Shown here: piece after piece, positions 1 to 64,000 of the stretch
Position numbering within the stretch: position 1 is the stretch's first letter
Layout of the letters: every line of letters begins with the position of its first letter
Program-made: the position numbers and the translations under genes
The notes under the pieces: generated by a model
What the model was told of the DNA's origin: nothing
Seen by the model: only the letters and a program-made list of their open reading frames with translations
Database searches by the model: none
Virus record (IMG/VR): IMGVR_UViG_3300012953_000016
Coordinates: 32,001-96,000 of that record
Direction: 5' to 3' (one strand)
Origin: a virus
Length of the DNA: 64,000 nucleotides

Positions 1-2915
1 GAGGAACTCATTAAAACATTTGCAATGGTAATCTTAAACTTACCGGACCCTGCCATCCCATCATCAAGTGCGTGGAGGCGGAAGAGGTTCTTTGGTTTTG
101 CACCATAAACTTGTGAAACTACCCATGGAGATTTTGCAGTGCGGAATCTGTCCCTGAAGTCTTCAAAGCATGGTTCATCGCCAAGCCCTGTGACATCGCT
201 TGTTTTTCCATGGATCAAGAATACTGCAGCCGCTTGATCTGTTCCACCCATTGCTGCATGATTATCTTCTATCTCATGGCCAGAAACTCGAGCTGCATCG
301 TTATATACATTATAGTGTGCATATACGTAGTGGCCGGCCTTCTCCGCACAAGCTGAATCATGATTTAGAATGTTCATGAAGTAATCTGGTGCTTGTGGAT
401 CTAGGCTACATGTAATACTGCTTGGATATTCATCCGAATCAATATGACCGTTTAATAATAGGGTAAATCTTTCTTGTGATTTGTCTAGACCAGTTACCAA
501 CCCTAGTTCACCACCCTGTGCGTTTGCTCCGCCGGCGGTGACGTGCGCGGCAAGTGGTGCGGACGGTGTTAATCCGGCATTGTCATCTGCATGACATACA
601 AGCGATGCATGGACACCCTGGGGTGTCATAAGGACCGCTCTAATAATTGGTACCGCTCTATCAAGTGGAGCCAGACCAGAATCCGAGGTCACTGCAGAGG
701 TGTTTATCCCTGCATCAAGCCAGTGCTTATGAGAAACATCACCCTCAGTTGAGTCTCCGCCACCAGAGAAATTTAGTACCGAACCTGTAAGCCCTGCCAC
801 ATCTGTTCCGGGTGCGCCACCATCATCAGATGAATCATCATCAAAAGCCACTGCAGCAGTACCTGCTTCAACAGCAGTAGCAACTAAATCTGAGTCCCCA
901 AGATTTGTACCCACTGTATCAGCAGGGGCAGTAGCGATACCTAAACTAAGATAATCAATTGTAACAGTAGCTGTGTCTATAGATGTGGTTACCTCTAGTG
1001 AGCTAGCTGCGATAAGAGCTTCAATCCTAGTTGCCATCTGAGCCTCTGTCTGAGCAGTAACACCACCCGAGAAGTTTACAGAACCATTTAGTGAGAAGTC
1101 ATCTAGATCTTCAAAGTTTGTACCCACTGGAGTATTACCGCCAGAACCAGCGGTTCCTTGAGTAAGATCAACATTAGTACCATTTACTGCGGCACTGATA
1201 TCGATTGCAGAAGCATTGATACATGTTACTAAGTCTTGGGCTGCACTAACTCCAGCAGCGGAATTAATATTCAACGTACATGTGAAGTTTGGTGATATCC
1301 CTCCCGCTACCTCAACAGGATCTCCTGGGAGGCCAGCAAGGGCGGTGATTGTAAGGGTATCTCCGGCTGTGTCCGTAATCGTAACAGTATCAGGGTTATT
1401 GGCTAAAATTGATGCGGGTGCACCATCTGTTATAATAGTTGCTGTTGCTACAGCATCCTCAGCACAACTTACCTCATTGGCACCTGGGGTCTCATCCTTC
1501 GTGAAAACAATTACTAGACTATTTCCAGCAAGATCAGTAACCGTAAATGACTCTGCAGCTGCAAAGGATGTGGCTGGGTTTGCAACTTCAATCGTGTGCT
1601 GTGCATGGCTTCCGCCTGAAGCAAGAGCACCTGTTTCGCCAAAATTTCCTGCAATACCATCCTTATCTTGTGTTATAACAAGGTCATCGCCATCTGCAGA
1701 AAGTGTAACCCCTACGCTCATAGCAGGAACTGCTGCAGCTGATGCTGCAACTACTCTTTCAGCTAATTCGCTTGCAGTAAATTCAGCACCACCCCAGCCA
1801 GATAAATTTTCTCTAATATCTGTATCTGCTGCGTCTAACAAGAGAAGGTGGCCGCCGATGAATGCGCCGCCATCTGGTTCATCAGATGGATTCCCGAATA
1901 CATCAGTTGTCAAGTTAACATCTGCACCAACTGCCACAGCAGTTATTTGGATTGGGGATGCGGTAATAGAAGCTGCAATCTGTATTGCAATATTTTCCGC
2001 AGTATCAGGTGCGCCGGCGCCATTATCAATATCAACCACTGTAGGGGATGTGAAGTCGCCAACAGCTCCGCCGCCTAATTGAAATTGGGCTTGCCATTGC
2101 CTGGTATCAGTAACTGCAGGATCTGGATCTATATCAACATCTGTTAGTTCAACATAGAGACCCTCCATGGTGTTGTTATCAACACGTAAGACCGCGTTAC
2201 CACGTGAACCGACAGAAACAAAGATGTTTTTTGCATCTTCAAAATCGTTTAGGTCATTCGTAAGTGCTGGTTGACCGGCTGATGTTAGGTTATCCGGGCC
2301 TTCATGGAACCAAATTGTTCCTAGACCCCCATCGGAATCGGTTATCGTAATTGCAAAACCTTTCTCATCTTGAGCAACTAGTTCTGCAGGTACAAATGAG
2401 GTTGGATCAAATGTTAACCTAGCAACAGCAGCTGCCTCGCCATCAGATGCATAATTTTCCCTCATCATTGCGCCGAGGAAGAATGTTCGGCCAGCACAAG
2501 GCTGGTCACCGGCATCGTCATATGCATATGGGTTGATCCCTAATTGCCCGCCACCTGGATTGTCAGTATCCTGAGGTAGCTCTGTACCAACAACGAATCC
2601 CGCGTTCGTAACCGCACCGGTGCTGGAATCTCTCTTCGCTGCATCACCGACCCCGAGTACTCGGACGTATGTACCAGCTCGAGCATTTTTCATCCACTCG
2701 TTCATAGCAAGAGGACCGAACTTCTTTCCGTCGGTACCTCCGAATTCTGCCACAAAATCTTTCCATGTGGCAACAGTAACAGGGACAAATGCTGGTCCCT
2801 TTTGGGCGGTACCAATGACCCCTGCCGGTACCCCTTGTGGCTTAATAGCCGTAGGTCCGCTTAAGTCTATTTCTCTGGTACTTACCCCAGCACTCTTAAA
2901 TGTAAGTTCAGCCAT
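1..2915 (-). CDS. gp18: Tail sheath protein, second paralog (3' end runs off the window; not in the ORF track)
   Basis: ATG at 2915 preceded by TAGGAG. Hand translation MAELTFKSAGVSTREIDLSGPTAIKPQGVPAGVIGTAQKGPAFVPVTVATWKDFVAEFGG...TYVRVLG matches the sheath N-terminus and the neighbouring sheath gene. At the window edge NLFRLHALDDGMAGSGKFKITIAN aligns with YDLFRLEALDDGSYPNSRFKVSIAN of the paralog. Confidence 0.9.
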   Translation of the reverse strand, partial: MAELTFKSAGVSTREIDLSGPTAIKPQGVPAGVIGTAQKGPAFVPVTVATWKDFVAEFGGTDGKKFGPLAMNEWMKNARAGTYVRVLGVGDAAKRDSSTGAVTNAGFVVGTELPQDTDNPGGGQLGINPYAYDDAGDQPCAGRTFFLGAMMRENYASDGEAAAVARLTFDPTSFVPAELVAQDEKGFAITITDSDGGLGTIWFHEGPDNLTSAGQPALTNDLNDFEDAKNIFVSVGSRGNAVLRVDNNTMEGLYVELTDVDIDPDPAVTDTRQWQAQFQLGGGAVGDFTSPTVVDIDNGAGAPDTAENIAIQIAASITASPIQITAVAVGADVNLTTDVFGNPSDEPDGGAFIGGHLLLLDAADTDIRENLSGWGGAEFTASELAERVVAASAAAVPAMSVGVTLSADGDDLVITQDKDGIAGNFGETGALASGGSHAQHTIEVANPATSFAAAESFTVTDLAGNSLVIVFTKDETPGANEVSCAEDAVATATIITDGAPASILANNPDTVTITDTAGDTLTITALAGLPGDPVEVAGGISPNFTCTLNINSAAGVSAAQDLVTCINASAIDISAAVNGTNVDLTQGTAGSGGNTPVGTNFEDLDDFSLNGSVNFSGGVTAQTEAQMATRIEALIAASSLEVTTSIDTATVTIDYLSLGIATAPADTVGTNLGDSDLVATAVEAGTAAVAFDDDSSDDGGAPGTDVAGLTGSVLNFSGGGDSTEGDVSHKHWLDAGINTSAVTSDSGLAPLDRAVPIIRAVLMTPQGVHASLVCHADDNAGLTPSAPLAAHVTAGGANAQGGELGLVTGLDKSQERFTLLLNGHIDSDEYPSSITCSLDPQAPDYFMNILNHDSACAEKAGHYVYAHYNVYNDAARVSGHEIEDNHAAMGGTDQAAAVFLIHGKTSDVTGLGDEPCFEDFRDRFRTAKSPWVVSQVYGAKPKNLFRLHALDDGMAGSGKFKITIANVLMSS

Positions 2916-2963
2916 TGTGTTTTGCTCCTACCTGTTCAAAAACTTGTCTATTATAGGTATTCA

Positions 2964-5900
2964 TTACTCGAACATTACGCCGCTTCTAGTGATGATAAAG
3001 TCAATTGCAATGAACTCGATTGCTCGAGTCGGTACAACGACGATCCTACCATTTAGCCTGTTGCTTTCGTAATCCTCTATTGTGTTATTTGTATCGTCCA
3101 TGACAACTTGGAATGATTCAATACCTGCCTGAGCCTGTACCAACGCGAGAAGCGGGGTAACAGAACCAACGAACCGAGCCCTTGTTTGTGGGGTATTAGG
3201 TTCGAACAGAATATTGTTAGCAACGCTTACAACCAGTCTCTTAACTTCAAGAAGCATTCTGCGTACGTTCACTCTATCAAGTGCAGATTTTTGCATCTGC
3301 AATGTCTTTTGTCCAAAGATAACGAAACCGGCATTTGGGAATACAGCTATAGGATTAATTCTAGAATCGTATAGTGTATCTCTATCACCAGCTGTTAGCC
3401 TTGTTGTTACGTTAGAAACCATTTCTAATGCACCTCGATTAAAACCTGCTGGTGCGAACCAGGGGTAAGCAACCTTGTCATTAAATGCCAGGGAAGCGAG
3501 GGCTGCAATAGATGCAGGAACTCTAACTTTAAGATTATTAATTGGATCATCAATCCAAACATCCGGGAAGTATGTTGCGCAATAGTTGTTGTCAAACGCT
3601 CTATTCTCAAATGTCTCAGCAGTATACTGTACATCTGCTTTCTTGGAATCCTGTAAAGGCTCACCCAAGAAGAGGCGACCTTGATTTTCATCATAATAAG
3701 GAATATCCATTAAGTAAATTGCTTTTGAATATGCCTTCGTTCGCTCAGCAGCTAAATCAGTTACAAATTGATCTCTAATTCCTGGAATACAAAGGATGTT
3801 TGTATTTACAGTCATCGTGTCCGTCATCATTTCTACTGCGGCACGATAAGATGCAATAACATTATTTCTCTTGCCAGACCCATTAGTGTTTGATACTTCA
3901 TTATCACCGGTACTGTTGGTACCTGCTGGTGCATCAGAGAAGTGGATTAGCCCATCATCGGTCCAGCCTTCAGTTGCCTTTCCAACAACATCGCCTGAAG
4001 TTGAAACGTTATCTTGATCTCCAGACTCGGTAGAGCTAGCTCTATCATTCATTAATGCAACATCAGGATCTAGTATGTTCAGCCCATCGAAGCCACCATA
4101 AAACACAGTTGAGAATTTTGCCCAGCTGCTGAATCGGTTAAAAGCAACCTTATCATTTTGAAGTAATGATGCCAGGGTAAGACGTCCGGGTGCACCCAAT
4201 AATGCGTCTTCAATTGTATAATCAGATTCATCAAGAGTACCATCTCTCATATAAGCAGCTGATCTCATGTGGATGCTGGCTGGCTCAGTAACATTTTCGC
4301 TAATGCTTTGTGCAACTGAATGTTGATCATGTTGTTCAAGCAATGCAACCTTTGCTAGTGAGAATTTGTTGTTTCCTAGCTCGTCTGCGTCAGCCCCAGT
4401 TACCACTGTACCAAGCTCAGAAATTCCTTGGAACTTCGTGTATGCTTTAACAAGTGGATTCGGTGAGGAAGAAACATTAGTATTTAACACTGCTGCCGAT
4501 CCGGACTCACCTTCATTAGGACATCTTTCAAACTTAACTCCCCAGTAGAATCTCGAATCAGCTCTCTCATTCGCACCTAAGTGACCAACATAATCCTGGT
4601 CGCCTGGAATCAAAGGATCCACACCAGCAGAAATGTTTCCGCGGGAGCACTTAAACCTGAAGGGAAGGGGAGGTACTAACGACTGGACCGGAGCACCAGC
4701 TGTAATAAGGGTGGTACCATTCCAGAACTGTAGTCTGCTACCATCGGAACCATCTACTAATCCTTCGTTCATATTTACGACTGGTATACCCTTAAATCCA
4801 AATGGCAGCATGTCTTTCGGGATGCATGAATCTCGCCCATCGATTAGGGGGTTCATCACTACCCTTGCGACCGCACTGCGGTTAGGATACTTTCCAGATA
4901 TTACTAATCTGCGTTCATCAGCATCATCAGCATCAAAATCAAAAGATACGTTATAGTCACCAATTTGACGTGCAACATAACGATCACTATCTGGATCTAG
5001 GTTACAGTCAGGGTATGCTTCAATAACTTCCTTATCTAAGTCAGTATCGCCGAATCTACGAATTTGAACTTCGAAAGTTCCATATTCATAGCTGGGATCT
5101 GTACTGGCTCTTAAGTTAGCAATCGATACCTTGAACCTGCTGTTAGGGTAACTACCATCATCTAACGCCTCAAGGCGGAATAGATCATACTCTGTGGCGC
5201 CATAAGGTTGTGAAATTATCATAGGCGTAGTTGCAGTCTTATATCTAGTGTCGAAACGACCAAATAATTGAGACCAATGTGCCTGCAAGTCAGACTCACC
5301 ATCTTCTGTTGTACCGCCACCAAGGGCAGCGGCAACATCGGCATCATCGGTTACGGCCTGGCGACCTCTGCATAATGTTATACTGTCAGCTAGCGCAACA
5401 GGGGTTGAGTCAAGAATAACATCACCGCCATCATCATCACCATCAGTACTAAACGTTCGGCCTGCCATGGCAATTTCATCTTCAACAGCATAATCACACC
5501 ATAGAACATGTTCATATTCCTGGAAACGTGATGGGTCTGTGTTTAAGATCTTTCCAATATATGCAGGTGAGGTTGGGTTTAACGAGGCGGAGAGGATTCT
5601 TAATCCTTCAAAATTGTCGTCAAGTCCAAAATTTTCACCAGCAGATGAAGAAATGATAAGCTTAAAAATACCATCATCATCTGGAGTGATCTGTTGATCA
5701 CCCACAGTCGTTATGTGGGTGACTGGATCATCACCTGTAATAATAATCCTAGAGCCGGATGCAACCATAATACTTGCGCGAAGCAAGTTGACTGTACCTA
5801 AAACGTTAGGTGTTCCACCATCACTATCATGATCCCAGTCCGAAGGGTCAAAAGAATCATTATCAGTAAAGATTGGGAATCCTTCTGCCTCTCTTGGTCG

Positions 5901-6362
5901 TACAGTGTGGCGTGCAACTAAGAATTGAATACCACCTTGTAAATCGTCATCGGTATCTTCGCCCCCAGGTAAACTGGCGACTGCAACACCTTCGATGTTA
6001 ACATCAATACCATCATTAACCTGTACAGAAAAGCCGGCGTTCTTTACGATGCCGTAGCTCTCAGTATTGCTAATCTCAGTCCCTGATTCATTTGATCCAG
6101 CGCCTAAAACACGCATGTAGGTAACGGCCTTACGGTGCTTCAGAAATTCTCTGACAGCATAAGGTCCGAAACGGTCTGGATCAAGACCACCAAATTTTGT
6201 TTCAAAGTCCGCAAAAGATCCTACAGTCACTGGTACAAAGGCAGGCCCTCTTGTTGCAGTCCCGATAATTCCTGCAGGGGTGCCAGTTGGCGATTGTTTT
6301 CTCGCGGATAAGTCTATTTCCTGTTCAAAAAATCCAGGTGATCGGAATGTCTGTTCGGCCAT
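2964..6362 (-). CDS. gp18: Contractile tail sheath protein (T4 gp18-like), 1132 aa
   Basis: N-terminal SPGFFEQEIDLS...GTATRGPAFVPVTVGSFADFETKFGG. C-terminal PWFAPAGFNRG, LYDSRINPI, IFGQKTLQ, ALDRVNVRRMLL, FEPNTPQTRARF and VVPTRAIEFIAIDF motifs. Confidence 0.95.
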   Translation of the reverse strand: MAEQTFRSPGFFEQEIDLSARKQSPTGTPAGIIGTATRGPAFVPVTVGSFADFETKFGGLDPDRFGPYAVREFLKHRKAVTYMRVLGAGSNESGTEISNTESYGIVKNAGFSVQVNDGIDVNIEGVAVASLPGGEDTDDDLQGGIQFLVARHTVRPREAEGFPIFTDNDSFDPSDWDHDSDGGTPNVLGTVNLLRASIMVASGSRIIITGDDPVTHITTVGDQQITPDDDGIFKLIISSSAGENFGLDDNFEGLRILSASLNPTSPAYIGKILNTDPSRFQEYEHVLWCDYAVEDEIAMAGRTFSTDGDDDGGDVILDSTPVALADSITLCRGRQAVTDDADVAAALGGGTTEDGESDLQAHWSQLFGRFDTRYKTATTPMIISQPYGATEYDLFRLEALDDGSYPNSRFKVSIANLRASTDPSYEYGTFEVQIRRFGDTDLDKEVIEAYPDCNLDPDSDRYVARQIGDYNVSFDFDADDADERRLVISGKYPNRSAVARVVMNPLIDGRDSCIPKDMLPFGFKGIPVVNMNEGLVDGSDGSRLQFWNGTTLITAGAPVQSLVPPLPFRFKCSRGNISAGVDPLIPGDQDYVGHLGANERADSRFYWGVKFERCPNEGESGSAAVLNTNVSSSPNPLVKAYTKFQGISELGTVVTGADADELGNNKFSLAKVALLEQHDQHSVAQSISENVTEPASIHMRSAAYMRDGTLDESDYTIEDALLGAPGRLTLASLLQNDKVAFNRFSSWAKFSTVFYGGFDGLNILDPDVALMNDRASSTESGDQDNVSTSGDVVGKATEGWTDDGLIHFSDAPAGTNSTGDNEVSNTNGSGKRNNVIASYRAAVEMMTDTMTVNTNILCIPGIRDQFVTDLAAERTKAYSKAIYLMDIPYYDENQGRLFLGEPLQDSKKADVQYTAETFENRAFDNNYCATYFPDVWIDDPINNLKVRVPASIAALASLAFNDKVAYPWFAPAGFNRGALEMVSNVTTRLTAGDRDTLYDSRINPIAVFPNAGFVIFGQKTLQMQKSALDRVNVRRMLLEVKRLVVSVANNILFEPNTPQTRARFVGSVTPLLALVQAQAGIESFQVVMDDTNNTIEDYESNRLNGRIVVVPTRAIEFIAIDFIITRSGVMFE

Positions 6363-6397
6363 TAGAAGATTCTCCTTGGACTTGTGTCACTCTTTAC

Positions 6398-6404
6398 TAA
6401 GTAT
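6398..6404 (-). promoter_or_regulatory. Putative late-promoter motif ATACTTA upstream of the sheath gene
   Basis: Variant of the recurring ATA(T/C/G)TTA intergenic motif, about 36 nt upstream of the start at 6362. Confidence 0.4.
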
Positions 6405-6447
6405 TGGGTACGAAACCAAACTTCTTGATTATCACGTGCTCGTAGCA

Positions 6448-7800
6448 TTAAATTTCCCCTAAGTCTTTGGTAAGGCCCTCTCGATAGACGGTCTCACCTT
6501 TTCTTTGATTTCTAGATTTAACTCTCACAACTTTTGTTACCTTCTTTCCAGTAAATGGATCATACGAAATTCGTAGCATTTGTTGGGCTCCCCCACTTGC
6601 AGAAAAACCCCCGATAGCAGCTTCAATTTTTTCTGGAGGGGCAGCCCCTCTTTTTGAATTCATGCTGCTTGGCCTGTTGTCAACTGCAGCCACTGAGGCT
6701 CCTGGCTGATCAACACCGGCTATTCTGAGTGTTGATGCCACCCCATCGGCTCCTATCGCTTGACCGGGTAAAGGTTCATCTGCTAATGCAAAATCATTTA
6801 ATATATATGAATTCACATCCGAAGATGCCACTCCACCTTGCACTGGATCTACAGGAACTCCAGAAGTTTGTGTCGACGCAAAGGCAATCTCAGGCGCAGA
6901 AACATACTTTCGGAGAGCATTGGATGAACCTGGAAAATCTGGTACTACCAAATAACCAGGTACTTTAATATTGAAACTAAGTTTAACTAGTCTCTCTTCG
7001 TCTGTGAAGTCATCATAGTTTGTCCCCGGTGTAATTGCAGAATCAACTGTTGCAACAAACCAATATCCTTTATCAGTCTCAATCCTAAATTGGCGAGCAT
7101 GATTGTTATGGTAGGATGACAACAAGGCAGATAACATATCATTTATCTGTTGCGTATACTGGGCCCAAAATGTGACTTCATAGTTGCTAGTAAAAAACTT
7201 GACTGGGGGCATTTCAATTATTTCAAATATATTTGCACCTAGTTTCGCTTTTACATGCATACCAGATCTAGTGTCTTCGTCTGGCAATTGATCAACCCGA
7301 CGGGTTGCTAATGTTCCATCGTTAGTACCTTCACCTTCGCCGTCAGCAAGATGACTTGGGTGATCTGCACTATCTTGAAATTTTAATTTTCTCTTATTTA
7401 ATAATCGCTGGTATTTTGGGTCGTCCTTGCTTAGTTTTTTCTTTATAACAGCCGGGCCACCCTGGCCTGGACCCATACCCATGTCTGGCGATTGATTAAT
7501 CTCTGTTCTCATAATTGAGACTAGCGGAAGTATTAAAGCACCCGATTTATCGCGTAATGGCTTCTTTCTCCGAAGCACTGCAAAACGCTCACCGGTTGCA
7601 AAAATAACTGGAATTCTATTTATATTGTTTTCAAACTCATAAAATAATGGTATATCACTATTAAATAAGTTAAAGAGGGCCCTATCAACATCCTCTATAG
7701 TACAGGATGGTAAGAATTCGTCGACAGCAACATTCTGCCCTTCAAATCCAAGGCCCTTTGAAACCTTATCTGCTTTTACTTTATCATATCTAGTTGACAT
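6448..7800 (-). CDS. Tail terminator / sheath stabiliser (T4 gp15-like), 450 aa
   Basis: IPVIFATGERF...LILPLVSIMRTEI...NYEVTFWAQYTQQINDML pattern; position between the neck genes and the sheath, as in T4 gene order. Confidence 0.65.
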   Translation of the reverse strand: MSTRYDKVKADKVSKGLGFEGQNVAVDEFLPSCTIEDVDRALFNLFNSDIPLFYEFENNINRIPVIFATGERFAVLRRKKPLRDKSGALILPLVSIMRTEINQSPDMGMGPGQGGPAVIKKKLSKDDPKYQRLLNKRKLKFQDSADHPSHLADGEGEGTNDGTLATRRVDQLPDEDTRSGMHVKAKLGANIFEIIEMPPVKFFTSNYEVTFWAQYTQQINDMLSALLSSYHNNHARQFRIETDKGYWFVATVDSAITPGTNYDDFTDEERLVKLSFNIKVPGYLVVPDFPGSSNALRKYVSAPEIAFASTQTSGVPVDPVQGGVASSDVNSYILNDFALADEPLPGQAIGADGVASTLRIAGVDQPGASVAAVDNRPSSMNSKRGAAPPEKIEAAIGGFSASGGAQQMLRISYDPFTGKKVTKVVRVKSRNQRKGETVYREGLTKDLGEI

Positions 7801-7807
7801 AGTTCAC

Positions 7808-8473
7808 CTATTCGTCTCCGTAGAATGCAGAATCAGTTGTGGCTGTTGTGCCTTTGGAGGATACCTCCTGTGGGCCGTCGAGTGGTGCGTCAAGTTTGCC
7901 ATCCTCTTGAAGCTGGCGTTTATCCCCAGTCTTCCCTAAGCTATTCTCCTCTGCACCTCGTTGCTGAACGAACGTTTCTTGTACAGCATCTTGCTCATCG
8001 ATCGTTTCAGACGTTGGGCCTAAAGGTTGTACATTGATTTGCCCTTTACGAGCTTGCTTACCAGTTAGCTTATATCCTGTCTGGTGTTCAACCTGACCAT
8101 AGACATTTTTATCAGCGATAACGGACGTTATTTCAAAGAATAATTGTCCGAAACTGAAGTAATCACCGCTTTGTACTTTAAAGTCCTTATCTAATAGATC
8201 ACGTGCGTGAAGGTAGACTTCAATCGTCGCAATCTCTTCAGAACCGAACCTTGTAGTCTTAAACGTTTCAGGTTGCCATTCAACCAAAGCGTCTAGCTCA
8301 ACAGGGGGATTGAATACTTTTTCCGGGGCTTCCTCATATACATCATGTACGCTAGTTAGATCTTCGCGTATTTTATAATAGAAAATCTTTTGCCCTATTA
8401 CATCCTTCGTGATCTCTTTAGTTAGATCGGATATATAGTCAATCTCTCTCGGTGTTACAAAAAGTCGTGCCAT
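7808..8473 (-). CDS. Neck / head-completion protein (T4 gp14-like), 221 aa
   Basis: GQKIFYYKI...DVYEE...RFG...GDYFSFGQLFFEITSV pattern; directly follows the gp13-like gene. Confidence 0.65.
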   Translation of the reverse strand: MARLFVTPREIDYISDLTKEITKDVIGQKIFYYKIREDLTSVHDVYEEAPEKVFNPPVELDALVEWQPETFKTTRFGSEEIATIEVYLHARDLLDKDFKVQSGDYFSFGQLFFEITSVIADKNVYGQVEHQTGYKLTGKQARKGQINVQPLGPTSETIDEQDAVQETFVQQRGAEENSLGKTGDKRQLQEDGKLDAPLDGPQEVSSKGTTATTDSAFYGDE

Positions 8474-8483
8474 CTTCTAATTC

Positions 8484-9728
8484 CTATCCTACAATAATTG
8501 CTTTCCCACCAGGAACTGGCATATGGCTTAAGATTTTTCGCATATTCTCTACAGTCGCTGCTTCATCTTCAATCATCTTGCTGTACGTTAGTCCAGCAAG
8601 CAACTCTTTGAGCTGCTCTTGCATTTGCGTTTTTTCTTCGCGGCCCTGTGATACAAGGTCTGAGCCATTAAGCTGCAAGTCCCCACCGGGGATTGGAACC
8701 GAACCAAACTTGGAACGTACTAAACCTAATAATTCTTTTGATAAAGCTAAACAATACTGGCGAATCCATTGACGGCCCATGGAGTTAATCTTCTCATACG
8801 AAAGGTTTCCATAAGGAACATTCGACAAGTTACTCACGCCGTAAATGGAGTCATCCTGGATATCAGGATTGAATGGGTCCGGACTAAACGCAACTCTAAT
8901 CCAGAGTTTCTTTGGATTATCCCCTGTTGGGGTCGGGAAAATACGGATATTAGCACCAGACGTTCTGTATGAATAATTAGACCGCCTAACCCTATTGGAC
9001 AGCTTCATCTGCCCGCCACGTAATACATCTTCAAATATTGGTAGAACGTAGAAAACTGTTTCCGGAGTAAATGACTCAAACGAAAACTCGTTATTTAAGT
9101 AGTTGATTGCTGACGTTGTGTCAAAGAAACGATATTGCGCTTGCGGAGAGTAATGACATATCTCCATAATTTTCATCTTTGTCTTAGGATCACCATCAGG
9201 GGATTGAAGACTAAAAAGCGTGTCACCATCTTCATTTACTAAATCAGTGTACATATCATAATCTTGCTTATCAGTTACTAATTGTATAGATCCTGAATAA
9301 TGGTTATATGATCCACCTATGCCTGCATCGTGTGCATAAGGTGCAGCTCTTCGAAGCATAAACTCGAGGTTCTCCATCGGGAATGTTTGTTCTTTTCCAG
9401 ACGGGCCGGTATATTCAACTCTATCTTCACCTTGGCCTGGCTGACCTTTAACAACTTGCCTAAATGAATCTACACTACCCGTGGGTATACCCAAGAGATT
9501 CATCAATTGAGATGATGCTGCATGTTCGTTAATGATGCTGCTGTATTCTAAAAATGATTCTTCAAAACAAGCCCATACCTGCTTCTTAGTTAGCTCAACG
9601 CTAAGAATGTCATCGCCAAGCTTTCTCTTAACAAAAGTCACCATAGCATCAGCTTCTCTTTGAAACGCAATGTCAGCGTCAAAGAACCCGAATGGAGTAG
9701 GTGCCAATGTATTTATAAATGTTGCCAT
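8484..9728 (-). CDS. Neck / head-tail adaptor (T4 gp13-like), 414 aa
   Basis: VKRKLGDDILSVELTKKQV and WIRQYCLALSKELLGLVRSKFGSVPIPGGDLQLNG motifs typical of the gp13 family. Confidence 0.8.
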   Translation of the reverse strand: MATFINTLAPTPFGFFDADIAFQREADAMVTFVKRKLGDDILSVELTKKQVWACFEESFLEYSSIINEHAASSQLMNLLGIPTGSVDSFRQVVKGQPGQGEDRVEYTGPSGKEQTFPMENLEFMLRRAAPYAHDAGIGGSYNHYSGSIQLVTDKQDYDMYTDLVNEDGDTLFSLQSPDGDPKTKMKIMEICHYSPQAQYRFFDTTSAINYLNNEFSFESFTPETVFYVLPIFEDVLRGGQMKLSNRVRRSNYSYRTSGANIRIFPTPTGDNPKKLWIRVAFSPDPFNPDIQDDSIYGVSNLSNVPYGNLSYEKINSMGRQWIRQYCLALSKELLGLVRSKFGSVPIPGGDLQLNGSDLVSQGREEKTQMQEQLKELLAGLTYSKMIEDEAATVENMRKILSHMPVPGGKAIIVG

Positions 9729-9762
9729 GTTACTTTCTCCAGCTAAGGCCGTTGTACAGTAT

Positions 9763-9769
9763 TAAATAT
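9763..9769 (-). promoter_or_regulatory. Putative late-promoter motif ATATTTA
   Basis: About 35 nt upstream of the gp13-like start and downstream of a terminator, where a new promoter is needed. Confidence 0.45.
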
Positions 9770-9870
9770 ACGGCTCGGATCCAGACATTCCACACAGTTG
9801 TATGGAGCTCGTGAAAAAGTTGGGATGCTTGTGCAAATATTACACACAGGCGCTCAGAAAAAATTTGAAA

Positions 9871-9904
9871 AAAAATAAAAAAGGCGGGCATTGCTGCCCG
9901 CCTT
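9871..9904 (-). terminator. Rho-independent terminator
   Basis: Minus strand AAGGCGGGCA-GCAA-TGCCCGCCTT followed by a T-rich tract. Confidence 0.9.
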
Positions 9905-9930
9905 AGTTACAAATTAAGAACTCTTAATGT

Positions 9931-10893
9931 TTATGCGATCCCAACGGACCCCTCATTCTTAAGTACTCCCCAACCAAGCCCTGTTGAGAGTAGGTACAAG
10001 GCCTCTGCATCTGCATTGAATGTCGCAGTTTTCGAGACTCCAGCATGATCACTATATGACATAGCAATTATACCAACGCCGCTTTGGATAACGAGCTTCT
10101 TTGCGCCAGCCGGAGCATTAGCTAAAGTACATGTGCATGTTTCGCTACCTGTATTACCAATAACTGATGTTCCGAAAGCCTGAACTGCAGAACCATTGTC
10201 ACCAGTACCGTCTGTATATGTAACGGTCCAATCATCATCAAGGCCATCCTCACCAGTTCCAAGGTTTCTTAAATCACCTTCGCTGGTATGAAGAGTATCC
10301 CCTAATGACCCATCGATTGATCCAACAGGAAGTACTTCAATCGTCACAACGGACCCATCATCGGTTACAGCAAACTTGGTACCAACAGCATCAGCACCGA
10401 GGCCAGCAGTGTCAGCAGCTCCATCCGGTACTTCATCGGTATCAGCCGGACCAAGTACAGCCGTACAAATGGTTGTATCACCATCAGCTACAGTATCACT
10501 ATAATCTAGACCAGTAGCGTTATTGGCAGTCGTTAGACGTGCTGTGATTGCATTACAAACCTTAACGAGTGTATTAAGTTGTGCAGGACTCTCGCTAAGC
10601 CGAATACTGTTTGCAACAGCTAGGTCGGCGGGTGTAGGGTCTGTCGTATCAGCAGAACCACCATCAAACCAAACATAAAATCTTTCGTCTGGGGTTGCTA
10701 TTCTGAAATATTTTCCAGTAATGTCGATGGCGGAATCACCATCACCACCATCGGCGACATCCGGAGTTACAGTAATGGACGCGCCACCGGCGACGGACTC
10801 TGACTCCATTAAAATTGGGGCATCATTCACCTGAAAACCTGTACCAGCTTCCTGAAGGATACCCTTTGCATTACTAAATGTTACTTTAGGCAT
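9931..10893 (-). CDS. Putative head decoration / head-fibre protein, long paralog, 320 aa
   Basis: N-terminus MPKVTFSNAKGILQEAGTGFQVNDAPIL is nearly identical to the next gene; located just downstream of the major capsid gene; AGGAG SD. Function inferred from position. Confidence 0.55.
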   Translation of the reverse strand: MPKVTFSNAKGILQEAGTGFQVNDAPILMESESVAGGASITVTPDVADGGDGDSAIDITGKYFRIATPDERFYVWFDGGSADTTDPTPADLAVANSIRLSESPAQLNTLVKVCNAITARLTTANNATGLDYSDTVADGDTTICTAVLGPADTDEVPDGAADTAGLGADAVGTKFAVTDDGSVVTIEVLPVGSIDGSLGDTLHTSEGDLRNLGTGEDGLDDDWTVTYTDGTGDNGSAVQAFGTSVIGNTGSETCTCTLANAPAGAKKLVIQSGVGIIAMSYSDHAGVSKTATFNADAEALYLLSTGLGWGVLKNEGSVGIA

Positions 10894-10917
10894 TTTCTTT
10901 CTCCTTTAGTTAGTTGG

Positions 10918-11289
10918 TTATGGGGTGGTTTCTTCAGCAACGATGACCCATGCATCACCGGTCCATAGAAGGTGAAGATAATCGCCGGCTGCAGTGAGGT
11001 TATCACCAATTTGAGCCGGGTCGGAATTATTAACGGTCAATGCACCAACACCGCCGGCGTAAACAATTGTCTTTAATTGACCTGCAGCATCACCATCAGG
11101 AAGTACTGTTGTTTCTGCATCGCCGCCTGTTGTGATTGAAGATACCCCAAAATTTTGCAAGCTTTCGCCGTCTGCTTCATCAGCGGCGAGCGTTTCGATT
11201 TCTTCTAAGACAGGGGCATCATTTACCTGAAAACCTGTGCCTGATTCTACGACTAATCCCTTAGCCGAACTATAAGTTACTTTTGCCAT
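10918..11289 (-). CDS. Putative head decoration protein, short paralog, 123 aa
   Basis: MAKVTYSSAKGLVVESGTGFQVNDAPVL; AAGGAG SD; C-terminus GDYLHLLWTGDAWVIV aligns with AEALYLLSTGLGWGVL of the paralog. Confidence 0.55.
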   Translation of the reverse strand: MAKVTYSSAKGLVVESGTGFQVNDAPVLEEIETLAADEADGESLQNFGVSSITTGGDAETTVLPDGDAAGQLKTIVYAGGVGALTVNNSDPAQIGDNLTAAGDYLHLLWTGDAWVIVAEETTP

Positions 11290-11432
11290 GATCTTTCTCC
11301 TTTTTGCATTGCATGATTCCGAAGCGCTGGCAAGTCAGCTGATCAAAAATGCTCCGGGCCTACTATTATGTATTGCAAGCAAATATAAACTGATCCATGT
11401 ATATTGTATCACAGGTATGGCAATTTTGCACG

Positions 11433-11468
11433 AAATAAAAAAAAGGGGCAGTCCGAAGACTGCCCCTT
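11433..11468 (-). terminator. Rho-independent terminator after the major capsid gene
   Basis: Minus strand AAGGGGCAGTC-TTCG-GACTGCCCCTT followed by a T tract. Confidence 0.92.
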
Positions 11469-11493
11469 AGTAATAAAGACTAACCCGTTCAGA

Positions 11494-13479
11494 TTAGATG
11501 ACGTTCATATCCAGTACGGTAACAGTACCGTAGAAGTCGGAACGAACCATCTTCTTACCATATCGAGTCATGACACCCTTACGTGGGGTGAAGTCCTCTG
11601 GCTGGAAGATAGTTGGGGTAACAATGAGTGGTACGTACGGAGCGTAAACGTAACCGGTCTCAAGATAGCTGCCACCCTTGTATCCAACAAGGATCTTGTT
11701 GCGTGGGAAGTATGGGTCCTTATAAACCGTAAAACGATTTGAAAGGGTACCAACCTTATCCGCGCCGATTGTCATCGGGGAACCGACCTGTCCGTCACCA
11801 TCAAGGCTATAGGAGGGTCTGTACATTACGGAAGACTCGAGGATTGTTGCAACATCAGGTCCAACGACGATGAAGTTTGCAGAACCACGAAGAGTCTTGC
11901 GGTGAATTGCGTTAGCGGCGTCGATAACTGTCTCAGTAAGAGTCTCATACCACTCACGAACCGTACCGGTGAAGGCAGGGCCAGGAGTAAGCGAAGATGT
12001 ACTAGAAACTTCGGCGCCGGTTTCCTTGTTGACAAACTTACCAGGTGAACGCGACCAGAAGAGGTTTGCGCCATTACCCTGGACCAGAAGGTCATTAAGG
12101 ATTTCGCGATCGATTTCAAGAGCAATCTGCTCAGAAAGAATCTGTGTAAGCTCAACCTCAGCGTCAAGGCTGTGATAAGCGTTAAGATCTTGTGCAAGCT
12201 CTGGGGACCACTTGGCCTTGAGCTTACGTGACTGAGCTGTTACTGCAAGAGATTCAATCTTAATATCGATTTCTGGCATAACATTGTTGCCGTTCTCGCC
12301 ATCACCTTCCATGGAAGGAATAACAAGCGAACTAGCGTCATTAGCAGGTGAGTCGAACCCAGCACCAATAACATGCGATAGAGTAAGACCGATGTGAGCA
12401 TCAGCAAGATCACCTACTGCGGTGCTGATTGCAGTAGCACCAGCAGATGCCTTTCTAACAATCATCTTGCAAACTAGTTCACCAGCAGCTGCACTTGCAT
12501 CATCACCACGAGCAGCAAAAGCATTTGCGGTGAAGTTGTTACTAGCATCTAAAGTACCAAGCTCGTTTAAGCGACGTAAATTAGCTGCTGTCCCTGCTTG
12601 CATTCCGGCGGGAATGGTAGAGAGACCTGCATGTGCACCAGGTGTACCAGTTAATGCTAACGCAGTAACTTGAGTTGTATCAAGGTTTGCGATCGTGCTT
12701 CGCATTGGGACATAAACAACACCCCACGCTTCACCAAGATCACCATCGATACGATTAGAAACCTCTGGGTCGAAACCAAGAAGTCGGCCATCAGCACCAG
12801 TAGTTGCAAGATCATTACCTGCAGCTAGTGCGCCACCTGCATGAGCACCTTGAGCGGTTACTTGCAATGAGTGGGTGGCGCCTAGGGCACCAGCACCGGC
12901 TGTTGATGTGTCGCCATCGTTGCTGACAGATACCTCAAACTGGACGTCAATCGTTGCAGCACGATCTGTACAAGCGATTGAGTGGCGCTTTGAGTAGGCT
13001 GAACCGGCAAGATCATACTGACCACCGGAGCCAAGAGATCCACTCTGAATTCCTTTACCAGCTGGTCCATTATATAAGGACTCTTCGGCATTGGCTACCC
13101 CACCCTGATCTGTACCATAGGTGTAATCAAGGTAAAAGAGTAATCCGGAAGGAAGGCTCATTGGTTGAATGCTAACAAGATCATTAGCGATAAGGCCGCC
13201 GAATACTCGGCGAACAATTGGGAAAGCTACGTTGGAAAAACCACGTACCTTGCCGGCATCACCCATAGCACCTGCAGCAGAGCCAAGAGTACTTGCCTCA
13301 CGCAGGACTTGAGATGCCTGATTTTCTAACATACATGCCATGTTCTCGCGGTTTACACCATCGAGTCCACGGAGGAGCCCTGTGCGGCTCCACTTTTCGA
13401 CCAACCGTCGGTTCTGAGTGCCGAGATGACGTGCTCTGATGCCTTCGGTTAGTTGTTCTAAACTAAAAGACTTTGACAT
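11494..13479 (-). CDS. gp23: Major capsid protein (T4 gp23-like), 661 aa
   Basis: FPIVRRVFGGLIANDLVSIQPMSLPSGLLFYL, SRKLKAKWSPELAQDLNAYHSLDAEVEL, LEIDREIL, GYKG, YAPYVPL and GVMTRYG motifs; AAGGAG SD; strong terminator downstream. Confidence 0.97.
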   Translation of the reverse strand: MSKSFSLEQLTEGIRARHLGTQNRRLVEKWSRTGLLRGLDGVNRENMACMLENQASQVLREASTLGSAAGAMGDAGKVRGFSNVAFPIVRRVFGGLIANDLVSIQPMSLPSGLLFYLDYTYGTDQGGVANAEESLYNGPAGKGIQSGSLGSGGQYDLAGSAYSKRHSIACTDRAATIDVQFEVSVSNDGDTSTAGAGALGATHSLQVTAQGAHAGGALAAGNDLATTGADGRLLGFDPEVSNRIDGDLGEAWGVVYVPMRSTIANLDTTQVTALALTGTPGAHAGLSTIPAGMQAGTAANLRRLNELGTLDASNNFTANAFAARGDDASAAAGELVCKMIVRKASAGATAISTAVGDLADAHIGLTLSHVIGAGFDSPANDASSLVIPSMEGDGENGNNVMPEIDIKIESLAVTAQSRKLKAKWSPELAQDLNAYHSLDAEVELTQILSEQIALEIDREILNDLLVQGNGANLFWSRSPGKFVNKETGAEVSSTSSLTPGPAFTGTVREWYETLTETVIDAANAIHRKTLRGSANFIVVGPDVATILESSVMYRPSYSLDGDGQVGSPMTIGADKVGTLSNRFTVYKDPYFPRNKILVGYKGGSYLETGYVYAPYVPLIVTPTIFQPEDFTPRKGVMTRYGKKMVRSDFYGTVTVLDMNVI

Positions 13480-13534
13480 TTTGTAATCTCCTTATTGATT
13501 TAATATCGTTGTGTCAAAACTGGAATACGATAAC

Positions 13535-15310
13535 TTACTTGCTACCTAATCCAGCAAGTACTGCCCAACGATCTACCTCAACACCACTCTTGGCCGCAGC
13601 AGCGGACCGGGTTGATTTGGAAGATGAGCCACCGCGCAGTGCGCGACTCTCAGTTAAAGAACGACCGGATGTCGTACTCTTCTTGAGAGAAGCAGTGAGG
13701 CTCTGATATAGCAACTTGGCTTCCCTAAGTGTCTTAGCCTTATCAAGGGCTTCAACAATGGCACGCTGTTGCTTTGGCGTAACATTACGGTTTTGCATAA
13801 GCTTATTTGCATAAAGCAGCTTAGCATTAAACAAGTTCATCTCAGTAAGTTGAGTGCGGAGGGAACCGACCGCTTTCTTATATTCAACTAACTGTCGAGA
13901 AAGAGCACGACTCTTACGGCTCTCATTTACTCTACGATTTCTTGAAACTTTACGATTTCTTGCAGCTCGTCGACGTCGATAACTCTCTGGCATCGCGTCA
14001 CCCCCTGCAGGGCGTCCACCAGCATCAGGACTTGGTGCATCACCAAGTTCGTCAGCCAATGCATTTAGAAGTGTGTCTTCATCAACATCTACAAAAGAAT
14101 CACCTTCTTCATCGCCGTCGCCGAAGTTATCAAGGACGGCAGCATCTACGCCTTCGCCTTCTCTAATTCTTTGTCGGCGCATGCGCTGAAGCTCACGTCG
14201 AAGCATTGTTTCGCTAATCTCTACGATTTCATCATCGTCAGAAACTGCAACATCAACAGAAATGCCGTCGTTCTCAAGGGCAAACTCATCGCCACCCTCT
14301 TCTTCGCCGCCAGCTTCCATTCCTTCGCCGCCTTCTTCACCTTCTTCATCACCAGGTGCTTCAATTTCTAATTCAAACTCAAGGTCGCTTAGCAGGGCAT
14401 CAAGTTCCTCAGCTTCTTCTTCATCAGCTGGGGCCAAGACTACCTGAGCGTCAACCTCTTCGAGTTCTTCCTTTGTCTCTTCTTCTTTCTCTTCAGCCTC
14501 AAATAGGTTCAGAACGCTAAAGAGGTCCTTTTTATTATAAGCCATGTGCTTCATCTCCTTAAGTATAGATCGTGCTCGCCTACGAAGGCCGGTTTTATCG
14601 GACTCTCCTTCAGTAAGTATTGCATCATTGTACAAACTGAATGCTTCCCTGAGCAACTTCGTATAGTTTTTACGGATTATTGCCTGTTGGGAAGGTTGTA
14701 GATTGTTAATATTCAAACGTTCAAAAATTCGGCTTAGCTTTCGAACATTTTTTTCTAGATGCTGAATTCTCTTCAGCTTAGTCGATGCCTTTCGCTCATT
14801 TTGCAAAAGACTAGTTAAAGCTTCCGCCATTTGCTGGCTTAAGAGAATATCATCATCCTCGCCACCACCTTCGGCATCGCCTACGTGAAGATCAACGCTG
14901 CCGGTGTCAACGACAACCGAACCATCAGCCCCAATCTCTACATCCACATCTGCACCAGCTGGAACACTTACTGAAGGTTGTCCAGAGACACCTTCAGGTT
15001 CATCCACCATTGCTGGTACATCGAGTTCTGCTCCAGCGGAGGCCAATGCATCTAAATCAATAGTCATTGGCTCCTCTGCAGGTGGAGCTTCTCCCTCAAT
15101 ATCTGTACCCATTTCCTCAGGCATAGCGCCGAGGTCTTCAAGATCTTCATCAGACATGTCTAATGCTTCTTCATTTAAGAGCTCTCTTTCAATGAGCGCT
15201 CGAATCTTGGGTGTTACAGCGTTAATAATTTTATTCTTTGCATTTTGCTCAGCCATCTCTCTTAATTGCCTGGCTTCTGCAATAGCTTCTTGATAAAGGT
15301 TTGTTCCCAT
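13535..15310 (-). CDS. Prohead core / scaffold protein (gp22-position), 591 aa
   Basis: Very acidic, coiled-coil-like protein immediately upstream of the capsid gene; C-terminal TEMNLFNAKLLYANKL helix and RWAVLAGL end. Confidence 0.7.
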   Translation of the reverse strand: MGTNLYQEAIAEARQLREMAEQNAKNKIINAVTPKIRALIERELLNEEALDMSDEDLEDLGAMPEEMGTDIEGEAPPAEEPMTIDLDALASAGAELDVPAMVDEPEGVSGQPSVSVPAGADVDVEIGADGSVVVDTGSVDLHVGDAEGGGEDDDILLSQQMAEALTSLLQNERKASTKLKRIQHLEKNVRKLSRIFERLNINNLQPSQQAIIRKNYTKLLREAFSLYNDAILTEGESDKTGLRRRARSILKEMKHMAYNKKDLFSVLNLFEAEEKEEETKEELEEVDAQVVLAPADEEEAEELDALLSDLEFELEIEAPGDEEGEEGGEGMEAGGEEEGGDEFALENDGISVDVAVSDDDEIVEISETMLRRELQRMRRQRIREGEGVDAAVLDNFGDGDEEGDSFVDVDEDTLLNALADELGDAPSPDAGGRPAGGDAMPESYRRRRAARNRKVSRNRRVNESRKSRALSRQLVEYKKAVGSLRTQLTEMNLFNAKLLYANKLMQNRNVTPKQQRAIVEALDKAKTLREAKLLYQSLTASLKKSTTSGRSLTESRALRGGSSSKSTRSAAAAKSGVEVDRWAVLAGLGSK

Positions 15311-15338
15311 GCTTATCTCACCTTGAAATGCTAGTTCA

Positions 15339-15345
15339 TAAATAT
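15339..15345 (-). promoter_or_regulatory. Putative late-promoter motif ATATTTA upstream of the scaffold-capsid operon
   Basis: GATATATTTAT about 29 nt upstream of the start at 15310, preceded by a CGCTGG...CCAGCG hairpin. Confidence 0.45.
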
Positions 15346-15499
15346 ATCGCTGGGTGTAAAAGTTACATACCAGCGTGCATCATTTATTATATGTATTCTC
15401 ATCAACTCAACAGTTCCACAGACATTTTCAAGATTTTGTTGCATTTGTTCTTTCATTTGTTATCCTAACAATATCCACTGTAAGCATGAATTTGTAAAT

Positions 15500-16111
15500 T
15501 TAATCTTGCGATTTGCTTTTTTCTTTGTGTTGTTCACTATGAATTGCGTTAATTAATTGCCTTAGTTTTAACATTACATCGTTTTCTGTCGGAGGTATAT
15601 CATTAATTTCATAAGCTGGTGGTTCTTTTATTCCCATGTCCATCGGGGGTGGGCTTTTAGAGTATCCATGTTTGGTACCATAAGAAATATTTCCTGAGCC
15701 CCTAGAAGGATACTCAGGGCCTGCATGATGGTGTCCAGATACAGACCCACCCAATGCTACTTCTCTTCCTTTATATAAATCAGGAATCGGAACCATACTG
15801 TTTTTTGCAATACCTTCGCTTAACCGGGTATTTCCAGCTACAAAATAAAATGGATTATTTTTTTTATTTGACATAAAGTCCGTGATGTGATGTCCCATAT
15901 TTGTCTTTCTTACAAATACGTCTATAGTTTCATCATCGATTTGTTCTTCTATATCATCATGATCATCAGGCTCGATATACGGAAACGTATCATGCTGCAT
16001 TTTATGCACATGAAACTCAGGCTCGAGGCGACCATACCCCAAGCCTTTTCTATCATCATAATTACTTTTAACAGCAGATGTTGGTCGTTTGCTAAGATAG
16101 CTGCCAGACAT
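15500..16111 (-). CDS. Hypothetical protein in the head module, 203 aa
   Basis: ORF packed in the operon with an AAGG/GGTG SD-like sequence; no recognisable motif. Confidence 0.7.
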   Translation of the reverse strand: MSGSYLSKRPTSAVKSNYDDRKGLGYGRLEPEFHVHKMQHDTFPYIEPDDHDDIEEQIDDETIDVFVRKTNMGHHITDFMSNKKNNPFYFVAGNTRLSEGIAKNSMVPIPDLYKGREVALGGSVSGHHHAGPEYPSRGSGNISYGTKHGYSKSPPPMDMGIKEPPAYEINDIPPTENDVMLKLRQLINAIHSEQHKEKSKSQD

Positions 16112-16119
16112 TTAGCACC

Positions 16120-16659
16120 TTATCCTTTATTATACGAACCAATTGAGCCTTTGTGGCTCTTACCCATGATATATTTTTTAACTTTATGAGCTGATTGTCT
16201 TTTTGAAGACGCCATGGGATCTAGTGCAGAACCTTCCCCAATATATGGTGGGCGTGACGTCTTCATCTTTTCAAATCCATCAGGTGGATCTGGTAGATCG
16301 GCAGGATTTACACTTCCTACACCAGGACTAGCTGGGTTTGGAACATGTGGGCCAGCAGGTAGACCACCTGGTCCGGTCTCTACCTGGGAAAGAACAGGTG
16401 GTTTGTTTGGTGTTGTACCCTTATCATAATCGCGGCTGAATGATGAAAAGCAATATCCGTTCTCAACAACACCATCTAAAACATTTTCCTGAAAATGTTC
16501 TTGAATAAAATCCCGGGTCAACGATCCGTCATGAATCGGTGACCCGGGAAAAGATGCCTTCAAAGATTTTGTGTTCGAACGAGATAGTTCTTTCACACCA
16601 CCAAGCTTACCATTCCCACCTTCAGGAGTATCTACTGTATTTTGATTGTGGCTTGGCAT
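16120..16659 (-). CDS. Pro/Gly-rich hypothetical virion protein, paralog A, 179 aa
   Basis: Shares SPIH, LDG, RDY, VETG.GGLPA..VPNP.SPG.GS.NPAD..DPPDG and GKS with the next gene. Confidence 0.8.
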   Translation of the reverse strand: MPSHNQNTVDTPEGGNGKLGGVKELSRSNTKSLKASFPGSPIHDGSLTRDFIQEHFQENVLDGVVENGYCFSSFSRDYDKGTTPNKPPVLSQVETGPGGLPAGPHVPNPASPGVGSVNPADLPDPPDGFEKMKTSRPPYIGEGSALDPMASSKRQSAHKVKKYIMGKSHKGSIGSYNKG

Positions 16660-16673
16660 AGCTTATTACCTTA

Positions 16674-17150
16674 TTATGATGGAGTCGACTTACCTAAGCC
16701 ATAATCACCAAGTGTGTGAGTTGAAATCGCCTCAGAAGACTTTTTCGGGCTTAGCTGGGAACCTACTCCGGTACCCCATGTATCGCCGGCTTTTTCACCA
16801 TATCCATCTGGTGGATCTTGTTGATCAGCTGGATTTTGACTTCCTGGTCCTGGTGATGTTGGGTTAGGAACCCAAGCGCTAGCGGGAAGTCCGCCTCCGC
16901 CTGTTTCAACATCGCCATATTCAGGGGCGTCAGAATAATCTCTATTTAAGATACCAAAGGTGTGACCTGCATCATTAACAGCACCATCGAGACAAAGCTC
17001 TTGGAACTGCTCCTTAATGCTATCAACTGTCATATCAGACGAATGAATAGGAGAGGCAGCAAAAATAGTTGACATCTGTTTACTGTCATGGCGTCCTTTG
17101 TCCTTATTAGAAACAACAGACTTAACAGTTACTTGTTTATGAGTTGGCAT
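16674..17150 (-). CDS. Pro/Gly-rich hypothetical virion protein, paralog B, 158 aa
   Basis: AAGGAG SD; full-length similarity to 16120-16659. Confidence 0.8.
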   Translation of the reverse strand: MPTHKQVTVKSVVSNKDKGRHDSKQMSTIFAASPIHSSDMTVDSIKEQFQELCLDGAVNDAGHTFGILNRDYSDAPEYGDVETGGGGLPASAWVPNPTSPGPGSQNPADQQDPPDGYGEKAGDTWGTGVGSQLSPKKSSEAISTHTLGDYGLGKSTPS

Positions 17151-17168
17151 AATTAACTCCTTTTAGAA

Positions 17169-17462
17169 TTACTTGCGACGTGCTGTACGTACAATACGTC
17201 CGCGAAGCTTCTTTTTAGCTTCATTTACTTTACGCAACTTTTTCTTCAACTTGCCTTCCTCAATTTTGAGAGCGGCCATAATATCGATATCTTTAGCAAT
17301 GGTATCTGCTTCGTCACCGGCTTCTACTTCATCAGCAGTGACCTTAGCAGGATCATCAATTCCGGCCTCGATTGGGTCGGATTCTCTAAGCATTTTAGCT
17401 TTTTCTTCTAAAACAAGGCGCCGAAGCATCCTTGGTGTAAGTCTTTTAACTCGTCTTGACAT
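17169..17462 (-). CDS. Small putative prohead core / internal protein, 97 aa
   Basis: AGGAG SD; N-terminal LTPRMLRRLVLEE...LRE helix; basic coiled-coil C-terminus. Confidence 0.7.
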   Translation of the reverse strand: MSRRVKRLTPRMLRRLVLEEKAKMLRESDPIEAGIDDPAKVTADEVEAGDEADTIAKDIDIMAALKIEEGKLKKKLRKVNEAKKKLRGRIVRTARRK

Positions 17463-17537
17463 GATTCTTAACTCCTATTCATAATAATTTACGAATCTAT
17501 TATACATATTTCGCTTAAGCAGATTTTGACCTCTGTT

Positions 17538-17957
17538 TTACGGCATTGTTTTCTTTTCAGTGAAAGCTAAACTAGCCCAACGGTCAGTAGCTTCTCCGAA
17601 TAAATCTTCTAGCTCAGCACCTTGGCCATGGCCTTCATTCACTAAATTGCTTCCACCGGCCACCTGTTGGCCGGTTTCGCCACCTAATTGATCTTGTAGC
17701 GTCGTCATCGCTGTATCCCTAAAAATACTTGTCATTATGGGATCGCTTGTTAAACCAGAAACCGTTTCATTGACAGCTGATTCAAATTTATCCACAGAAG
17801 GGCTGGAGACATTCATCGATGTAGATTTTCTTTTTGGCTTCCTTGCAGCCCTAGGGCTGGCCTGTGTACCAGAAGACTCATGAAGCAAACCTTCAGCTAG
17901 TATTTCCATTAAACACTCTTTAACGACATTCTTTAATTGATTTCTAGATACCTTCAT
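17538..17957 (-). CDS. Small putative prohead core / internal protein, 139 aa
   Basis: N-terminal MKVSRNQLKNVVKECLMEILAE helix; C-terminal RWASLAF resembles the scaffold end RWAVLAG. Confidence 0.7.
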   Translation of the reverse strand: MKVSRNQLKNVVKECLMEILAEGLLHESSGTQASPRAARKPKRKSTSMNVSSPSVDKFESAVNETVSGLTSDPIMTSIFRDTAMTTLQDQLGGETGQQVAGGSNLVNEGHGQGAELEDLFGEATDRWASLAFTEKKTMP

Positions 17958-17966
17958 TATGTCCCT

Positions 17967-18611
17967 TTAAGATATTACTGTACCAGCATCTCCGCCTGAG
18001 ATACCTTCTATTCCTCGAAGATCTAATTTATAAGGATGTACAATCCCAGTAAGCTCTGCATATACTCTAGCGCTACCCGCTGACCCAGCAATATAAATTC
18101 TTCTACATCGTACATTCATATCAATTGTTTCGCCATCGGCGAGTGTATAATAATGAGAATTAGCTAGTACGGCAGAGTCTGGCCTGGCATCGGAGACATC
18201 ATTATATGCAGCTAGCTCAGTATCAGTTAATACATCACCTCTAGCCGTTGGGGCAGGATCAAGAACGACCTGTGGATCTGCACCATTTTCGTCTGCACCC
18301 TCAAGATCTTCAGCAGGTACCATTAGTGAGCAAAAATAAACGAAGAGGTTATTTGCTGTTAAATTTTTGATAGTCACACGCTTGGTCACATAAGGAAATG
18401 TTATAGTAACATCATCACCCTTACAAAAATCATTTGCGGCGAAGCCTTCGGTGCTAATACCATCACCATTAGCGTGACCGTTATTTGGGGCGACCTCAAT
18501 TACATACGGCCGGCCAGACATTTGATACTCGGCAACCGATCCAAGGCCTGGACCAGGATAGCTTTTTACGTGTGGTGCATTATTAGATCTGTCTTTATCA
18601 TAATACGACAT
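17967..18611 (-). CDS. Hypothetical virion protein, ~214 aa
   Basis: Start moved to the ATG at 18611 (GGGAG SD, avoids overlap with the protease stop); beta-rich ITFPYVTKRVTIKN...VYAELTGI. Confidence 0.7.
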   Translation of the reverse strand: MSYYDKDRSNNAPHVKSYPGPGLGSVAEYQMSGRPYVIEVAPNNGHANGDGISTEGFAANDFCKGDDVTITFPYVTKRVTIKNLTANNLFVYFCSLMVPAEDLEGADENGADPQVVLDPAPTARGDVLTDTELAAYNDVSDARPDSAVLANSHYYTLADGETIDMNVRCRRIYIAGSAGSARVYAELTGIVHPYKLDLRGIEGISGGDAGTVIS

Positions 18612-18613
18612 TC

Positions 18614-19219
18614 TTATTTCTCCCAATCCAGTATATCATTAAATAATCTATCAACTCTATCAGTTTTGTTAAAATGCTTTCGTAGATCTTTTTGTGATAC
18701 CGATTTTCCTTCGGCCATCATAAATGCGCCTGGTGTTGAAGGCTCAGAAACAAAATCCCAACATATAAGCTGGAAGTCGTCTTGTACGACATCATAATCA
18801 CCTTCATTTTTTGTTGAACCAACCCCACGGGAGGAAATTCCTAACGTCACACCAGATTCAACAAGGCTCTGGAGAATCTTTCCGCATGGTGTATCTAGCA
18901 ACTCCACGTTGCCATAACATACACCGTCGTCCATCCATGCCTCCCTAATAATGTGTGACACGTTCTTAAGTTCAACGACAGACGAGTCAGGGTGATCACA
19001 TTCACCTAGCGCTCGATTTTCTCGAATAAACTTTTGATAATTTCTTACTTCTCTCTCTAAGATAGGGAGAGGATATACACGGCCATTCTGATTGAGGGTA
19101 TCTGCTTTTTGCAAAATTCCCTTCATGACAATCTTACCACCATGTTTGTCTTTTGACTCCTGGATCATCTCTTTCGTATATTCAAAAGCAGTCCAGGCTG
19201 TTAACAGCTTACTCATCAT
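18614..19219 (-). CDS. gp21: Prohead core protease (T4 gp21-like), 201 aa
   Basis: GILQKADTLNQNGRVYP, GECDHP (catalytic His), GISSRGVGS (catalytic Ser), DFVSEPSTPGA. Confidence 0.95.
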   Translation of the reverse strand: MMSKLLTAWTAFEYTKEMIQESKDKHGGKIVMKGILQKADTLNQNGRVYPLPILEREVRNYQKFIRENRALGECDHPDSSVVELKNVSHIIREAWMDDGVCYGNVELLDTPCGKILQSLVESGVTLGISSRGVGSTKNEGDYDVVQDDFQLICWDFVSEPSTPGAFMMAEGKSVSQKDLRKHFNKTDRVDRLFNDILDWEK

Positions 19220-20063
19220 CAGCCTCCGTAATTTCCGACTTAAGTTGGGAGACTAGCAAAAACCTAGAAACGGTCTCATCATTAACGATAGCGATGTCTA
19301 AGCTATCTACAGCTGATTGGACTTTATTCATTTTCTCATTTAAGATAATATTCTTACAATTTTCGGAATAAAGTTCGAGCTCAGTGGTTAAACTTTCTTT
19401 TAGCTCATTCAAGTATCCCTTAAATTCTTTTGTCTCGCCATTTTGAGTACTAAACACATATTCCTTGATCAACGTCTGTTGTTCATCATTTAACTGTTGT
19501 CCGTATCTCTTATTAAATTTTTCTGTCATTAACCGTACCGTTAACGCACTTACGTCACCATCTGATAGTACTTCAAGTGGTTCGTCTTTCTTTTCGGACA
19601 ATAACATATTGCAAACTTTATTCTCATAATCAGCAACACGTGCTAGGTGAGGTTGGGTCTGGTTGCGCCAATCGTTCAGCAATGTCTGGATCGTCGCATA
19701 TTCCCTATATTCATTAATCCTTTGATTATAAAAGGTAGGATCTTCAAGTGAATAATTGATGTCCTTTATTAATGACGCCTTTTCTTTTCTTAGTTGTACC
19801 GAATCAAAATCTAAGGCAGCCTTTTTAGCTTCCTGTAGAATTCGTGTAGCTAAAGACTCTTTATCAACTGACGTTTTAACTAATGCATTAAAAAGTCTAA
19901 ACTCTCTATACAGCTGGGTACCTGGTTGAAAGTGACCCCTAATGATACCTAAAGTAGTTTTATACTTCTCTGTATCATCGCTGATCAAAGATTCAGCCAT
20001 CGTCCGTAGGAGCTGTTCATAGATAATACCAACATTTCTTTTTTTGTTGTGAGACTTACTCAT
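19209..20063 (-). CDS. Hypothetical helical protein between portal and protease, 284 aa
   Basis: Abuts the portal stop and overlaps the protease start; HNKKRNVGIIYEQL...FNKRYG; head-assembly context. Confidence 0.75.
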   Translation of the reverse strand: MSKSHNKKRNVGIIYEQLLRTMAESLISDDTEKYKTTLGIIRGHFQPGTQLYREFRLFNALVKTSVDKESLATRILQEAKKAALDFDSVQLRKEKASLIKDINYSLEDPTFYNQRINEYREYATIQTLLNDWRNQTQPHLARVADYENKVCNMLLSEKKDEPLEVLSDGDVSALTVRLMTEKFNKRYGQQLNDEQQTLIKEYVFSTQNGETKEFKGYLNELKESLTTELELYSENCKNIILNEKMNKVQSAVDSLDIAIVNDETVSRFLLVSQLKSEITEADDE

Positions 20064-22127
20064 TTACTCATTATCCTCTTGATTATCCAGTGCTATATCA
20101 AAATCAATATCATCATCTAGATCTTCTTGATTCTCCAAAATCATACGTTTACTAGTATTACCTATTGCGCTGGACAGTTTACTTAACGTAGATTCTATCT
20201 CTCTTGTCATTCTAGAGTGCTGTTGAATTTTATTGTCTAAAAAGTCACTCATCCCGGGAACTGACTGGCGAGAGCGACCAGCATTTTCACGAAATGGATC
20301 TTTGAAGAAGTCATTATCAAACGGCTTATTTGAAGTATCTTGTTTTCTGGTAGCACCCCCAGTTGAGGTCATGCTAAGAAAGTCAGGCATATGTGTTGAA
20401 TCTGCACCAAAACGAACCTTGCGAGATTTCTTTATCGGTTCCCCAAATGCATTCCTGATTTGTGCCTGAGCTTTGGTAGGAGATTCTTCATCATCAATTG
20501 ACAAAATGTGTACATTGTCATCATCGTCTTCTTCGTCGTCATCGTCATCACCTTCTCCTTTCGAGGGAAGTGCTGTTAATAACTCACCTGAAACTTTATC
20601 ACCGGCAAAAAGATCATCCCCGCCAGCATCATCTTCTCCTCCGCCAGCATCATCTTCTGGCGCGTCTCCAAAGAGATCGCCTCCGCCGGCGCCACCGCCG
20701 GCGTCACCACCGGCTTCGGCACCGGGTGCTTGGGTAGCTTCAATTTCTAAGTCGCTAACCTTGTCAACTTTCTTTCCTTCTTCAATCTGCTTAATTTCCT
20801 GATCAGTGAGACCCATTACATTCTTTCGTATCCACCGGCGGTCGACCATCCCTTCCGGTGCTGTACCGGCTATCTCAAAACGTGCACGAATTAACTCTAG
20901 TTTTTGTTGCTGTGCAACTGAGGATGGGTTTGATAGTTGTAATTCGAAATCTAATAAGTCATCGCCTTCATACCCATGGGAAAATAAGTGAATCATAGCT
21001 AATTTATTTAACTCTGATAGTACTGTTTTCTGGATTCTCTGAATCGTCCTAGAAAACCTAATATCTTCTTGGGCCAAGGTTGCTTTCGAGCCCACATCTT
21101 CATCATATCCCAAATATGCTCGAGGAATCTTTAACGCAGCGAATAATTTCTTTTGGATATATTCAACATCCTCGATTGCTGTTGTATTCTGTCCACCTGC
21201 GAGAGTATCAATCTTTGTGCCTGATTCACCACCTCTAACAGGTAGAAAATAGTCTTCATCAACAGATAATGGATTATACCTTAGATCTACACGGCCGGTG
21301 TCTTTATCAACCACTGCCGACCTCTTGAGGCTAGTCTGTGCCTGTTCTAGGTATTCCGCAACATTCTCAGGAGGGACATTACCTACATCAATATAAAATA
21401 CACGACGTTCAGGTGCCCTTATAACCCTATAGACTAACATAGCATCTTCAATCAAAATCAACTGGCGCCAGATTCTCCTTGCCGGCTCAAGTACGGAAGA
21501 TCCATATGGTAGAAAAGCATCATTCCCTAATAGCCTAAAATGTGCAACTTGCCAGTTTTCTAAAATTTGATTACCTTGTGTAATCCACCTAAATCTTACT
21601 GCGGCTGGATCTTCTGGATCAAATCCTTCTTCTCGTTCCATTTCAGAAATTGGGATTGGATATGCATTAATAATTCCATATTCCGGTGAGACATCAGTAC
21701 ACAAAAAGAAATCGCCGTATTTACATAAATTTCGGACCCACATCGTTAGATTAAATTCAATGTTTAGCGTATCATAAAATACTATCTCAAGTAGTTCCTT
21801 AATTTTCCTATTGTCAGAGTGAATGTGTAGGTTGACGCCTTTCTCATTAACAGACGTCGTTTCTTCAGAGTAAATATCTAATGCAGCAGATATCTCCGGG
21901 GTTGCCTCCATCTCGCTGAAATCACTGTACCTTGACATCCTATCGAAGGATCCATACGTACTTAGGGTATTGTTGTAAAGATCATTATGGGCCTTGCCGA
22001 ACATCTGCATAGATGAAGCAGCAGATGGTTTGTCATAACCTTTTACCCTTCTTTTAATTTGTGGACCCGCGCGGAATAACTGCGTTAATCTTTGAAACAG
22101 ATTCGGATTCTTTTTTCTACTTGGCAT
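20064..22127 (-). CDS. gp20: Portal vertex protein (T4 gp20-like), 687 aa
   Basis: PYGSSVLEPARRIWRQLILIEDAMLVYRVIRAPERRVFYIDVGNVPP, EDYFLPVRGG, TKIDTLAGGQN, DVEYIQKKLFAALKIP. Confidence 0.97.
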   Translation of the reverse strand: MPSRKKNPNLFQRLTQLFRAGPQIKRRVKGYDKPSAASSMQMFGKAHNDLYNNTLSTYGSFDRMSRYSDFSEMEATPEISAALDIYSEETTSVNEKGVNLHIHSDNRKIKELLEIVFYDTLNIEFNLTMWVRNLCKYGDFFLCTDVSPEYGIINAYPIPISEMEREEGFDPEDPAAVRFRWITQGNQILENWQVAHFRLLGNDAFLPYGSSVLEPARRIWRQLILIEDAMLVYRVIRAPERRVFYIDVGNVPPENVAEYLEQAQTSLKRSAVVDKDTGRVDLRYNPLSVDEDYFLPVRGGESGTKIDTLAGGQNTTAIEDVEYIQKKLFAALKIPRAYLGYDEDVGSKATLAQEDIRFSRTIQRIQKTVLSELNKLAMIHLFSHGYEGDDLLDFELQLSNPSSVAQQQKLELIRARFEIAGTAPEGMVDRRWIRKNVMGLTDQEIKQIEEGKKVDKVSDLEIEATQAPGAEAGGDAGGGAGGGDLFGDAPEDDAGGGEDDAGGDDLFAGDKVSGELLTALPSKGEGDDDDDEEDDDDNVHILSIDDEESPTKAQAQIRNAFGEPIKKSRKVRFGADSTHMPDFLSMTSTGGATRKQDTSNKPFDNDFFKDPFRENAGRSRQSVPGMSDFLDNKIQQHSRMTREIESTLSKLSSAIGNTSKRMILENQEDLDDDIDFDIALDNQEDNE

Positions 22128-22182
22128 CTTACCCTCTTTTCACCATCTAATATTAACTTGCATATGCAAAAAATAAATCTAC

Positions 22183-23787
22183 TTAATCTAATAACCAGCT
22201 ATAGTCTTCATATGGGTTTTCGTCTTCTGATCCAGAGGTAGGCCTGCTTTCATCTAAAACCCGGGGCTTGTATGGGTTTTCTGCAAACTGCCCTTGCTTC
22301 GGGAGCGAAGAATCCTTAAATGTATTTCTGTTTACTGCAAATGCATTTAGCATGGCTGCATTAATATCAACTGATTGTTTATTATAATTCGGGGAAGTAT
22401 CATAAAGCCATACACCAATAGCCAAGGCCATGACGAGGTCATCATTCTGGCCTCTTTGCGCTTGTGCCTTATTACCTTTCCATATAAACGTCTTAAGCTC
22501 ACTGTACAACCTGTCAGAGTATAGTTTGATATGGCCATTGCGTAAGACTTCTTCTAGCTTTGTTAAGATTTGGGCACGAGACTGGCCAGACGTTGTAAAT
22601 CCAGCTTTATGAATGTTACTTTCGCCTGAATACATCGCTGCATATTTGTCTCGCTCCTTCTTATAATAAAGGTTTGGGTATCCAAGCTCAATAAGCTTCA
22701 TAACTACAGCATAGCCATATGTGTTATTCTCTGGACATAATAGAGCCTTACCATATCTCATGCCGGCTTCATTTAATAATATCGCAAACTGGTCCGGCGG
22801 GATTTTGCCCTTATACTCTGCAACGACCTCTGATTCCATTATATCGATTACATGAAATGCTGAATAGTCACCTGCATCACCTCTAGCAATATCGGCAGAG
22901 ACAATATATTTGTGTTCAGAAAGTGCATACTTCCACACCCATACCCCCATATCTGGGCCCCATTTTTCTAATGGAGGCCTTATTTGGGTTCTAATTTTCT
23001 CAATATGCTCAGCCTGCAAGAACGTATCACCAGAAGCAGCAAAATCGCATAACAGCTCTTGTGCGACTTGCTTTTGGGTCAGGTTTTTACTTTCGTTCTC
23101 GAACCACTCATCATCACGCTCAGGGTGCACATCCCAAGGAAGCTTAATCGGGTTAAACTCATTTTCTTTTGAGGCAGCCTTCATATACAGATCATAATAT
23201 TGGCCACCGACACCGTTTGGTGTTGACAGTACAATTGCACGACCACCAGTAGATAGCGTAGGGTACAGGCCCATCCATAACTCATCGAAGTTTCGAACAA
23301 ACGCTGCCTCATCTACGATTAGCAAGGTTAATGCCTCAGAACGACCTGCATCTTCTGACGTCGGAATTGCTTTTACGGAAGAACCATTTGAAAACTCAAC
23401 CGATTGCTTGTTATTACTGACAATCTCTGGTAAAACCAGCCATGGTGGTAAACCTTTAAGCGCTACCTTTACCTTTTTTATGAAGTTCATCGCAACGCTA
23501 AGCTTCGTTGCGATGACAAGAATGTTCTTGTCTTTATAAAAAATTGCTAGCCATACAGCGTATGCAGCAGAGAGCGTCGAAATCCCTAGCTGTCTTGACT
23601 TCAAGATAACATTAAACCGATGAGCAACAAAGTCATCGATGCAGTCGTCCTGAAAGTCAAACGTGGCAAAAGGGATTAATCCGCGAGTAGGATGTTGGAT
23701 CTTTACGTACTTATTAAAAAAGTACTTTGGATCCTTACCACACTTTATAATCTCTTTAACCTGGCGCTGTTTATTAACTGTGGCCAT
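22183..23787 (-). CDS. gp17: Terminase large subunit (T4 gp17-like), 534 aa
   Basis: Walker A variant KSRQLGIST, Walker B LLIVDEAAF, coupling motif STPNG, nuclease SADIARG...DYSA and DDLVMALA. Confidence 0.96.
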   Translation of the reverse strand: MATVNKQRQVKEIIKCGKDPKYFFNKYVKIQHPTRGLIPFATFDFQDDCIDDFVAHRFNVILKSRQLGISTLSAAYAVWLAIFYKDKNILVIATKLSVAMNFIKKVKVALKGLPPWLVLPEIVSNNKQSVEFSNGSSVKAIPTSEDAGRSEALTLLIVDEAAFVRNFDELWMGLYPTLSTGGRAIVLSTPNGVGGQYYDLYMKAASKENEFNPIKLPWDVHPERDDEWFENESKNLTQKQVAQELLCDFAASGDTFLQAEHIEKIRTQIRPPLEKWGPDMGVWVWKYALSEHKYIVSADIARGDAGDYSAFHVIDIMESEVVAEYKGKIPPDQFAILLNEAGMRYGKALLCPENNTYGYAVVMKLIELGYPNLYYKKERDKYAAMYSGESNIHKAGFTTSGQSRAQILTKLEEVLRNGHIKLYSDRLYSELKTFIWKGNKAQAQRGQNDDLVMALAIGVWLYDTSPNYNKQSVDINAAMLNAFAVNRNTFKDSSLPKQGQFAENPYKPRVLDESRPTSGSEDENPYEDYSWLLD

Positions 23788-23790
23788 TGT

Positions 23791-24165
23791 TTACTGCACT
23801 CTTAAACTGCAGTTCCTGCGATAAATTGCAATCTTACGAGGGTTATGTACGGAAGTAGAAATAAGCTCAATATTATCCATATTCGTTACTTCTTCTAGCT
23901 TTAATGTGCTACCCGAAACTTCTTTATATCGCTTCTTGGTAGCATCTACCTTCGATGCAATAACCTGAATCGATTCATCAACTAATCTATCAACCTGCTG
24001 TCGTAGTGATTGCTCTGAGGCAAAATGTACGACAGTCTGGAATTTGATTTGAAGCTGATCATCTTCAAGGGCACATGTTAATGATCTTGTACCATCACCA
24101 CTACTTTTACCCCATGTATAATTTACAATATCACCTAATTGATTTAATTCGTCTTTTGAAATCAT
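23791..24165 (-). CDS. Hypothetical protein upstream of terminase, 124 aa
   Basis: AGGAG SD; 3 nt gap to the terminase gene; no motif recognised. Confidence 0.75.
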   Translation of the reverse strand: MISKDELNQLGDIVNYTWGKSSGDGTRSLTCALEDDQLQIKFQTVVHFASEQSLRQQVDRLVDESIQVIASKVDATKKRYKEVSGSTLKLEEVTNMDNIELISTSVHNPRKIAIYRRNCSLRVQ

Positions 24166-24193
24166 GATTTATCTCCTGGATATCCTTCCTATC

Positions 24194-24200
24194 TAAATAT
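24194..24200 (-). promoter_or_regulatory. Putative late-promoter motif ATATTTA heading the terminase-portal block
   Basis: About 29 nt upstream of the start at 24165 in a 47-nt gap. Confidence 0.45.
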
Positions 24201-24212
24201 CTAGATAGCGAA

Positions 24213-24518
24213 CTATTTGACCTGATAGATGAAAGAAGGATAGTTATTTCTCTTGTTTAGCTCACTTTTAATTGTTTTTTGGTCAGGTCTCCACCCGTTA
24301 GACCAACCTTCGCTGTGAGGTACTGCCCAGGTTGTCTCGCAATTAATACAACACTTATTTCTACCATATGATAATACATCATCATGATCTCTCATTAGAT
24401 ACATACACACAGGGCACTCTAGCGGGACTACATTGGGTAGCTCAGAAGGCATAATAACTGAATAGTTTTTTAGCTTTCTAAGCTTTCTATCATTGGGAAG
24501 TGTTTTCCAGTTATCCAC
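24213..24518 (-). CDS. Small Cys-rich putative zinc-binding protein, 101 aa
   Basis: CPVC...CCINC; GTG start overlapping the end of the SbcCD fusion. Confidence 0.7.
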   Translation of the reverse strand: MDNWKTLPNDRKLRKLKNYSVIMPSELPNVVPLECPVCMYLMRDHDDVLSYGRNKCCINCETTWAVPHSEGWSNGWRPDQKTIKSELNKRNNYPSFIYQVK

Positions 24519-27500
24519 TCAGTGCCTCCGGTCCTGAACATTGTATTAGCGAGTTTTTACCTTGCTGCCTTATATCCAATACAACATCAACAATATCTTT
24601 AACACCATCTACATGCGAAATAACCAATATGTTCCTAAACCACCGCTTCAGGGATTTAAGCAACCTATTACATGCCTCAACATTCATAGCATCTAAAGCA
24701 CCAAAGCCCTCATCAATTACTAGCAGGTTTGTCTTAGGAAGAGAACTGATATTTATCAGTGCAACCCGAATAGCTAAAGATGCCATCATTTTCTCCATAC
24801 CGGAACCACATTCAATAATACGCCGCGAGTCCCCATAGTTTATGAAAATATCCATAGCATTGCTGTTCGGTTCTGCTTCAAGCTCTACTGTGAACCCAAC
24901 GACATCCTGCAGAATCTTTGATATCTCTGAGTTGATGATTGGTAATTGAGAAGTGATAATCTGTAGTGGGATTCCTTTCTTAGAGACTGCATTCATAAAA
25001 AGCTCATATATCTTCCATTGTGACATTAGGCCCTTGAATTCATCTCTTTCAGTACCAAGACGTGCAATCTCAGATGTAAGCAAACCAATTGATTCAGACA
25101 GGCTCATACGCTGTGAGTCAAGCTCTGATACTACGCGCTTTAGATCATTAATTTTCTTTTTGATCAAGCTTACTTCTTCAGCAACAGATCCATCACTAAC
25201 TCTAAGCCTCATGTCATTGAGTAACTTTTCTTCTTCTAGTATCAATGACTTTAAAGTTGTAATCTCAGTCGATAGTGAGTGTAAATTAACTGCCATCCCG
25301 GAGGCTTCTACTTTTAGATTCGACTCTTGAGACATAATCGAATCATACTTCTCTAACTTCTCCGCTAGGCCTTCTTTTTCTAAAACCTTAATCGACTTCT
25401 TTGTTGATCGTACATTTTCTAAAATAGTAGAGATTTTTTCTTTTTGCTCTACTAGAAGTTTATTGTGCTTATCTGACTTCTTGACATATTGACATTTCGG
25501 CAAGTGCTCAAAACAATCACATGGCTCTAGCTTTTTTGCTAGCTTTTTCTTACTTTCAAGTAACTGCTTCTCTAGATCACGTTGGTGCTCTAGCTCCTGT
25601 AACGTTTTCTCTAGATCTCTCTGGACCTCAAGACGCTCTCTTAGCTCGTCAATGGGGAACTGTTCTTTTATTTGAGATATTTTTTCTACCCTACTATTGA
25701 CCTCATCGTATTCATGGCTAATGTTGGTATGGCGGAGGGATATCTCTGATAGTCTATTTTTTGATTCATCCAGTTTTCTTTGATGATCGGCCACATCCTC
25801 TGACGTCACTAAGTCTTTGTGCTTATGTGTTGCCAAGGATACGGTCAAATCCTGTAACTTCTTTCGCATTGTAGATAAATCATTATCTATTTCATCCCGC
25901 TCATTACTCTTTCTACCCATCGTCATATTTGATTGCATTATTAGATGGTCCCATTCATGATCAGGAGCATTCTTAATCAATGCCTTAATATGTGAAGAGT
26001 CATTAGATGCTGAACTTAGCATTTCTTCAAACATGTTCAGGTTTAAGAAGTTAGTAAGAACAGCTTTTCTCTGGGTGGCCTTATATTTTATGAAATTATT
26101 CATCTCACCTTGGCTGGCCATTGATGTTAACAAAAAGTCATCAGCAGTTCCAACCAGTTTTCTAATAACCTTTTCTGTCTCTGTTCTTTGTGAGCCGCTT
26201 AAATCTTGCGTTACATTACCAGCTGCATCAATTTTGAACAAGTTTAAGTGTGTTACAGCATGCAATTTCCCTGCACGTGTTTCATGTTTTGTTGACTGTC
26301 TTTCAATCCTATATAACTGGCCGTTGATCGACATATCTACAGATCCTTGACAGTATCCTTTTCTGGAATTTATGATATGAAGGTTCTTTATAGACCCCCT
26401 GTCTGTCGTATTAAATAAGGTATACATTAATGATCCGGGGATTGAAGACTTCCCTGACCTATTTGGGCCGAATAGTCCGACGATACCATTTAGATCATCA
26501 AAATTAATATAATTTCCCTTGCCGTAAGAAAATGTATTATCAAACCTAAATTTCTTTACTGACCACTTGACGTTTCTAGCTGCATCGCCATTTGATATTT
26601 GTGGTACGTATTTATTTATTAGTTCGTCTAATGCTAACCATTCTTCATCATCTAAATCAATTTCTGAATAGTATTCTCTCATTAGTTTTGAGTGTGTCTT
26701 TGCATCACGAAGGTCATCCTTGAATAACTCACCGTTGCCAAGATTGATAACAGATGTATTCTCTGTGTCAATGTCATTCTTATAGACAATCTCTGTAGCA
26801 TCTTTAAACTCTTTAAGAGCAGAGTGCAGCTGCTTTATCTCATGCTGCGATAATTGCTGATTTGTCCGGACTCGAAACCTTGAGCCGTCTGGATGTTTTT
26901 CTGCTTCGTCAAGGGTCGATTGCACATCATCTACCCAATCGATCGTTACAAATGGCTTTGTGTGGGGTACCTCATAAAAAGTTGACCTAAAATTGTCTTT
27001 GTCTTCAATTTCCCAAAATAAGAACCCCTTACCCGGGTCTTCACCATAATTCTGTTGAATTGTTGAACCTGGATATGCAATTCTTTTTTCGTGATCGAGG
27101 TATTGAAGCTTGTGAATGTCACCTAAGAAAGTAAACTCATAATCCTTGAAAAACTCTACATTTACCTCACCATCAATTTTCCAATTGATATCAGTATGAG
27201 AACCCTCAACGCCTCCGTGGAATGTTGCGATGTTGATCTCACCAGGTACCGGCTGAACTTCATCCCAGGAATCCATATCAAAACATGAAAACACACACCA
27301 GTTAAATCCAGGAATGCCAACCGGATATGTACCAGAGTCCTTATAGAGGAATAAACGAGGATTATTTAGCGCTGAAATAATGGGGCTAATCGCATCCTGC
27401 CTGTCCTTATTCATCATTAGGCCGTCGTGATTACCTAATATGATATGTGTAGGGGCAATCTCTGCTAGTCCTGTAAACCACCAGTTTAGAATATCAATTA

Positions 27501-27675
27501 GCTCAGGAGAAATCCCCTGCGTCTTTGAATGAACGATGTCGCCACCAACAAAAATAGCATCTGGATTCAGGCTTTTTGCTTTCTCAAAAAAAGCTTGAAA
27601 TGATTCGCGGTATTCATCATGGCGAGTTAAGCCCCTAAAATGAATATCTGATATATGTACACACTTAAAACTCAT
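24511..27675 (-). CDS. SbcD(Mre11/gp47)-SbcC(Rad50/gp46) fusion nuclease-ATPase, 1054 aa
   Basis: Metallophosphoesterase motifs HISDIH, VGGDIVH, LGNHD, LGDIH, YPGS; then Walker A GPNRSGKSS, Q-loop SQG, coiled coil, signature GSGMEK, Walker B VIDEGFGALD, H-loop VISH. Confidence 0.93.
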   Translation of the reverse strand: MSFKCVHISDIHFRGLTRHDEYRESFQAFFEKAKSLNPDAIFVGGDIVHSKTQGISPELIDILNWWFTGLAEIAPTHIILGNHDGLMMNKDRQDAISPIISALNNPRLFLYKDSGTYPVGIPGFNWCVFSCFDMDSWDEVQPVPGEINIATFHGGVEGSHTDINWKIDGEVNVEFFKDYEFTFLGDIHKLQYLDHEKRIAYPGSTIQQNYGEDPGKGFLFWEIEDKDNFRSTFYEVPHTKPFVTIDWVDDVQSTLDEAEKHPDGSRFRVRTNQQLSQHEIKQLHSALKEFKDATEIVYKNDIDTENTSVINLGNGELFKDDLRDAKTHSKLMREYYSEIDLDDEEWLALDELINKYVPQISNGDAARNVKWSVKKFRFDNTFSYGKGNYINFDDLNGIVGLFGPNRSGKSSIPGSLMYTLFNTTDRGSIKNLHIINSRKGYCQGSVDMSINGQLYRIERQSTKHETRAGKLHAVTHLNLFKIDAAGNVTQDLSGSQRTETEKVIRKLVGTADDFLLTSMASQGEMNNFIKYKATQRKAVLTNFLNLNMFEEMLSSASNDSSHIKALIKNAPDHEWDHLIMQSNMTMGRKSNERDEIDNDLSTMRKKLQDLTVSLATHKHKDLVTSEDVADHQRKLDESKNRLSEISLRHTNISHEYDEVNSRVEKISQIKEQFPIDELRERLEVQRDLEKTLQELEHQRDLEKQLLESKKKLAKKLEPCDCFEHLPKCQYVKKSDKHNKLLVEQKEKISTILENVRSTKKSIKVLEKEGLAEKLEKYDSIMSQESNLKVEASGMAVNLHSLSTEITTLKSLILEEEKLLNDMRLRVSDGSVAEEVSLIKKKINDLKRVVSELDSQRMSLSESIGLLTSEIARLGTERDEFKGLMSQWKIYELFMNAVSKKGIPLQIITSQLPIINSEISKILQDVVGFTVELEAEPNSNAMDIFINYGDSRRIIECGSGMEKMMASLAIRVALINISSLPKTNLLVIDEGFGALDAMNVEACNRLLKSLKRWFRNILVISHVDGVKDIVDVVLDIRQQGKNSLIQCSGPEALSG

Positions 27676-27687
27676 TCAAATCCCAAC

Positions 27688-28662
27688 TTATAATAGTGAA
27701 CCACTTTTTATCGAACCGATTAAATGATATAAACGGTCTGTCGATCTCCATGGCTTAGCAGTCTTTTTAGCATGTAAGAAATCGATTTTACTCATTTCGC
27801 CGACATCGCTAAACTGTCCAAGGTCTAAAACTCTAACCTGAATTCCATATGAAGATAACAATTTACAATACTTTTGTGTCTTATCATTCATATCAGAATC
27901 TAGGGCTAATAAGACTGGAGTCTTATTTTTTATAATCTTCCGGAATACTGCATACTCTTCAGAGAAATGTGAACCCAGAAGGCATGTTGAGTTGCTATCA
28001 CATTTCGTAAGATCCATAGGGCCTTCGACAAGTGTTAGCTCTTTAGACCAATCGATGTTTATCTCATTAAAGATAACATTTTTCTTTGAAACCTTAGCAT
28101 TCAAATACTTCATCTTATTCTCGTCTTTATCAATTGTTCGGGCCACGAAGTAATTTAGATCACCGACGTCATTAAACGATGGCATAATAAGTCGTCTTCT
28201 AAACTTTCCTTTAGTACATGTACCAAGTTTAAAGTACCAAAAGTCACGGTTCGTCAAATTTCTAGATCTTGCATACCTAATTGTCTCTTGAACATCAGGA
28301 TCTCTCAAAGAAACGCTAGTAGCTAAAAGCTTAAACCCATCCGGAGGTATTACTACTTCTTCTTCCTGAGTGTCTGTCGCAACAAATTTCTTTTTACCAG
28401 CAAATTTATTTTCATACTCATGCAGATGACCAGGAAAATATTTCCTCAACATACCATGAAGTGTTCGACCTCTTAAATCACAAACCCAACAATGAAACTG
28501 GTCACTGTCTATTTTGATAATTAGTTTTTTCTTTGAAGAAACGCCATATGATCCACATCTAGGGTTGGGGCAACACACAGCAACGTTAAGGCCATCAGTG
28601 CCAACGACACATGTGCCAAACATCTTGTTCAAAAACCTAATTTTATCGCTCACAGTAGACAT
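27688..28662 (-). CDS. DNA primase, DnaG/T4 gp61-like, 324 aa
   Basis: Zn ribbon CCPNPRC...FHCWVC; RRLIMP...YFVART...KYLN; TOPRIM LVEGPMD and LALDSD; DVGE. Confidence 0.85.
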   Translation of the reverse strand: MSTVSDKIRFLNKMFGTCVVGTDGLNVAVCCPNPRCGSYGVSSKKKLIIKIDSDQFHCWVCDLRGRTLHGMLRKYFPGHLHEYENKFAGKKKFVATDTQEEEVVIPPDGFKLLATSVSLRDPDVQETIRYARSRNLTNRDFWYFKLGTCTKGKFRRRLIMPSFNDVGDLNYFVARTIDKDENKMKYLNAKVSKKNVIFNEINIDWSKELTLVEGPMDLTKCDSNSTCLLGSHFSEEYAVFRKIIKNKTPVLLALDSDMNDKTQKYCKLLSSYGIQVRVLDLGQFSDVGEMSKIDFLHAKKTAKPWRSTDRLYHLIGSIKSGSLL

Positions 28663-28670
28663 CTTAATTT

Positions 28671-28699
28671 AATATACCCAAGGAACGTATAAGTGTTCA
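28671..28699 (-). promoter_or_regulatory. Putative sigma70-like promoter upstream of the primase gene
   Basis: Minus strand TGAACA-17 nt-TATATT, ending 8 nt before the ATG, with no SD. Confidence 0.35.
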
Positions 28700-28735
28700 T
28701 TGTAACAAGAAAAATATTGAATTTTTATTTTACAA

Positions 28736-29299
28736 CTAGTTTCTGTCTTGACTAGCTATTTTTGACCCTGCCATGGCGATGACATATGCATCTGCGGAGT
28801 CGAAACAACCAGGATCTAAAATCTTTGTATCTTTTCGAGGGCCGCTCTTTAAAGTCTTGAGGGGCCAGCGGTATGTAACCTTATTGTCTACCCAGTCGAA
28901 AACCTGCTCTTTAGTAGGCTTTCCACCTTTTTTCTTCGAGATTATCTTAAGCCCAACTGCTTTCCTAGCTACATTTACATTAATATATTCAGGGGGGCAG
29001 GTAAACTCTTGTTGGGCAAGATAACTTATAATACCATTAAACCTCGCTAAGGTAAGAAGTGTTTTTGCAGACGAGAAACCCGGTCGGAATGCTTGAAGAT
29101 TTTCTTCTATGTACACACTAGTTATTCTATATTGGGTATGTAATGAAGACAGCCTCTCTAGGACTACCTGGGCCTTGTGGTAGGATGATAACTTATTACT
29201 AAGGGGAATATATCCCATATCAACAAATGACCCCTCAGAGGTTACTATACACCAACCGGTACAACTAGTCGAAATATCTAATCCTAAACTATAATTCAC
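28736..29299 (-). CDS. RuvC-like Holliday junction resolvase, 187 aa
   Basis: LGLDISTSCTGW (catalytic D), VYIEE (catalytic E), DSADAYVIA (catalytic D pair); GTG start overlapping the upstream TAG. Confidence 0.85.
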   Translation of the reverse strand: MNYSLGLDISTSCTGWCIVTSEGSFVDMGYIPLSNKLSSYHKAQVVLERLSSLHTQYRITSVYIEENLQAFRPGFSSAKTLLTLARFNGIISYLAQQEFTCPPEYINVNVARKAVGLKIISKKKGGKPTKEQVFDWVDNKVTYRWPLKTLKSGPRKDTKILDPGCFDSADAYVIAMAGSKIASQDRN

Positions 29300-32200
29300 T
29301 AAAAATCTACCTTAACCCTAAATGTCAAATTGTCAGCATCACGTTTCATGATTGGCTGAGCTAAATTAGTCCTTGCTACAATATTAAGGTTCTCGTCATG
29401 AAAGTTCAACCCAGTAACATAAACAAATTCAGTGTTCTCTTCGCTAGCAAATGTCGAGGCTTGGAGAGATTCATATCTTGGATTAGAACTTGAATTAATT
29501 TGGCCGGCTTGACATGGTACCATGACTTCCATTATGTGGATATTATGATGACCTTCTAGATTAACTTCAAACTGCTCTTTGCCAAAATATGGAATGCAAG
29601 GATTATGCACTATTGCAATGCCTTCTTCATATATTATATTCCCCACGCTTGACCATGTAGGATGAGGAGACTCGGCATCAGCCCTATATAAGCAACCATG
29701 GCCGTTGTCTCTTAGCGTAACCTTTACCTTACCACCAGAGCCGGTTAAGTCATGATCAATTAATTCGAATGTCTTCCCGGTTATCTTTTTTCCATAAAAT
29801 AAATTAGATACATCAAAAAATACAACTTCATTTGATGAAGTATCCCTAGTCCTCTGTAGTATTGCTAATACTGAGCCAGGTGCAACACCTGGATTTTCAG
29901 GTGTGGAACCAGCAACGGTTGCAAATATAGAATCACTACTAGTATCATCATCCCCAGACGAATCAACTGCAATCAGTCCTGGGTACATCATTTCTTCAGG
30001 AACCATATTACGTAAAGACACAAGACCATAATCAATTGAACCATAATCATTAATGAATTTTGAGGTTTCATGAGTAGAATCTGGCTTAGACTCATAACTT
30101 CCTGATGCTAGAATCGTAAAGTCCGGTATAAACTTGCCGTTGTCACAAGGAAGTATAGAAAGATTCCTTTTCCTGATTGAAGAATCTTCATTCAAGAATT
30201 CATTTGCCTCTTTTTCTTCCTGTGTAGTAGTATCAATGGTAGAACCGGTTAGGTTCATTAGGAGCGGGTACTCACCTTTTACAAATTCTCTAGAGAAATT
30301 CTCCAAATTCAGTAGGTGGCCGCCGACGCCAAACGACATTGCCACGTTAAATGGATCGTCTGTTGTTGATTTCATAGTCTGGAATGGCGTCAACATCACT
30401 TCCCTTTCACGGGTTTCTTTAACGAAAAATGGAGGGAGATAAAATAACAGAAATTCCTCTAGTTCTTCAATCCCGTCCTTTTGGGTCGACCAGATCTGAG
30501 GCAGGGTTCTGTATTCATTCCATATTTTGACTTCATGGATTTCTGCGTTCAGTGGATGACGTAATTGATACTGGTTCGGCTCTAATGGATCCGGATCTTC
30601 AGCTGTCCACCCAGACTCAGAGTCAACGTCGTCTAAGCGGCCCCATGTAACACCATGCTTCTCTGCAGCTTCATAGCTAAAGAACCCTTGAACATATTGA
30701 GTATTGTTTGAATCTAGAGTTAAAACCTGATTGTACACATAAGTTGCATCATGCTCTGCGCATGCAGCACCTAAGTTTGCATGCAGTGATTGTGATAAAA
30801 CCGGAGTATACTCAAGGTCAGGTATTGTGTAATTCGTTAGCGCGTCAAAATATGTTTCTCTAAGCTCAGAGTCAGTGACTGCTGGATCACCTAATGCAAC
30901 AGGTATATCTTCGGCAAATACTTCAATACCAGAGCTGTTTGTCCATATACCGACCTGAGGTGTACCGGGAGCAGCGGACGGGTGATCACCTTTTTCCTGA
31001 ATATACCATGCATATTCTTCTGATACGTGATCTCCTTCTATGGTTGGATTACCATCAGCGTCTAAATAAGACGTAAGCTGACTGTATGACGCTCCATTTT
31101 TTCCTTCAAAGTAATTTCCTACAAACAATGCTGCAGGATCTGCCTCAATATCTGTGTCGCTATTAGAAGTACCGGGAACAACACCTTCTGGTGTAAAGTC
31201 ATCATATGCCCATGGCTCAACATCACCAAACTCTTGAGGTATGCTTAAGTCTAGAATGCCTAAACCATCGTCGTCTGGCAGATTAAACTCAGAGTCAATT
31301 TTCCCATCTATTATAATTTGAGCCTTGCCATCGTCAATTAGCTCTGTACCATACCGAATAACGACATGATACCAGTGGTTCCTCAATAGTGAATTATCTG
31401 TAGAGAGATATACCTTGTTTGAAGATTCGACCTGTTCGAGTGTTGCATCAATGATGCCATCGTCATCAGGATCTGAGTTTTCCCAAGTTTCAGTACTATA
31501 ATCATAATACTTGGTATATCCATACTCTCCATTTTCTAGATATGGAATATGGGAGGGGGGAATATCTGCGGACGAGCTTAACTGTAGCATTATACGGAAT
31601 GCATCTGGATGACCAGCGGGGTCGATATGGCTACCGGTGACCAAGCTTATCGCATAGCTAGATGACATATGAAGAATTGTTCCCGCGTTAAACTGGTGTG
31701 AGTGATCTCTATCAACAACAACATGATCTCGGCCCCCGTCTAAATCAAGTTCAGATATATCAGTAGAATATACTGTTGGGCTTCCTACGGAGTTCCATGA
31801 AAAAGTATTAGCATTTGTATTTGCAAATGCATCACGTGCATCTTCATCGACTTCAGTTGCTAGCTCATACTTCTTTACCCACTCCCATGTTGTCAATACT
31901 GTAATACCATCTACGTCTAAAGACTCAACAAATGGTGGCGCAGCGTCAACAGTCGTTGACCAAGTCATTTCATCCCAAGCGCCGTACACAAGAGGATCAT
32001 CAACAATACCGTTGCCATCCGGATCAGCATCAAGTGGATCTGCATTGGTATTATCTGCTAACCTATAAAACCCAGTGTACCCAAACGATGCTGCACTGCC
32101 TAAATTACCAGAACCGTCGTCCCACTCAGTAACCTCTTCCCAAGCCCACCAAGAAAAATATTCTTGCTGTGTTGTCTCAATTTGAATTGTTCCTGGATTG

Positions 32201-34755
32201 CCTTCCCAGCCCGGGATTAGCGTCTGAACCCATACTTGGCCATAAACCTTAGTTGGCTCATATGTCATGACTGCTTCATAGCCCTGGCCTGATGCCCATG
32301 ATATTTGTTCTATTATCGTCGGGCTTGAAGCATCAATAGCATAATCAATAAGTAGAGGAGAATGACCTCGGGTGACATGTGTCATCCAGCCAAGTTCATC
32401 AGGAACCAAAAGTGTGTATGGGTCTAGAGGATCTATATCTTCATACCCTGCACCATACTCTCGATATGAGGCCCAAGCAGCTTCTGACCACGTGGCAGCT
32501 GAACTAGCACCCGGGTATGTTCTTAAATTTGATGTGCCGGCGTCAATGTCATCCAGAATTTCATCATCATTAGTATATGGTAACATTGTGTCCGGATCGG
32601 TCCACCCCGTTGCAATCCTATAGTCTGTTACATCAACTGATGGGTCGTACCAGTACTGATTTCCATTAACATCGACAGTGCCATCGACATCTTCACCAGT
32701 TTCGTTATTATAATAACCAGTATAGCCATGGGCTTCAGCTGTGTCAAATGTTAGTCCGGAATCGACCGACCACCCCTGTATTTCGCCATAACCAACTGAT
32801 TGTGCAGTTATTCCTGGGGCTGCGTCCCAAAGCAATGTGCCAGCGGATGTGGCTTGATAACTATTTATTGTTGCTGAAGGGTCATCTGGAAAGTCTTTTA
32901 TAACAGATTCAAAAACATTGTATTCGTTCAAGCCATTGTCATCTGTCCATAAGTACTCTTCTGCTTCATTAACTTTCTGCTGACCGTCATTGTCAATAAT
33001 CTCAATTCTCTCGGCCCAGCTCTTAAAATACTCATTTCCGTCGATGGTTTTTGCAATATTTACTGCGGTTGCATAATTGTCAAAGTCACCAACATCATCC
33101 TTCCCCACTGTCCAATCTGTCGCATTTTTAATATTACCTGGTGCTGTGAATGAAAACACCTGGTCGCCAGAAGAAACATGATCATTGCAGATGATACTAC
33201 AATTCTTTATAATCGGGTTTCCGGACCTGAAATCGTAATCCGGAGCCTCATCACCCTTATCGGAAACCAAATTTTCAGGTTGTGTATAACTACCATCTGC
33301 AATTATTGCAGCATCGTTTGCGAACCCCCACCCGACTGCAGTATACCATACTTCTGGATCACCGGCGGTCTCATACCATAAATTATCACCTAGCTCGTCT
33401 GTTGCAAAGTCAGTATACCACGTGCTTTCGTGAGCGCCGCGGCCTCCCCCGTGGAAGTCAATGAATAATTGTTCCCAGTCTTTAACCACAAAGGAGCCTG
33501 AGGCATACGAATCCTCTTCATCAATAGTATACCTGGGGTTAATATAGAACTCAAAGGTGAATGAACCAGAGGGGCTGTAAGGTATTACACTTGGTTGTAC
33601 TGTCTCATCTGTTATTGATGGATAGATGAATGCAGAATCAGGGGGTACTAGAGAAGACGTAAAGAAATTAATAGTGTTATAGTTAGTATATGCCCAGTGT
33701 AAACTTGGATGCTTTGTCCGATAATATGGGAATAGAACATCTTTAATAACATTCTTTCTTAATGTGTCACTAGTTACCTTAAATGATGGCTCAAACCTTG
33801 TAATTGAAACTGCAGTTTGCTTTCTAGATGAAACCTCTGAATCGTTTACTAGTCCCATATATCTGTCTAACATCACGTTTATTGATGTAGCAGAACCAGA
33901 TGTCGCGACCTCTATATCAAAAACGTTATATGGAAATGTAGGCAGATCCTGATCACCTATCCCGTCAGCATCTAAATCTAGATCTAATAAAGTCGCACCG
34001 GTGAATGGGTTTGTTATGACCCCTGAAACAGGGGGTTCGCATATACCATATTGGGTATTTGTTACGGTTACGATCGAGTCGTTAGCAGATGATTCATATA
34101 CAGCATTAAATGATGAGACGCTATTAATAGCTTCACATGTAGCAGATGCAACCATGTCCAGCGCAGACTCAACATTATATACGTCCGGAGGTAATGTCGG
34201 GTCACCAAGACCTTCAAGGTTATGAAGATCAACCATATGTAGGGTACCGTTTATCGGCAAGTCAGGCTTCTGCTTTGTATTTCCCCAATTGCTATTATAA
34301 AAATAGAATCTGCGGATTGTACCGTATGCTTCAGCTAAATCAAAATAAGCGTCTTGGATATATTTGTATGAAGAATGACCTAATAGATCCCTGTAATCAA
34401 ATGAACCGGCGGTACCAGATGCACCATAAAATGTAGCATCAGTGTCTTCGGTTTGAAACTTAAGTTCAGTAACTTGCTGGATCTGAACAGGGTCTGATAA
34501 TGATGCAGAAGCTATCATGGCATTTCGAAATGCCTCTACTGAATCATCACCAAAGACATCTTCGCCAGAATCGCTAAATGCTTGTAGGGGCTGGGCTTCT
34601 TTTTCAAACTTTGAGCGCTCTGCAAAAACATGAACAGAGCCAGTTACACCCGTTTCTAGCCTGCTTCCTGAGGATGCAGACGAATAATGGCGCTTAGGAC
34701 GAGTCTCTAATGTTAAGTTCTCAAACCATTCACTGCTTAAACCGAATATCGCCAT
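29299..34755 (-). CDS. Large acidic baseplate/fibre-like virion protein with an interrupted LamG-like domain, 1818 aa
   Basis: SFTFEFYINP...WYHVVIRY...IIIDG...LFVGN...AEIHEVKIWN; C-terminus paralogous to 34869-36458. Confidence 0.75.
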   Translation of the reverse strand: MAIFGLSSEWFENLTLETRPKRHYSSASSGSRLETGVTGSVHVFAERSKFEKEAQPLQAFSDSGEDVFGDDSVEAFRNAMIASASLSDPVQIQQVTELKFQTEDTDATFYGASGTAGSFDYRDLLGHSSYKYIQDAYFDLAEAYGTIRRFYFYNSNWGNTKQKPDLPINGTLHMVDLHNLEGLGDPTLPPDVYNVESALDMVASATCEAINSVSSFNAVYESSANDSIVTVTNTQYGICEPPVSGVITNPFTGATLLDLDLDADGIGDQDLPTFPYNVFDIEVATSGSATSINVMLDRYMGLVNDSEVSSRKQTAVSITRFEPSFKVTSDTLRKNVIKDVLFPYYRTKHPSLHWAYTNYNTINFFTSSLVPPDSAFIYPSITDETVQPSVIPYSPSGSFTFEFYINPRYTIDEEDSYASGSFVVKDWEQLFIDFHGGGRGAHESTWYTDFATDELGDNLWYETAGDPEVWYTAVGWGFANDAAIIADGSYTQPENLVSDKGDEAPDYDFRSGNPIIKNCSIICNDHVSSGDQVFSFTAPGNIKNATDWTVGKDDVGDFDNYATAVNIAKTIDGNEYFKSWAERIEIIDNDGQQKVNEAEEYLWTDDNGLNEYNVFESVIKDFPDDPSATINSYQATSAGTLLWDAAPGITAQSVGYGEIQGWSVDSGLTFDTAEAHGYTGYYNNETGEDVDGTVDVNGNQYWYDPSVDVTDYRIATGWTDPDTMLPYTNDDEILDDIDAGTSNLRTYPGASSAATWSEAAWASYREYGAGYEDIDPLDPYTLLVPDELGWMTHVTRGHSPLLIDYAIDASSPTIIEQISWASGQGYEAVMTYEPTKVYGQVWVQTLIPGWEGNPGTIQIETTQQEYFSWWAWEEVTEWDDGSGNLGSAASFGYTGFYRLADNTNADPLDADPDGNGIVDDPLVYGAWDEMTWSTTVDAAPPFVESLDVDGITVLTTWEWVKKYELATEVDEDARDAFANTNANTFSWNSVGSPTVYSTDISELDLDGGRDHVVVDRDHSHQFNAGTILHMSSSYAISLVTGSHIDPAGHPDAFRIMLQLSSSADIPPSHIPYLENGEYGYTKYYDYSTETWENSDPDDDGIIDATLEQVESSNKVYLSTDNSLLRNHWYHVVIRYGTELIDDGKAQIIIDGKIDSEFNLPDDDGLGILDLSIPQEFGDVEPWAYDDFTPEGVVPGTSNSDTDIEADPAALFVGNYFEGKNGASYSQLTSYLDADGNPTIEGDHVSEEYAWYIQEKGDHPSAAPGTPQVGIWTNSSGIEVFAEDIPVALGDPAVTDSELRETYFDALTNYTIPDLEYTPVLSQSLHANLGAACAEHDATYVYNQVLTLDSNNTQYVQGFFSYEAAEKHGVTWGRLDDVDSESGWTAEDPDPLEPNQYQLRHPLNAEIHEVKIWNEYRTLPQIWSTQKDGIEELEEFLLFYLPPFFVKETREREVMLTPFQTMKSTTDDPFNVAMSFGVGGHLLNLENFSREFVKGEYPLLMNLTGSTIDTTTQEEKEANEFLNEDSSIRKRNLSILPCDNGKFIPDFTILASGSYESKPDSTHETSKFINDYGSIDYGLVSLRNMVPEEMMYPGLIAVDSSGDDDTSSDSIFATVAGSTPENPGVAPGSVLAILQRTRDTSSNEVVFFDVSNLFYGKKITGKTFELIDHDLTGSGGKVKVTLRDNGHGCLYRADAESPHPTWSSVGNIIYEEGIAIVHNPCIPYFGKEQFEVNLEGHHNIHIMEVMVPCQAGQINSSSNPRYESLQASTFASEENTEFVYVTGLNFHDENLNIVARTNLAQPIMKRDADNLTFRVKVDF

Positions 34756-34856
34756 CTGACCACACCTGAGCTATCTTTATATGTCCCAACTGGAACAGAT
34801 GCTTCCGTATTAACGTTGATTGCTGGAGCTATCGAAATATAGGACAAAAATAACAT
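34737..34856 (-). CDS. Putative 39-aa small protein (below the ORF-track cutoff)
   Basis: GAGGTGG SD then ATG; MLFLSYISIAPAINVNTEASVPVGTYKDSSGVVRWRYSV; fills the gap between two structural genes. Confidence 0.35.
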   Translation of the reverse strand: MLFLSYISIAPAINVNTEASVPVGTYKDSSGVVRWRYSV

Positions 34857-34868
34857 TACCACCTCGCC

Positions 34869-36458
34869 TTAGAAGTCTAATCTAACACGAATCGTAACAT
34901 CCTTCTCATCATTCTTTTCGATTGGTCTAGACAACTTGGCGACTGCTAACAGATTATCATTAGCATCATACATTCCTACTGTCGTTGGGAATGTAAACGA
35001 TCGCTGTGTATCTTCTTGGCCTTCGTCAATTACTACAATTCTATTCTCTTCGTCGACATATGTTGGGTTAGCAGAGTAATTAAATTCATCTGCAGTCGCA
35101 CGACAAAAGATCAACGTAGAATTAATCGTAGTTACATTCTGAAATGTTATCGCGGTTAATGAGCCAGATTGAAATCTACATGTTGAAAAGTGATCAACAA
35201 TATTATCAATAGAACCAGAGACTAAAAAGTCAGGAACAAACCTAGCATAGGGATTACCAGAGCCATAATCATCTCCTGTACCATCCATATATCCAGGGTT
35301 GACATCATCATCATCGCCAGAATCAAGCGCTGCGTTTGAATATTCTGAAAGTGTACCGGTAACAGGGTGGCCCAACCACCCATATCCTATACCAACTTGA
35401 CCATTGGAAACTTGTACATCATAATTTGCCGATGTATCTCCTTCTGGGGCTGCCATAAGAGTTTCAACAATGTCTGAAGAATCTATTGCATTTCCGTCTG
35501 GTTCTGAAGCACCACCGTGGCTAATCCATGCGCTATTACATTTTATTGATGTAACAGACTCAGCACTCATACCATCAATAACGCCCATAACAGCCTGATC
35601 AGGATCAATTGCTCTATTGACATTAAAGACAGCAACGCCTGCATCATAAAATAAAAGGCCTACTTTTCTAGAAGTATCTGAGGAGTCTACAATGTCTGCA
35701 ACCTCACCACCAAATGTAGATCTCTTACTAGTTGCTGCGCCTATGTCTGTAAAAATAGCTACAGAGCCTGTCGACGTCGTATTGAGGTTCGGGGTAATAC
35801 CATCCGCCCAATAAGGAGGCGGATCAATTATATGTTCACCATCTGAATCTAATTCAAGTTCTGGATTCCCAACTGGGATCAAGTCCCTGTCAGTTAAGTC
35901 TTGCTCTCTCCAACACCGGTATGAGTTACCTGCTAGGGATGCAGACTGATAAAACCTCATGGCAAAAGTTTCTCTCTTAATCTTATCTCTAGCGAATAAT
36001 CTTTTAAAGCATATAAAGAATGCATTATCTACACGGTCGCCTTCTTCCTCTGAACCAAATGGCGTAGAGAAATAAGCATCCGAGTCGCCCATTAATGATG
36101 CTGCAAACTGCTTGTAGATATCGACTTTTTCTCTCATCATCATTGATTCAGATGGAAATAATAGCTTTCCGGAGGCGTCCTCTGAGATTAAGGTATCTTG
36201 TACTGTTGAGCCACTAAAATACAAACCAACGGTCATATCCATGACAGCATTAGCACTTTGTAACGTGTGATCTTGATCATACACCGTCTGGAATAATGAT
36301 GATGTTACGCCTTGGCCAATACCTCCTGTTACAAATACTTGAAATTCTCTTCGTGTATCAGAACCTGAGATGTCCTCTTGTATAATATCAACTAATTGAT
36401 TTAGTGCCGAGCGGCTTGTCTTGATGTCTGCCGCTGAAATTTCTTTAAATGTTGCCAT
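34869..36458 (-). CDS. Baseplate/fibre-attachment-like virion protein, 529 aa
   Basis: C-terminal EFNYSANPTY...TTVGMYDANDNLLAVAKLSRPIEK...VRLDF, reminiscent of the C-terminal half of tail-collar fibre (DUF3751-like) domains. Confidence 0.7.
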   Translation of the reverse strand: MATFKEISAADIKTSRSALNQLVDIIQEDISGSDTRREFQVFVTGGIGQGVTSSLFQTVYDQDHTLQSANAVMDMTVGLYFSGSTVQDTLISEDASGKLLFPSESMMMREKVDIYKQFAASLMGDSDAYFSTPFGSEEEGDRVDNAFFICFKRLFARDKIKRETFAMRFYQSASLAGNSYRCWREQDLTDRDLIPVGNPELELDSDGEHIIDPPPYWADGITPNLNTTSTGSVAIFTDIGAATSKRSTFGGEVADIVDSSDTSRKVGLLFYDAGVAVFNVNRAIDPDQAVMGVIDGMSAESVTSIKCNSAWISHGGASEPDGNAIDSSDIVETLMAAPEGDTSANYDVQVSNGQVGIGYGWLGHPVTGTLSEYSNAALDSGDDDDVNPGYMDGTGDDYGSGNPYARFVPDFLVSGSIDNIVDHFSTCRFQSGSLTAITFQNVTTINSTLIFCRATADEFNYSANPTYVDEENRIVVIDEGQEDTQRSFTFPTTVGMYDANDNLLAVAKLSRPIEKNDEKDVTIRVRLDF

Positions 36459-36476
36459 GACTTTCTATAACCCTCT

Positions 36477-37190
36477 TTAATTCTTAGAGATTTGAACTTC
36501 AAACTCTTTTACAGCACCTGACTGAATACCTACGATACTGATGACAGAAGAAATGACATTCTTGTCGCTAGCATTACCGTAAATAAGAAACTGCGAATCT
36601 GTCACTGATTTCGTTTCAACTGGTACCGTAACCCGGGAACCGCCGACTGAAGTTGTTGTCGGGTCACGGGTAACAATATACGTTGCAATATTGTCTGCAT
36701 CAACATTATCAGGCGTCATACCACGCAGCTGTAAAAACCTGCTAGGTACCTTAATAATAAATGCTTGATCCCTAAGTTCAACATCAATTGTACTCTCGTT
36801 CTGAATTTCTTGAGTAACAGTCAGCGTCACGCTAGATCCGGATCCGGATCGTGACATTGATAACGTCGTTCCAGTTGAATCTAACCCATCGCCGGCTAAT
36901 GCCAAACTTGGAAGTCTGATTAAGTTAGGATTTGAAACACTAACTAACTTATGTTTTAGTGCTAAGTTCCCGCTTGTTTGCGCCTCAAAAATCGGGGTAT
37001 TTTTTTCTATTTTTTATTTCCCGACCGTTCGGCCAAATTTTTCAATTATTGTGTAATCAACCTCATCATCGCCTAACGCAAATTTTACAATAGAAAAAGA
37101 ACCGTCATTTCTAGCTAAAAATGCTCGGCCTGTATCAGTTAAAACTGCATCTACTATGATGTTATTTGTTGAGTGATCTAAAAAACCCAT
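36477..37190 (-). pseudogene. Virion protein gene (237 codons) interrupted by an in-frame TAA at 37014-37016
   Basis: GAGGAG SD and ATG at 37190; MGFLDHSTNNIIVDAVLTDTGRAFLARNDGSFSIVKFALGDDEVDYTIIEKFGRTVGK*KIEKNTPIFEAQ... continues in frame into the annotated 142-aa ORF. Confidence 0.75.
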
Positions 37191-37206
37191 CTACATGCTC
37201 CTCAGA

Positions 37207-37213
37207 TAAATAT
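37207..37213 (-). promoter_or_regulatory. Putative late-promoter motif ATATTTA
   Basis: GATATATTTAT in a 27-nt gap, just upstream of the SD of the interrupted gene; same 11-mer as at 15.34 kb. Confidence 0.45.
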
Positions 37214-37217
37214 ATCG

Positions 37218-39062
37218 TTACTTGTTAGTCCGTAAATCATCTATTTCAATATCAACGACTTGGCTCTTCTGCCGGTCGGTGTTTATAATCTGTAATTTGT
37301 ATGATCCACCTTCTTCTCTTGTTGTCCATAAATCTAGATCTTCATCGTCTTCGCCTTTGATAGATAAGTATTCCGGATCAAAGAATATCTTACAAGAAGT
37401 ATGGCCACTATCTTTAATACAATCGCTCGTGAGGTTTATTTCACCGTTTGCAGGATCGACACCTTCGCTTAAATAAAAGTTGGGATACGGCTTTGGTGCA
37501 CCAGAAGGAGAAATCATTTTTTTCATTAACTTATTTTTGGATTCATCAAACCAAACCAGAAACTGTGCAGAATAATTTGAACTAAAATCATGTGCATCAA
37601 CACTACATAATGAATATATAGCATATGTCTCTTTAGTAAACTCTTCATCCCAATAAGTTGTCAAGGGATCTTGCATTTCAATGACACGGGACTTCCGAGG
37701 CATCTCGCTGCGGGGATCAGGTATCTCACTATCGTCAAAGTCATACTCTACTTGTAGCTCAAATGGATCATATACAGATTTTCTCTTAAAAACCTGAAAT
37801 CTTTTTATATCTCTTTGAGGAACAACCGGAAAACTCCACATGACCATTAGTTTCTTGTCTTCATAATCCCATACAAAATCTAAATCGGCAGGTGGTGGGG
37901 GTGGCCTATATTCTCTACAACGTACTCTACTTTTTTTCGAAGATCTTGAAGAAATTAATCCAGAAATTGCATAAACTTGTGCTGTTTCCTCATCAACTGC
38001 TTGAAATTGACACATTGCAATTGCACGAATTGAGTATGAATAATATGAACCATATGTTATCTTAGTATCAACGGCAACACCGCTAGCGGAACCGGCAACG
38101 ATTATTGGCTCACACTTCTTATACCGCCTATTTGGCTGCAGCTCCCACTTGTCGATTACGTAACCGATTATCTTTACTGCACTCTTAAACTCTCCAGGAT
38201 TTACCCTGTCGATGGATATAGGAATGATATTAGGTGCATACTCATAATCTGAAATCATCCCAGGATTCCCATCTTTTCTAGCCTGTGCCTGGATATTAGC
38301 TGCATCTTTTATCTTATAAGATAGCTCATTCATAAAAGGTGATGTCGGATCCGCTACAGATTTTACCAGAATATCATGCAAAAACTTATCATTAATCTGG
38401 CTGTATTGTTTTATTGCCCTGAAGGTTTTTAGCCAACGAGGCCTGTAGTATCTTCTCCTACCAGAGCGGGTCCTATAATAATATACTGATCTGTACCTTA
38501 ACCTACCCATCGCTTTGACGATCCATTTTCCTGCAACATAATCTCCGGTCATCTCATTTAACAGCTTTGCTGTATTAGCCCTAGTGTACTGCCAGCCTTT
38601 TTTCTTATGCCAATATGTCTTATCATACCCTAAGGACCGACCGCGGATTCTCATTGATAGACGTAACAACTTATGTGCCTTATAACCAATTGATCTATCT
38701 TGCAAGTTTAATGTAGAATATCCTTTACTAGCAACATCAATCTCTTTCTGGATCTTGTCTAAATTATCCTTTATTATTTTTTCTACATTCCCGGGGCGAG
38801 ACAACTCTGCGACAAACTCATTATCAACACTCGAGTTTGTTCGGACATCTGCCGGATCAAATGAAAATTCTATCCAACGAGGTATTCTTTTTCTTAACGA
38901 ATACTTTAAATCATTAGTTGAAACGCCATGGAGCCTGGCGTCACCACTATCATCTATTTTTTCGTCAGGAACAAAAAAGTTATATTTGAAGCGGGCTCTA
39001 AACCTCCATACCTCAGGAACGTCTAGGACTGTCAGTACTTTTGATGGGTATGAAATTGCCAT
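37218..39062 (-). CDS. Hypothetical virion protein with Ig/FN3-like segments, 614 aa
   Basis: DTKITYGSYYSYSIRAI, PPPPADL...MVMWSFP...FQVFKR patterns; Arg/Tyr-rich insert. Confidence 0.7.
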   Translation of the reverse strand: MAISYPSKVLTVLDVPEVWRFRARFKYNFFVPDEKIDDSGDARLHGVSTNDLKYSLRKRIPRWIEFSFDPADVRTNSSVDNEFVAELSRPGNVEKIIKDNLDKIQKEIDVASKGYSTLNLQDRSIGYKAHKLLRLSMRIRGRSLGYDKTYWHKKKGWQYTRANTAKLLNEMTGDYVAGKWIVKAMGRLRYRSVYYYRTRSGRRRYYRPRWLKTFRAIKQYSQINDKFLHDILVKSVADPTSPFMNELSYKIKDAANIQAQARKDGNPGMISDYEYAPNIIPISIDRVNPGEFKSAVKIIGYVIDKWELQPNRRYKKCEPIIVAGSASGVAVDTKITYGSYYSYSIRAIAMCQFQAVDEETAQVYAISGLISSRSSKKSRVRCREYRPPPPPADLDFVWDYEDKKLMVMWSFPVVPQRDIKRFQVFKRKSVYDPFELQVEYDFDDSEIPDPRSEMPRKSRVIEMQDPLTTYWDEEFTKETYAIYSLCSVDAHDFSSNYSAQFLVWFDESKNKLMKKMISPSGAPKPYPNFYLSEGVDPANGEINLTSDCIKDSGHTSCKIFFDPEYLSIKGEDDEDLDLWTTREEGGSYKLQIINTDRQKSQVVDIEIDDLRTNK

Positions 39063-42000
39063 TATGAATTATCATCCTCTGTCGTTAGTGTAGAAATAGT
39101 AATAAAGAAATCGTTAAATGAGCTATAGTTCTCAGACCTGCGACGTGGCTTAAGCTTTCGAATAGTATGGCCTGAGGCATCTTTTGTTTCTTCAGTCATG
39201 TCTATAAACTCTTTTCTTTCGGCTGCCGTTCTTCCCGCTAGCACTTCTGTTGTTGCAATCATATCAATCTCGAAATCATCAGGATCAACTGGAATCATTA
39301 GTACTCTATCAAATGTACGCGGGGCAAGAATTTGGTTAATCATCGCACAAGGCCCCAGAATTCTAGAAGCACATATCATTCTAAAATGCTGCATATGATA
39401 TGATGACAAGCGAGGCTTTTTGCGAAAAAATCTTCTCCTTAGAAACCTAAACTTCTGATTTTGATACTTTTGCAGCTTCCAATTGTGTTTTCTTCTTTTC
39501 CGGTTTTCCTTGTTTATCCACTTATTTCGCTTCTTAACAACCTTGTTCCAAGCAGACCGGTATTTAGCTACCGTCTTTGTACGATATGGCGGTGGCGGTG
39601 GAGGAGCACTTTTGGAGCCCGGCGGGGGTGGCGGGTTGGCTCTATTACCTGATTTATGATATGTACCATGGCCGGCTAAATATCTTTGCCTTAGCACCAA
39701 AGATTGTTTATGTTGTATAGCTCTTGCATAGCGAGCTTTTCGGGCATTCCATAATCTGGTGTTTGCCTGGCCATGGGTTAAATATTTGTGTCTTCTATAA
39801 TAACCCTTCTTTGTTCCTTTCTCTGCTATTCTTAGGTCTCTTGCTAGCCTAGATAACTGGGCCATGGTGGGACGTGTCCATATTTCTGAGTCTTTGAACG
39901 TTGCAACACGGGTTCGGGGATTATTCTGAATCTTTGTATTTAGCAACAAATTACCTGCTGGGATCGTTCCGGAGTATATCCACCACTTTGTTTTTTCATG
40001 AGCTTGTGCTAGCTGTAACATTTTTGCAGCATCTGCATCAACTAAAAGCTGGCCCCATTCCTCATGTTTTAAGAATGTATTTTCATCTAAAGTTAATCCA
40101 TTGAGTAACCGATAATACAGATGAAGAAGCCTGTTGGTGATATGATTTTGAATCATATCAATACGTTTTTTATCTGGAATACCCCTGTATCTCCAATGCT
40201 TATACAGTTGCATAGCGGTCTTTTCGTAAAGACCATGCTCATTTGCCATCGTAAATTCAGTTGACTTAACCATGGCATCAAAATTCCATGTCCTGACCTT
40301 TCGCCGGCGACCGACGCGGGTAGCAGGTGCAATCTTCTTGAATGCTTCAGGCATTAAAAATACTGATCTATCATAAACAAATTTCTTTGGCCTGAAAACT
40401 ATGTCTTCATATTCTAGATCGCGCTTGTGTACATGAACTTCAAAAACATCCTTAGCTTTGCTTAGCTCAGTATTATTCTTTTTACCCATTGTGTAGGGTG
40501 GGTTCTGGACTATATCAATTGTGTCCATAGGTATTCCAACCGTCATGACACGAATGTTTCCCCCAACCACACCTCGCATCTCTGGTGCATTAAGGAATGA
40601 CTTAAGCGCAGCCATCTCTTCGGCCTCAATTATCATGTCTGCCGGAAGATAAGACGCATCGTTATCTTTTCTAGAGAGCTTCTTAGATGCAACCCGCTGG
40701 AGTGCTAACTGGTGAGGTGTTAATGACTTAAGTACATCTTGTCCAAACTGAGTTTTTGTTTTCCATGCCATGTACCTTCTAATCCTAGATGATTCTATGA
40801 ACCTTCCGGATTGTTTATATTTCTTAGTTGCATTTAGCCCGAAATCTTCTTCTGCCGTATTAAAGAATGTCTTTACATTCGTAGCTGATGTACCTAACGA
40901 ATTGCCTATTGATTGGAGGTGGCTTATTAATAGGTTCTTAAATTCTAGTTCATCTTCAAACGAATTTATGAATGACTGCATATCTGCAAAGACTGCTTCA
41001 GATGATGACGTATTAGATGCTGACTGTAGCGCATCTAACACTGAAAGTTTTCCTTCCATCATGTCACGTGACAAAACAACCTCCTCCGGTTGTTCGGCTG
41101 CATCTTCCCTTTCTTTTATCTGTTTAGCCCTTGATTGGGGATCTTGATTCATGGAAATAGAAAGTACGTCATTAAATGCCTTATATGACCTCTCGTTCGA
41201 CTCTGCATTATACTTTACATAAATCATATTATTGTGGCGAACTAGTTCCGAATCTACGAACCTGGTATATAAAAGAGTGAATATCTCAAAAATTGCAGTT
41301 ATTAGAGCATTTTCATCCCAATTATTATATTTTGTCAAGCGGTTGCTGTCCATGTATACACCACCGGCATCATCACGATCAGCTAGCTCTACGGCATCCT
41401 CCTGGATTTCTCTAGCAATCTTTATGATATGCGAAAATGGAGTATAGTATGATGAATATCCTTCAGCAGATTTCCTAAGCGCTGAGATCATTCCTGATGT
41501 TCTTAATTTTATTATTGATCTTGTATTTGTCTCAGCAGGTGGCCGTCTCTGATCATCCATTATTTTTCTAGCAGTTATTGCAGTCCACAGAGACGTCTTT
41601 TGCCACTTGCTAGCCATGCGATAGTATTCTTTTTTTCTCTCGGCCTCTTCCTCTTTGGCTGCTTTCTTTGCTTGTTTAAACAGCTTTCCAAATGATGATG
41701 TATTTTGTACCAGATTTATAGCAGTATTGGCCGATATATTATACGTCTTCTGGATCCATTCAGCAGTAGCTGGACCATGGGCACGGAAACCTCCAATATT
41801 GCGTAACTGCATCGATGGGTTGGGCGGCCGAGGTAATGGATCGTCAGCATCAGGCTCTAAAAAAGTCTCAGCGCCTGTGTCAATGACCAGCTGATCACGT
41901 GCATCGCGGACTTCAAGGGTAAACCTCAATAGCTTATGTCTCAGCCTAGGGTTCTCCCTAGACAGGTTCATTAGTGCAGCGACTATTAATTGCTGTTCAT

Positions 42001-43702
42001 TTTTATGAGTAGGTGAGCAGGTTCCACGTGTGCAGTGAATGAATGCTTTAACAATTTTAAGGAAGATCGTACGAGCATGTAGGCGTTGGTCTGGATCCTG
42101 CATATTAAGTAATAGCTTTAAATATTCTGAAACATCATCCGTCGTAGCTTTTAATTCCGAACCAAATTCGAAAAATGGCTCAAAATCTAGGCCATCGTAT
42201 AGGTTACCAAACCTCATTATGCCATCGACTAGGGCGGTTGAGCCTGACGTTGCAGTCATACCGTCTTTCGTTGAAAAATCGCGGGTTTCAAATGGTAAAA
42301 TTAAACGATTCCTAGAATCATTTAATAAAACAAATGATGCTAAACTCCCACGCGGCCAGCCATCAGTTAAAATGTCTTTTCTAACCCTACCTAAAGCCCA
42401 CCAATATGGATTATGCAAATCAACATTGAACCTCTTTCCGATACTAGTCCCAGTAAGGTAACCTATACCGGCGGATGTACACATTTCATTTGCAACCGTT
42501 GTCGTTAATACCCTTAATTTATCAGCATCATCAACAGGTAAAGATGCAATAAAACGTGAGTAATTGTTATATTGCGTTGCATCAAATTTATAAGACTTGC
42601 CGCGGCCGCCGCGGGACTTATATTCTCTGTTCCCTAATTTTTGAATTCTGAACTTATAGTATTTTGACTTCGGTATAATCCTGGTATTAATTGAAGTTGA
42701 GCTTTCATCTTCGGCTCGTTCAGTCTCCTTATCCGTTACTAGTCCAGGAGAATGATACCTACAAGCATAATACAGATCATAGATTATTTGCCCATAAACT
42801 TTACTATTACTAAACTTTTTATAACCCTCTTCAGAGAATCCTAGTTCATTAATAAACAAATCCTGTAGAGAAACGTTTTTTCCGGATGAAGTACCCAGCT
42901 CTGATTTCTTCGCATATAGTCTTGCGGTCGAGCCTCTCAATGATAGTGCATTATCTTTTATGTCTAAAGACTTCTTAGCACCTGAAAGTACTTGAAGAAT
43001 TTTTTCTCTCCACTCAAGCCACATCTCTTCTTTCTCAGAGTAGTAGCCATATTTTTGCTCAAGGCGTGTATATACACCCCCAATGTCGGCAGATTTAAGG
43101 GCTTTTATTACCTCTTCAACATTCTCAATTTGAAGCTGGCGCATTGCCCACCTGAACTCTAACATTGATTCAATGTACCCTTTTCTACCAGACGTAGATC
43201 TTGCAGGCATCCAGTCAAATGATGCTATAAGCTCAGGGCGTAAACTTGAAATAGAGTGCTCTAATAAATAACTGTCCATTCCGGCCATGGAACCGATAGG
43301 AATGTTGCTCTTTGAAGACTTTGAATCGACATCTTCAGTAATTTTTTTCCTTGGCGGGTTATATAAGCGTACTGAGCTAAGATCACGAATTGAAAGAGAC
43401 GCAGAGATGCCTGACTGTAGAGTTCGTGAAACAGAGCTTGACGGAATTCTCCTGTATACTGAATAATCGTTGGTTGATTGCTTTCTTCTGGTCTTCATCC
43501 TGCGGCTAACGTTGGCAAATGATACCTTGTTGTTATCAGCTAATGTGTCACCAGAAGATGATGAATCGCTAGCATCAGTAAACGATACTGATACCTTTTC
43601 AGTCCCAGTGGGCTGGGGTGCTGACAGTAAGTCATTCCCATTGTCTACAGGATCTGACTGAATATTCAATGTTGTATATCTTCGTTTATTCTTTATTGCC
43701 AT
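39062..43702 (-). CDS. Large basic, largely helical hypothetical protein, 1546 aa
   Basis: Long ORF with TAATG overlap to the next gene; polyproline and Lys/Arg-rich C-terminal region. Confidence 0.75.
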   Translation of the reverse strand: MAIKNKRRYTTLNIQSDPVDNGNDLLSAPQPTGTEKVSVSFTDASDSSSSGDTLADNNKVSFANVSRRMKTRRKQSTNDYSVYRRIPSSSVSRTLQSGISASLSIRDLSSVRLYNPPRKKITEDVDSKSSKSNIPIGSMAGMDSYLLEHSISSLRPELIASFDWMPARSTSGRKGYIESMLEFRWAMRQLQIENVEEVIKALKSADIGGVYTRLEQKYGYYSEKEEMWLEWREKILQVLSGAKKSLDIKDNALSLRGSTARLYAKKSELGTSSGKNVSLQDLFINELGFSEEGYKKFSNSKVYGQIIYDLYYACRYHSPGLVTDKETERAEDESSTSINTRIIPKSKYYKFRIQKLGNREYKSRGGRGKSYKFDATQYNNYSRFIASLPVDDADKLRVLTTTVANEMCTSAGIGYLTGTSIGKRFNVDLHNPYWWALGRVRKDILTDGWPRGSLASFVLLNDSRNRLILPFETRDFSTKDGMTATSGSTALVDGIMRFGNLYDGLDFEPFFEFGSELKATTDDVSEYLKLLLNMQDPDQRLHARTIFLKIVKAFIHCTRGTCSPTHKNEQQLIVAALMNLSRENPRLRHKLLRFTLEVRDARDQLVIDTGAETFLEPDADDPLPRPPNPSMQLRNIGGFRAHGPATAEWIQKTYNISANTAINLVQNTSSFGKLFKQAKKAAKEEEAERKKEYYRMASKWQKTSLWTAITARKIMDDQRRPPAETNTRSIIKLRTSGMISALRKSAEGYSSYYTPFSHIIKIAREIQEDAVELADRDDAGGVYMDSNRLTKYNNWDENALITAIFEIFTLLYTRFVDSELVRHNNMIYVKYNAESNERSYKAFNDVLSISMNQDPQSRAKQIKEREDAAEQPEEVVLSRDMMEGKLSVLDALQSASNTSSSEAVFADMQSFINSFEDELEFKNLLISHLQSIGNSLGTSATNVKTFFNTAEEDFGLNATKKYKQSGRFIESSRIRRYMAWKTKTQFGQDVLKSLTPHQLALQRVASKKLSRKDNDASYLPADMIIEAEEMAALKSFLNAPEMRGVVGGNIRVMTVGIPMDTIDIVQNPPYTMGKKNNTELSKAKDVFEVHVHKRDLEYEDIVFRPKKFVYDRSVFLMPEAFKKIAPATRVGRRRKVRTWNFDAMVKSTEFTMANEHGLYEKTAMQLYKHWRYRGIPDKKRIDMIQNHITNRLLHLYYRLLNGLTLDENTFLKHEEWGQLLVDADAAKMLQLAQAHEKTKWWIYSGTIPAGNLLLNTKIQNNPRTRVATFKDSEIWTRPTMAQLSRLARDLRIAEKGTKKGYYRRHKYLTHGQANTRLWNARKARYARAIQHKQSLVLRQRYLAGHGTYHKSGNRANPPPPPGSKSAPPPPPPYRTKTVAKYRSAWNKVVKKRNKWINKENRKRRKHNWKLQKYQNQKFRFLRRRFFRKKPRLSSYHMQHFRMICASRILGPCAMINQILAPRTFDRVLMIPVDPDDFEIDMIATTEVLAGRTAAERKEFIDMTEETKDASGHTIRKLKPRRRSENYSSFNDFFITISTLTTEDDNS

Positions 43703-43703
43703 T

Positions 43704-46319
43704 TTATGTTCCTACCACAAACGATGGTTCTGATGTTTCTAACGTTATGTCTTCCGCAGTCACCTCAGTGCCGTATGTATAATCAGCTAGGACAGGTATA
43801 ATACTGTATTCTATCGTTCCAGGTTCACCTGATAGTTCTTTATCCCAAAAATAATACCTTCCGGAATATGATAAGTTATGTGTTGTTCCTACTGTCGACT
43901 TTACACCCTGGAACCTTGCCATCACAATAAAATGGTCAATGTCATCCTGGTCGCCAGTAATCGACCACATTAATAAAGTCTTATTTGTTCCAAGCCTACG
44001 TGCGTTGACCTTGTCAATCTCTGGCTTAAAATCTGGGATCGACGCATCGATTGCTGATTCTATACCTGTCCTACCTTCTATAAATTTATCTTGAGATTTC
44101 ATTCTAGAGCGAGGGTTCACACCAAATGACTGGCCAGTTGACGGTAGCGTACCATTTCGTAAAGTTGAAGGGTTCATGAACTTTGATATTTTCTTTTGAT
44201 ATCTTTTTGCTGTCGTAACATCAATATCATCGCTTAGGGCCGTGTCAAATAACGTTTCTGCACTTCGCATTAATACCCTAACAATATATCTATAAGTCCT
44301 TCCTGCCTGCAAGGAAGAAACTCCTGTATACCTTCTTGAGGTTACATCATCTGCAAATTCCCCAGTACTAAGCACCCCGAATGTTTCTGTTTCTCCGGAA
44401 ACACTGTCTTGACGCTGTACTAAGAAAGCAACAAGGTTATTAAGTTTCTCGCGATCAGACTGCACTTCGCTTATAAAACTTTTTTCTGCGCCGGCTGACT
44501 CTAAGGCCCCTATGATCGTTTCCATTCCTGTATCTGTAAATGAGGGCTCTATATTAAATGATACTGAAGCGTTACCAGTATCATCAGCCTGAATTGTTAG
44601 ACCGGTTAGATTAACAACTATCCTTTCCTCTTCTGAAACTTCTTTATAGAACTCATGAATTTCAGTAATTTTTGACTGAACTTCGTTTCCATTTGGATAT
44701 ACCATAACGCATCTATATTCATATATGTGACCATGGCGGACTGAGGTGTCCTCGAATTCCAGGTCGACTGTATCAGAGTTTATAACCTGCGTTTGGTCCT
44801 CAGGTTCAGAGCCAACTATCCTTGATGAATCATCAAATCTTCTGGTTGTCGGCTTCGAGCTTAAGTCATCCGCCCTTATGTATAGTGCTATAGGGCCTTC
44901 GGGAATATTTGAAACTCTAACTATTACTTTATCACCTTGCGTTTGTGCAAATATTGAAACATGTGTTAATTCTTCAACTGATTTTTTCCCTAGGGACCTG
45001 TGTCTTCTTGGTTTTGCAACCGCATTCCGGAAAGCACTTGAGACCCTTTTCCTGGGCCCAACTGGAATAGCCCTGTAGATACAGGGTGAAGAGTTATTAA
45101 TCCAGTCAACAACCCTCTTTGATCTGTCCTTCTTCGTTAGCCTTATCTTTCTTATAAGTTCATACTTTCTTGCATAGTTTGGTGAGTCTGGATTTAGATA
45201 CTTTCTATATAACCATACCTCTGTGGCGACCCTATCAACTTGCCTAAGGTATACTACATTTTTTCCTACGCTTGATGAACGTGCTATCATTCTAGGTGCA
45301 TAATCCGGAGTTAAGAATTCTTCTATCTCTGCATCATGATTAACAATCCTATGTTTAACATCAAGTACATCACCCTCAGAATTATATAGCTCTATTAAAA
45401 AATGGAGATTCTTTAAGCCCTTAATAGACTTACTTGGTAGCCTAATCTCCTCTGTTATTTCTGCCCAACGCTTTGATACTAACCTTGTTGTAACTTGTGT
45501 CTTACTAGGTAGTAATGATATTGAAGGTGCACGTTTATAGGACTTTTTCCTTAGGCTCCTGCGTAGGTAACTTCCCCACATGTTAGACTTAATTGACTTG
45601 TTACCATGAGATTGAATCATGAACCGGCGATTACCCCTGACCCACCCCTTAAGTGTGCGTTTTCGGCGGTTATTTCTCATATGGCGGCGGTGGGTGTATT
45701 TTCTGTTTGTCCCTTGAAGCGATGACATTAACGAATTAATCGGAAATGAAGCTTCCCCAACAGCCGATGGACATGTTGCATTCGAAAGAATAGACTTTAA
45801 AGCTGCTCTGCGCATTGTTCTGTCGCCACGAGTAGGTGGTTCAACCTTTGATACGCTTAGGTTTGCTTGAGAATCCAGGCTTCCTTTCTCAAGGTTAGCG
45901 GACGGTACCGCTAATATTTGTCTTTGTAGGCCTAAATACTTTTCTGCATTATCTGGATCTTTCTTGATCTTTTTTGCAATCTCATTATTAATATTGCTGC
46001 TAATGTCTGAGAATTTTACAGCTATTGGCTTTGATCTTGCTGTACGAATTCTATTTTTAAGTGTGGTGTCATACTCTTTTAAGCTTTTGACAGCCTCTGC
46101 TGCAGTAGTTACATTTTCAAATATATTTGAGCTAATGATAGGGTTGCTATCATAAACTGAAATTTTTACTAGTATTGCAGAATTTTTTATTGCCCTGGGA
46201 ATGTTTGCCCAATAGCTAACGTCATATACGTACCTACCATATCGGTCAATACCATCGATGTCTGTAAAATCAGACCTAAGGTAGACTATATTTCGAACCT
46301 TTTCACTATTGAACTTCAT
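43704..46319 (-). CDS. Hypothetical virion protein with FN3-like repeats, 871 aa
   Basis: FEDTSVRHGHIYEYRC, LQAGRTYRYIVR, YSIIPV patterns. Confidence 0.7.
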   Translation of the reverse strand: MKFNSEKVRNIVYLRSDFTDIDGIDRYGRYVYDVSYWANIPRAIKNSAILVKISVYDSNPIISSNIFENVTTAAEAVKSLKEYDTTLKNRIRTARSKPIAVKFSDISSNINNEIAKKIKKDPDNAEKYLGLQRQILAVPSANLEKGSLDSQANLSVSKVEPPTRGDRTMRRAALKSILSNATCPSAVGEASFPINSLMSSLQGTNRKYTHRRHMRNNRRKRTLKGWVRGNRRFMIQSHGNKSIKSNMWGSYLRRSLRKKSYKRAPSISLLPSKTQVTTRLVSKRWAEITEEIRLPSKSIKGLKNLHFLIELYNSEGDVLDVKHRIVNHDAEIEEFLTPDYAPRMIARSSSVGKNVVYLRQVDRVATEVWLYRKYLNPDSPNYARKYELIRKIRLTKKDRSKRVVDWINNSSPCIYRAIPVGPRKRVSSAFRNAVAKPRRHRSLGKKSVEELTHVSIFAQTQGDKVIVRVSNIPEGPIALYIRADDLSSKPTTRRFDDSSRIVGSEPEDQTQVINSDTVDLEFEDTSVRHGHIYEYRCVMVYPNGNEVQSKITEIHEFYKEVSEEERIVVNLTGLTIQADDTGNASVSFNIEPSFTDTGMETIIGALESAGAEKSFISEVQSDREKLNNLVAFLVQRQDSVSGETETFGVLSTGEFADDVTSRRYTGVSSLQAGRTYRYIVRVLMRSAETLFDTALSDDIDVTTAKRYQKKISKFMNPSTLRNGTLPSTGQSFGVNPRSRMKSQDKFIEGRTGIESAIDASIPDFKPEIDKVNARRLGTNKTLLMWSITGDQDDIDHFIVMARFQGVKSTVGTTHNLSYSGRYYFWDKELSGEPGTIEYSIIPVLADYTYGTEVTAEDITLETSEPSFVVGT

Positions 46320-46325
46320 AAAACA

Positions 46326-47255
46326 TTACTCAAAAACTATCGTAAACATATTAACGTACGTTTGCATCCCATTGCCATCTTCAAATATCTTACCTGCAAA
46401 ATATACATGTCTCCCAGCTGAGTTTGGATCTGTCTCAGACGGGAATTCCCCAAAATCTATTAATGCTAGCTTCTCAACATTATCCGGCTTGGTCTCTAAG
46501 AACTGCATTACTAGATTATTTTCTCTTGACGTATCTAGGTACTTTAGATCAACATATTCTTTGCCCGCTAATTGTTGCAATAACTCATCATATGTCATGA
46601 TAGAATCTTGGTTCAAGCGGGCATAGTATCCAAGGGGTTCACCTTCTGCATACCCTGGCTTCGGCTTATTAACTGGAGGCATGTACCTATAAAATGGTAA
46701 ATGCTGTAATCGCTGATCTTGGTGTAATGACTCAACCTTCTCTATCTCAATATCAGATATCTCATTGTCTTTAAAGGGTGCTTCATCTGTTATTGCAAAC
46801 GTTACCCCGGCCGGGAAAACCTCGAAGCCGCTAGTGTCACTAAAAATGTCTTTAGTACCTATCACCTGTAGATCTTTAAAGTTATTAGCTGATGATTCGA
46901 GTAGTTCATATATTGCTTCAGGTACATTTGAACCAGTTATTTGCTGGTGTGCACGACCTGAAGCTCTGTATAGTTTACCTCTTCGAATTTTTATATCTGC
47001 CCCTTCAAATGGAAGAAACCTTCCCTCATCATCAGTTTCAAAAATTATCTGATCTTGAGGGCGATGGAAAGACTCTAGAAATATTCTATTGTCTGCATCA
47101 TCTGCAGCATCATCATCATCTTGGCGATAGAATGTGTGCCTATCTGTGAATGTGACAAATTTAATCTTTAGATCGCCGGCGACAATTTGGCGTCGCCCTT
47201 CGCGGGTGATTTGAGTGTCCATCATTCTGGTTTTGCTGTTTAGTATACCGGCCAT
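46326..47255 (-). CDS. Hypothetical baseplate-region protein, 309 aa
   Basis: N-terminus GILNSKTRMMDTQITREGRRQIVAGDLKIKFVTFTD aligns with the N-terminus of the TAA-interrupted gene. Confidence 0.7.
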   Translation of the reverse strand: MAGILNSKTRMMDTQITREGRRQIVAGDLKIKFVTFTDRHTFYRQDDDDAADDADNRIFLESFHRPQDQIIFETDDEGRFLPFEGADIKIRRGKLYRASGRAHQQITGSNVPEAIYELLESSANNFKDLQVIGTKDIFSDTSGFEVFPAGVTFAITDEAPFKDNEISDIEIEKVESLHQDQRLQHLPFYRYMPPVNKPKPGYAEGEPLGYYARLNQDSIMTYDELLQQLAGKEYVDLKYLDTSRENNLVMQFLETKPDNVEKLALIDFGEFPSETDPNSAGRHVYFAGKIFEDGNGMQTYVNMFTIVFE

Positions 47256-47261
47256 GCTTTA

Positions 47262-47268
47262 TAACTAT
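47262..47268 (-). promoter_or_regulatory. Putative late-promoter motif ATAGTTA, possibly giving a leaderless mRNA
   Basis: Motif ends 6 nt before the ATG at 47255. Confidence 0.35.
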
Positions 47269-47341
47269 CCTCTTCCCAAAGTTTCTGAGCATGAAAGACA
47301 TGCACTATAAGCGATTATGTTATAGTAAATCTAACACAAAA

Positions 47342-48466
47342 CTATAGAACGGTATATCTAACTTTTATACGAGCAGAATAAACGGTAACAGTTATTTCTT
47401 CGTTTACGCCTCCAGCACCATCGGTATCAATACCTGTCATTTCACATAACAACCTAATTAATATTGCTGGATCACCAGAAGAGGGATAAGGAGATAGCCC
47501 TGCGTCAAAAGATAGCCCTGCATGTGTCTCTTCAATTACAGTTGTTGTTGCTGTGGTTGGTGCACCTGGAGGTTCGCTTGCCGAAAAATCAGTCCACGTT
47601 GTCCCATCTAAATACTGCAACTTAAATGTATATTCCCATGAATCTGATGCATCATCGGAATCGACGCTAATCTCTGCTACTAAGTCCCATGTTGTTGTGG
47701 ATGTTGTAGAAGCTATATTATAATCATTCCATGGTTCCCATAGAGTACGCGCGAATTCGAGTGCATATGGACCGGGTGAAGATCCTATAGCAATCGTCTC
47801 AGTTACCTTAGATGAAAGTAAAGAAGTACTGAAAGAAAATGTATCTAGCGGCTGGAACCCTACACCTGAAGATCCTGTGGCACCGGCCGGTGGGGTTGGT
47901 ATACCAAAATCAAACTGGGCTGCTGAGACTGTTCCTACATTTGTTACCGTAGGAGTAGATCCTTCTGGCAACATTGTCACGCTGCCAGCAGACAATGTTG
48001 CTGATGGCGTGTTTATTATCGATGTTTCACCGTCTGCAAATCCCAAAGTTACTGTACCGTCTCCGTTGTCAGTAATACTGGTTATCCCTGATCCTTGTGC
48101 ACCTGTTAATCCTATAGGTCCTTGATCACCAGCCGGTCCAGTTGGGCCAGTTGCGCCTGTTGGGCCGCGGGTAGCTGATGATGTAGAAGAGAATGAAGCT
48201 ATTTTCTTTATATCATCCTTAATTGAATCTAGATCTACCGAAACTGTTATTTGTCCCGGGCCTGGGTAACCGACATTTGAGCCTGACTGAATTAGTGTAC
48301 CATATCCGGCAACGATGTAGGGCTTCCCTTCATTCGTTCTTAAGATACTGCCCCTTATTTCTCCGCCATTTTTACCAGAAGATTGAGTTACGATAATATT
48401 CCCACTCGAATCTTTTTTAACTGTGAAGAGTGACTTGTCTTGATCTCTTTTTGTAATTATCGGCAT
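47342..48466 (-). CDS. Collagen-repeat fibre protein, 374 aa
   Basis: GPTGATGPTGPAGDQGPIGLTGAQG (Gly-X-Y); the spacer TMLPEGSTPTVTNVGTVSAAQFDFGIP is typical of phage collagen-like fibres. Confidence 0.75.
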   Translation of the reverse strand: MPIITKRDQDKSLFTVKKDSSGNIIVTQSSGKNGGEIRGSILRTNEGKPYIVAGYGTLIQSGSNVGYPGPGQITVSVDLDSIKDDIKKIASFSSTSSATRGPTGATGPTGPAGDQGPIGLTGAQGSGITSITDNGDGTVTLGFADGETSIINTPSATLSAGSVTMLPEGSTPTVTNVGTVSAAQFDFGIPTPPAGATGSSGVGFQPLDTFSFSTSLLSSKVTETIAIGSSPGPYALEFARTLWEPWNDYNIASTTSTTTWDLVAEISVDSDDASDSWEYTFKLQYLDGTTWTDFSASEPPGAPTTATTTVIEETHAGLSFDAGLSPYPSSGDPAILIRLLCEMTGIDTDGAGGVNEEITVTVYSARIKVRYTVL

Positions 48467-48467
48467 C

Positions 48468-51400
48468 TTAACCCTTAATAGTTGTGAACACTGTATTTAG
48501 TTCATCTTCATTTATAGGGTATTCTCTATTCCTTGGCCTACCGTCATCAAAGTAAGGAAGCGAAGAAGTACAAAATCTACTTAAATTCTGAGACCATGTT
48601 TTTTCTGGTGTTGTTAACACACCATCCTCTGAAACGAATCGGCACCTTACCGGGGCTGACGTTACTAGACTTCTTCCGGCCCATGGGCCTCTGGAAAACT
48701 TTCTATAAAATCTAGAATCTTTTCTTTGCTCTAGAAGATCCCTAAATTGACCGTATGAGTTATGGCTATAAACTGCATTTGTGTTTTCTGGTAATGCAGA
48801 TCTTAATCCATACTTCCAGCCTCTAATCTTTGGTATCGCGCTAGGCCAATCATACCCATCTGAATATATTGTCACAATCTCGATGCTAGGGTTCTTTTGC
48901 CAGTTGTCTCCTGTTCCAAAATAAAATTTAAGGAAGTTCTCGCTAGTTTTAGCTGATATGTCATACCGGCTACCTATAGGTTGAGGAGAACCATCCCCAA
49001 TTACTGTCAGCACAGGATATGAACTCCCTGTACTTAGTAGCGCACCATTTTCATCAACCGCTTCAAGCGTTGGATCATTTATTATGCTAGGCATATTAGA
49101 ACCGGTTATTATGATTGAGCTAAACCCAGTTTGCTCAGTCGTCGTCTCAACAAACTCGCCGGTTTCATCATCCCACTCCGTAACATTCCATGATGTATTA
49201 TCCTTGTTTGTTCTACCACGCTTGAGTGAAGAATACTTAGGTTCAAATGGGTATGAGCCCAACCAGTATGCATCGATTGTACTGTTTGTGTTTACATGGT
49301 ATGGATCCACACCCTCCTGTATTGGGTCGCCATGCCAGTATTCTTCACCAGCAGGATCCTCAGGCGTCTTTCCGACCGCATAGGATTCAGTGTCTACTGC
49401 TTGTGCGGCGAAGGAAAAGAACCCTATGCCACCAGTCCAGCTCCAACGTATTGTTTGGTTATCATACTCTGCACCGGACTCATCAGTTAGATAAAACCCC
49501 GTTGTAGTTGGCAGCCCCATGATTGTAGAGTCTGCATCTTTTGTACTTCCATCCTGCGTATTTAAGACGGTAAAATAATCATCTCCATCATTATAGAATA
49601 ACTCGAACTTATCGCTGTGTGATCCGCTGAGTGCTAGCATTGTTTCTCTAGCAATCGTCGACGCAGGAGCACCGGGAGGAACAGTATCAATAGTTACTAG
49701 TATTCCTGATGTCGTTGGTGGGGCGGGGGCCTGCCCGTTGTCATCGTCTAATTTATACCATATATTATAAGCGTTGTCTTTTGCATCATGAATTTGCATA
49801 AAACAACCATCGAGGGTATAGTCAGAGATTCTCTCAAACCCATCCTTTTCTTCTATAACAGGTAATTGCCGGCGGAATTGGTCGGGATTATTAGGCCTGA
49901 GATTCTGAATATACTCGCTTACGCCCGTTACTGATGATGATAATCCTATGTCGCCAGCTATAGCGCCTATATCATATCCATCACCCTCTGAGCTAGTGTC
50001 AACGGTAGTCGTTGCTAGTGTGCCAGCATCCGGAGTGCCCGAATCCGTGAAGGTTATTCTATCATTACTTATCTCTTGTACCATGCCCCAATTGTTATAT
50101 GCTAATGGACCTTCTTCTCTAAGATCAGGTGCTAAATATTTACATGAAACAATTGCAGCGCTGTTTGTGCTAATATATCGATAATAATTTCTATACAGGG
50201 TTGATGAATCAATTTCGGGAGAATGATAATGTATACCTGGTATACCACCACCTTCAGTAGAATTACTAGTACCAGAAGGATCAGCTGCAGTCAGGCCACC
50301 TGAGATTGTTCGTACATATATGCTATATGTTGAATATCCTACCTTATACTCGGCATCTTCAAACGCATACACCCCAGGAGATGACTCAACCTCGAGTACT
50401 TCAAACATCGAGCTAGAATTAATTGCTGCACCCACGCGGTTTGCTAGCGCGTCTGCCGGCATGTACATATCGCCTGAAGGGTGTAAATCATCTTCATTTA
50501 ATTTTATAGCATTTAAGTCAGAGGCACTACTGGAGCTCCAGCCGGTGATGTCGTCATTGTATTGTTTTTGAATTAGATCAAGAGAATCGTTAGCTGAGCC
50601 ACCGGTACCATCTAGATCTACGTTATATTCTGATAATAGTGATGAAGGTATGCCGGGACTCCACCCGTTATCGCCTGTGTCCCACCCTTCGAGGCTTACT
50701 GTGATCACATTGTTTGAGGCCTCGGGTGATGCTACATCACCCCAGTCTAAGTGTACTACATGTAGATCACCATTAGCATCATAAATTGAGAAATATGTCT
50801 CTCGTAAATGGTTATCCTTATCAATCTCAGAAATAGTTTCTTTTGATGTTGTAAACATATAGTTTTGGCCGGCTGCATATGGTTTATATTCATATCTAGT
50901 GCCATCAACGGTCTGTGCTGGATCATAGCTTGAAGTTATATCTGCTAACTGATAAAACCATTTGCCCGGGCTAGTACCATTATTATGTGCTGCGTAAAGA
51001 AAGTCAGTCTTGACCTCGGTGGATATATACCATGGTACGGAGTGCAATTTAGCGTATGCTACTGTCTTATCACCACTAGTATTTGAATCAGGGGCATGTT
51101 CATAATATGGCAAGCTGTAGTTTCCATAAAGATAATCGGCAGTCCATAATCTAGAGAATGTTAGTTTTATAACGCCTTGAGGCAGATCCTCGTACCATCC
51201 CTCTTCACGGCACCTTATTATTGTCTTTTCAGGTACAACAACTTTCATATCACTTGGGCGAGGCTCGCCGAAACATAAAGATCTCTGTTTTGTGCCACCA
51301 TTAAACCATGGGCTGCTCCACTCTAAAATACCATTTCCATTAAACCCGTGGTATGCTGCTGGAGATGCGACGACTGTGTCGTAGTACCGCTCGAAGGAAT

Positions 51401-54400
51401 CGATAACTCTAACACCTCTGAGCATTGATCCACGAGATCCTTGTGAGTGCTCTGCTACAGAAGCTATTTTTCTGCGTGCTATATTTGAACCATAATCTAC
51501 TCGGCGGCGTCCATTTTCCCTAGTAATAGAAAGTGTTTTTCTCCCATACCTTTCATTAATAGACATTGAGCCAGAAACAACATCATCGGTATATGCACCT
51601 GCATTATACCCTATATCTTCGAGTTCGAACTTGTCGTGGACAGGTGTCTCAAACTGGAGTGCTTCATGGATTGCATCTGATGTAAGGTTCTGGTTTAGAT
51701 CGCCTTGTTTCTCTTTGCCGTCCTGGATGTAGGATCCAAAAAGTGTTATCTTCATCCTCGTCTGCCTAAACCCATGCCATTCATGCCAATCTTCTGCAGG
51801 CCACTCTATAGACCCGGGTGTACCTATCGGGACATCCAGTTTGTTGACACTGTTATCATGTGCGCCTGTATATTTGACTTCGGAGCCATCCCTAGTTGAG
51901 TACCTTAGATTTGAACCTAAGGTCATATGTGGGCCTGTTCCTTTAGTTGTTGCCCAACGATTATAAAATACCTCCGCAGACTGCCAGCCGAATACTAATT
52001 TATCATTCGGCATCAGGATGTACGGGCTATCTTGATTTTCTAGCTCAAATATATTCAGGTTAGAGTGATCATATCTTTTATGCTCATACCCAAAATCATA
52101 ATATCTGTCAATTATATCCTTACCTGGGACTGCGTTGAATAATGCACGGGCTGATGCAATATCATTTTCCTGACCTGTTCTTGTTCCGTTATGGGACGTC
52201 TTATAGTAAGACATGTACCCATTGGTACCACCTCTTGTGCCAACAACATATGATAATCCATCATTATGTTTAATCGGTCGTTTTACTGTACCTTCCATAA
52301 CATATGTACCTGAAACGAATAAATTAGTACTTGGTGATCCATCAAAGTCTAAAAACTCGTACCTGGGTGGCGTATATGATGTGCCATCAATTGGCTTTAA
52401 GACCTCTGACTTATAAGTAGCAAAAGTATTTACTTCACGTGACAAACCAGCCTCTAAAACATCATTTATGTCAATAGGCGATTCATTAACAGAACCATGA
52501 ATCGTCCACTGGCCGTATGTAACCATGGTTCTTGCAGTATGTTTTCTTGGTACTTCATTACCAGAAGAGTCATAATCAATATTAAACCATTTGTCACCTT
52601 CAGATGAACCAAACCTAGCATTATATAGTTGCCCTATATCACCGTCAGTTAAACGAGAGTTCCACAATGAAACATCTGCCATTTTTCCATCAAACAACTG
52701 GCTCGGCCGGCGGTACCTAAAGGTCCTGTATGTCCTGGCGCCACGGCGGGTTGTCTTAAATCGGCGGAGCATCCTTGAATCATATTCTTGGCCGATTGAA
52801 ACTCTGTCCATTTCATCAAACTCAAGACTATGTTCGCCATGTAGAGGAGAGTATACACCACCAACAGCGGAAAAATCGATACCAGGGACAGATGATACAT
52901 CATCCAACTTTTGAAACCTCATCCAGTATACTGATGATCCTGAGTTTGTCGCTAAGCCGGTTTGAGCATCAGGGGTTCTCCACCCTGCTCCTCTCCATGG
53001 AGCCCAAATCCTAGAATCATATCCTGCTGCAGTAGCAGCTACACCCGGGCCTCCGGAGGCTGCATCACTGTCAAAGGCATATCTCCATATATCATTTTGG
53101 GATCCTGGCAATGCGTGATATGTTGCGAGGTGGCAACTCATCTTTTGGCCGTTGACATATATATTCCACACAGACCCATGGGCTGGATCTATATGGTGTG
53201 TAAACCCAACATGATGCCATTGATTATCATTAATCTCTGTAGAACCATTGTCACGTACGGTATCAGTTATAACCTTATACCATCCCCTAGTTGTTACATC
53301 ATCAGCATCGATTGAGATTCCAGGAAGTGTACCAGGCGAAGCTGATGCACTAGTACGACATTTAAGTTTTAGCTCAGAAGTTGTGATTGTGTCATTTGCA
53401 TCTGCCTGGACGTGGAGCTGTAACCTATACCCATCCGGCGTCACTCCTTTCATGCGAGCCTTGTCGGCTGTATCGATCATAAAGATTAACCGGTTATTTC
53501 CCAATTTTGTATTAATAGAGAAAATAACAGGATCATTAGACTCTATATCACCATCAACCTTTACCCATGTAAAAAATGAAAAGTCAGGATATGTAGAGTG
53601 ATTTGCATTATGCCAAGATTCTATATCGGAAGGTACTGTCGGCCAGTACTCATTCGCACGTGGGAGTCTAGCATAAAATCTACTAGCACCAAAGTTCATA
53701 CCATATCGATACTTATCAGGTGTTCTAGAGATTGTTTTATCATACTCCCATGGGCCATCGTCACACCACTCTGCACTACCTTGGATATATGCCGGTGCAT
53801 TAACAGGGCCGGTTACCAACAGATTATTAAAATTGTTAGGATCAACTAAGTAGCGAGCAAGCAATTTACTTGATAGTTCATAATTCCCCTTGCTGTCTCT
53901 TATCTCAAAATCCTTCTCTAAAGGACAGTCAAAGAAATAAGGATTGTTACCATTAAGGGACACATCAACATTCTTACCGGCCTTGTATACACCACTATCC
54001 ATGTGGTATATTGCCTTGGCATCAATACCATCTAGTGCTGTGGACCAGACTGCAAAATCAGAAAAGCTACCAGTGTAGAGATTATCGTATGATAATTCGC
54101 CGAGATCGACGTCATTGTCGTCATCCGCATCCTCCCAATCAACATCAGCTCCTAAAATAACGTAATCTGAGGATTCAAAATACCATGGGTAGGCAGGATT
54201 ATATCCTATTGCAGACATTAGTTCTTCAGGCGTTAATGTAACACTTACCCCACCTATGACCTTTGACTCAAGGCCGACAAATGAGTATTGTAATGAAGCA
54301 GCTCGGGCCTGCCTGCTTGTCCAGGTATGTCCTGCGCCAGTACATGTTGCACTGTCATTTTCATGCGCAGGGTCACTAGCAGAACATGTTCCGTTAATTG

Positions 54401-57400
54401 TATCCCAATCAAATGACTCAGTCGCTGTATTCCATTTCCCATAATACGATTCATTTAAGGAGAGTGAACTAATACCGGCCTGCAATATATCCTCTACAGA
54501 TATATTTGCTTCACCGATTGTTACAGCTTCAGCGGCCTCGGTCGAGTCGCCCTTACGCCAAAGTAATTCACCATCATCATTTGTAAGCTGAGGTAAATTA
54601 TATTCTCCTATAAACTCACCATCAAGCCACAACTTAAATGATTGAGTCTCGCTTGAAAATGAAAAGACAGTGTGATGCCACAGACCGTCTGTTACTGCAT
54701 CAGCACTTTTTGCTCTTGTGTAAACTCTCCCAAGACCATTATCAACTAGGAACCTTAATGTGCCGTCCTTATATATTGACAACCATATTTTATTGGGTGC
54801 GCCTTTGTTAGAAGCGATTGTTAACAAGTTTGAATATTTTGCACCCGGATTTGTCGTCTTAAACCACAGGCTCTTAGAAAAACTTGAAAATGAACCAGCA
54901 GACATATCAGTTATCATCCATGCATCTGGCCAACCTGAGGTGCCTGGTTGTACCCAACGGACAAACCATGGGGTGTTCCCACTTGAGTCAGCATTAAAAT
55001 TATATGTGCTTGGATCTATAGTTGATGCATGATCTTGCCATATACCTTGCATTGAATAATCCGGATCATGCTCAATTATATTAACCCAGTCATCCGGATC
55101 TACGTATTCTGGTGATGAGATTGAATAACCATACTCATCGACAGCTGAGGCAACCTGAAATATTAATCCTTCATGGGCATATGTGTTGTTGTTATAGCTT
55201 TTGCCTTCCATACCAACATCAGGGGGCTCGTTAAGATTGACGTATTGATTTGCTACTGCCTGAATCAGCTTGTACCGCACAGTCGTGACACCATACAATT
55301 TATCGCCAAAATAAACCCTAACATTCTTTGTTATATCTTCAGACTGCCATGTCCCCGGTGCTGTCGGATCATTTGCAAAAGCAAAACCATAACCCCACGT
55401 TCCTGGCTGGTTATTGCTTGTAAAAGTCTCTAACTGTACAGGTGTACCGTCTGTGGGCCCAGAGTCTGAGTTCCAAAACCAGTCGCTTCCCGTTCCAGAT
55501 GCATCTTGTGCTATAGTACTGGGTATACTTTCAAATGGATCTTTTCCTGCTAAGTCTCCAAGGCTGGAAAACATGTATGTCGTCGACTGCGACATTTTTG
55601 CTGATTTTGTATAATCACCATGAGGAGATGCTACTGGGAACGTATCCCATACAGTCGGTGCACCGGGAGGGAATTCCCATGGAGAATCTTCTGCTAACTC
55701 AATGCTTGACGCATTAATTATCTTTAACTCTGCTAGGTCGTCGGTATCACCATACCCAGAAGATGAGGCGTCATCGACCCCATCCATATTAAGATCTGCT
55801 TTTACGCATGAATTGAACCAGTAATTGCCGGTGCCATCGGTCTCTTTGGTATCAAACCTAAACCATGCAGTTAATGCGGATGATTCATCATAATCATAGC
55901 TCGATCCATCCCACATATACATGTTTTTTGACGGAACACTAGAGTTTTGTACAACATTCCTATCATATCTAGGTGGATACCACCTGCGGGAAGGTTCTGA
56001 GTTTGAGTTATACTCATAGTTCCCTATCCAGTCACGTTGATTTAATATAAAGAAACTATTGATGGCTGCTTTATTATTAAATTTCTCATCTTCATTGTAC
56101 CGTCTAATCTTTCCGTCTGGGCCGACATCAAACATTATCGATCGACCTGAGTAGTCTGAGCCTTCGGACCAGTCGGCTTCAAATTCCAGCACAAACTTCT
56201 CTAATATAAAAGGTTTATCGATATAATTCGACATGTCTAACAATTGGCCTGGTGAGGCGTGAAACTTCGGGTGCATTGGAAAACCAAAATTACTAATTGG
56301 TAATGCTGCAGTCATAGAAGCAGATTGTATTATCTCTGTGCCCCTTGAAAAGCCTATGCATGCATTTTCGAAATATGTTTGCTGGAACTCAGCGTCTTTA
56401 AGTGTACCCCATGAACCTGCAAGGCCTGCATCGTATAATGAGTTTTCATTTACAAATTTGTCCCACTGATCCTTGGTTACATAGCCAGCAGCTAATGCCT
56501 GATCCCATGAAAGTGGTTGCCTTAATTCTTTTATGTGTCGGCCTGGGCCTATCTTTTCCCACTCTTTTGTCTCAAAGTTATAATAGACCATGGAATTATA
56601 TTTTTGAGAGCCATAAGGTACCCCTTCATTCGTTGCATCGTAACCGAAGCTAGTGGGAGTGTCGGTTGGCAGCTCAATCGTGAATTGCATTTTACTACGG
56701 AGGGGGGAAGAAAAACCTTCAAATACATCAGGCGAAATTCCTTGTTCAAAAAACTCATTATCAATGTCTATATCAATTTGATCATCAATAAATGGGCCTT
56801 TCTTAAATACCGTTTGATCCTCTGTAAATCTTAAACCGGCGTCAGCAATTCCCTTCCTTGTTGCACCAATAGTTACTAGTCCTGATTCTATTAACGTTCT
56901 TTCATAGTCATCAGAATATACATTTGGTGTCATGACATTCGAGTTTAGCCATGGAGATTCAATATATGCAGGGAATACAAAGTTATGCTCGCTGTATTCT
57001 CTCCATGTTTGCTCATTCCATTCCGGGAGCGTACCGACTATTGGCAACCACCCAGTTCCCGGGTCTGCCATAAACTCGTCTTCCGTACGCCAACCCAATG
57101 ATATATCAAATCTTTTTACCTCTGAGGTTGATTCATCAAACCAATATTCTCCATCATTGTATGTTGAACCATTTGTAGGGTCAGGTATACCATCATTATC
57201 ATAATCTGGTAAGTAGTTCTCAGGATCCCAACCTGCAAGAAATGATGTAGTTATCTCATTAGAAGAGTTTCTATATAGTTTATTGTTGTTAATGTCTAGA
57301 GACAAATTTATGTCTGTCGTGGCAATAACGTTGTACCCGTCAGAAGAAAAATCATCATCCGGCCGGTTTGCCCAAAAAATGACATTCTCTACCGACTTTT

Positions 57401-60398
57401 GTGAACGAGCAGGAAGAGTCGTAGGGTATGAAACTAGGTGCCCATCCCCGCCTGAAAATGAACCTGTGACTTCGCCTTTTCCGCCCGGCGTGTACTTAGC
57501 TGAATTTGAAATATGAACCTTTGCCTGATTGTCGGCATGAATTTCAAGGTTCCCAACCTTACCAGGAATCGTTTGCCTTAATAGTACTCTATCTCCATCA
57601 TGATGAGCTTCGATTTGTAGGCCGGAATTATTTACTGCCTTTGCAAATAATCCATTTATCTGGTTCCGGCTGCGTATTCTTCTACCGGATCTAACCTCAG
57701 TGTTTGCAGGGTTTGTTATTTTCCCCCTATTAAACTCAAAAGTTTCGCTAGTGGTGTCTTCAACATTTACTGTCCAACGATCACCGGTTGAGTGACCAGA
57801 AAATGATCCCCACTTCAACCTTATATTATTACCTGATGCATCTTCATTATCAATATCATCAAAATACCAAAATAGCCCTGTATAATTTATAACAAATTTT
57901 ACCTGGCACTTACCCCATGAAACTGCAGAACCAGGTTTTATCTTAAACTGGATTGACTCTGTTGTGACGTTTATATCAGTTGTAGACAAGTGGGGTTCAT
58001 TAGCCATATATTCATACTTGTTCCCGGGAACCTCTTCAGCAACGTGTTTTAATTCTTTCTCTGTAAATTTATGGCCATCTGCAAACGGTGCATAGGACAT
58101 AACGCCATTCCACCGCCCATACGTCGCATCATATTCATACGTACCTGAATCTGATTCGCTGGCTCTATACCTCTGCGACGGCATCAACTCAAAAATAGTG
58201 TTTGAAACAGTCTCAGCGCTGCTTGAGGGATCTAAACCGTCGAATCTAACCCATGTAGGGGAAGAATCGCTGGGGTTGAGTGAATAATATATCGCATAAT
58301 ATTCGTCACTAGCATTAGGGTCTGCACCTACCCTAGATACATCGCCTCTTGCGTATACATCAATATCAAATTTTAAGGGTAGGGCGGAAGATGTAGTATC
58401 AATCTCATTTAGATCAATCACCTCCGTATATATAAATCCATCATCTTCTATATTCCCATATTTCGCGTTGGTAATCGTATAACTTTTCTTCGCATTACCG
58501 GTGCCAATATACATGTCAGGTGACCAGTCAGTCCAGTTATTCCTATACCGGTAATCTTCTAAATTTGCCTTACGCCACTTAAACTTATCAGGCTTAGGTA
58601 AACCGGTTAGGACCCACTGCCCTGTATTTACGGTCGTATTTTGATCATATACTAACTCCCCAGTCGTACCGTCTTCAGTCCCAGAGTCACTGTTCCATGG
58701 ATTAGGCCAGGTGATCTTTATACCTTCAAGTTTTTTCTCTACGCTCTCTGTCATAGTACCTGCAACTAAATTGCAACCAGTAATAAACTCTGCGTCTGAA
58801 GTTATTGGCATTTCAAATTCTAGGGATGATACATCTGGGTCCGCTACATATCCGGTGCCTGGATCAACCTCAAGTAGTACACTAAATGTGCCCAGCGATG
58901 GATCAGCACCGCCTATTGCACTGGCAGGTTCATCAGAGCCGATTGCAGTAGAATGAGGAATTCCAATAGTACCAATAGATATTGTTAGCCTATAATCATA
59001 CTCTGTAGAAAAACTATCAATCCCTGTATATGTAGGGTCACTCCACGAAATACCGGTCCATTGTCCGGACACTTCTGGATTGTCTGTGTCTTCAAAGGTA
59101 CCTGAAAATGTGGGTGTAGGCCAAGTAGAAGATTCTACTATCTCGATTTCGTAAACTTGTTCTCTGATCAGCTCCGAATTTGATTCAACAACTAAATCAT
59201 CAGTAACAGTACTTTTACCAGCTGTTGCAGGAAGCAAATCTATTGACCCTGCAGAGTCAAACAGTGTTATAGTACTAGCATCACGGGGGCGGGCATAGAA
59301 ATATAACCATGCTGTTGCATATGCAGAGTCAAATATAATTGTTTTCGAGTCATCAAACGGGACGGCTGGTTCATTACCTGATATGCCACCTGGTCCGGAG
59401 CGGGATATTGATGGGTATGATAAGGGTTCACAATCATACTCATGTTGAATGACTCTGACCGGTTTATTCAGGAACCCGGAGGTCATTCCGAGACTAGGGT
59501 ATACCTTATTATGATATACTGCCCTAACCGATTCTTCTGTTAATACATCATTCCAGACAACAAACTCATGAATTTCTCCATCTAGCAATCTAGATAGTGA
59601 TGTGTCATCGGGTGCTGCATTACCAATTATACATGATGACTGGTACCCTCCGGATACTCCTAAGAATGCTCCAAGTGCCGGATTCGAATTTGAAGGGTGT
59701 TTCTCTGATAATTGACATTCTGATCCATTAATATAAATCTTTGCAGAATTATCACATGATGATGCGTCATGCACAGCCGCTATATGGAACCATACATTCG
59801 GCTCAAATATATTGCTGCTAGTTGTTGCAACATAGTCATTATCAGCATAATCGACGCGGTAGCCTATAGAATTTGTTCTATAACCCTCAGCATCATTTAA
59901 CATACCTGTGTATGTAAATAATCTAATCCCATGACTACCGTATGTTGGATCCTGGCCTCCGAATTGTACTATCGTGCCACGATCACCTTCACCAGCTGAA
60001 ACTATTTTTACCCAAGCAGCAAAAGAAAATCTAGATGTACCGGTGGTGCCTATTATATTATCCCACACAGTGCTATACCCAATATCAATATAAGGTATTT
60101 CAGATGAGCTATATGTTTGCAAAAACTCTACTGATGTATGTACAGTACCTGGGCCGTCGTCCGTTATTCTTCTCTTGATGTTTCCGTAATATGTACCGTC
60201 ATATGAGCTATCTAAAGATGCATCAGCGACAGTAGTACCCGGGCTTATGCTGGATCCTTTGCTTTCAGAAAACTTATACCATGCGACTAGTGAACTAGCA
60301 TCGCCGTCAGTATAGTGCAGGTCTCCAATCTCTGGAGAAGATACTTTATATGATTCTGTTAGTTCATAGCTTTCTAATCTACGAGGTATTTTGGGCAT
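48468..60398 (-). CDS. Giant acidic virion protein with at least three LamG/ConA-like domains, 3976 aa
   Basis: Three LamG signatures: FSFAAWVK..WFHIAAV..IYING..GEIHEFVVWN; FSKSLWFK..WHHTVF..LWLDG..GSFSDFAVWS; FSFFTWVK..WHHVGF..IYVNG..GKMADVSLWN. Confidence 0.8.
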   Translation of the reverse strand: MPKIPRRLESYELTESYKVSSPEIGDLHYTDGDASSLVAWYKFSESKGSSISPGTTVADASLDSSYDGTYYGNIKRRITDDGPGTVHTSVEFLQTYSSSEIPYIDIGYSTVWDNIIGTTGTSRFSFAAWVKIVSAGEGDRGTIVQFGGQDPTYGSHGIRLFTYTGMLNDAEGYRTNSIGYRVDYADNDYVATTSSNIFEPNVWFHIAAVHDASSCDNSAKIYINGSECQLSEKHPSNSNPALGAFLGVSGGYQSSCIIGNAAPDDTSLSRLLDGEIHEFVVWNDVLTEESVRAVYHNKVYPSLGMTSGFLNKPVRVIQHEYDCEPLSYPSISRSGPGGISGNEPAVPFDDSKTIIFDSAYATAWLYFYARPRDASTITLFDSAGSIDLLPATAGKSTVTDDLVVESNSELIREQVYEIEIVESSTWPTPTFSGTFEDTDNPEVSGQWTGISWSDPTYTGIDSFSTEYDYRLTISIGTIGIPHSTAIGSDEPASAIGGADPSLGTFSVLLEVDPGTGYVADPDVSSLEFEMPITSDAEFITGCNLVAGTMTESVEKKLEGIKITWPNPWNSDSGTEDGTTGELVYDQNTTVNTGQWVLTGLPKPDKFKWRKANLEDYRYRNNWTDWSPDMYIGTGNAKKSYTITNAKYGNIEDDGFIYTEVIDLNEIDTTSSALPLKFDIDVYARGDVSRVGADPNASDEYYAIYYSLNPSDSSPTWVRFDGLDPSSSAETVSNTIFELMPSQRYRASESDSGTYEYDATYGRWNGVMSYAPFADGHKFTEKELKHVAEEVPGNKYEYMANEPHLSTTDINVTTESIQFKIKPGSAVSWGKCQVKFVINYTGLFWYFDDIDNEDASGNNIRLKWGSFSGHSTGDRWTVNVEDTTSETFEFNRGKITNPANTEVRSGRRIRSRNQINGLFAKAVNNSGLQIEAHHDGDRVLLRQTIPGKVGNLEIHADNQAKVHISNSAKYTPGGKGEVTGSFSGGDGHLVSYPTTLPARSQKSVENVIFWANRPDDDFSSDGYNVIATTDINLSLDINNNKLYRNSSNEITTSFLAGWDPENYLPDYDNDGIPDPTNGSTYNDGEYWFDESTSEVKRFDISLGWRTEDEFMADPGTGWLPIVGTLPEWNEQTWREYSEHNFVFPAYIESPWLNSNVMTPNVYSDDYERTLIESGLVTIGATRKGIADAGLRFTEDQTVFKKGPFIDDQIDIDIDNEFFEQGISPDVFEGFSSPLRSKMQFTIELPTDTPTSFGYDATNEGVPYGSQKYNSMVYYNFETKEWEKIGPGRHIKELRQPLSWDQALAAGYVTKDQWDKFVNENSLYDAGLAGSWGTLKDAEFQQTYFENACIGFSRGTEIIQSASMTAALPISNFGFPMHPKFHASPGQLLDMSNYIDKPFILEKFVLEFEADWSEGSDYSGRSIMFDVGPDGKIRRYNEDEKFNNKAAINSFFILNQRDWIGNYEYNSNSEPSRRWYPPRYDRNVVQNSSVPSKNMYMWDGSSYDYDESSALTAWFRFDTKETDGTGNYWFNSCVKADLNMDGVDDASSSGYGDTDDLAELKIINASSIELAEDSPWEFPPGAPTVWDTFPVASPHGDYTKSAKMSQSTTYMFSSLGDLAGKDPFESIPSTIAQDASGTGSDWFWNSDSGPTDGTPVQLETFTSNNQPGTWGYGFAFANDPTAPGTWQSEDITKNVRVYFGDKLYGVTTVRYKLIQAVANQYVNLNEPPDVGMEGKSYNNNTYAHEGLIFQVASAVDEYGYSISSPEYVDPDDWVNIIEHDPDYSMQGIWQDHASTIDPSTYNFNADSSGNTPWFVRWVQPGTSGWPDAWMITDMSAGSFSSFSKSLWFKTTNPGAKYSNLLTIASNKGAPNKIWLSIYKDGTLRFLVDNGLGRVYTRAKSADAVTDGLWHHTVFSFSSETQSFKLWLDGEFIGEYNLPQLTNDDGELLWRKGDSTEAAEAVTIGEANISVEDILQAGISSLSLNESYYGKWNTATESFDWDTINGTCSASDPAHENDSATCTGAGHTWTSRQARAASLQYSFVGLESKVIGGVSVTLTPEELMSAIGYNPAYPWYFESSDYVILGADVDWEDADDDNDVDLGELSYDNLYTGSFSDFAVWSTALDGIDAKAIYHMDSGVYKAGKNVDVSLNGNNPYFFDCPLEKDFEIRDSKGNYELSSKLLARYLVDPNNFNNLLVTGPVNAPAYIQGSAEWCDDGPWEYDKTISRTPDKYRYGMNFGASRFYARLPRANEYWPTVPSDIESWHNANHSTYPDFSFFTWVKVDGDIESNDPVIFSINTKLGNNRLIFMIDTADKARMKGVTPDGYRLQLHVQADANDTITTSELKLKCRTSASASPGTLPGISIDADDVTTRGWYKVITDTVRDNGSTEINDNQWHHVGFTHHIDPAHGSVWNIYVNGQKMSCHLATYHALPGSQNDIWRYAFDSDAASGGPGVAATAAGYDSRIWAPWRGAGWRTPDAQTGLATNSGSSVYWMRFQKLDDVSSVPGIDFSAVGGVYSPLHGEHSLEFDEMDRVSIGQEYDSRMLRRFKTTRRGARTYRTFRYRRPSQLFDGKMADVSLWNSRLTDGDIGQLYNARFGSSEGDKWFNIDYDSSGNEVPRKHTARTMVTYGQWTIHGSVNESPIDINDVLEAGLSREVNTFATYKSEVLKPIDGTSYTPPRYEFLDFDGSPSTNLFVSGTYVMEGTVKRPIKHNDGLSYVVGTRGGTNGYMSYYKTSHNGTRTGQENDIASARALFNAVPGKDIIDRYYDFGYEHKRYDHSNLNIFELENQDSPYILMPNDKLVFGWQSAEVFYNRWATTKGTGPHMTLGSNLRYSTRDGSEVKYTGAHDNSVNKLDVPIGTPGSIEWPAEDWHEWHGFRQTRMKITLFGSYIQDGKEKQGDLNQNLTSDAIHEALQFETPVHDKFELEDIGYNAGAYTDDVVSGSMSINERYGRKTLSITRENGRRRVDYGSNIARRKIASVAEHSQGSRGSMLRGVRVIDSFERYYDTVVASPAAYHGFNGNGILEWSSPWFNGGTKQRSLCFGEPRPSDMKVVVPEKTIIRCREEGWYEDLPQGVIKLTFSRLWTADYLYGNYSLPYYEHAPDSNTSGDKTVAYAKLHSVPWYISTEVKTDFLYAAHNNGTSPGKWFYQLADITSSYDPAQTVDGTRYEYKPYAAGQNYMFTTSKETISEIDKDNHLRETYFSIYDANGDLHVVHLDWGDVASPEASNNVITVSLEGWDTGDNGWSPGIPSSLLSEYNVDLDGTGGSANDSLDLIQKQYNDDITGWSSSSASDLNAIKLNEDDLHPSGDMYMPADALANRVGAAINSSSMFEVLEVESSPGVYAFEDAEYKVGYSTYSIYVRTISGGLTAADPSGTSNSTEGGGIPGIHYHSPEIDSSTLYRNYYRYISTNSAAIVSCKYLAPDLREEGPLAYNNWGMVQEISNDRITFTDSGTPDAGTLATTTVDTSSEGDGYDIGAIAGDIGLSSSVTGVSEYIQNLRPNNPDQFRRQLPVIEEKDGFERISDYTLDGCFMQIHDAKDNAYNIWYKLDDDNGQAPAPPTTSGILVTIDTVPPGAPASTIARETMLALSGSHSDKFELFYNDGDDYFTVLNTQDGSTKDADSTIMGLPTTTGFYLTDESGAEYDNQTIRWSWTGGIGFFSFAAQAVDTESYAVGKTPEDPAGEEYWHGDPIQEGVDPYHVNTNSTIDAYWLGSYPFEPKYSSLKRGRTNKDNTSWNVTEWDDETGEFVETTTEQTGFSSIIITGSNMPSIINDPTLEAVDENGALLSTGSSYPVLTVIGDGSPQPIGSRYDISAKTSENFLKFYFGTGDNWQKNPSIEIVTIYSDGYDWPSAIPKIRGWKYGLRSALPENTNAVYSHNSYGQFRDLLEQRKDSRFYRKFSRGPWAGRSLVTSAPVRCRFVSEDGVLTTPEKTWSQNLSRFCTSSLPYFDDGRPRNREYPINEDELNTVFTTIKG

Positions 60399-60552
60399 CT
60401 CTTTTGTCCTATCTCACGAGGCTATCAATATTATAATCTAAATTTAGCTATTGTTATCTGATTAATCATAACGTCGCTTGGTGTACATAATTTTACTTTC
60501 ATACACAAATAATTAGGACTTTCGATAGAAAGTAGGCTTGTATTTACAAGAC

Positions 60553-60580
60553 AAAAAAAAGACCCCGCCGGAGCGGGGCC
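60553..60580 (-). terminator. Rho-independent terminator
   Basis: Minus strand GGCCCCGC-TCCG-GCGGGGTC followed by T8. Confidence 0.9.
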
Positions 60581-61115
60581 TGACGTTTTACCGCCTGTTA
60601 ACTTATTTTCCTCGGGGCTTACGCCCTTTCCTTGCTATCTCCCCCGCCTCTCGACAGGTTCGGTAATTGTTTAAGTCAACTCCTATTCCCATAGGGATTG
60701 GGTTGATGTAATTTTCCTGGATGAAAAATTAAAATATTGTCTCCAATATCCCAAACAGCAGGGTCTCTTGTTCTTGTACTTAATTTCTTGACCTGATGAT
60801 TAAAAGTTTTAATAGAGCCTATTAAGCTCGCTGTAGAATTTTGAATTTGTAACTTATCACGAAGAAAATTTTATTCGTCACCGAACACAACCAACCGTAA
60901 TTGAGTAATTCTATCCACAATTTCATTTATTCTTCATTCCCTTACTCTCGTTCCTCCTCCTAGCCCTGCTGCCGCTCCTAAACAAATGCGACAGCGCAAA
61001 TAATCCCATGGTGTTCAACCAGTTGCCCAATTGTACATAGTTATCATAAGACAGTCTATCTTAATAAGAAAGCTATTGGAATCTTTACCTCCTCAGATTG
61101 CTAATGACCTGATCA
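60553..61115 (-). ncRNA. Candidate large structured non-coding RNA (~550 nt), family not recognised
   Basis: No credible ORF; at least seven helices, three GNRA-capped hairpins, G-U pairs that work only on the minus strand, a 10-bp long-range helix, and a terminator at the 3' end. The 5' end is uncertain. Confidence 0.6.
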
Positions 61116-61132
61116 TATATATTGCACCGGAG

Positions 61133-64000
61133 TTATTTTTTCCAACCGCCAAACGTAATACTATCAGTTCCAGATGGCATATCGTTATATATCATTCCAG
61201 CAGCAGACGAAATGTGATCATGAGGACGCAATTCGCTAGTAGACATATTCATTGATGATACAACATCATTGACATGAGGGCCAGAAGAATATCCTCCACT
61301 AAAATTATTCCCTAATACGTTACCCTTAACATCTTCATTGTAGTGATGGAATGTTACGTCTGTATTTCCAGTGGGGCCTGGGCTACCTTGTATCAATCTT
61401 ATACCACATAATTTGTCATGATAAAAATATGTGTTACGTTCCTCAAGTGTGGGGCTGAGTATGAACGTATTCAAAAACACATCACTGCTAGAGAATTTTA
61501 CATATGGCATCCCGGTGTTCACAGTTGTTTTTATAAGGCCTGTTTCAAGCGTTGAAGTCGGGTCTTGGTACAAATTATTCCCTGCGCTATCTGTTGCATG
61601 TTGAGTTATATTATCATAAAGCATAGTGGCCGTTATATCAAGCGACGAATTGTTTATTTTCTCTGTCGTTGCCTGTAAAAGCTGTTTAAACGTTTTATGT
61701 CCACCGATGTCAACATTTTCATCCTGATCCATGGAAAACGTGCGAATGTCTGAGACGTCCGTTGGGACGCTTGAATAACCTGGTTCATGGATAGAAGGTA
61801 TTACGTCCCGGTTGACTTTGTGATAGCCTAAGTTTCTGGAAGTTATCTTTAATGTGAAATGACCCCTAGACCAACCATTTTGAAGTGCTTCCTCAATAGG
61901 TGGTGAATCAGGATCATATGCATATTGGTTAAACCAGTCAGGCGTTATCTTTACAAGTCTCTCAGAATCATAATCTGCTGTAAACCATGTACCGGCAACA
62001 GGTTCGCCAGCTGGCCAGCCGTCGTCGGGAACACCTGCCGGTAAATCGATATCAATCAAGTCCCACATATCTTCATATGCAGGAGGCTTTATGTATTCAC
62101 ATATAAATACCTTTGATTGGTTCGGGTTTCTAAATTTCCTGACTGCACGAAGGGTTTTTGACATCAGCCTCTTGATAGAATCAGTATTATTGACTACAAC
62201 CTCAATTAATTGTGGGTTTAGTTTCTCATAATTTTCCCAACCCTCAAAGGCATGCCACTGAAATTCATTTAGGTTTGCTTGCTCATAGCCGCCTGCAATA
62301 ATCCATTCATCAAAATCTGAAATCCCATCGCCACTAGTATCTGCCGGATGAGGCAAACCCGTATATGCGGCTATCGTCTCGCCGGCGTCAGAGGTATATA
62401 ATCCCTGGCCAAGGGTATCGATACTCATTGTTTGGGTATCCGGATCTGGATCCCAACCGGTACCTTTATCAAAATCGTCTGGTGGAATATCACCATCAGA
62501 GTCGTACTTGGGGCGGGCACACTGGATTGTTAACCCTGAATCATTGGACCACCGGGGTGGCTTTACAACTCGAGTTACATATATTTCCTCAGCAATCGCC
62601 CATTCACTCTCAGATGATGTACCAGGGTACCCTAGCTCAATAGCAGTCTTATAGCCAGATGTTACTTCATCATAATATAAAATTGTCTCTGAATCTATGT
62701 AGGCATCAAATTCAGGTGCGGTGCTACCCGGAATAGGTGTAGGGTCACCATCAGCGTTTAATTCTAGGGGATCAACAACGTTGAACCATACTGCATATCT
62801 TCCTCCGGAAACTGTATTAAGAACATGGTCTGTGCTTTCGTCTATTGCATCAGTTATAACAAAGTGTTTTCCTGCGTAATCCTCTACACTAGGGACAGAT
62901 GTTGTTATATCGGAAGGTTCAACTAGATCAGGAACAAACTCATAATATAGTGCCCACTCTTCCTCGGTAAGATCTACAAACATTATATCATCTTTGTCGA
63001 CATAAGGTGCAAAATCTGAGGCAGGTGTCGGCGCCGTTGAGTATGCCGCGAAACTGTTTGTGCCGTCCGTCCATAGCTTGTTTCCTAGCGTGTCTCTTTT
63101 TTGAAATGTATTATCAACATCAGGAAATCTTATGTAGTAAGTTTCAGGGCGTAGGATTGAGATTAGCTCTTCCCCATCATTCTCTAATATACCATCATTA
63201 TCAAATTCAAAGCGCTTTTTACTGCCGGAAGAATCTTCTAATGTAAATGCCTGCCCATTTAATGTTCGGAGGTATTCTATTTCCCAATTAGGTGATGGCG
63301 TCCAGGTGTGGGCAGCACCCTCACATGCTGCTTGATCTGTATTATGTGCTGTAACCCCACTTGAACAAGATCCATACGTTTCATCTATTACCTGACCTGA
63401 ATAGTTGAATACTAAAGAACCGGAAGCATATAGGCTACTATCGTCTAGATCTTTTAAGTTGTTAGTAACATGCTCTTTGTATGTTGTTTCTACAAACGGA
63501 CTAATCTTAGATTCTTGCCAGGTTAGGTAACCAGGGAGGGGAGCACAGCCGACTGAATCTTCGTGGGTTTTAGCTATAGCCTCGAATTGCCATACATCAC
63601 CTGAATTGTGGCCCTGGTTATTGTCAAAAACTGCATATAATCCATGATCTAGATCAAGCCTGCCCGCGCGTCGCGCGAAGAGAAACGACAATTTCACCGC
63701 ATTAATCAGTCCGATATCAGCGGTGACCGCGGGGGAGGACCACACACGAAACTTAATCGTGGAGGCTGTAAAGAACGGTATTATGGGTGATGGGGTCGTG
63801 GGTGTAGATGAATAAGTCCAGTGGGGAGTCTGTGTGTATTCATGAGTTGCATCTTCGCCTGCAGGGTGCGAGTCATTATTCAATTGAATTATTCCACCAT
63901 CATCAATATCTATCCATGCAGAGCCGTCATGAAACTGAATTTTATAATACTCGGTAGGGTCATTAATGTCGCCGCGGCCAAAGGCTTTAAGCGTAACAGC
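61133..64000 (-). CDS. C-terminal part of a large acidic virion protein (5' end outside the window)
   Basis: The frame of the 916-aa ORF stays open to base 64000 (AVTLKAFGRGDINDPTEYYKIQFHDG...); shares several modules with the 3976-aa protein. Confidence 0.85.
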   Translation of the reverse strand, partial: AVTLKAFGRGDINDPTEYYKIQFHDGSAWIDIDDGGIIQLNNDSHPAGEDATHEYTQTPHWTYSSTPTTPSPIIPFFTASTIKFRVWSSPAVTADIGLINAVKLSFLFARRAGRLDLDHGLYAVFDNNQGHNSGDVWQFEAIAKTHEDSVGCAPLPGYLTWQESKISPFVETTYKEHVTNNLKDLDDSSLYASGSLVFNYSGQVIDETYGSCSSGVTAHNTDQAACEGAAHTWTPSPNWEIEYLRTLNGQAFTLEDSSGSKKRFEFDNDGILENDGEELISILRPETYYIRFPDVDNTFQKRDTLGNKLWTDGTNSFAAYSTAPTPASDFAPYVDKDDIMFVDLTEEEWALYYEFVPDLVEPSDITTSVPSVEDYAGKHFVITDAIDESTDHVLNTVSGGRYAVWFNVVDPLELNADGDPTPIPGSTAPEFDAYIDSETILYYDEVTSGYKTAIELGYPGTSSESEWAIAEEIYVTRVVKPPRWSNDSGLTIQCARPKYDSDGDIPPDDFDKGTGWDPDPDTQTMSIDTLGQGLYTSDAGETIAAYTGLPHPADTSGDGISDFDEWIIAGGYEQANLNEFQWHAFEGWENYEKLNPQLIEVVVNNTDSIKRLMSKTLRAVRKFRNPNQSKVFICEYIKPPAYEDMWDLIDIDLPAGVPDDGWPAGEPVAGTWFTADYDSERLVKITPDWFNQYAYDPDSPPIEEALQNGWSRGHFTLKITSRNLGYHKVNRDVIPSIHEPGYSSVPTDVSDIRTFSMDQDENVDIGGHKTFKQLLQATTEKINNSSLDITATMLYDNITQHATDSAGNNLYQDPTSTLETGLIKTTVNTGMPYVKFSSSDVFLNTFILSPTLEERNTYFYHDKLCGIRLIQGSPGPTGNTDVTFHHYNEDVKGNVLGNNFSGGYSSGPHVNDVVSSMNMSTSELRPHDHISSAAGMIYNDMPSGTDSITFGGWKK

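What the first reader, a model, noticed from the sequence alone, without database searches (positions are those of the whole stretch)
60553..61115. Candidate novel ~550-nt structured ncRNA between two giant virion genes
This is the only long non-coding gap in a tightly packed region. Seen on the minus strand: a long-range helix GGCAGCAGGG (60973-60964) / CCCUGCUGUU (60763-60754); hairpins UGCG-CUGU-CGCA (60987-60998), GAGCUU-AAU-AGGCUC (60815-60829), AUAUUG-GAGA-CAAUAU (60734-60749), AAUUUUUC-AUCCA-GGAAAAUU (60710-60730), UCAAC..UCCC-UAU-GGGA..GUUGA (60676-60706), CCUGUC-GAGA-GGCGGG (60643-60658) and GGGC-GUAA-GCCC (60615-60626); then a UCCG-capped terminator. Three loops are GNRA tetraloops, and the wobble pairs are G-U on the minus strand but C-A on the plus strand, which points to selection on an RNA fold. 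Purine-rich unpaired tracts and a repeated AUCAGGUCA (61105-61113, 60789-60797) are also present. I see no tRNA, tmRNA, RNase P or group II domain-5 hallmarks. Inference: a large phage RNA in the size class of ROOL/GOLLD-type RNAs, or a new class tied to virion assembly.
Basis: partly seen in the sequence, partly recalled or inferred. Interest (0 to 1): 0.85.

Follow-up and report, generated by a model that had tools for sequence, protein, structure and literature searches.

The report
Abundant orphan noncoding RNA in marine phage
The gap between two giant virion genes of an uncultured marine T4-like phage holds a gene for a roughly 0.5-kb RNA that makes no protein, is plentiful in ocean RNA samples, matches no catalogued RNA family, and has an unknown job.

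Summary
Window 60399-61132 is the largest internal ORF-free gap of a 123.5-kb IMG/VR phage record with a T4-like capsid. All stated hairpins are at the stated coordinates.

Two distant relatives lack the block about 60553-61115. One has no gap at all. The other keeps only the promoter-like leader of the 3976-aa gene. So the block is a lineage-specific cassette ending in a strong intrinsic terminator.

RNA-library contigs from two studies cover just this block: 60622-61110 and 60592-61097. In one run the contig's depth is 392.7, against 2-5.5 for contigs on the flanking genes. A roughly 95%-identical natural variant breaks all three small ORFs. It diverges half as much as the flanking coding DNA, keeps or rebuilds the hairpins, and leaves all 9 isolated substitutions structure-neutral. 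GNRA-capped hairpins number 6 against 0.63 in shuffles, and this is the only such hotspot in the genome.

Against an "ornate" fold: the whole-RNA folding energy is not beyond shuffles (z -1.49), and the 10-bp long-range helix and the 9-mer repeat are at chance level.

There is no match in Rfam, including ROOL, GOLLD and group I introns. No homologue was found elsewhere. No link to virion assembly is shown.

Verdict: a real, selected, abundant orphan phage ncRNA, mechanism unknown. Other first-reader notes of this scan cover the same stretch of the same genome; none covers other DNA.

The parts
61133..64000 (-). 3' part of the upstream giant gene. It is 2696 aa and runs to 69223 in window numbering, beyond the window's end. 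Stop TAA at 61133-61135.
   Evidence: No Pfam or PHROG family matches its last 955 aa. The C-terminal 500 aa are 61% identical to L002.
61114..61145 (-). Candidate promoter for the RNA, overlapping the end of the upstream gene. It reads TTGGAA (61145-61140), an 18-nt spacer, then TATATA (61121-61116), within CAATATATATG (61124-61114). Not proven.
   Evidence: Read. The AT-rich element is also present behind the stop codon in L004. It was not reported by the consensus scan, which allows spacers of 16-18 nt but needs 9 of 12 matches. The RNA contigs begin at 61110 and 61097.
60553..61110 (-). The non-coding RNA gene, about 558 nt from the inferred start to the end of the terminator U-run. It is a cassette absent from both relatives.
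   Evidence: absence. (RNA contigs). (no conserved ORF). (no Rfam family).
60592..61110 (-). Core covered by high-depth contigs of RNA libraries. X3: 60622-61110, depth 29.1, 0 differences. X9: 60592-61097, depth 392.7, 21 substitutions and 5 gap letters.
   Evidence: table 8. The DNA run X2 reads on across both ends (records 12 and 13).
61016..61033 (-). Hairpin of 7 bp with a GCAA loop. The variant turns two wobble pairs into Watson-Crick pairs (61029 U.G to C-G; 61019 G.U to A-U).
   Evidence: local fold -6.8 to -10.1 kcal/mol.
60987..60998 (-). Hairpin UGCG-CUGU-CGCA. No variation seen.
60925..60963 (-). Purine-rich tract starting UAGGAGGAGGAAC, predicted mostly unpaired (0.71-0.84). It is invariant in the variant and looks like the phage's own ribosome-binding motif.
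60843..60911 (-). Long irregular hairpin with a GNRA tip. The tip (60888-60871) is remodelled in the variant by 2 deleted letters and 3 substitutions, and is again GNRA-capped (GUGA to GAAA). A-U becomes G-U at 60870 and at 60847.
60815..60829 (-). Hairpin GAGCUU-AAU-AGGCUC. No variation seen.
60676..60754 (-). Three adjacent hairpins of the 3' domain: a GAGA-capped one (loop 60743-60740), AAUUUUUC-AUCCA-GGAAAAUU (60730-60710), and 60706-60676. The only change is A60681 to U, in a bulge.
60643..60658 (-). Hairpin CCUGUC-GAGA-GGCGGG. In the variant, 8 of its 16 positions change and a 5-bp hairpin re-forms (-9.1 against -7.9 kcal/mol). The loop is no longer GNRA.
60615..60626 (-). Hairpin GGGC-GUAA-GCCC. 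The first loop letter changes in the variant (G to C), so this GNRA loop is not conserved.
60553..60581 (-). Intrinsic terminator: a GC-rich stem of 8-9 pairs, a UCCG loop and U8 (60560-60553).
   Evidence: It drives all the weak sRNA look-alike hits.
60399..60545 (-). Leader and promoter region of the 3976-aa gene. It is not part of the RNA. It is conserved with L004, including a 23-of-23 identical element (60525-60503) and ATAACA-16-TATAAT (60457-60430).
48468..60398 (-). Downstream giant gene: 3976 aa with LamG-type domains.

Best explanation
The block at about 61110 to 60553 (minus strand) is a stand-alone accessory gene for a non-coding RNA of about 0.5 kb in an uncultured marine T4-like large phage. 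It resembles an RNA 'moron' placed between two giant virion genes.

Shown:
- It encodes no conserved ORF.
- It ends in a strong intrinsic terminator.
- RNA libraries of two studies contain contigs that match just this block, at far higher depth than contigs on the neighbouring genes.
- Its sequence is conserved better than the coding flanks in a natural variant.
- It carries an exceptional cluster of GNRA-capped hairpins that the variant keeps or rebuilds.
- Relatives with the same flanking genes lack it.

Inferred:
- It is transcribed from an AT-rich promoter that overlaps the end of the upstream gene.
- It is terminated at its own terminator. The 3976-aa gene is then served by its own conserved promoter and leader.
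- It accumulates because the hairpin-rich 3' domain and terminator protect it.

My committed guess for its action has low confidence, about 0.2. It works in trans as a stable decoy: a largely unpaired, invariant UAGGAGGAGGAAC tract, with five AGGAG motifs in all (the phage's own ribosome-binding motif), is displayed between stable hairpins. That tract would titrate a host factor that reads such purine-rich sites, such as a translational repressor or an RNA-binding defence or decay factor. It is not a part of the virion.
For: Non-coding:
- No minus-strand ORF of 40 aa or more under code 11 or TAG=Q.
- In the variant, the 34-aa ORF gets a 2-nt deletion at 60880, the 35-aa ORF loses its TTG start at 61029, and the 29-aa ORF gets two separate 1-nt deletions.

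Expression (4 of the 23 runs listed were laid, and all are contigs):
- X3 holds a single contig, 60622-61110, depth 29.1, 0 differences, and nothing else within 59400-62400.
- X9 (another study) holds 60592-61097 at depth 392.7. Its four other listed contigs, on the flanking genes, have depth 2-5.5.
- An Illumina adapter is joined at 61097.
- The DNA run X2 is flat at 0-9.9 (mostly 1.2-5.3) and reads across both RNA ends.

Link to the phage: X10 record 5 (60749-61252) bridges the RNA and the upstream gene, and carries the same substitutions as the X9 RNA contig.

Selection:
- 21 substitutions in 506 nt (4.2%), against 148 in 1770 nt (8.4%) on coding flanks (Fisher P=0.001).
- 9 of 9 isolated substitutions are neutral to the MFE computed from the reference alone. 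Four are pair-preserving and five are unpaired (simulation P=0.028).
- Two heavily changed hairpins re-form.

Structure: 6 GNRA hairpins against 0.63 in shuffles (0 of 300 reach 6), and a unique genome hotspot.

Cassette:
- L002 has TAATG with no gap.
- L004/L036 has a 176-nt gap that aligns only to the first roughly 20 nt and the last roughly 150 nt of the window's gap.

Terminator.

Decoy idea:
- AGGAG occurs 5 times against 1.2 expected (P=0.004).
- 49 of 72 phage ORFs carry an SD-like motif, against an 11% background.
- The central tract is 0.71-0.84 unpaired and unchanged in the variant.
Against: - All expression evidence comes from assembled contigs. They cannot show strand, true ends or a promoter. 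The tool itself warns that contig depth is a poor measure of expression and that RNA libraries can hold DNA.
- The high-depth contigs stop 11-41 nt before the terminator stem, so the 3' end is not shown.
- Global folding energy is not beyond shuffles (z -1.49; 7 of 100 shuffles fold as well). The 5' two thirds have z about 0, and the ensemble is diffuse.
- Only one variant lineage is available, so there is no real covariation statistic. Transitions often preserve pairs by chance.
- Two of six GNRA loops are lost in the variant (60622; 60652-60649).
- No homologue was found in IMG/VR, one metagenome scan, GTDB genomes or GenBank phages. The age and breadth of the RNA are therefore unknown.
- For the decoy idea: GGA as such is not enriched (16 against 14.6, P=0.38). 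The AGGAG P-value is one of six motifs tried. No binding partner is known.
- The RsmY look-alike hit (20.8 bits against a cut-off of 57) rests mostly on the terminator.
- The promoter is unproven and does not match the TATATTTA motif found before three other genes.
Confidence: 0.6

Rival explanations
1. Same RNA, different origin. It is the processed, nuclease-resistant 3' UTR of the upstream 2696-aa gene's long mRNA. It would be a 3'UTR-derived stable RNA without a promoter of its own.
For: - The RNA contigs begin only 23-36 nt behind the stop codon.
- The consensus scan reported no promoter at that place.
- The terminator would then be the upstream gene's own terminator. Other gaps of this genome have a terminator right behind the stop codon.
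Against: - Contig depth is 392.7, against 5.5 or less on the upstream gene in the same run. This would need a very large difference in stability.
- Other terminators of this genome lie about 10-30 nt behind their stop codons, not about 550 nt.
- An AT-rich -10-like element with a TTGGAA 18 nt upstream sits just before the contig start.
Confidence: 0.17
2. It is a long leader of the 3976-aa gene. Transcripts start behind the upstream stop codon and mostly end at a conditional terminator (attenuator or riboswitch-like). The abundant RNA is then the prematurely terminated leader.
For: - The RNA lies directly upstream of, and on the same strand as, the giant gene.
- A strong terminator is followed by the gene.
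- Other first-reader notes propose alternative pairings next to the terminator (e1-6136729).
- Terminated leaders are commonly abundant in transcriptomes (general knowledge).
Against: - L004 keeps the same promoter-like leader (60399-60545, 23 of 23 identical core) without the block. L002 has no spacer at all. The gene therefore does not need the block.
- A separate promoter-like site (ATAACA-16-TATAAT) lies between the terminator and the ATG, and is conserved in L004.
- No riboswitch or leader family matches.
- The variant changes 3 of the 5 letters of the arm proposed for the alternative helix, while the local hairpin re-forms.
Confidence: 0.08
3. It is non-functional inserted DNA, such as a decayed gene or mobile-element remnant. 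It happens to lie between a promoter and a terminator, so a useless transcript accumulates.
For: - Orphan status: no homologue was found anywhere.
- It is absent from relatives.
- The global MFE is not beyond shuffles.
Against: - It diverges half as much as the coding flanks (4.2% against 8.4%), whereas neutral DNA should diverge more.
- The unique GNRA-hairpin hotspot.
- Hairpins are rebuilt after multiple changes.
- There are no repeats, terminal inverted repeats or other copies in the genome.
Confidence: 0.06
4. It is a very divergent or rearranged ribozyme. An example would be a stand-alone or permuted group I-type RNA, like those this scan has reported behind large phage genes.
For: - The position right behind the stop codon of a large gene of a T4-like marine phage, together with many GNRA hairpins, resembles earlier findings of this scan (e1-3729962, e1-5373870, e1-6031253). 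These are leads only.
Against: - Intron_gpI gives no match at E<=10, either in the 1-kb search with lax filters or in the whole record, where 11 candidates were scored.
- No other ribozyme family matches at E<=10.
- The core P7-type words (GACUA/UAGUC, recalled consensus) are absent from the sequence.
- The RNA ends in a classical terminator.
Confidence: 0.03

Closest known systems
The roughly 800-nt non-coding RNA of Vibrio phage ICP1, between gp139 and gp140 (PMC7567579; passages read)
   Same: Both lie in the one large ORF-free gap of a tightly packed lytic-phage genome. Both are far more abundant than neighbouring transcripts. Both are of unknown function and have no Rfam family (for the ICP1 gap).
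   Different: No sequence similarity: blastn and nhmmer find nothing meaningful. ICP1 is not T4-like. Its RNA lies next to the lysis cluster and is about 800 nt. The ICP1 evidence comes from a controlled infection time course; the evidence here comes from metatranscriptome contigs.
ROOL and GOLLD large ornate RNAs of phages and prophages (Rfam families; PMC5737381 seen in the search listing only; 10.1101/2024.12.08.627333 listing and start of abstract only)
   Same: The size class (about 0.5-0.8 kb), the phage association, accumulation during infection, and unknown function.
   Different: No Rfam match even at E<=10. It is not next to tRNA genes. The global fold is not thermodynamically distinct. 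Multimer or cage formation is untested.
Phage 'morons': accessory transcription units inserted between late genes (concept recalled from the lambdoid-phage literature; no paper read here)
   Same: The block is present in one lineage and absent between the same two genes in relatives. It has its own terminator and sits between virion genes.
   Different: Its product is an RNA, not a protein. Its promoter may be a pre-existing one, since the AT-rich element is also present in L004.
CsrB/RsmY/RsmZ-type protein-sponge RNAs
   Same: It is an abundant, terminator-ended RNA with repeated purine-rich (A)GGA-containing motifs between hairpins. There is a weak RsmY look-alike hit (E=0.012).
   Different: The score is 20.8 bits against the gathering score of 57, and the hit rests on the terminator. 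GGA is not enriched. The motifs are AGGAG in mostly unstructured tracts, not GGA in hairpin loops.
Stand-alone or permuted group I ribozymes behind phage genes
   Same: The genomic setting and the richness in GNRA hairpins.
   Different: There is no group I signal at all.

Membership tests
ROOL / GOLLD (Rfam) | A match to the family's covariance model | tested here: not met
   0 matches at gathering score in the 64-kb window; 13 matches at E<=10 in 60300-61300, and none is to ROOL, GOLLD, OLE, raiA or HEARO.
ROOL / GOLLD (Rfam) | Frequent location next to tRNA genes in phages or prophages (as stated in PMC7567579) | tested here: not met
   the only ARAGORN hit is 41951-42041 on the opposite strand, 19 kb away, inside a long ORF.
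ROOL / GOLLD (Rfam) | RNA-only multimeric assembly (cryo-EM) | not testable with these tools
   This needs the in vitro transcript.
Group I intron / group I-type ribozyme (RF00028) | A match to the covariance model or conserved core (P3-P8, P7 guanosine site) | tested here: not met
   0 matches at E<=10 in the whole record (11 candidates scored); none in the 1-kb stretch. The recalled P7 words are absent.
CsrB/RsmY/RsmZ sponge RNAs | A model match, and many GGA motifs displayed in hairpin loops | tested here: not met
   RsmY scores 20.8 bits against 57. GGA occurs 16 times against 14.6 in shuffles (P=0.38).
Independent ncRNA gene (promoter - RNA - intrinsic terminator) | An intrinsic terminator at the 3' end | tested here: met
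   9 pairs, 7 of them G-C, a 4-nt loop and U8.
Independent ncRNA gene (promoter - RNA - intrinsic terminator) | Its own promoter and a primary 5' end | tested here: inconclusive
   TTGGAA-N18-TATATA is read but was not listed. The contig starts at 61110 and 61097, and the adapter at 61097, cannot show a primary end.
Independent ncRNA gene (promoter - RNA - intrinsic terminator) | A discrete transcript more abundant than its neighbours | tested here: met
   contig depth is 392.7 against 2-5.5 (X9). It is the only contig within 59400-62400 in X3. This is contig-level evidence only.
Independent ncRNA gene (promoter - RNA - intrinsic terminator) | No conserved reading frame | tested here: met
   all three ORFs of 29-35 aa are broken in the variant.
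Structured RNA (conserved secondary structure) | Statistically supported covariation across many homologues | tested here: inconclusive
   Only one variant lineage is available. 9 of 9 isolated substitutions are neutral (P=0.028), and 2 hairpins are rebuilt. There are not enough sequences for R-scape.
Phage moron-type accessory cassette | Present or absent between the same flanking genes in related phages | tested here: met
   two relatives, at 43-48% aa identity in the upstream protein, lack the block.

The most novel reading that the evidence does not exclude
This is the founding member of a new class of large, GNRA-rich structured RNAs of marine T4-like large phages. It would fold, perhaps through tetraloop-receptor contacts or self-assembly as in ROOL and GOLLD, into a defined particle. 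That particle would have an active role of its own in infection, such as binding a host machine or defence system, or catalysis. On this reading it is not a simple decoy or a by-product transcript, and it is abundant enough to be one of the more plentiful single viral RNAs in surface-ocean RNA samples.
Probability: 0.15. Interest if true: 0.8.

Novelty: new variant of a known kind. Interest (0 to 1): 0.58.

Why it matters
A few lytic phages make one very abundant, long non-coding RNA whose function nobody knows. Examples are the roughly 800-nt RNA of ICP1, the lncRNAs of phage K, and GOLLD and ROOL in prophages.

This is a further, unrelated example from an uncultured marine T4-like large phage. 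It comes with unusually direct support for a sequence-only find. It is seen as a discrete, high-depth contig in RNA libraries of two independent studies. It is under purifying selection. It is clearly an optional cassette.

It gives experimenters a defined 0.5-kb transcript to synthesise for SHAPE, cryo-EM and pull-downs, and a clear deletion to make if a host is found. It also shows that orphan RNA genes can be recognised from a single genome by a GNRA-hairpin hotspot together with public RNA runs.

It does not by itself solve what such RNAs do.

Tried and rejected
Homologue searches that found nothing useful:
- blastn against GenBank phages.
- tblastn of the upstream protein against phages.
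- IMG/VR protein-pattern scans found only the L002 phage.
- One metagenome scan found L003 (the same contig as L002) and L004.
- Pattern scans: the 21-mer gave 0 loci. The 16-mer gave 25 loci, none extending beyond the seed. The 20-mer in GTDB genomes gave 1 chance hit, L033. The leader 17-mer gave L036, the same phage as L004, plus 2 chance hits.
- BLAST and nhmmer of the RNA against the whole records G001 (69.5 kb, 23% complete) and G002 (70.4 kb, 19% complete) gave nothing. G001 has no ORF-free gap of 200 nt or more, and G002 has five of 234-361 nt. These records are fragments, so absence elsewhere in those genomes is not shown.
- Fragment-sized protein searches: 1 hit for the upstream C-terminus (P0001, 55% identity, on an 891-nt contig) and 0 for the downstream N-terminus.

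Other readings tested and dropped:
- Coding under another genetic code.
- Repeats, a DGR template, a CRISPR array or other copies in the genome. There are only 12-13-nt chance matches.
- An antisense target. No complementarity of 14 nt or more exists anywhere in the 123.5 kb. The duplex with the downstream leader is not better than shuffles: 19 of 25 shuffles are as good or better. The scan of all 72 translation-start regions timed out.
- Similarity to the ICP1 ncRNA gap.
- Group I intron.
- CsrB-like GGA enrichment.
- A shared late promoter. TATATTTA occurs 3 times, all intergenic, but not in front of the RNA.

Limits of the run data:
I draw nothing from them.
- The X10 oligo-dT run has flat depth of 0-4.8 over gap and flanks. 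I do not read this as evidence for or against expression.

Literature:
- Searches found no description of this RNA. They cannot search by sequence, and supplements are closed, so an unnamed listing in a supplementary table of marine sRNAs cannot be excluded.
- The marine psRNA and IMES RNA literature is recalled only and was not read.
Full report
WHAT IS THERE. The window is part (32001-96000) of a 123,515-nt IMG/VR virus record that CheckV rates 36% complete. Nearly all genes run on the minus strand; my greedy ORF call gives 73 of 77. The capsid, portal and terminase are T4-like: phrog_138, phrog_213 and phrog_2. The nearest capsid proteins are in an uncultured 484-kb phage, Flavobacterium phage immuto and Microcystis phage Mel-JY01, at 46-51% identity. 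The flagged interval lies between the TAA stop (61133-61135) of a 2696-aa gene and the ATG (60398) of a 3976-aa LamG-domain gene. At 734 nt it is the largest internal ORF-free stretch of the record; the next is 312 nt. The remaining hairpins appear in the computed folds.

NOT CODING, NOT A KNOWN RNA. The gap has no minus-strand ORF of 40 aa or more under code 11 or with TAG read as Gln. Code 4 opens only an out-of-frame 142-aa reading across the end of the upstream gene, and that needs five TGA codons read through. Rfam 15 gives 0 matches at gathering score in the whole window. At E<=10 it gives 13 weak matches in 60300-61300. Most lie on the terminator; the best are STnc100 at 24.1 bits against 47 and RsmY at 20.8 against 57. 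None is to ROOL, GOLLD, OLE, an intron or a ribozyme. Intron_gpI was searched over the whole record and gave nothing at E<=10. ARAGORN finds nothing in the gap.

IT IS AN OPTIONAL CASSETTE. I found two distant relatives with the same pair of giant genes. In L002 (an IMG/VR contig, 47-48% identity in the upstream protein) the two genes overlap as TAATG, so there is no spacer at all. In L004 (a metagenome contig; L036 is the same phage in IMG/VR; 43% identity) the spacer is 176 nt. It aligns with the first roughly 20 nt behind the window's stop codon and with the last roughly 150 nt before the ATG. That last part includes a 23-of-23 identical element (60525-60503) and a shared ATAACA-16-TATAAT-type site. 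The block from about 61115-61122 to about 60552-60556 has no counterpart. They run from a candidate transcription start to the last U of an intrinsic terminator (stem 60580-60561, UCCG loop, U8). The RNA sequence has no other copy and no extended complement in the 123.5 kb. BLAST and nhmmer find nothing in the held parts of the two relatives, which are 19-23% complete.

IT IS TRANSCRIBED AND ABUNDANT. A search of public runs with 60399-61400 listed 23 runs, of which 20 hold part of the stretch. Nine of those are on record as RNA, and the holders come from 10 studies. I laid four runs on 59400-62400. All are Logan contigs, so strand, ends and fine depth cannot be read.
- X3, a metatranscriptome of 122.6 million letters, has one contig in these 3 kb: 60622-61110, depth 29.1, with no difference from the window.
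- X9, a metatranscriptome of another study, has a contig at 60592-61097 with depth 392.7. Its four other listed contigs lie on the flanking genes at depth 2-5.5. An Illumina adapter is joined at 61097, which suggests that many cDNA fragments end there.
- X2, a DNA run, is flat (0-9.9, mostly 1.2-5.3), and its contigs read across both places where the RNA contigs stop. The tool rates that pattern a weak hint of RNA ends.
- X10, an oligo-dT library, is flat at 0-4.8.

By my arithmetic, the RNA contig accounts for about 1-2 in 10,000 letters of X3 and of X9. X10's record 5 (60749-61252) joins the RNA to the upstream phage gene and carries the same substitutions as X9's RNA contig. So the abundant RNA has the sequence of the phage copy, and no cellular look-alike is needed to explain it. 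The high-depth contigs stop 11-41 nt before the terminator stem, so termination at that hairpin is inferred and not shown.

A NATURAL VARIANT SHOWS SELECTION. X9 and X10 carry a variant phage. On contigs over the coding flanks it differs at 148 of 1770 positions (8.4%). Some stretches are counted in both runs. I left out X10 record 3, which has 3 differences in 151 nt and is partly leader. In the RNA the variant differs at 21 of 506 positions (4.2%), plus 5 gap letters (Fisher P=0.001). Eighteen of the 21 substitutions are listed by the tool. The other three probably lie near the contig end at 60592-60621.

All three small ORFs of the gap are broken in the variant:
- The 34-aa ORF has a 2-nt deletion at 60880.
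- The 35-aa ORF loses its start codon at 61029.
- The 29-aa ORF has two separate 1-nt deletions.

Against a structure predicted from the reference alone, 9 of 9 isolated substitutions are neutral. Four keep their pair: U.G to C-G at 61029, G.U to A-U at 61019, and A-U to G-U at 60870 and 60847. Five are unpaired. Random placement of the same changes gives a mean of 6.5 neutral, P=0.028. Two hairpins carry clustered changes and re-form. At 60658-60643, 8 of 16 positions change and a 5-bp hairpin results. At the tip 60888-60871, two letters are lost and three changed, one pair (U60887-A) is lost, and the loop goes from GUGA to GAAA. This is supportive, but it comes from one lineage. It is not a covariation test.

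HOW STRUCTURED IS IT. The whole 580-nt stretch folds at -152 kcal/mol, against -140.1 +/- 8.0 for shuffles (z -1.49; 7 of 100 shuffles fold as well). The plus strand gives z +0.32. In 120-nt windows, only the 3' 200 nt are more stable than shuffles (z -1.4 to -3.2, partly from the terminator). The 5' two thirds are at z about 0, and coding windows nearby also reach -2 to -4.5. The ensemble is diffuse, with a mean base-pair distance of 116. The 10-bp long-range helix is not special: 40 of 40 shuffles have a helix of 10 bp or more, and the MFE of the 551-nt version replaces it.

What is exceptional is the number of GNRA-capped hairpins. There are 6 with a stem of at least 4 bp (loops at 61026, 60881, 60743, 60690, 60652 and 60622), against 0.63 +/- 0.84 in 300 dinucleotide shuffles, none of which reaches 6. 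Over the whole record the transcribed strand has 0.44 such hairpins per 551 nt. The only 6 of 2460 windows with 5 or more all lie at this locus, and the plus strand never exceeds 4. Two of the six GNRA loops are not kept in the variant. My reading is a string of stable, partly conserved local hairpins with flexible purine-rich linkers. A single compact fold is not shown.

HOW IT MAY WORK. The RNA carries AGGAG five times, against 1.2 expected (P=0.004, one of six motifs tried). GGA itself is not enriched. AGGAG-type motifs precede 49 of 72 ORFs of this phage, against an 11% background, so this is the phage's ribosome-binding word. None of the five sites in the RNA has a start codon at working distance (read). 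The central UAGGAGGAGGAAC tract is predicted 71-84% unpaired and is unchanged in the variant. With low confidence, I therefore favour a trans-acting decoy that displays such tracts between protective hairpins. A cis role as leader of the giant gene is less likely, because L004 keeps that gene's conserved leader and promoter without the block. A virion-assembly role has no support, because relatives build the same virion genes without the RNA.

The promoter is unproven. TTGGAA-N18-TATATA (61145-61116) lies within CAATATATATG just upstream of the contig start. It differs from TATATTTA, which occurs three times on the transcribed strand, always intergenic: twice 28-34 nt before a called start, and once just ahead of the ATG at 37190 of the split gene.

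COMPARISON WITH WHAT IS KNOWN. The nearest parallel is functional, not by descent. Vibrio phage ICP1's most abundant transcript is a roughly 800-nt non-coding RNA in its one 1-kb ORF-free gap, and its role is unknown (PMC7567579, passages read). I fetched that gap. It shares no similarity with this RNA and is likewise absent from Rfam. Phage K lncRNAs are likened to GOLLD and ROOL by position and abundance (PMC9241854, one passage read). Earlier reports of this scan describe stand-alone or permuted group I ribozymes in similar positions. I tested that lead and found no group I signal.

The RNA is thus a new, so far orphan, family within the loosely defined kind 'abundant large phage ncRNA of unknown function'. 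Other first-reader notes of this scan cover the same stretch of the same genome (e1-6136742, e1-6136743, e1-6136729). None concerns other DNA.

VERDICT. Confidence that this is a genuine, selected, abundant ncRNA gene is about 0.85. Confidence in the full statement, including own promoter and trans action, is about 0.6. Confidence in the decoy mechanism is about 0.2.

Noticed in passing
window 60399-60545 (minus strand); L004 5487-5637: The roughly 150 nt before the 3976-aa gene are far better conserved at the DNA level than the flanking proteins (43-48% aa identity). They include a 23-of-23 identical element, TCGAAAGTCCTAATTATTTGTGT (60525-60503), and GATAACAAT...TATAATATTG. This is probably a phage-specific promoter or operator, or a structured 5' leader of the giant gene. 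L002 lacks it entirely.
   Followed up: partly
window 37214-37207, 15346-15339, 9770-9763 (minus strand): TATATTTA occurs only 3 times on the transcribed strand of the 123.5-kb record and 0 times on the other strand. All three are intergenic. Two lie 28-34 nt before an ATG, and one sits at the head of the split gene at about 37190. It is a candidate late-promoter core of this phage.
   Followed up: partly
window 36906-37217: My ORF call lists this 312-nt stretch as a gap. It begins with TATATTTA, an SD motif and an ATG, and reads like coding sequence up to a TAA in an A-rich run.
   Followed up: no
window 41951-42041 (+): ARAGORN calls a 91-nt tRNA-Asn with anticodon ATT on the non-transcribed strand, inside the 1546-aa ORF. 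It is very likely a false positive.
   Followed up: no
L004 5638 onward / L036 9941-10444, against window 59478-60398: The L004/L036 homologue of the 3976-aa protein starts about 300 residues later. It lacks the N-terminal LamG-type module and joins the window's protein at about residue 307. The N-terminal domain of this giant protein is therefore modular between relatives.
   Followed up: no
window about 60404 and 60331-60366 (read laying loose ends): Contigs in X10 and X2 match the start of the giant gene and then continue with unlike sequence just upstream of, or inside, its first 70 nt. This suggests that further related phages in those samples have different content at this junction.
   Followed up: no
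window 9729-9930, 11290-11493; genome 29242-29422: The other intergenic gaps have the usual layout: a GC-rich terminator hairpin 10-30 nt behind the stop codon, then 120-150 nt to the next start. This contrasts with the 550-nt distance at the RNA locus.
   Followed up: partly
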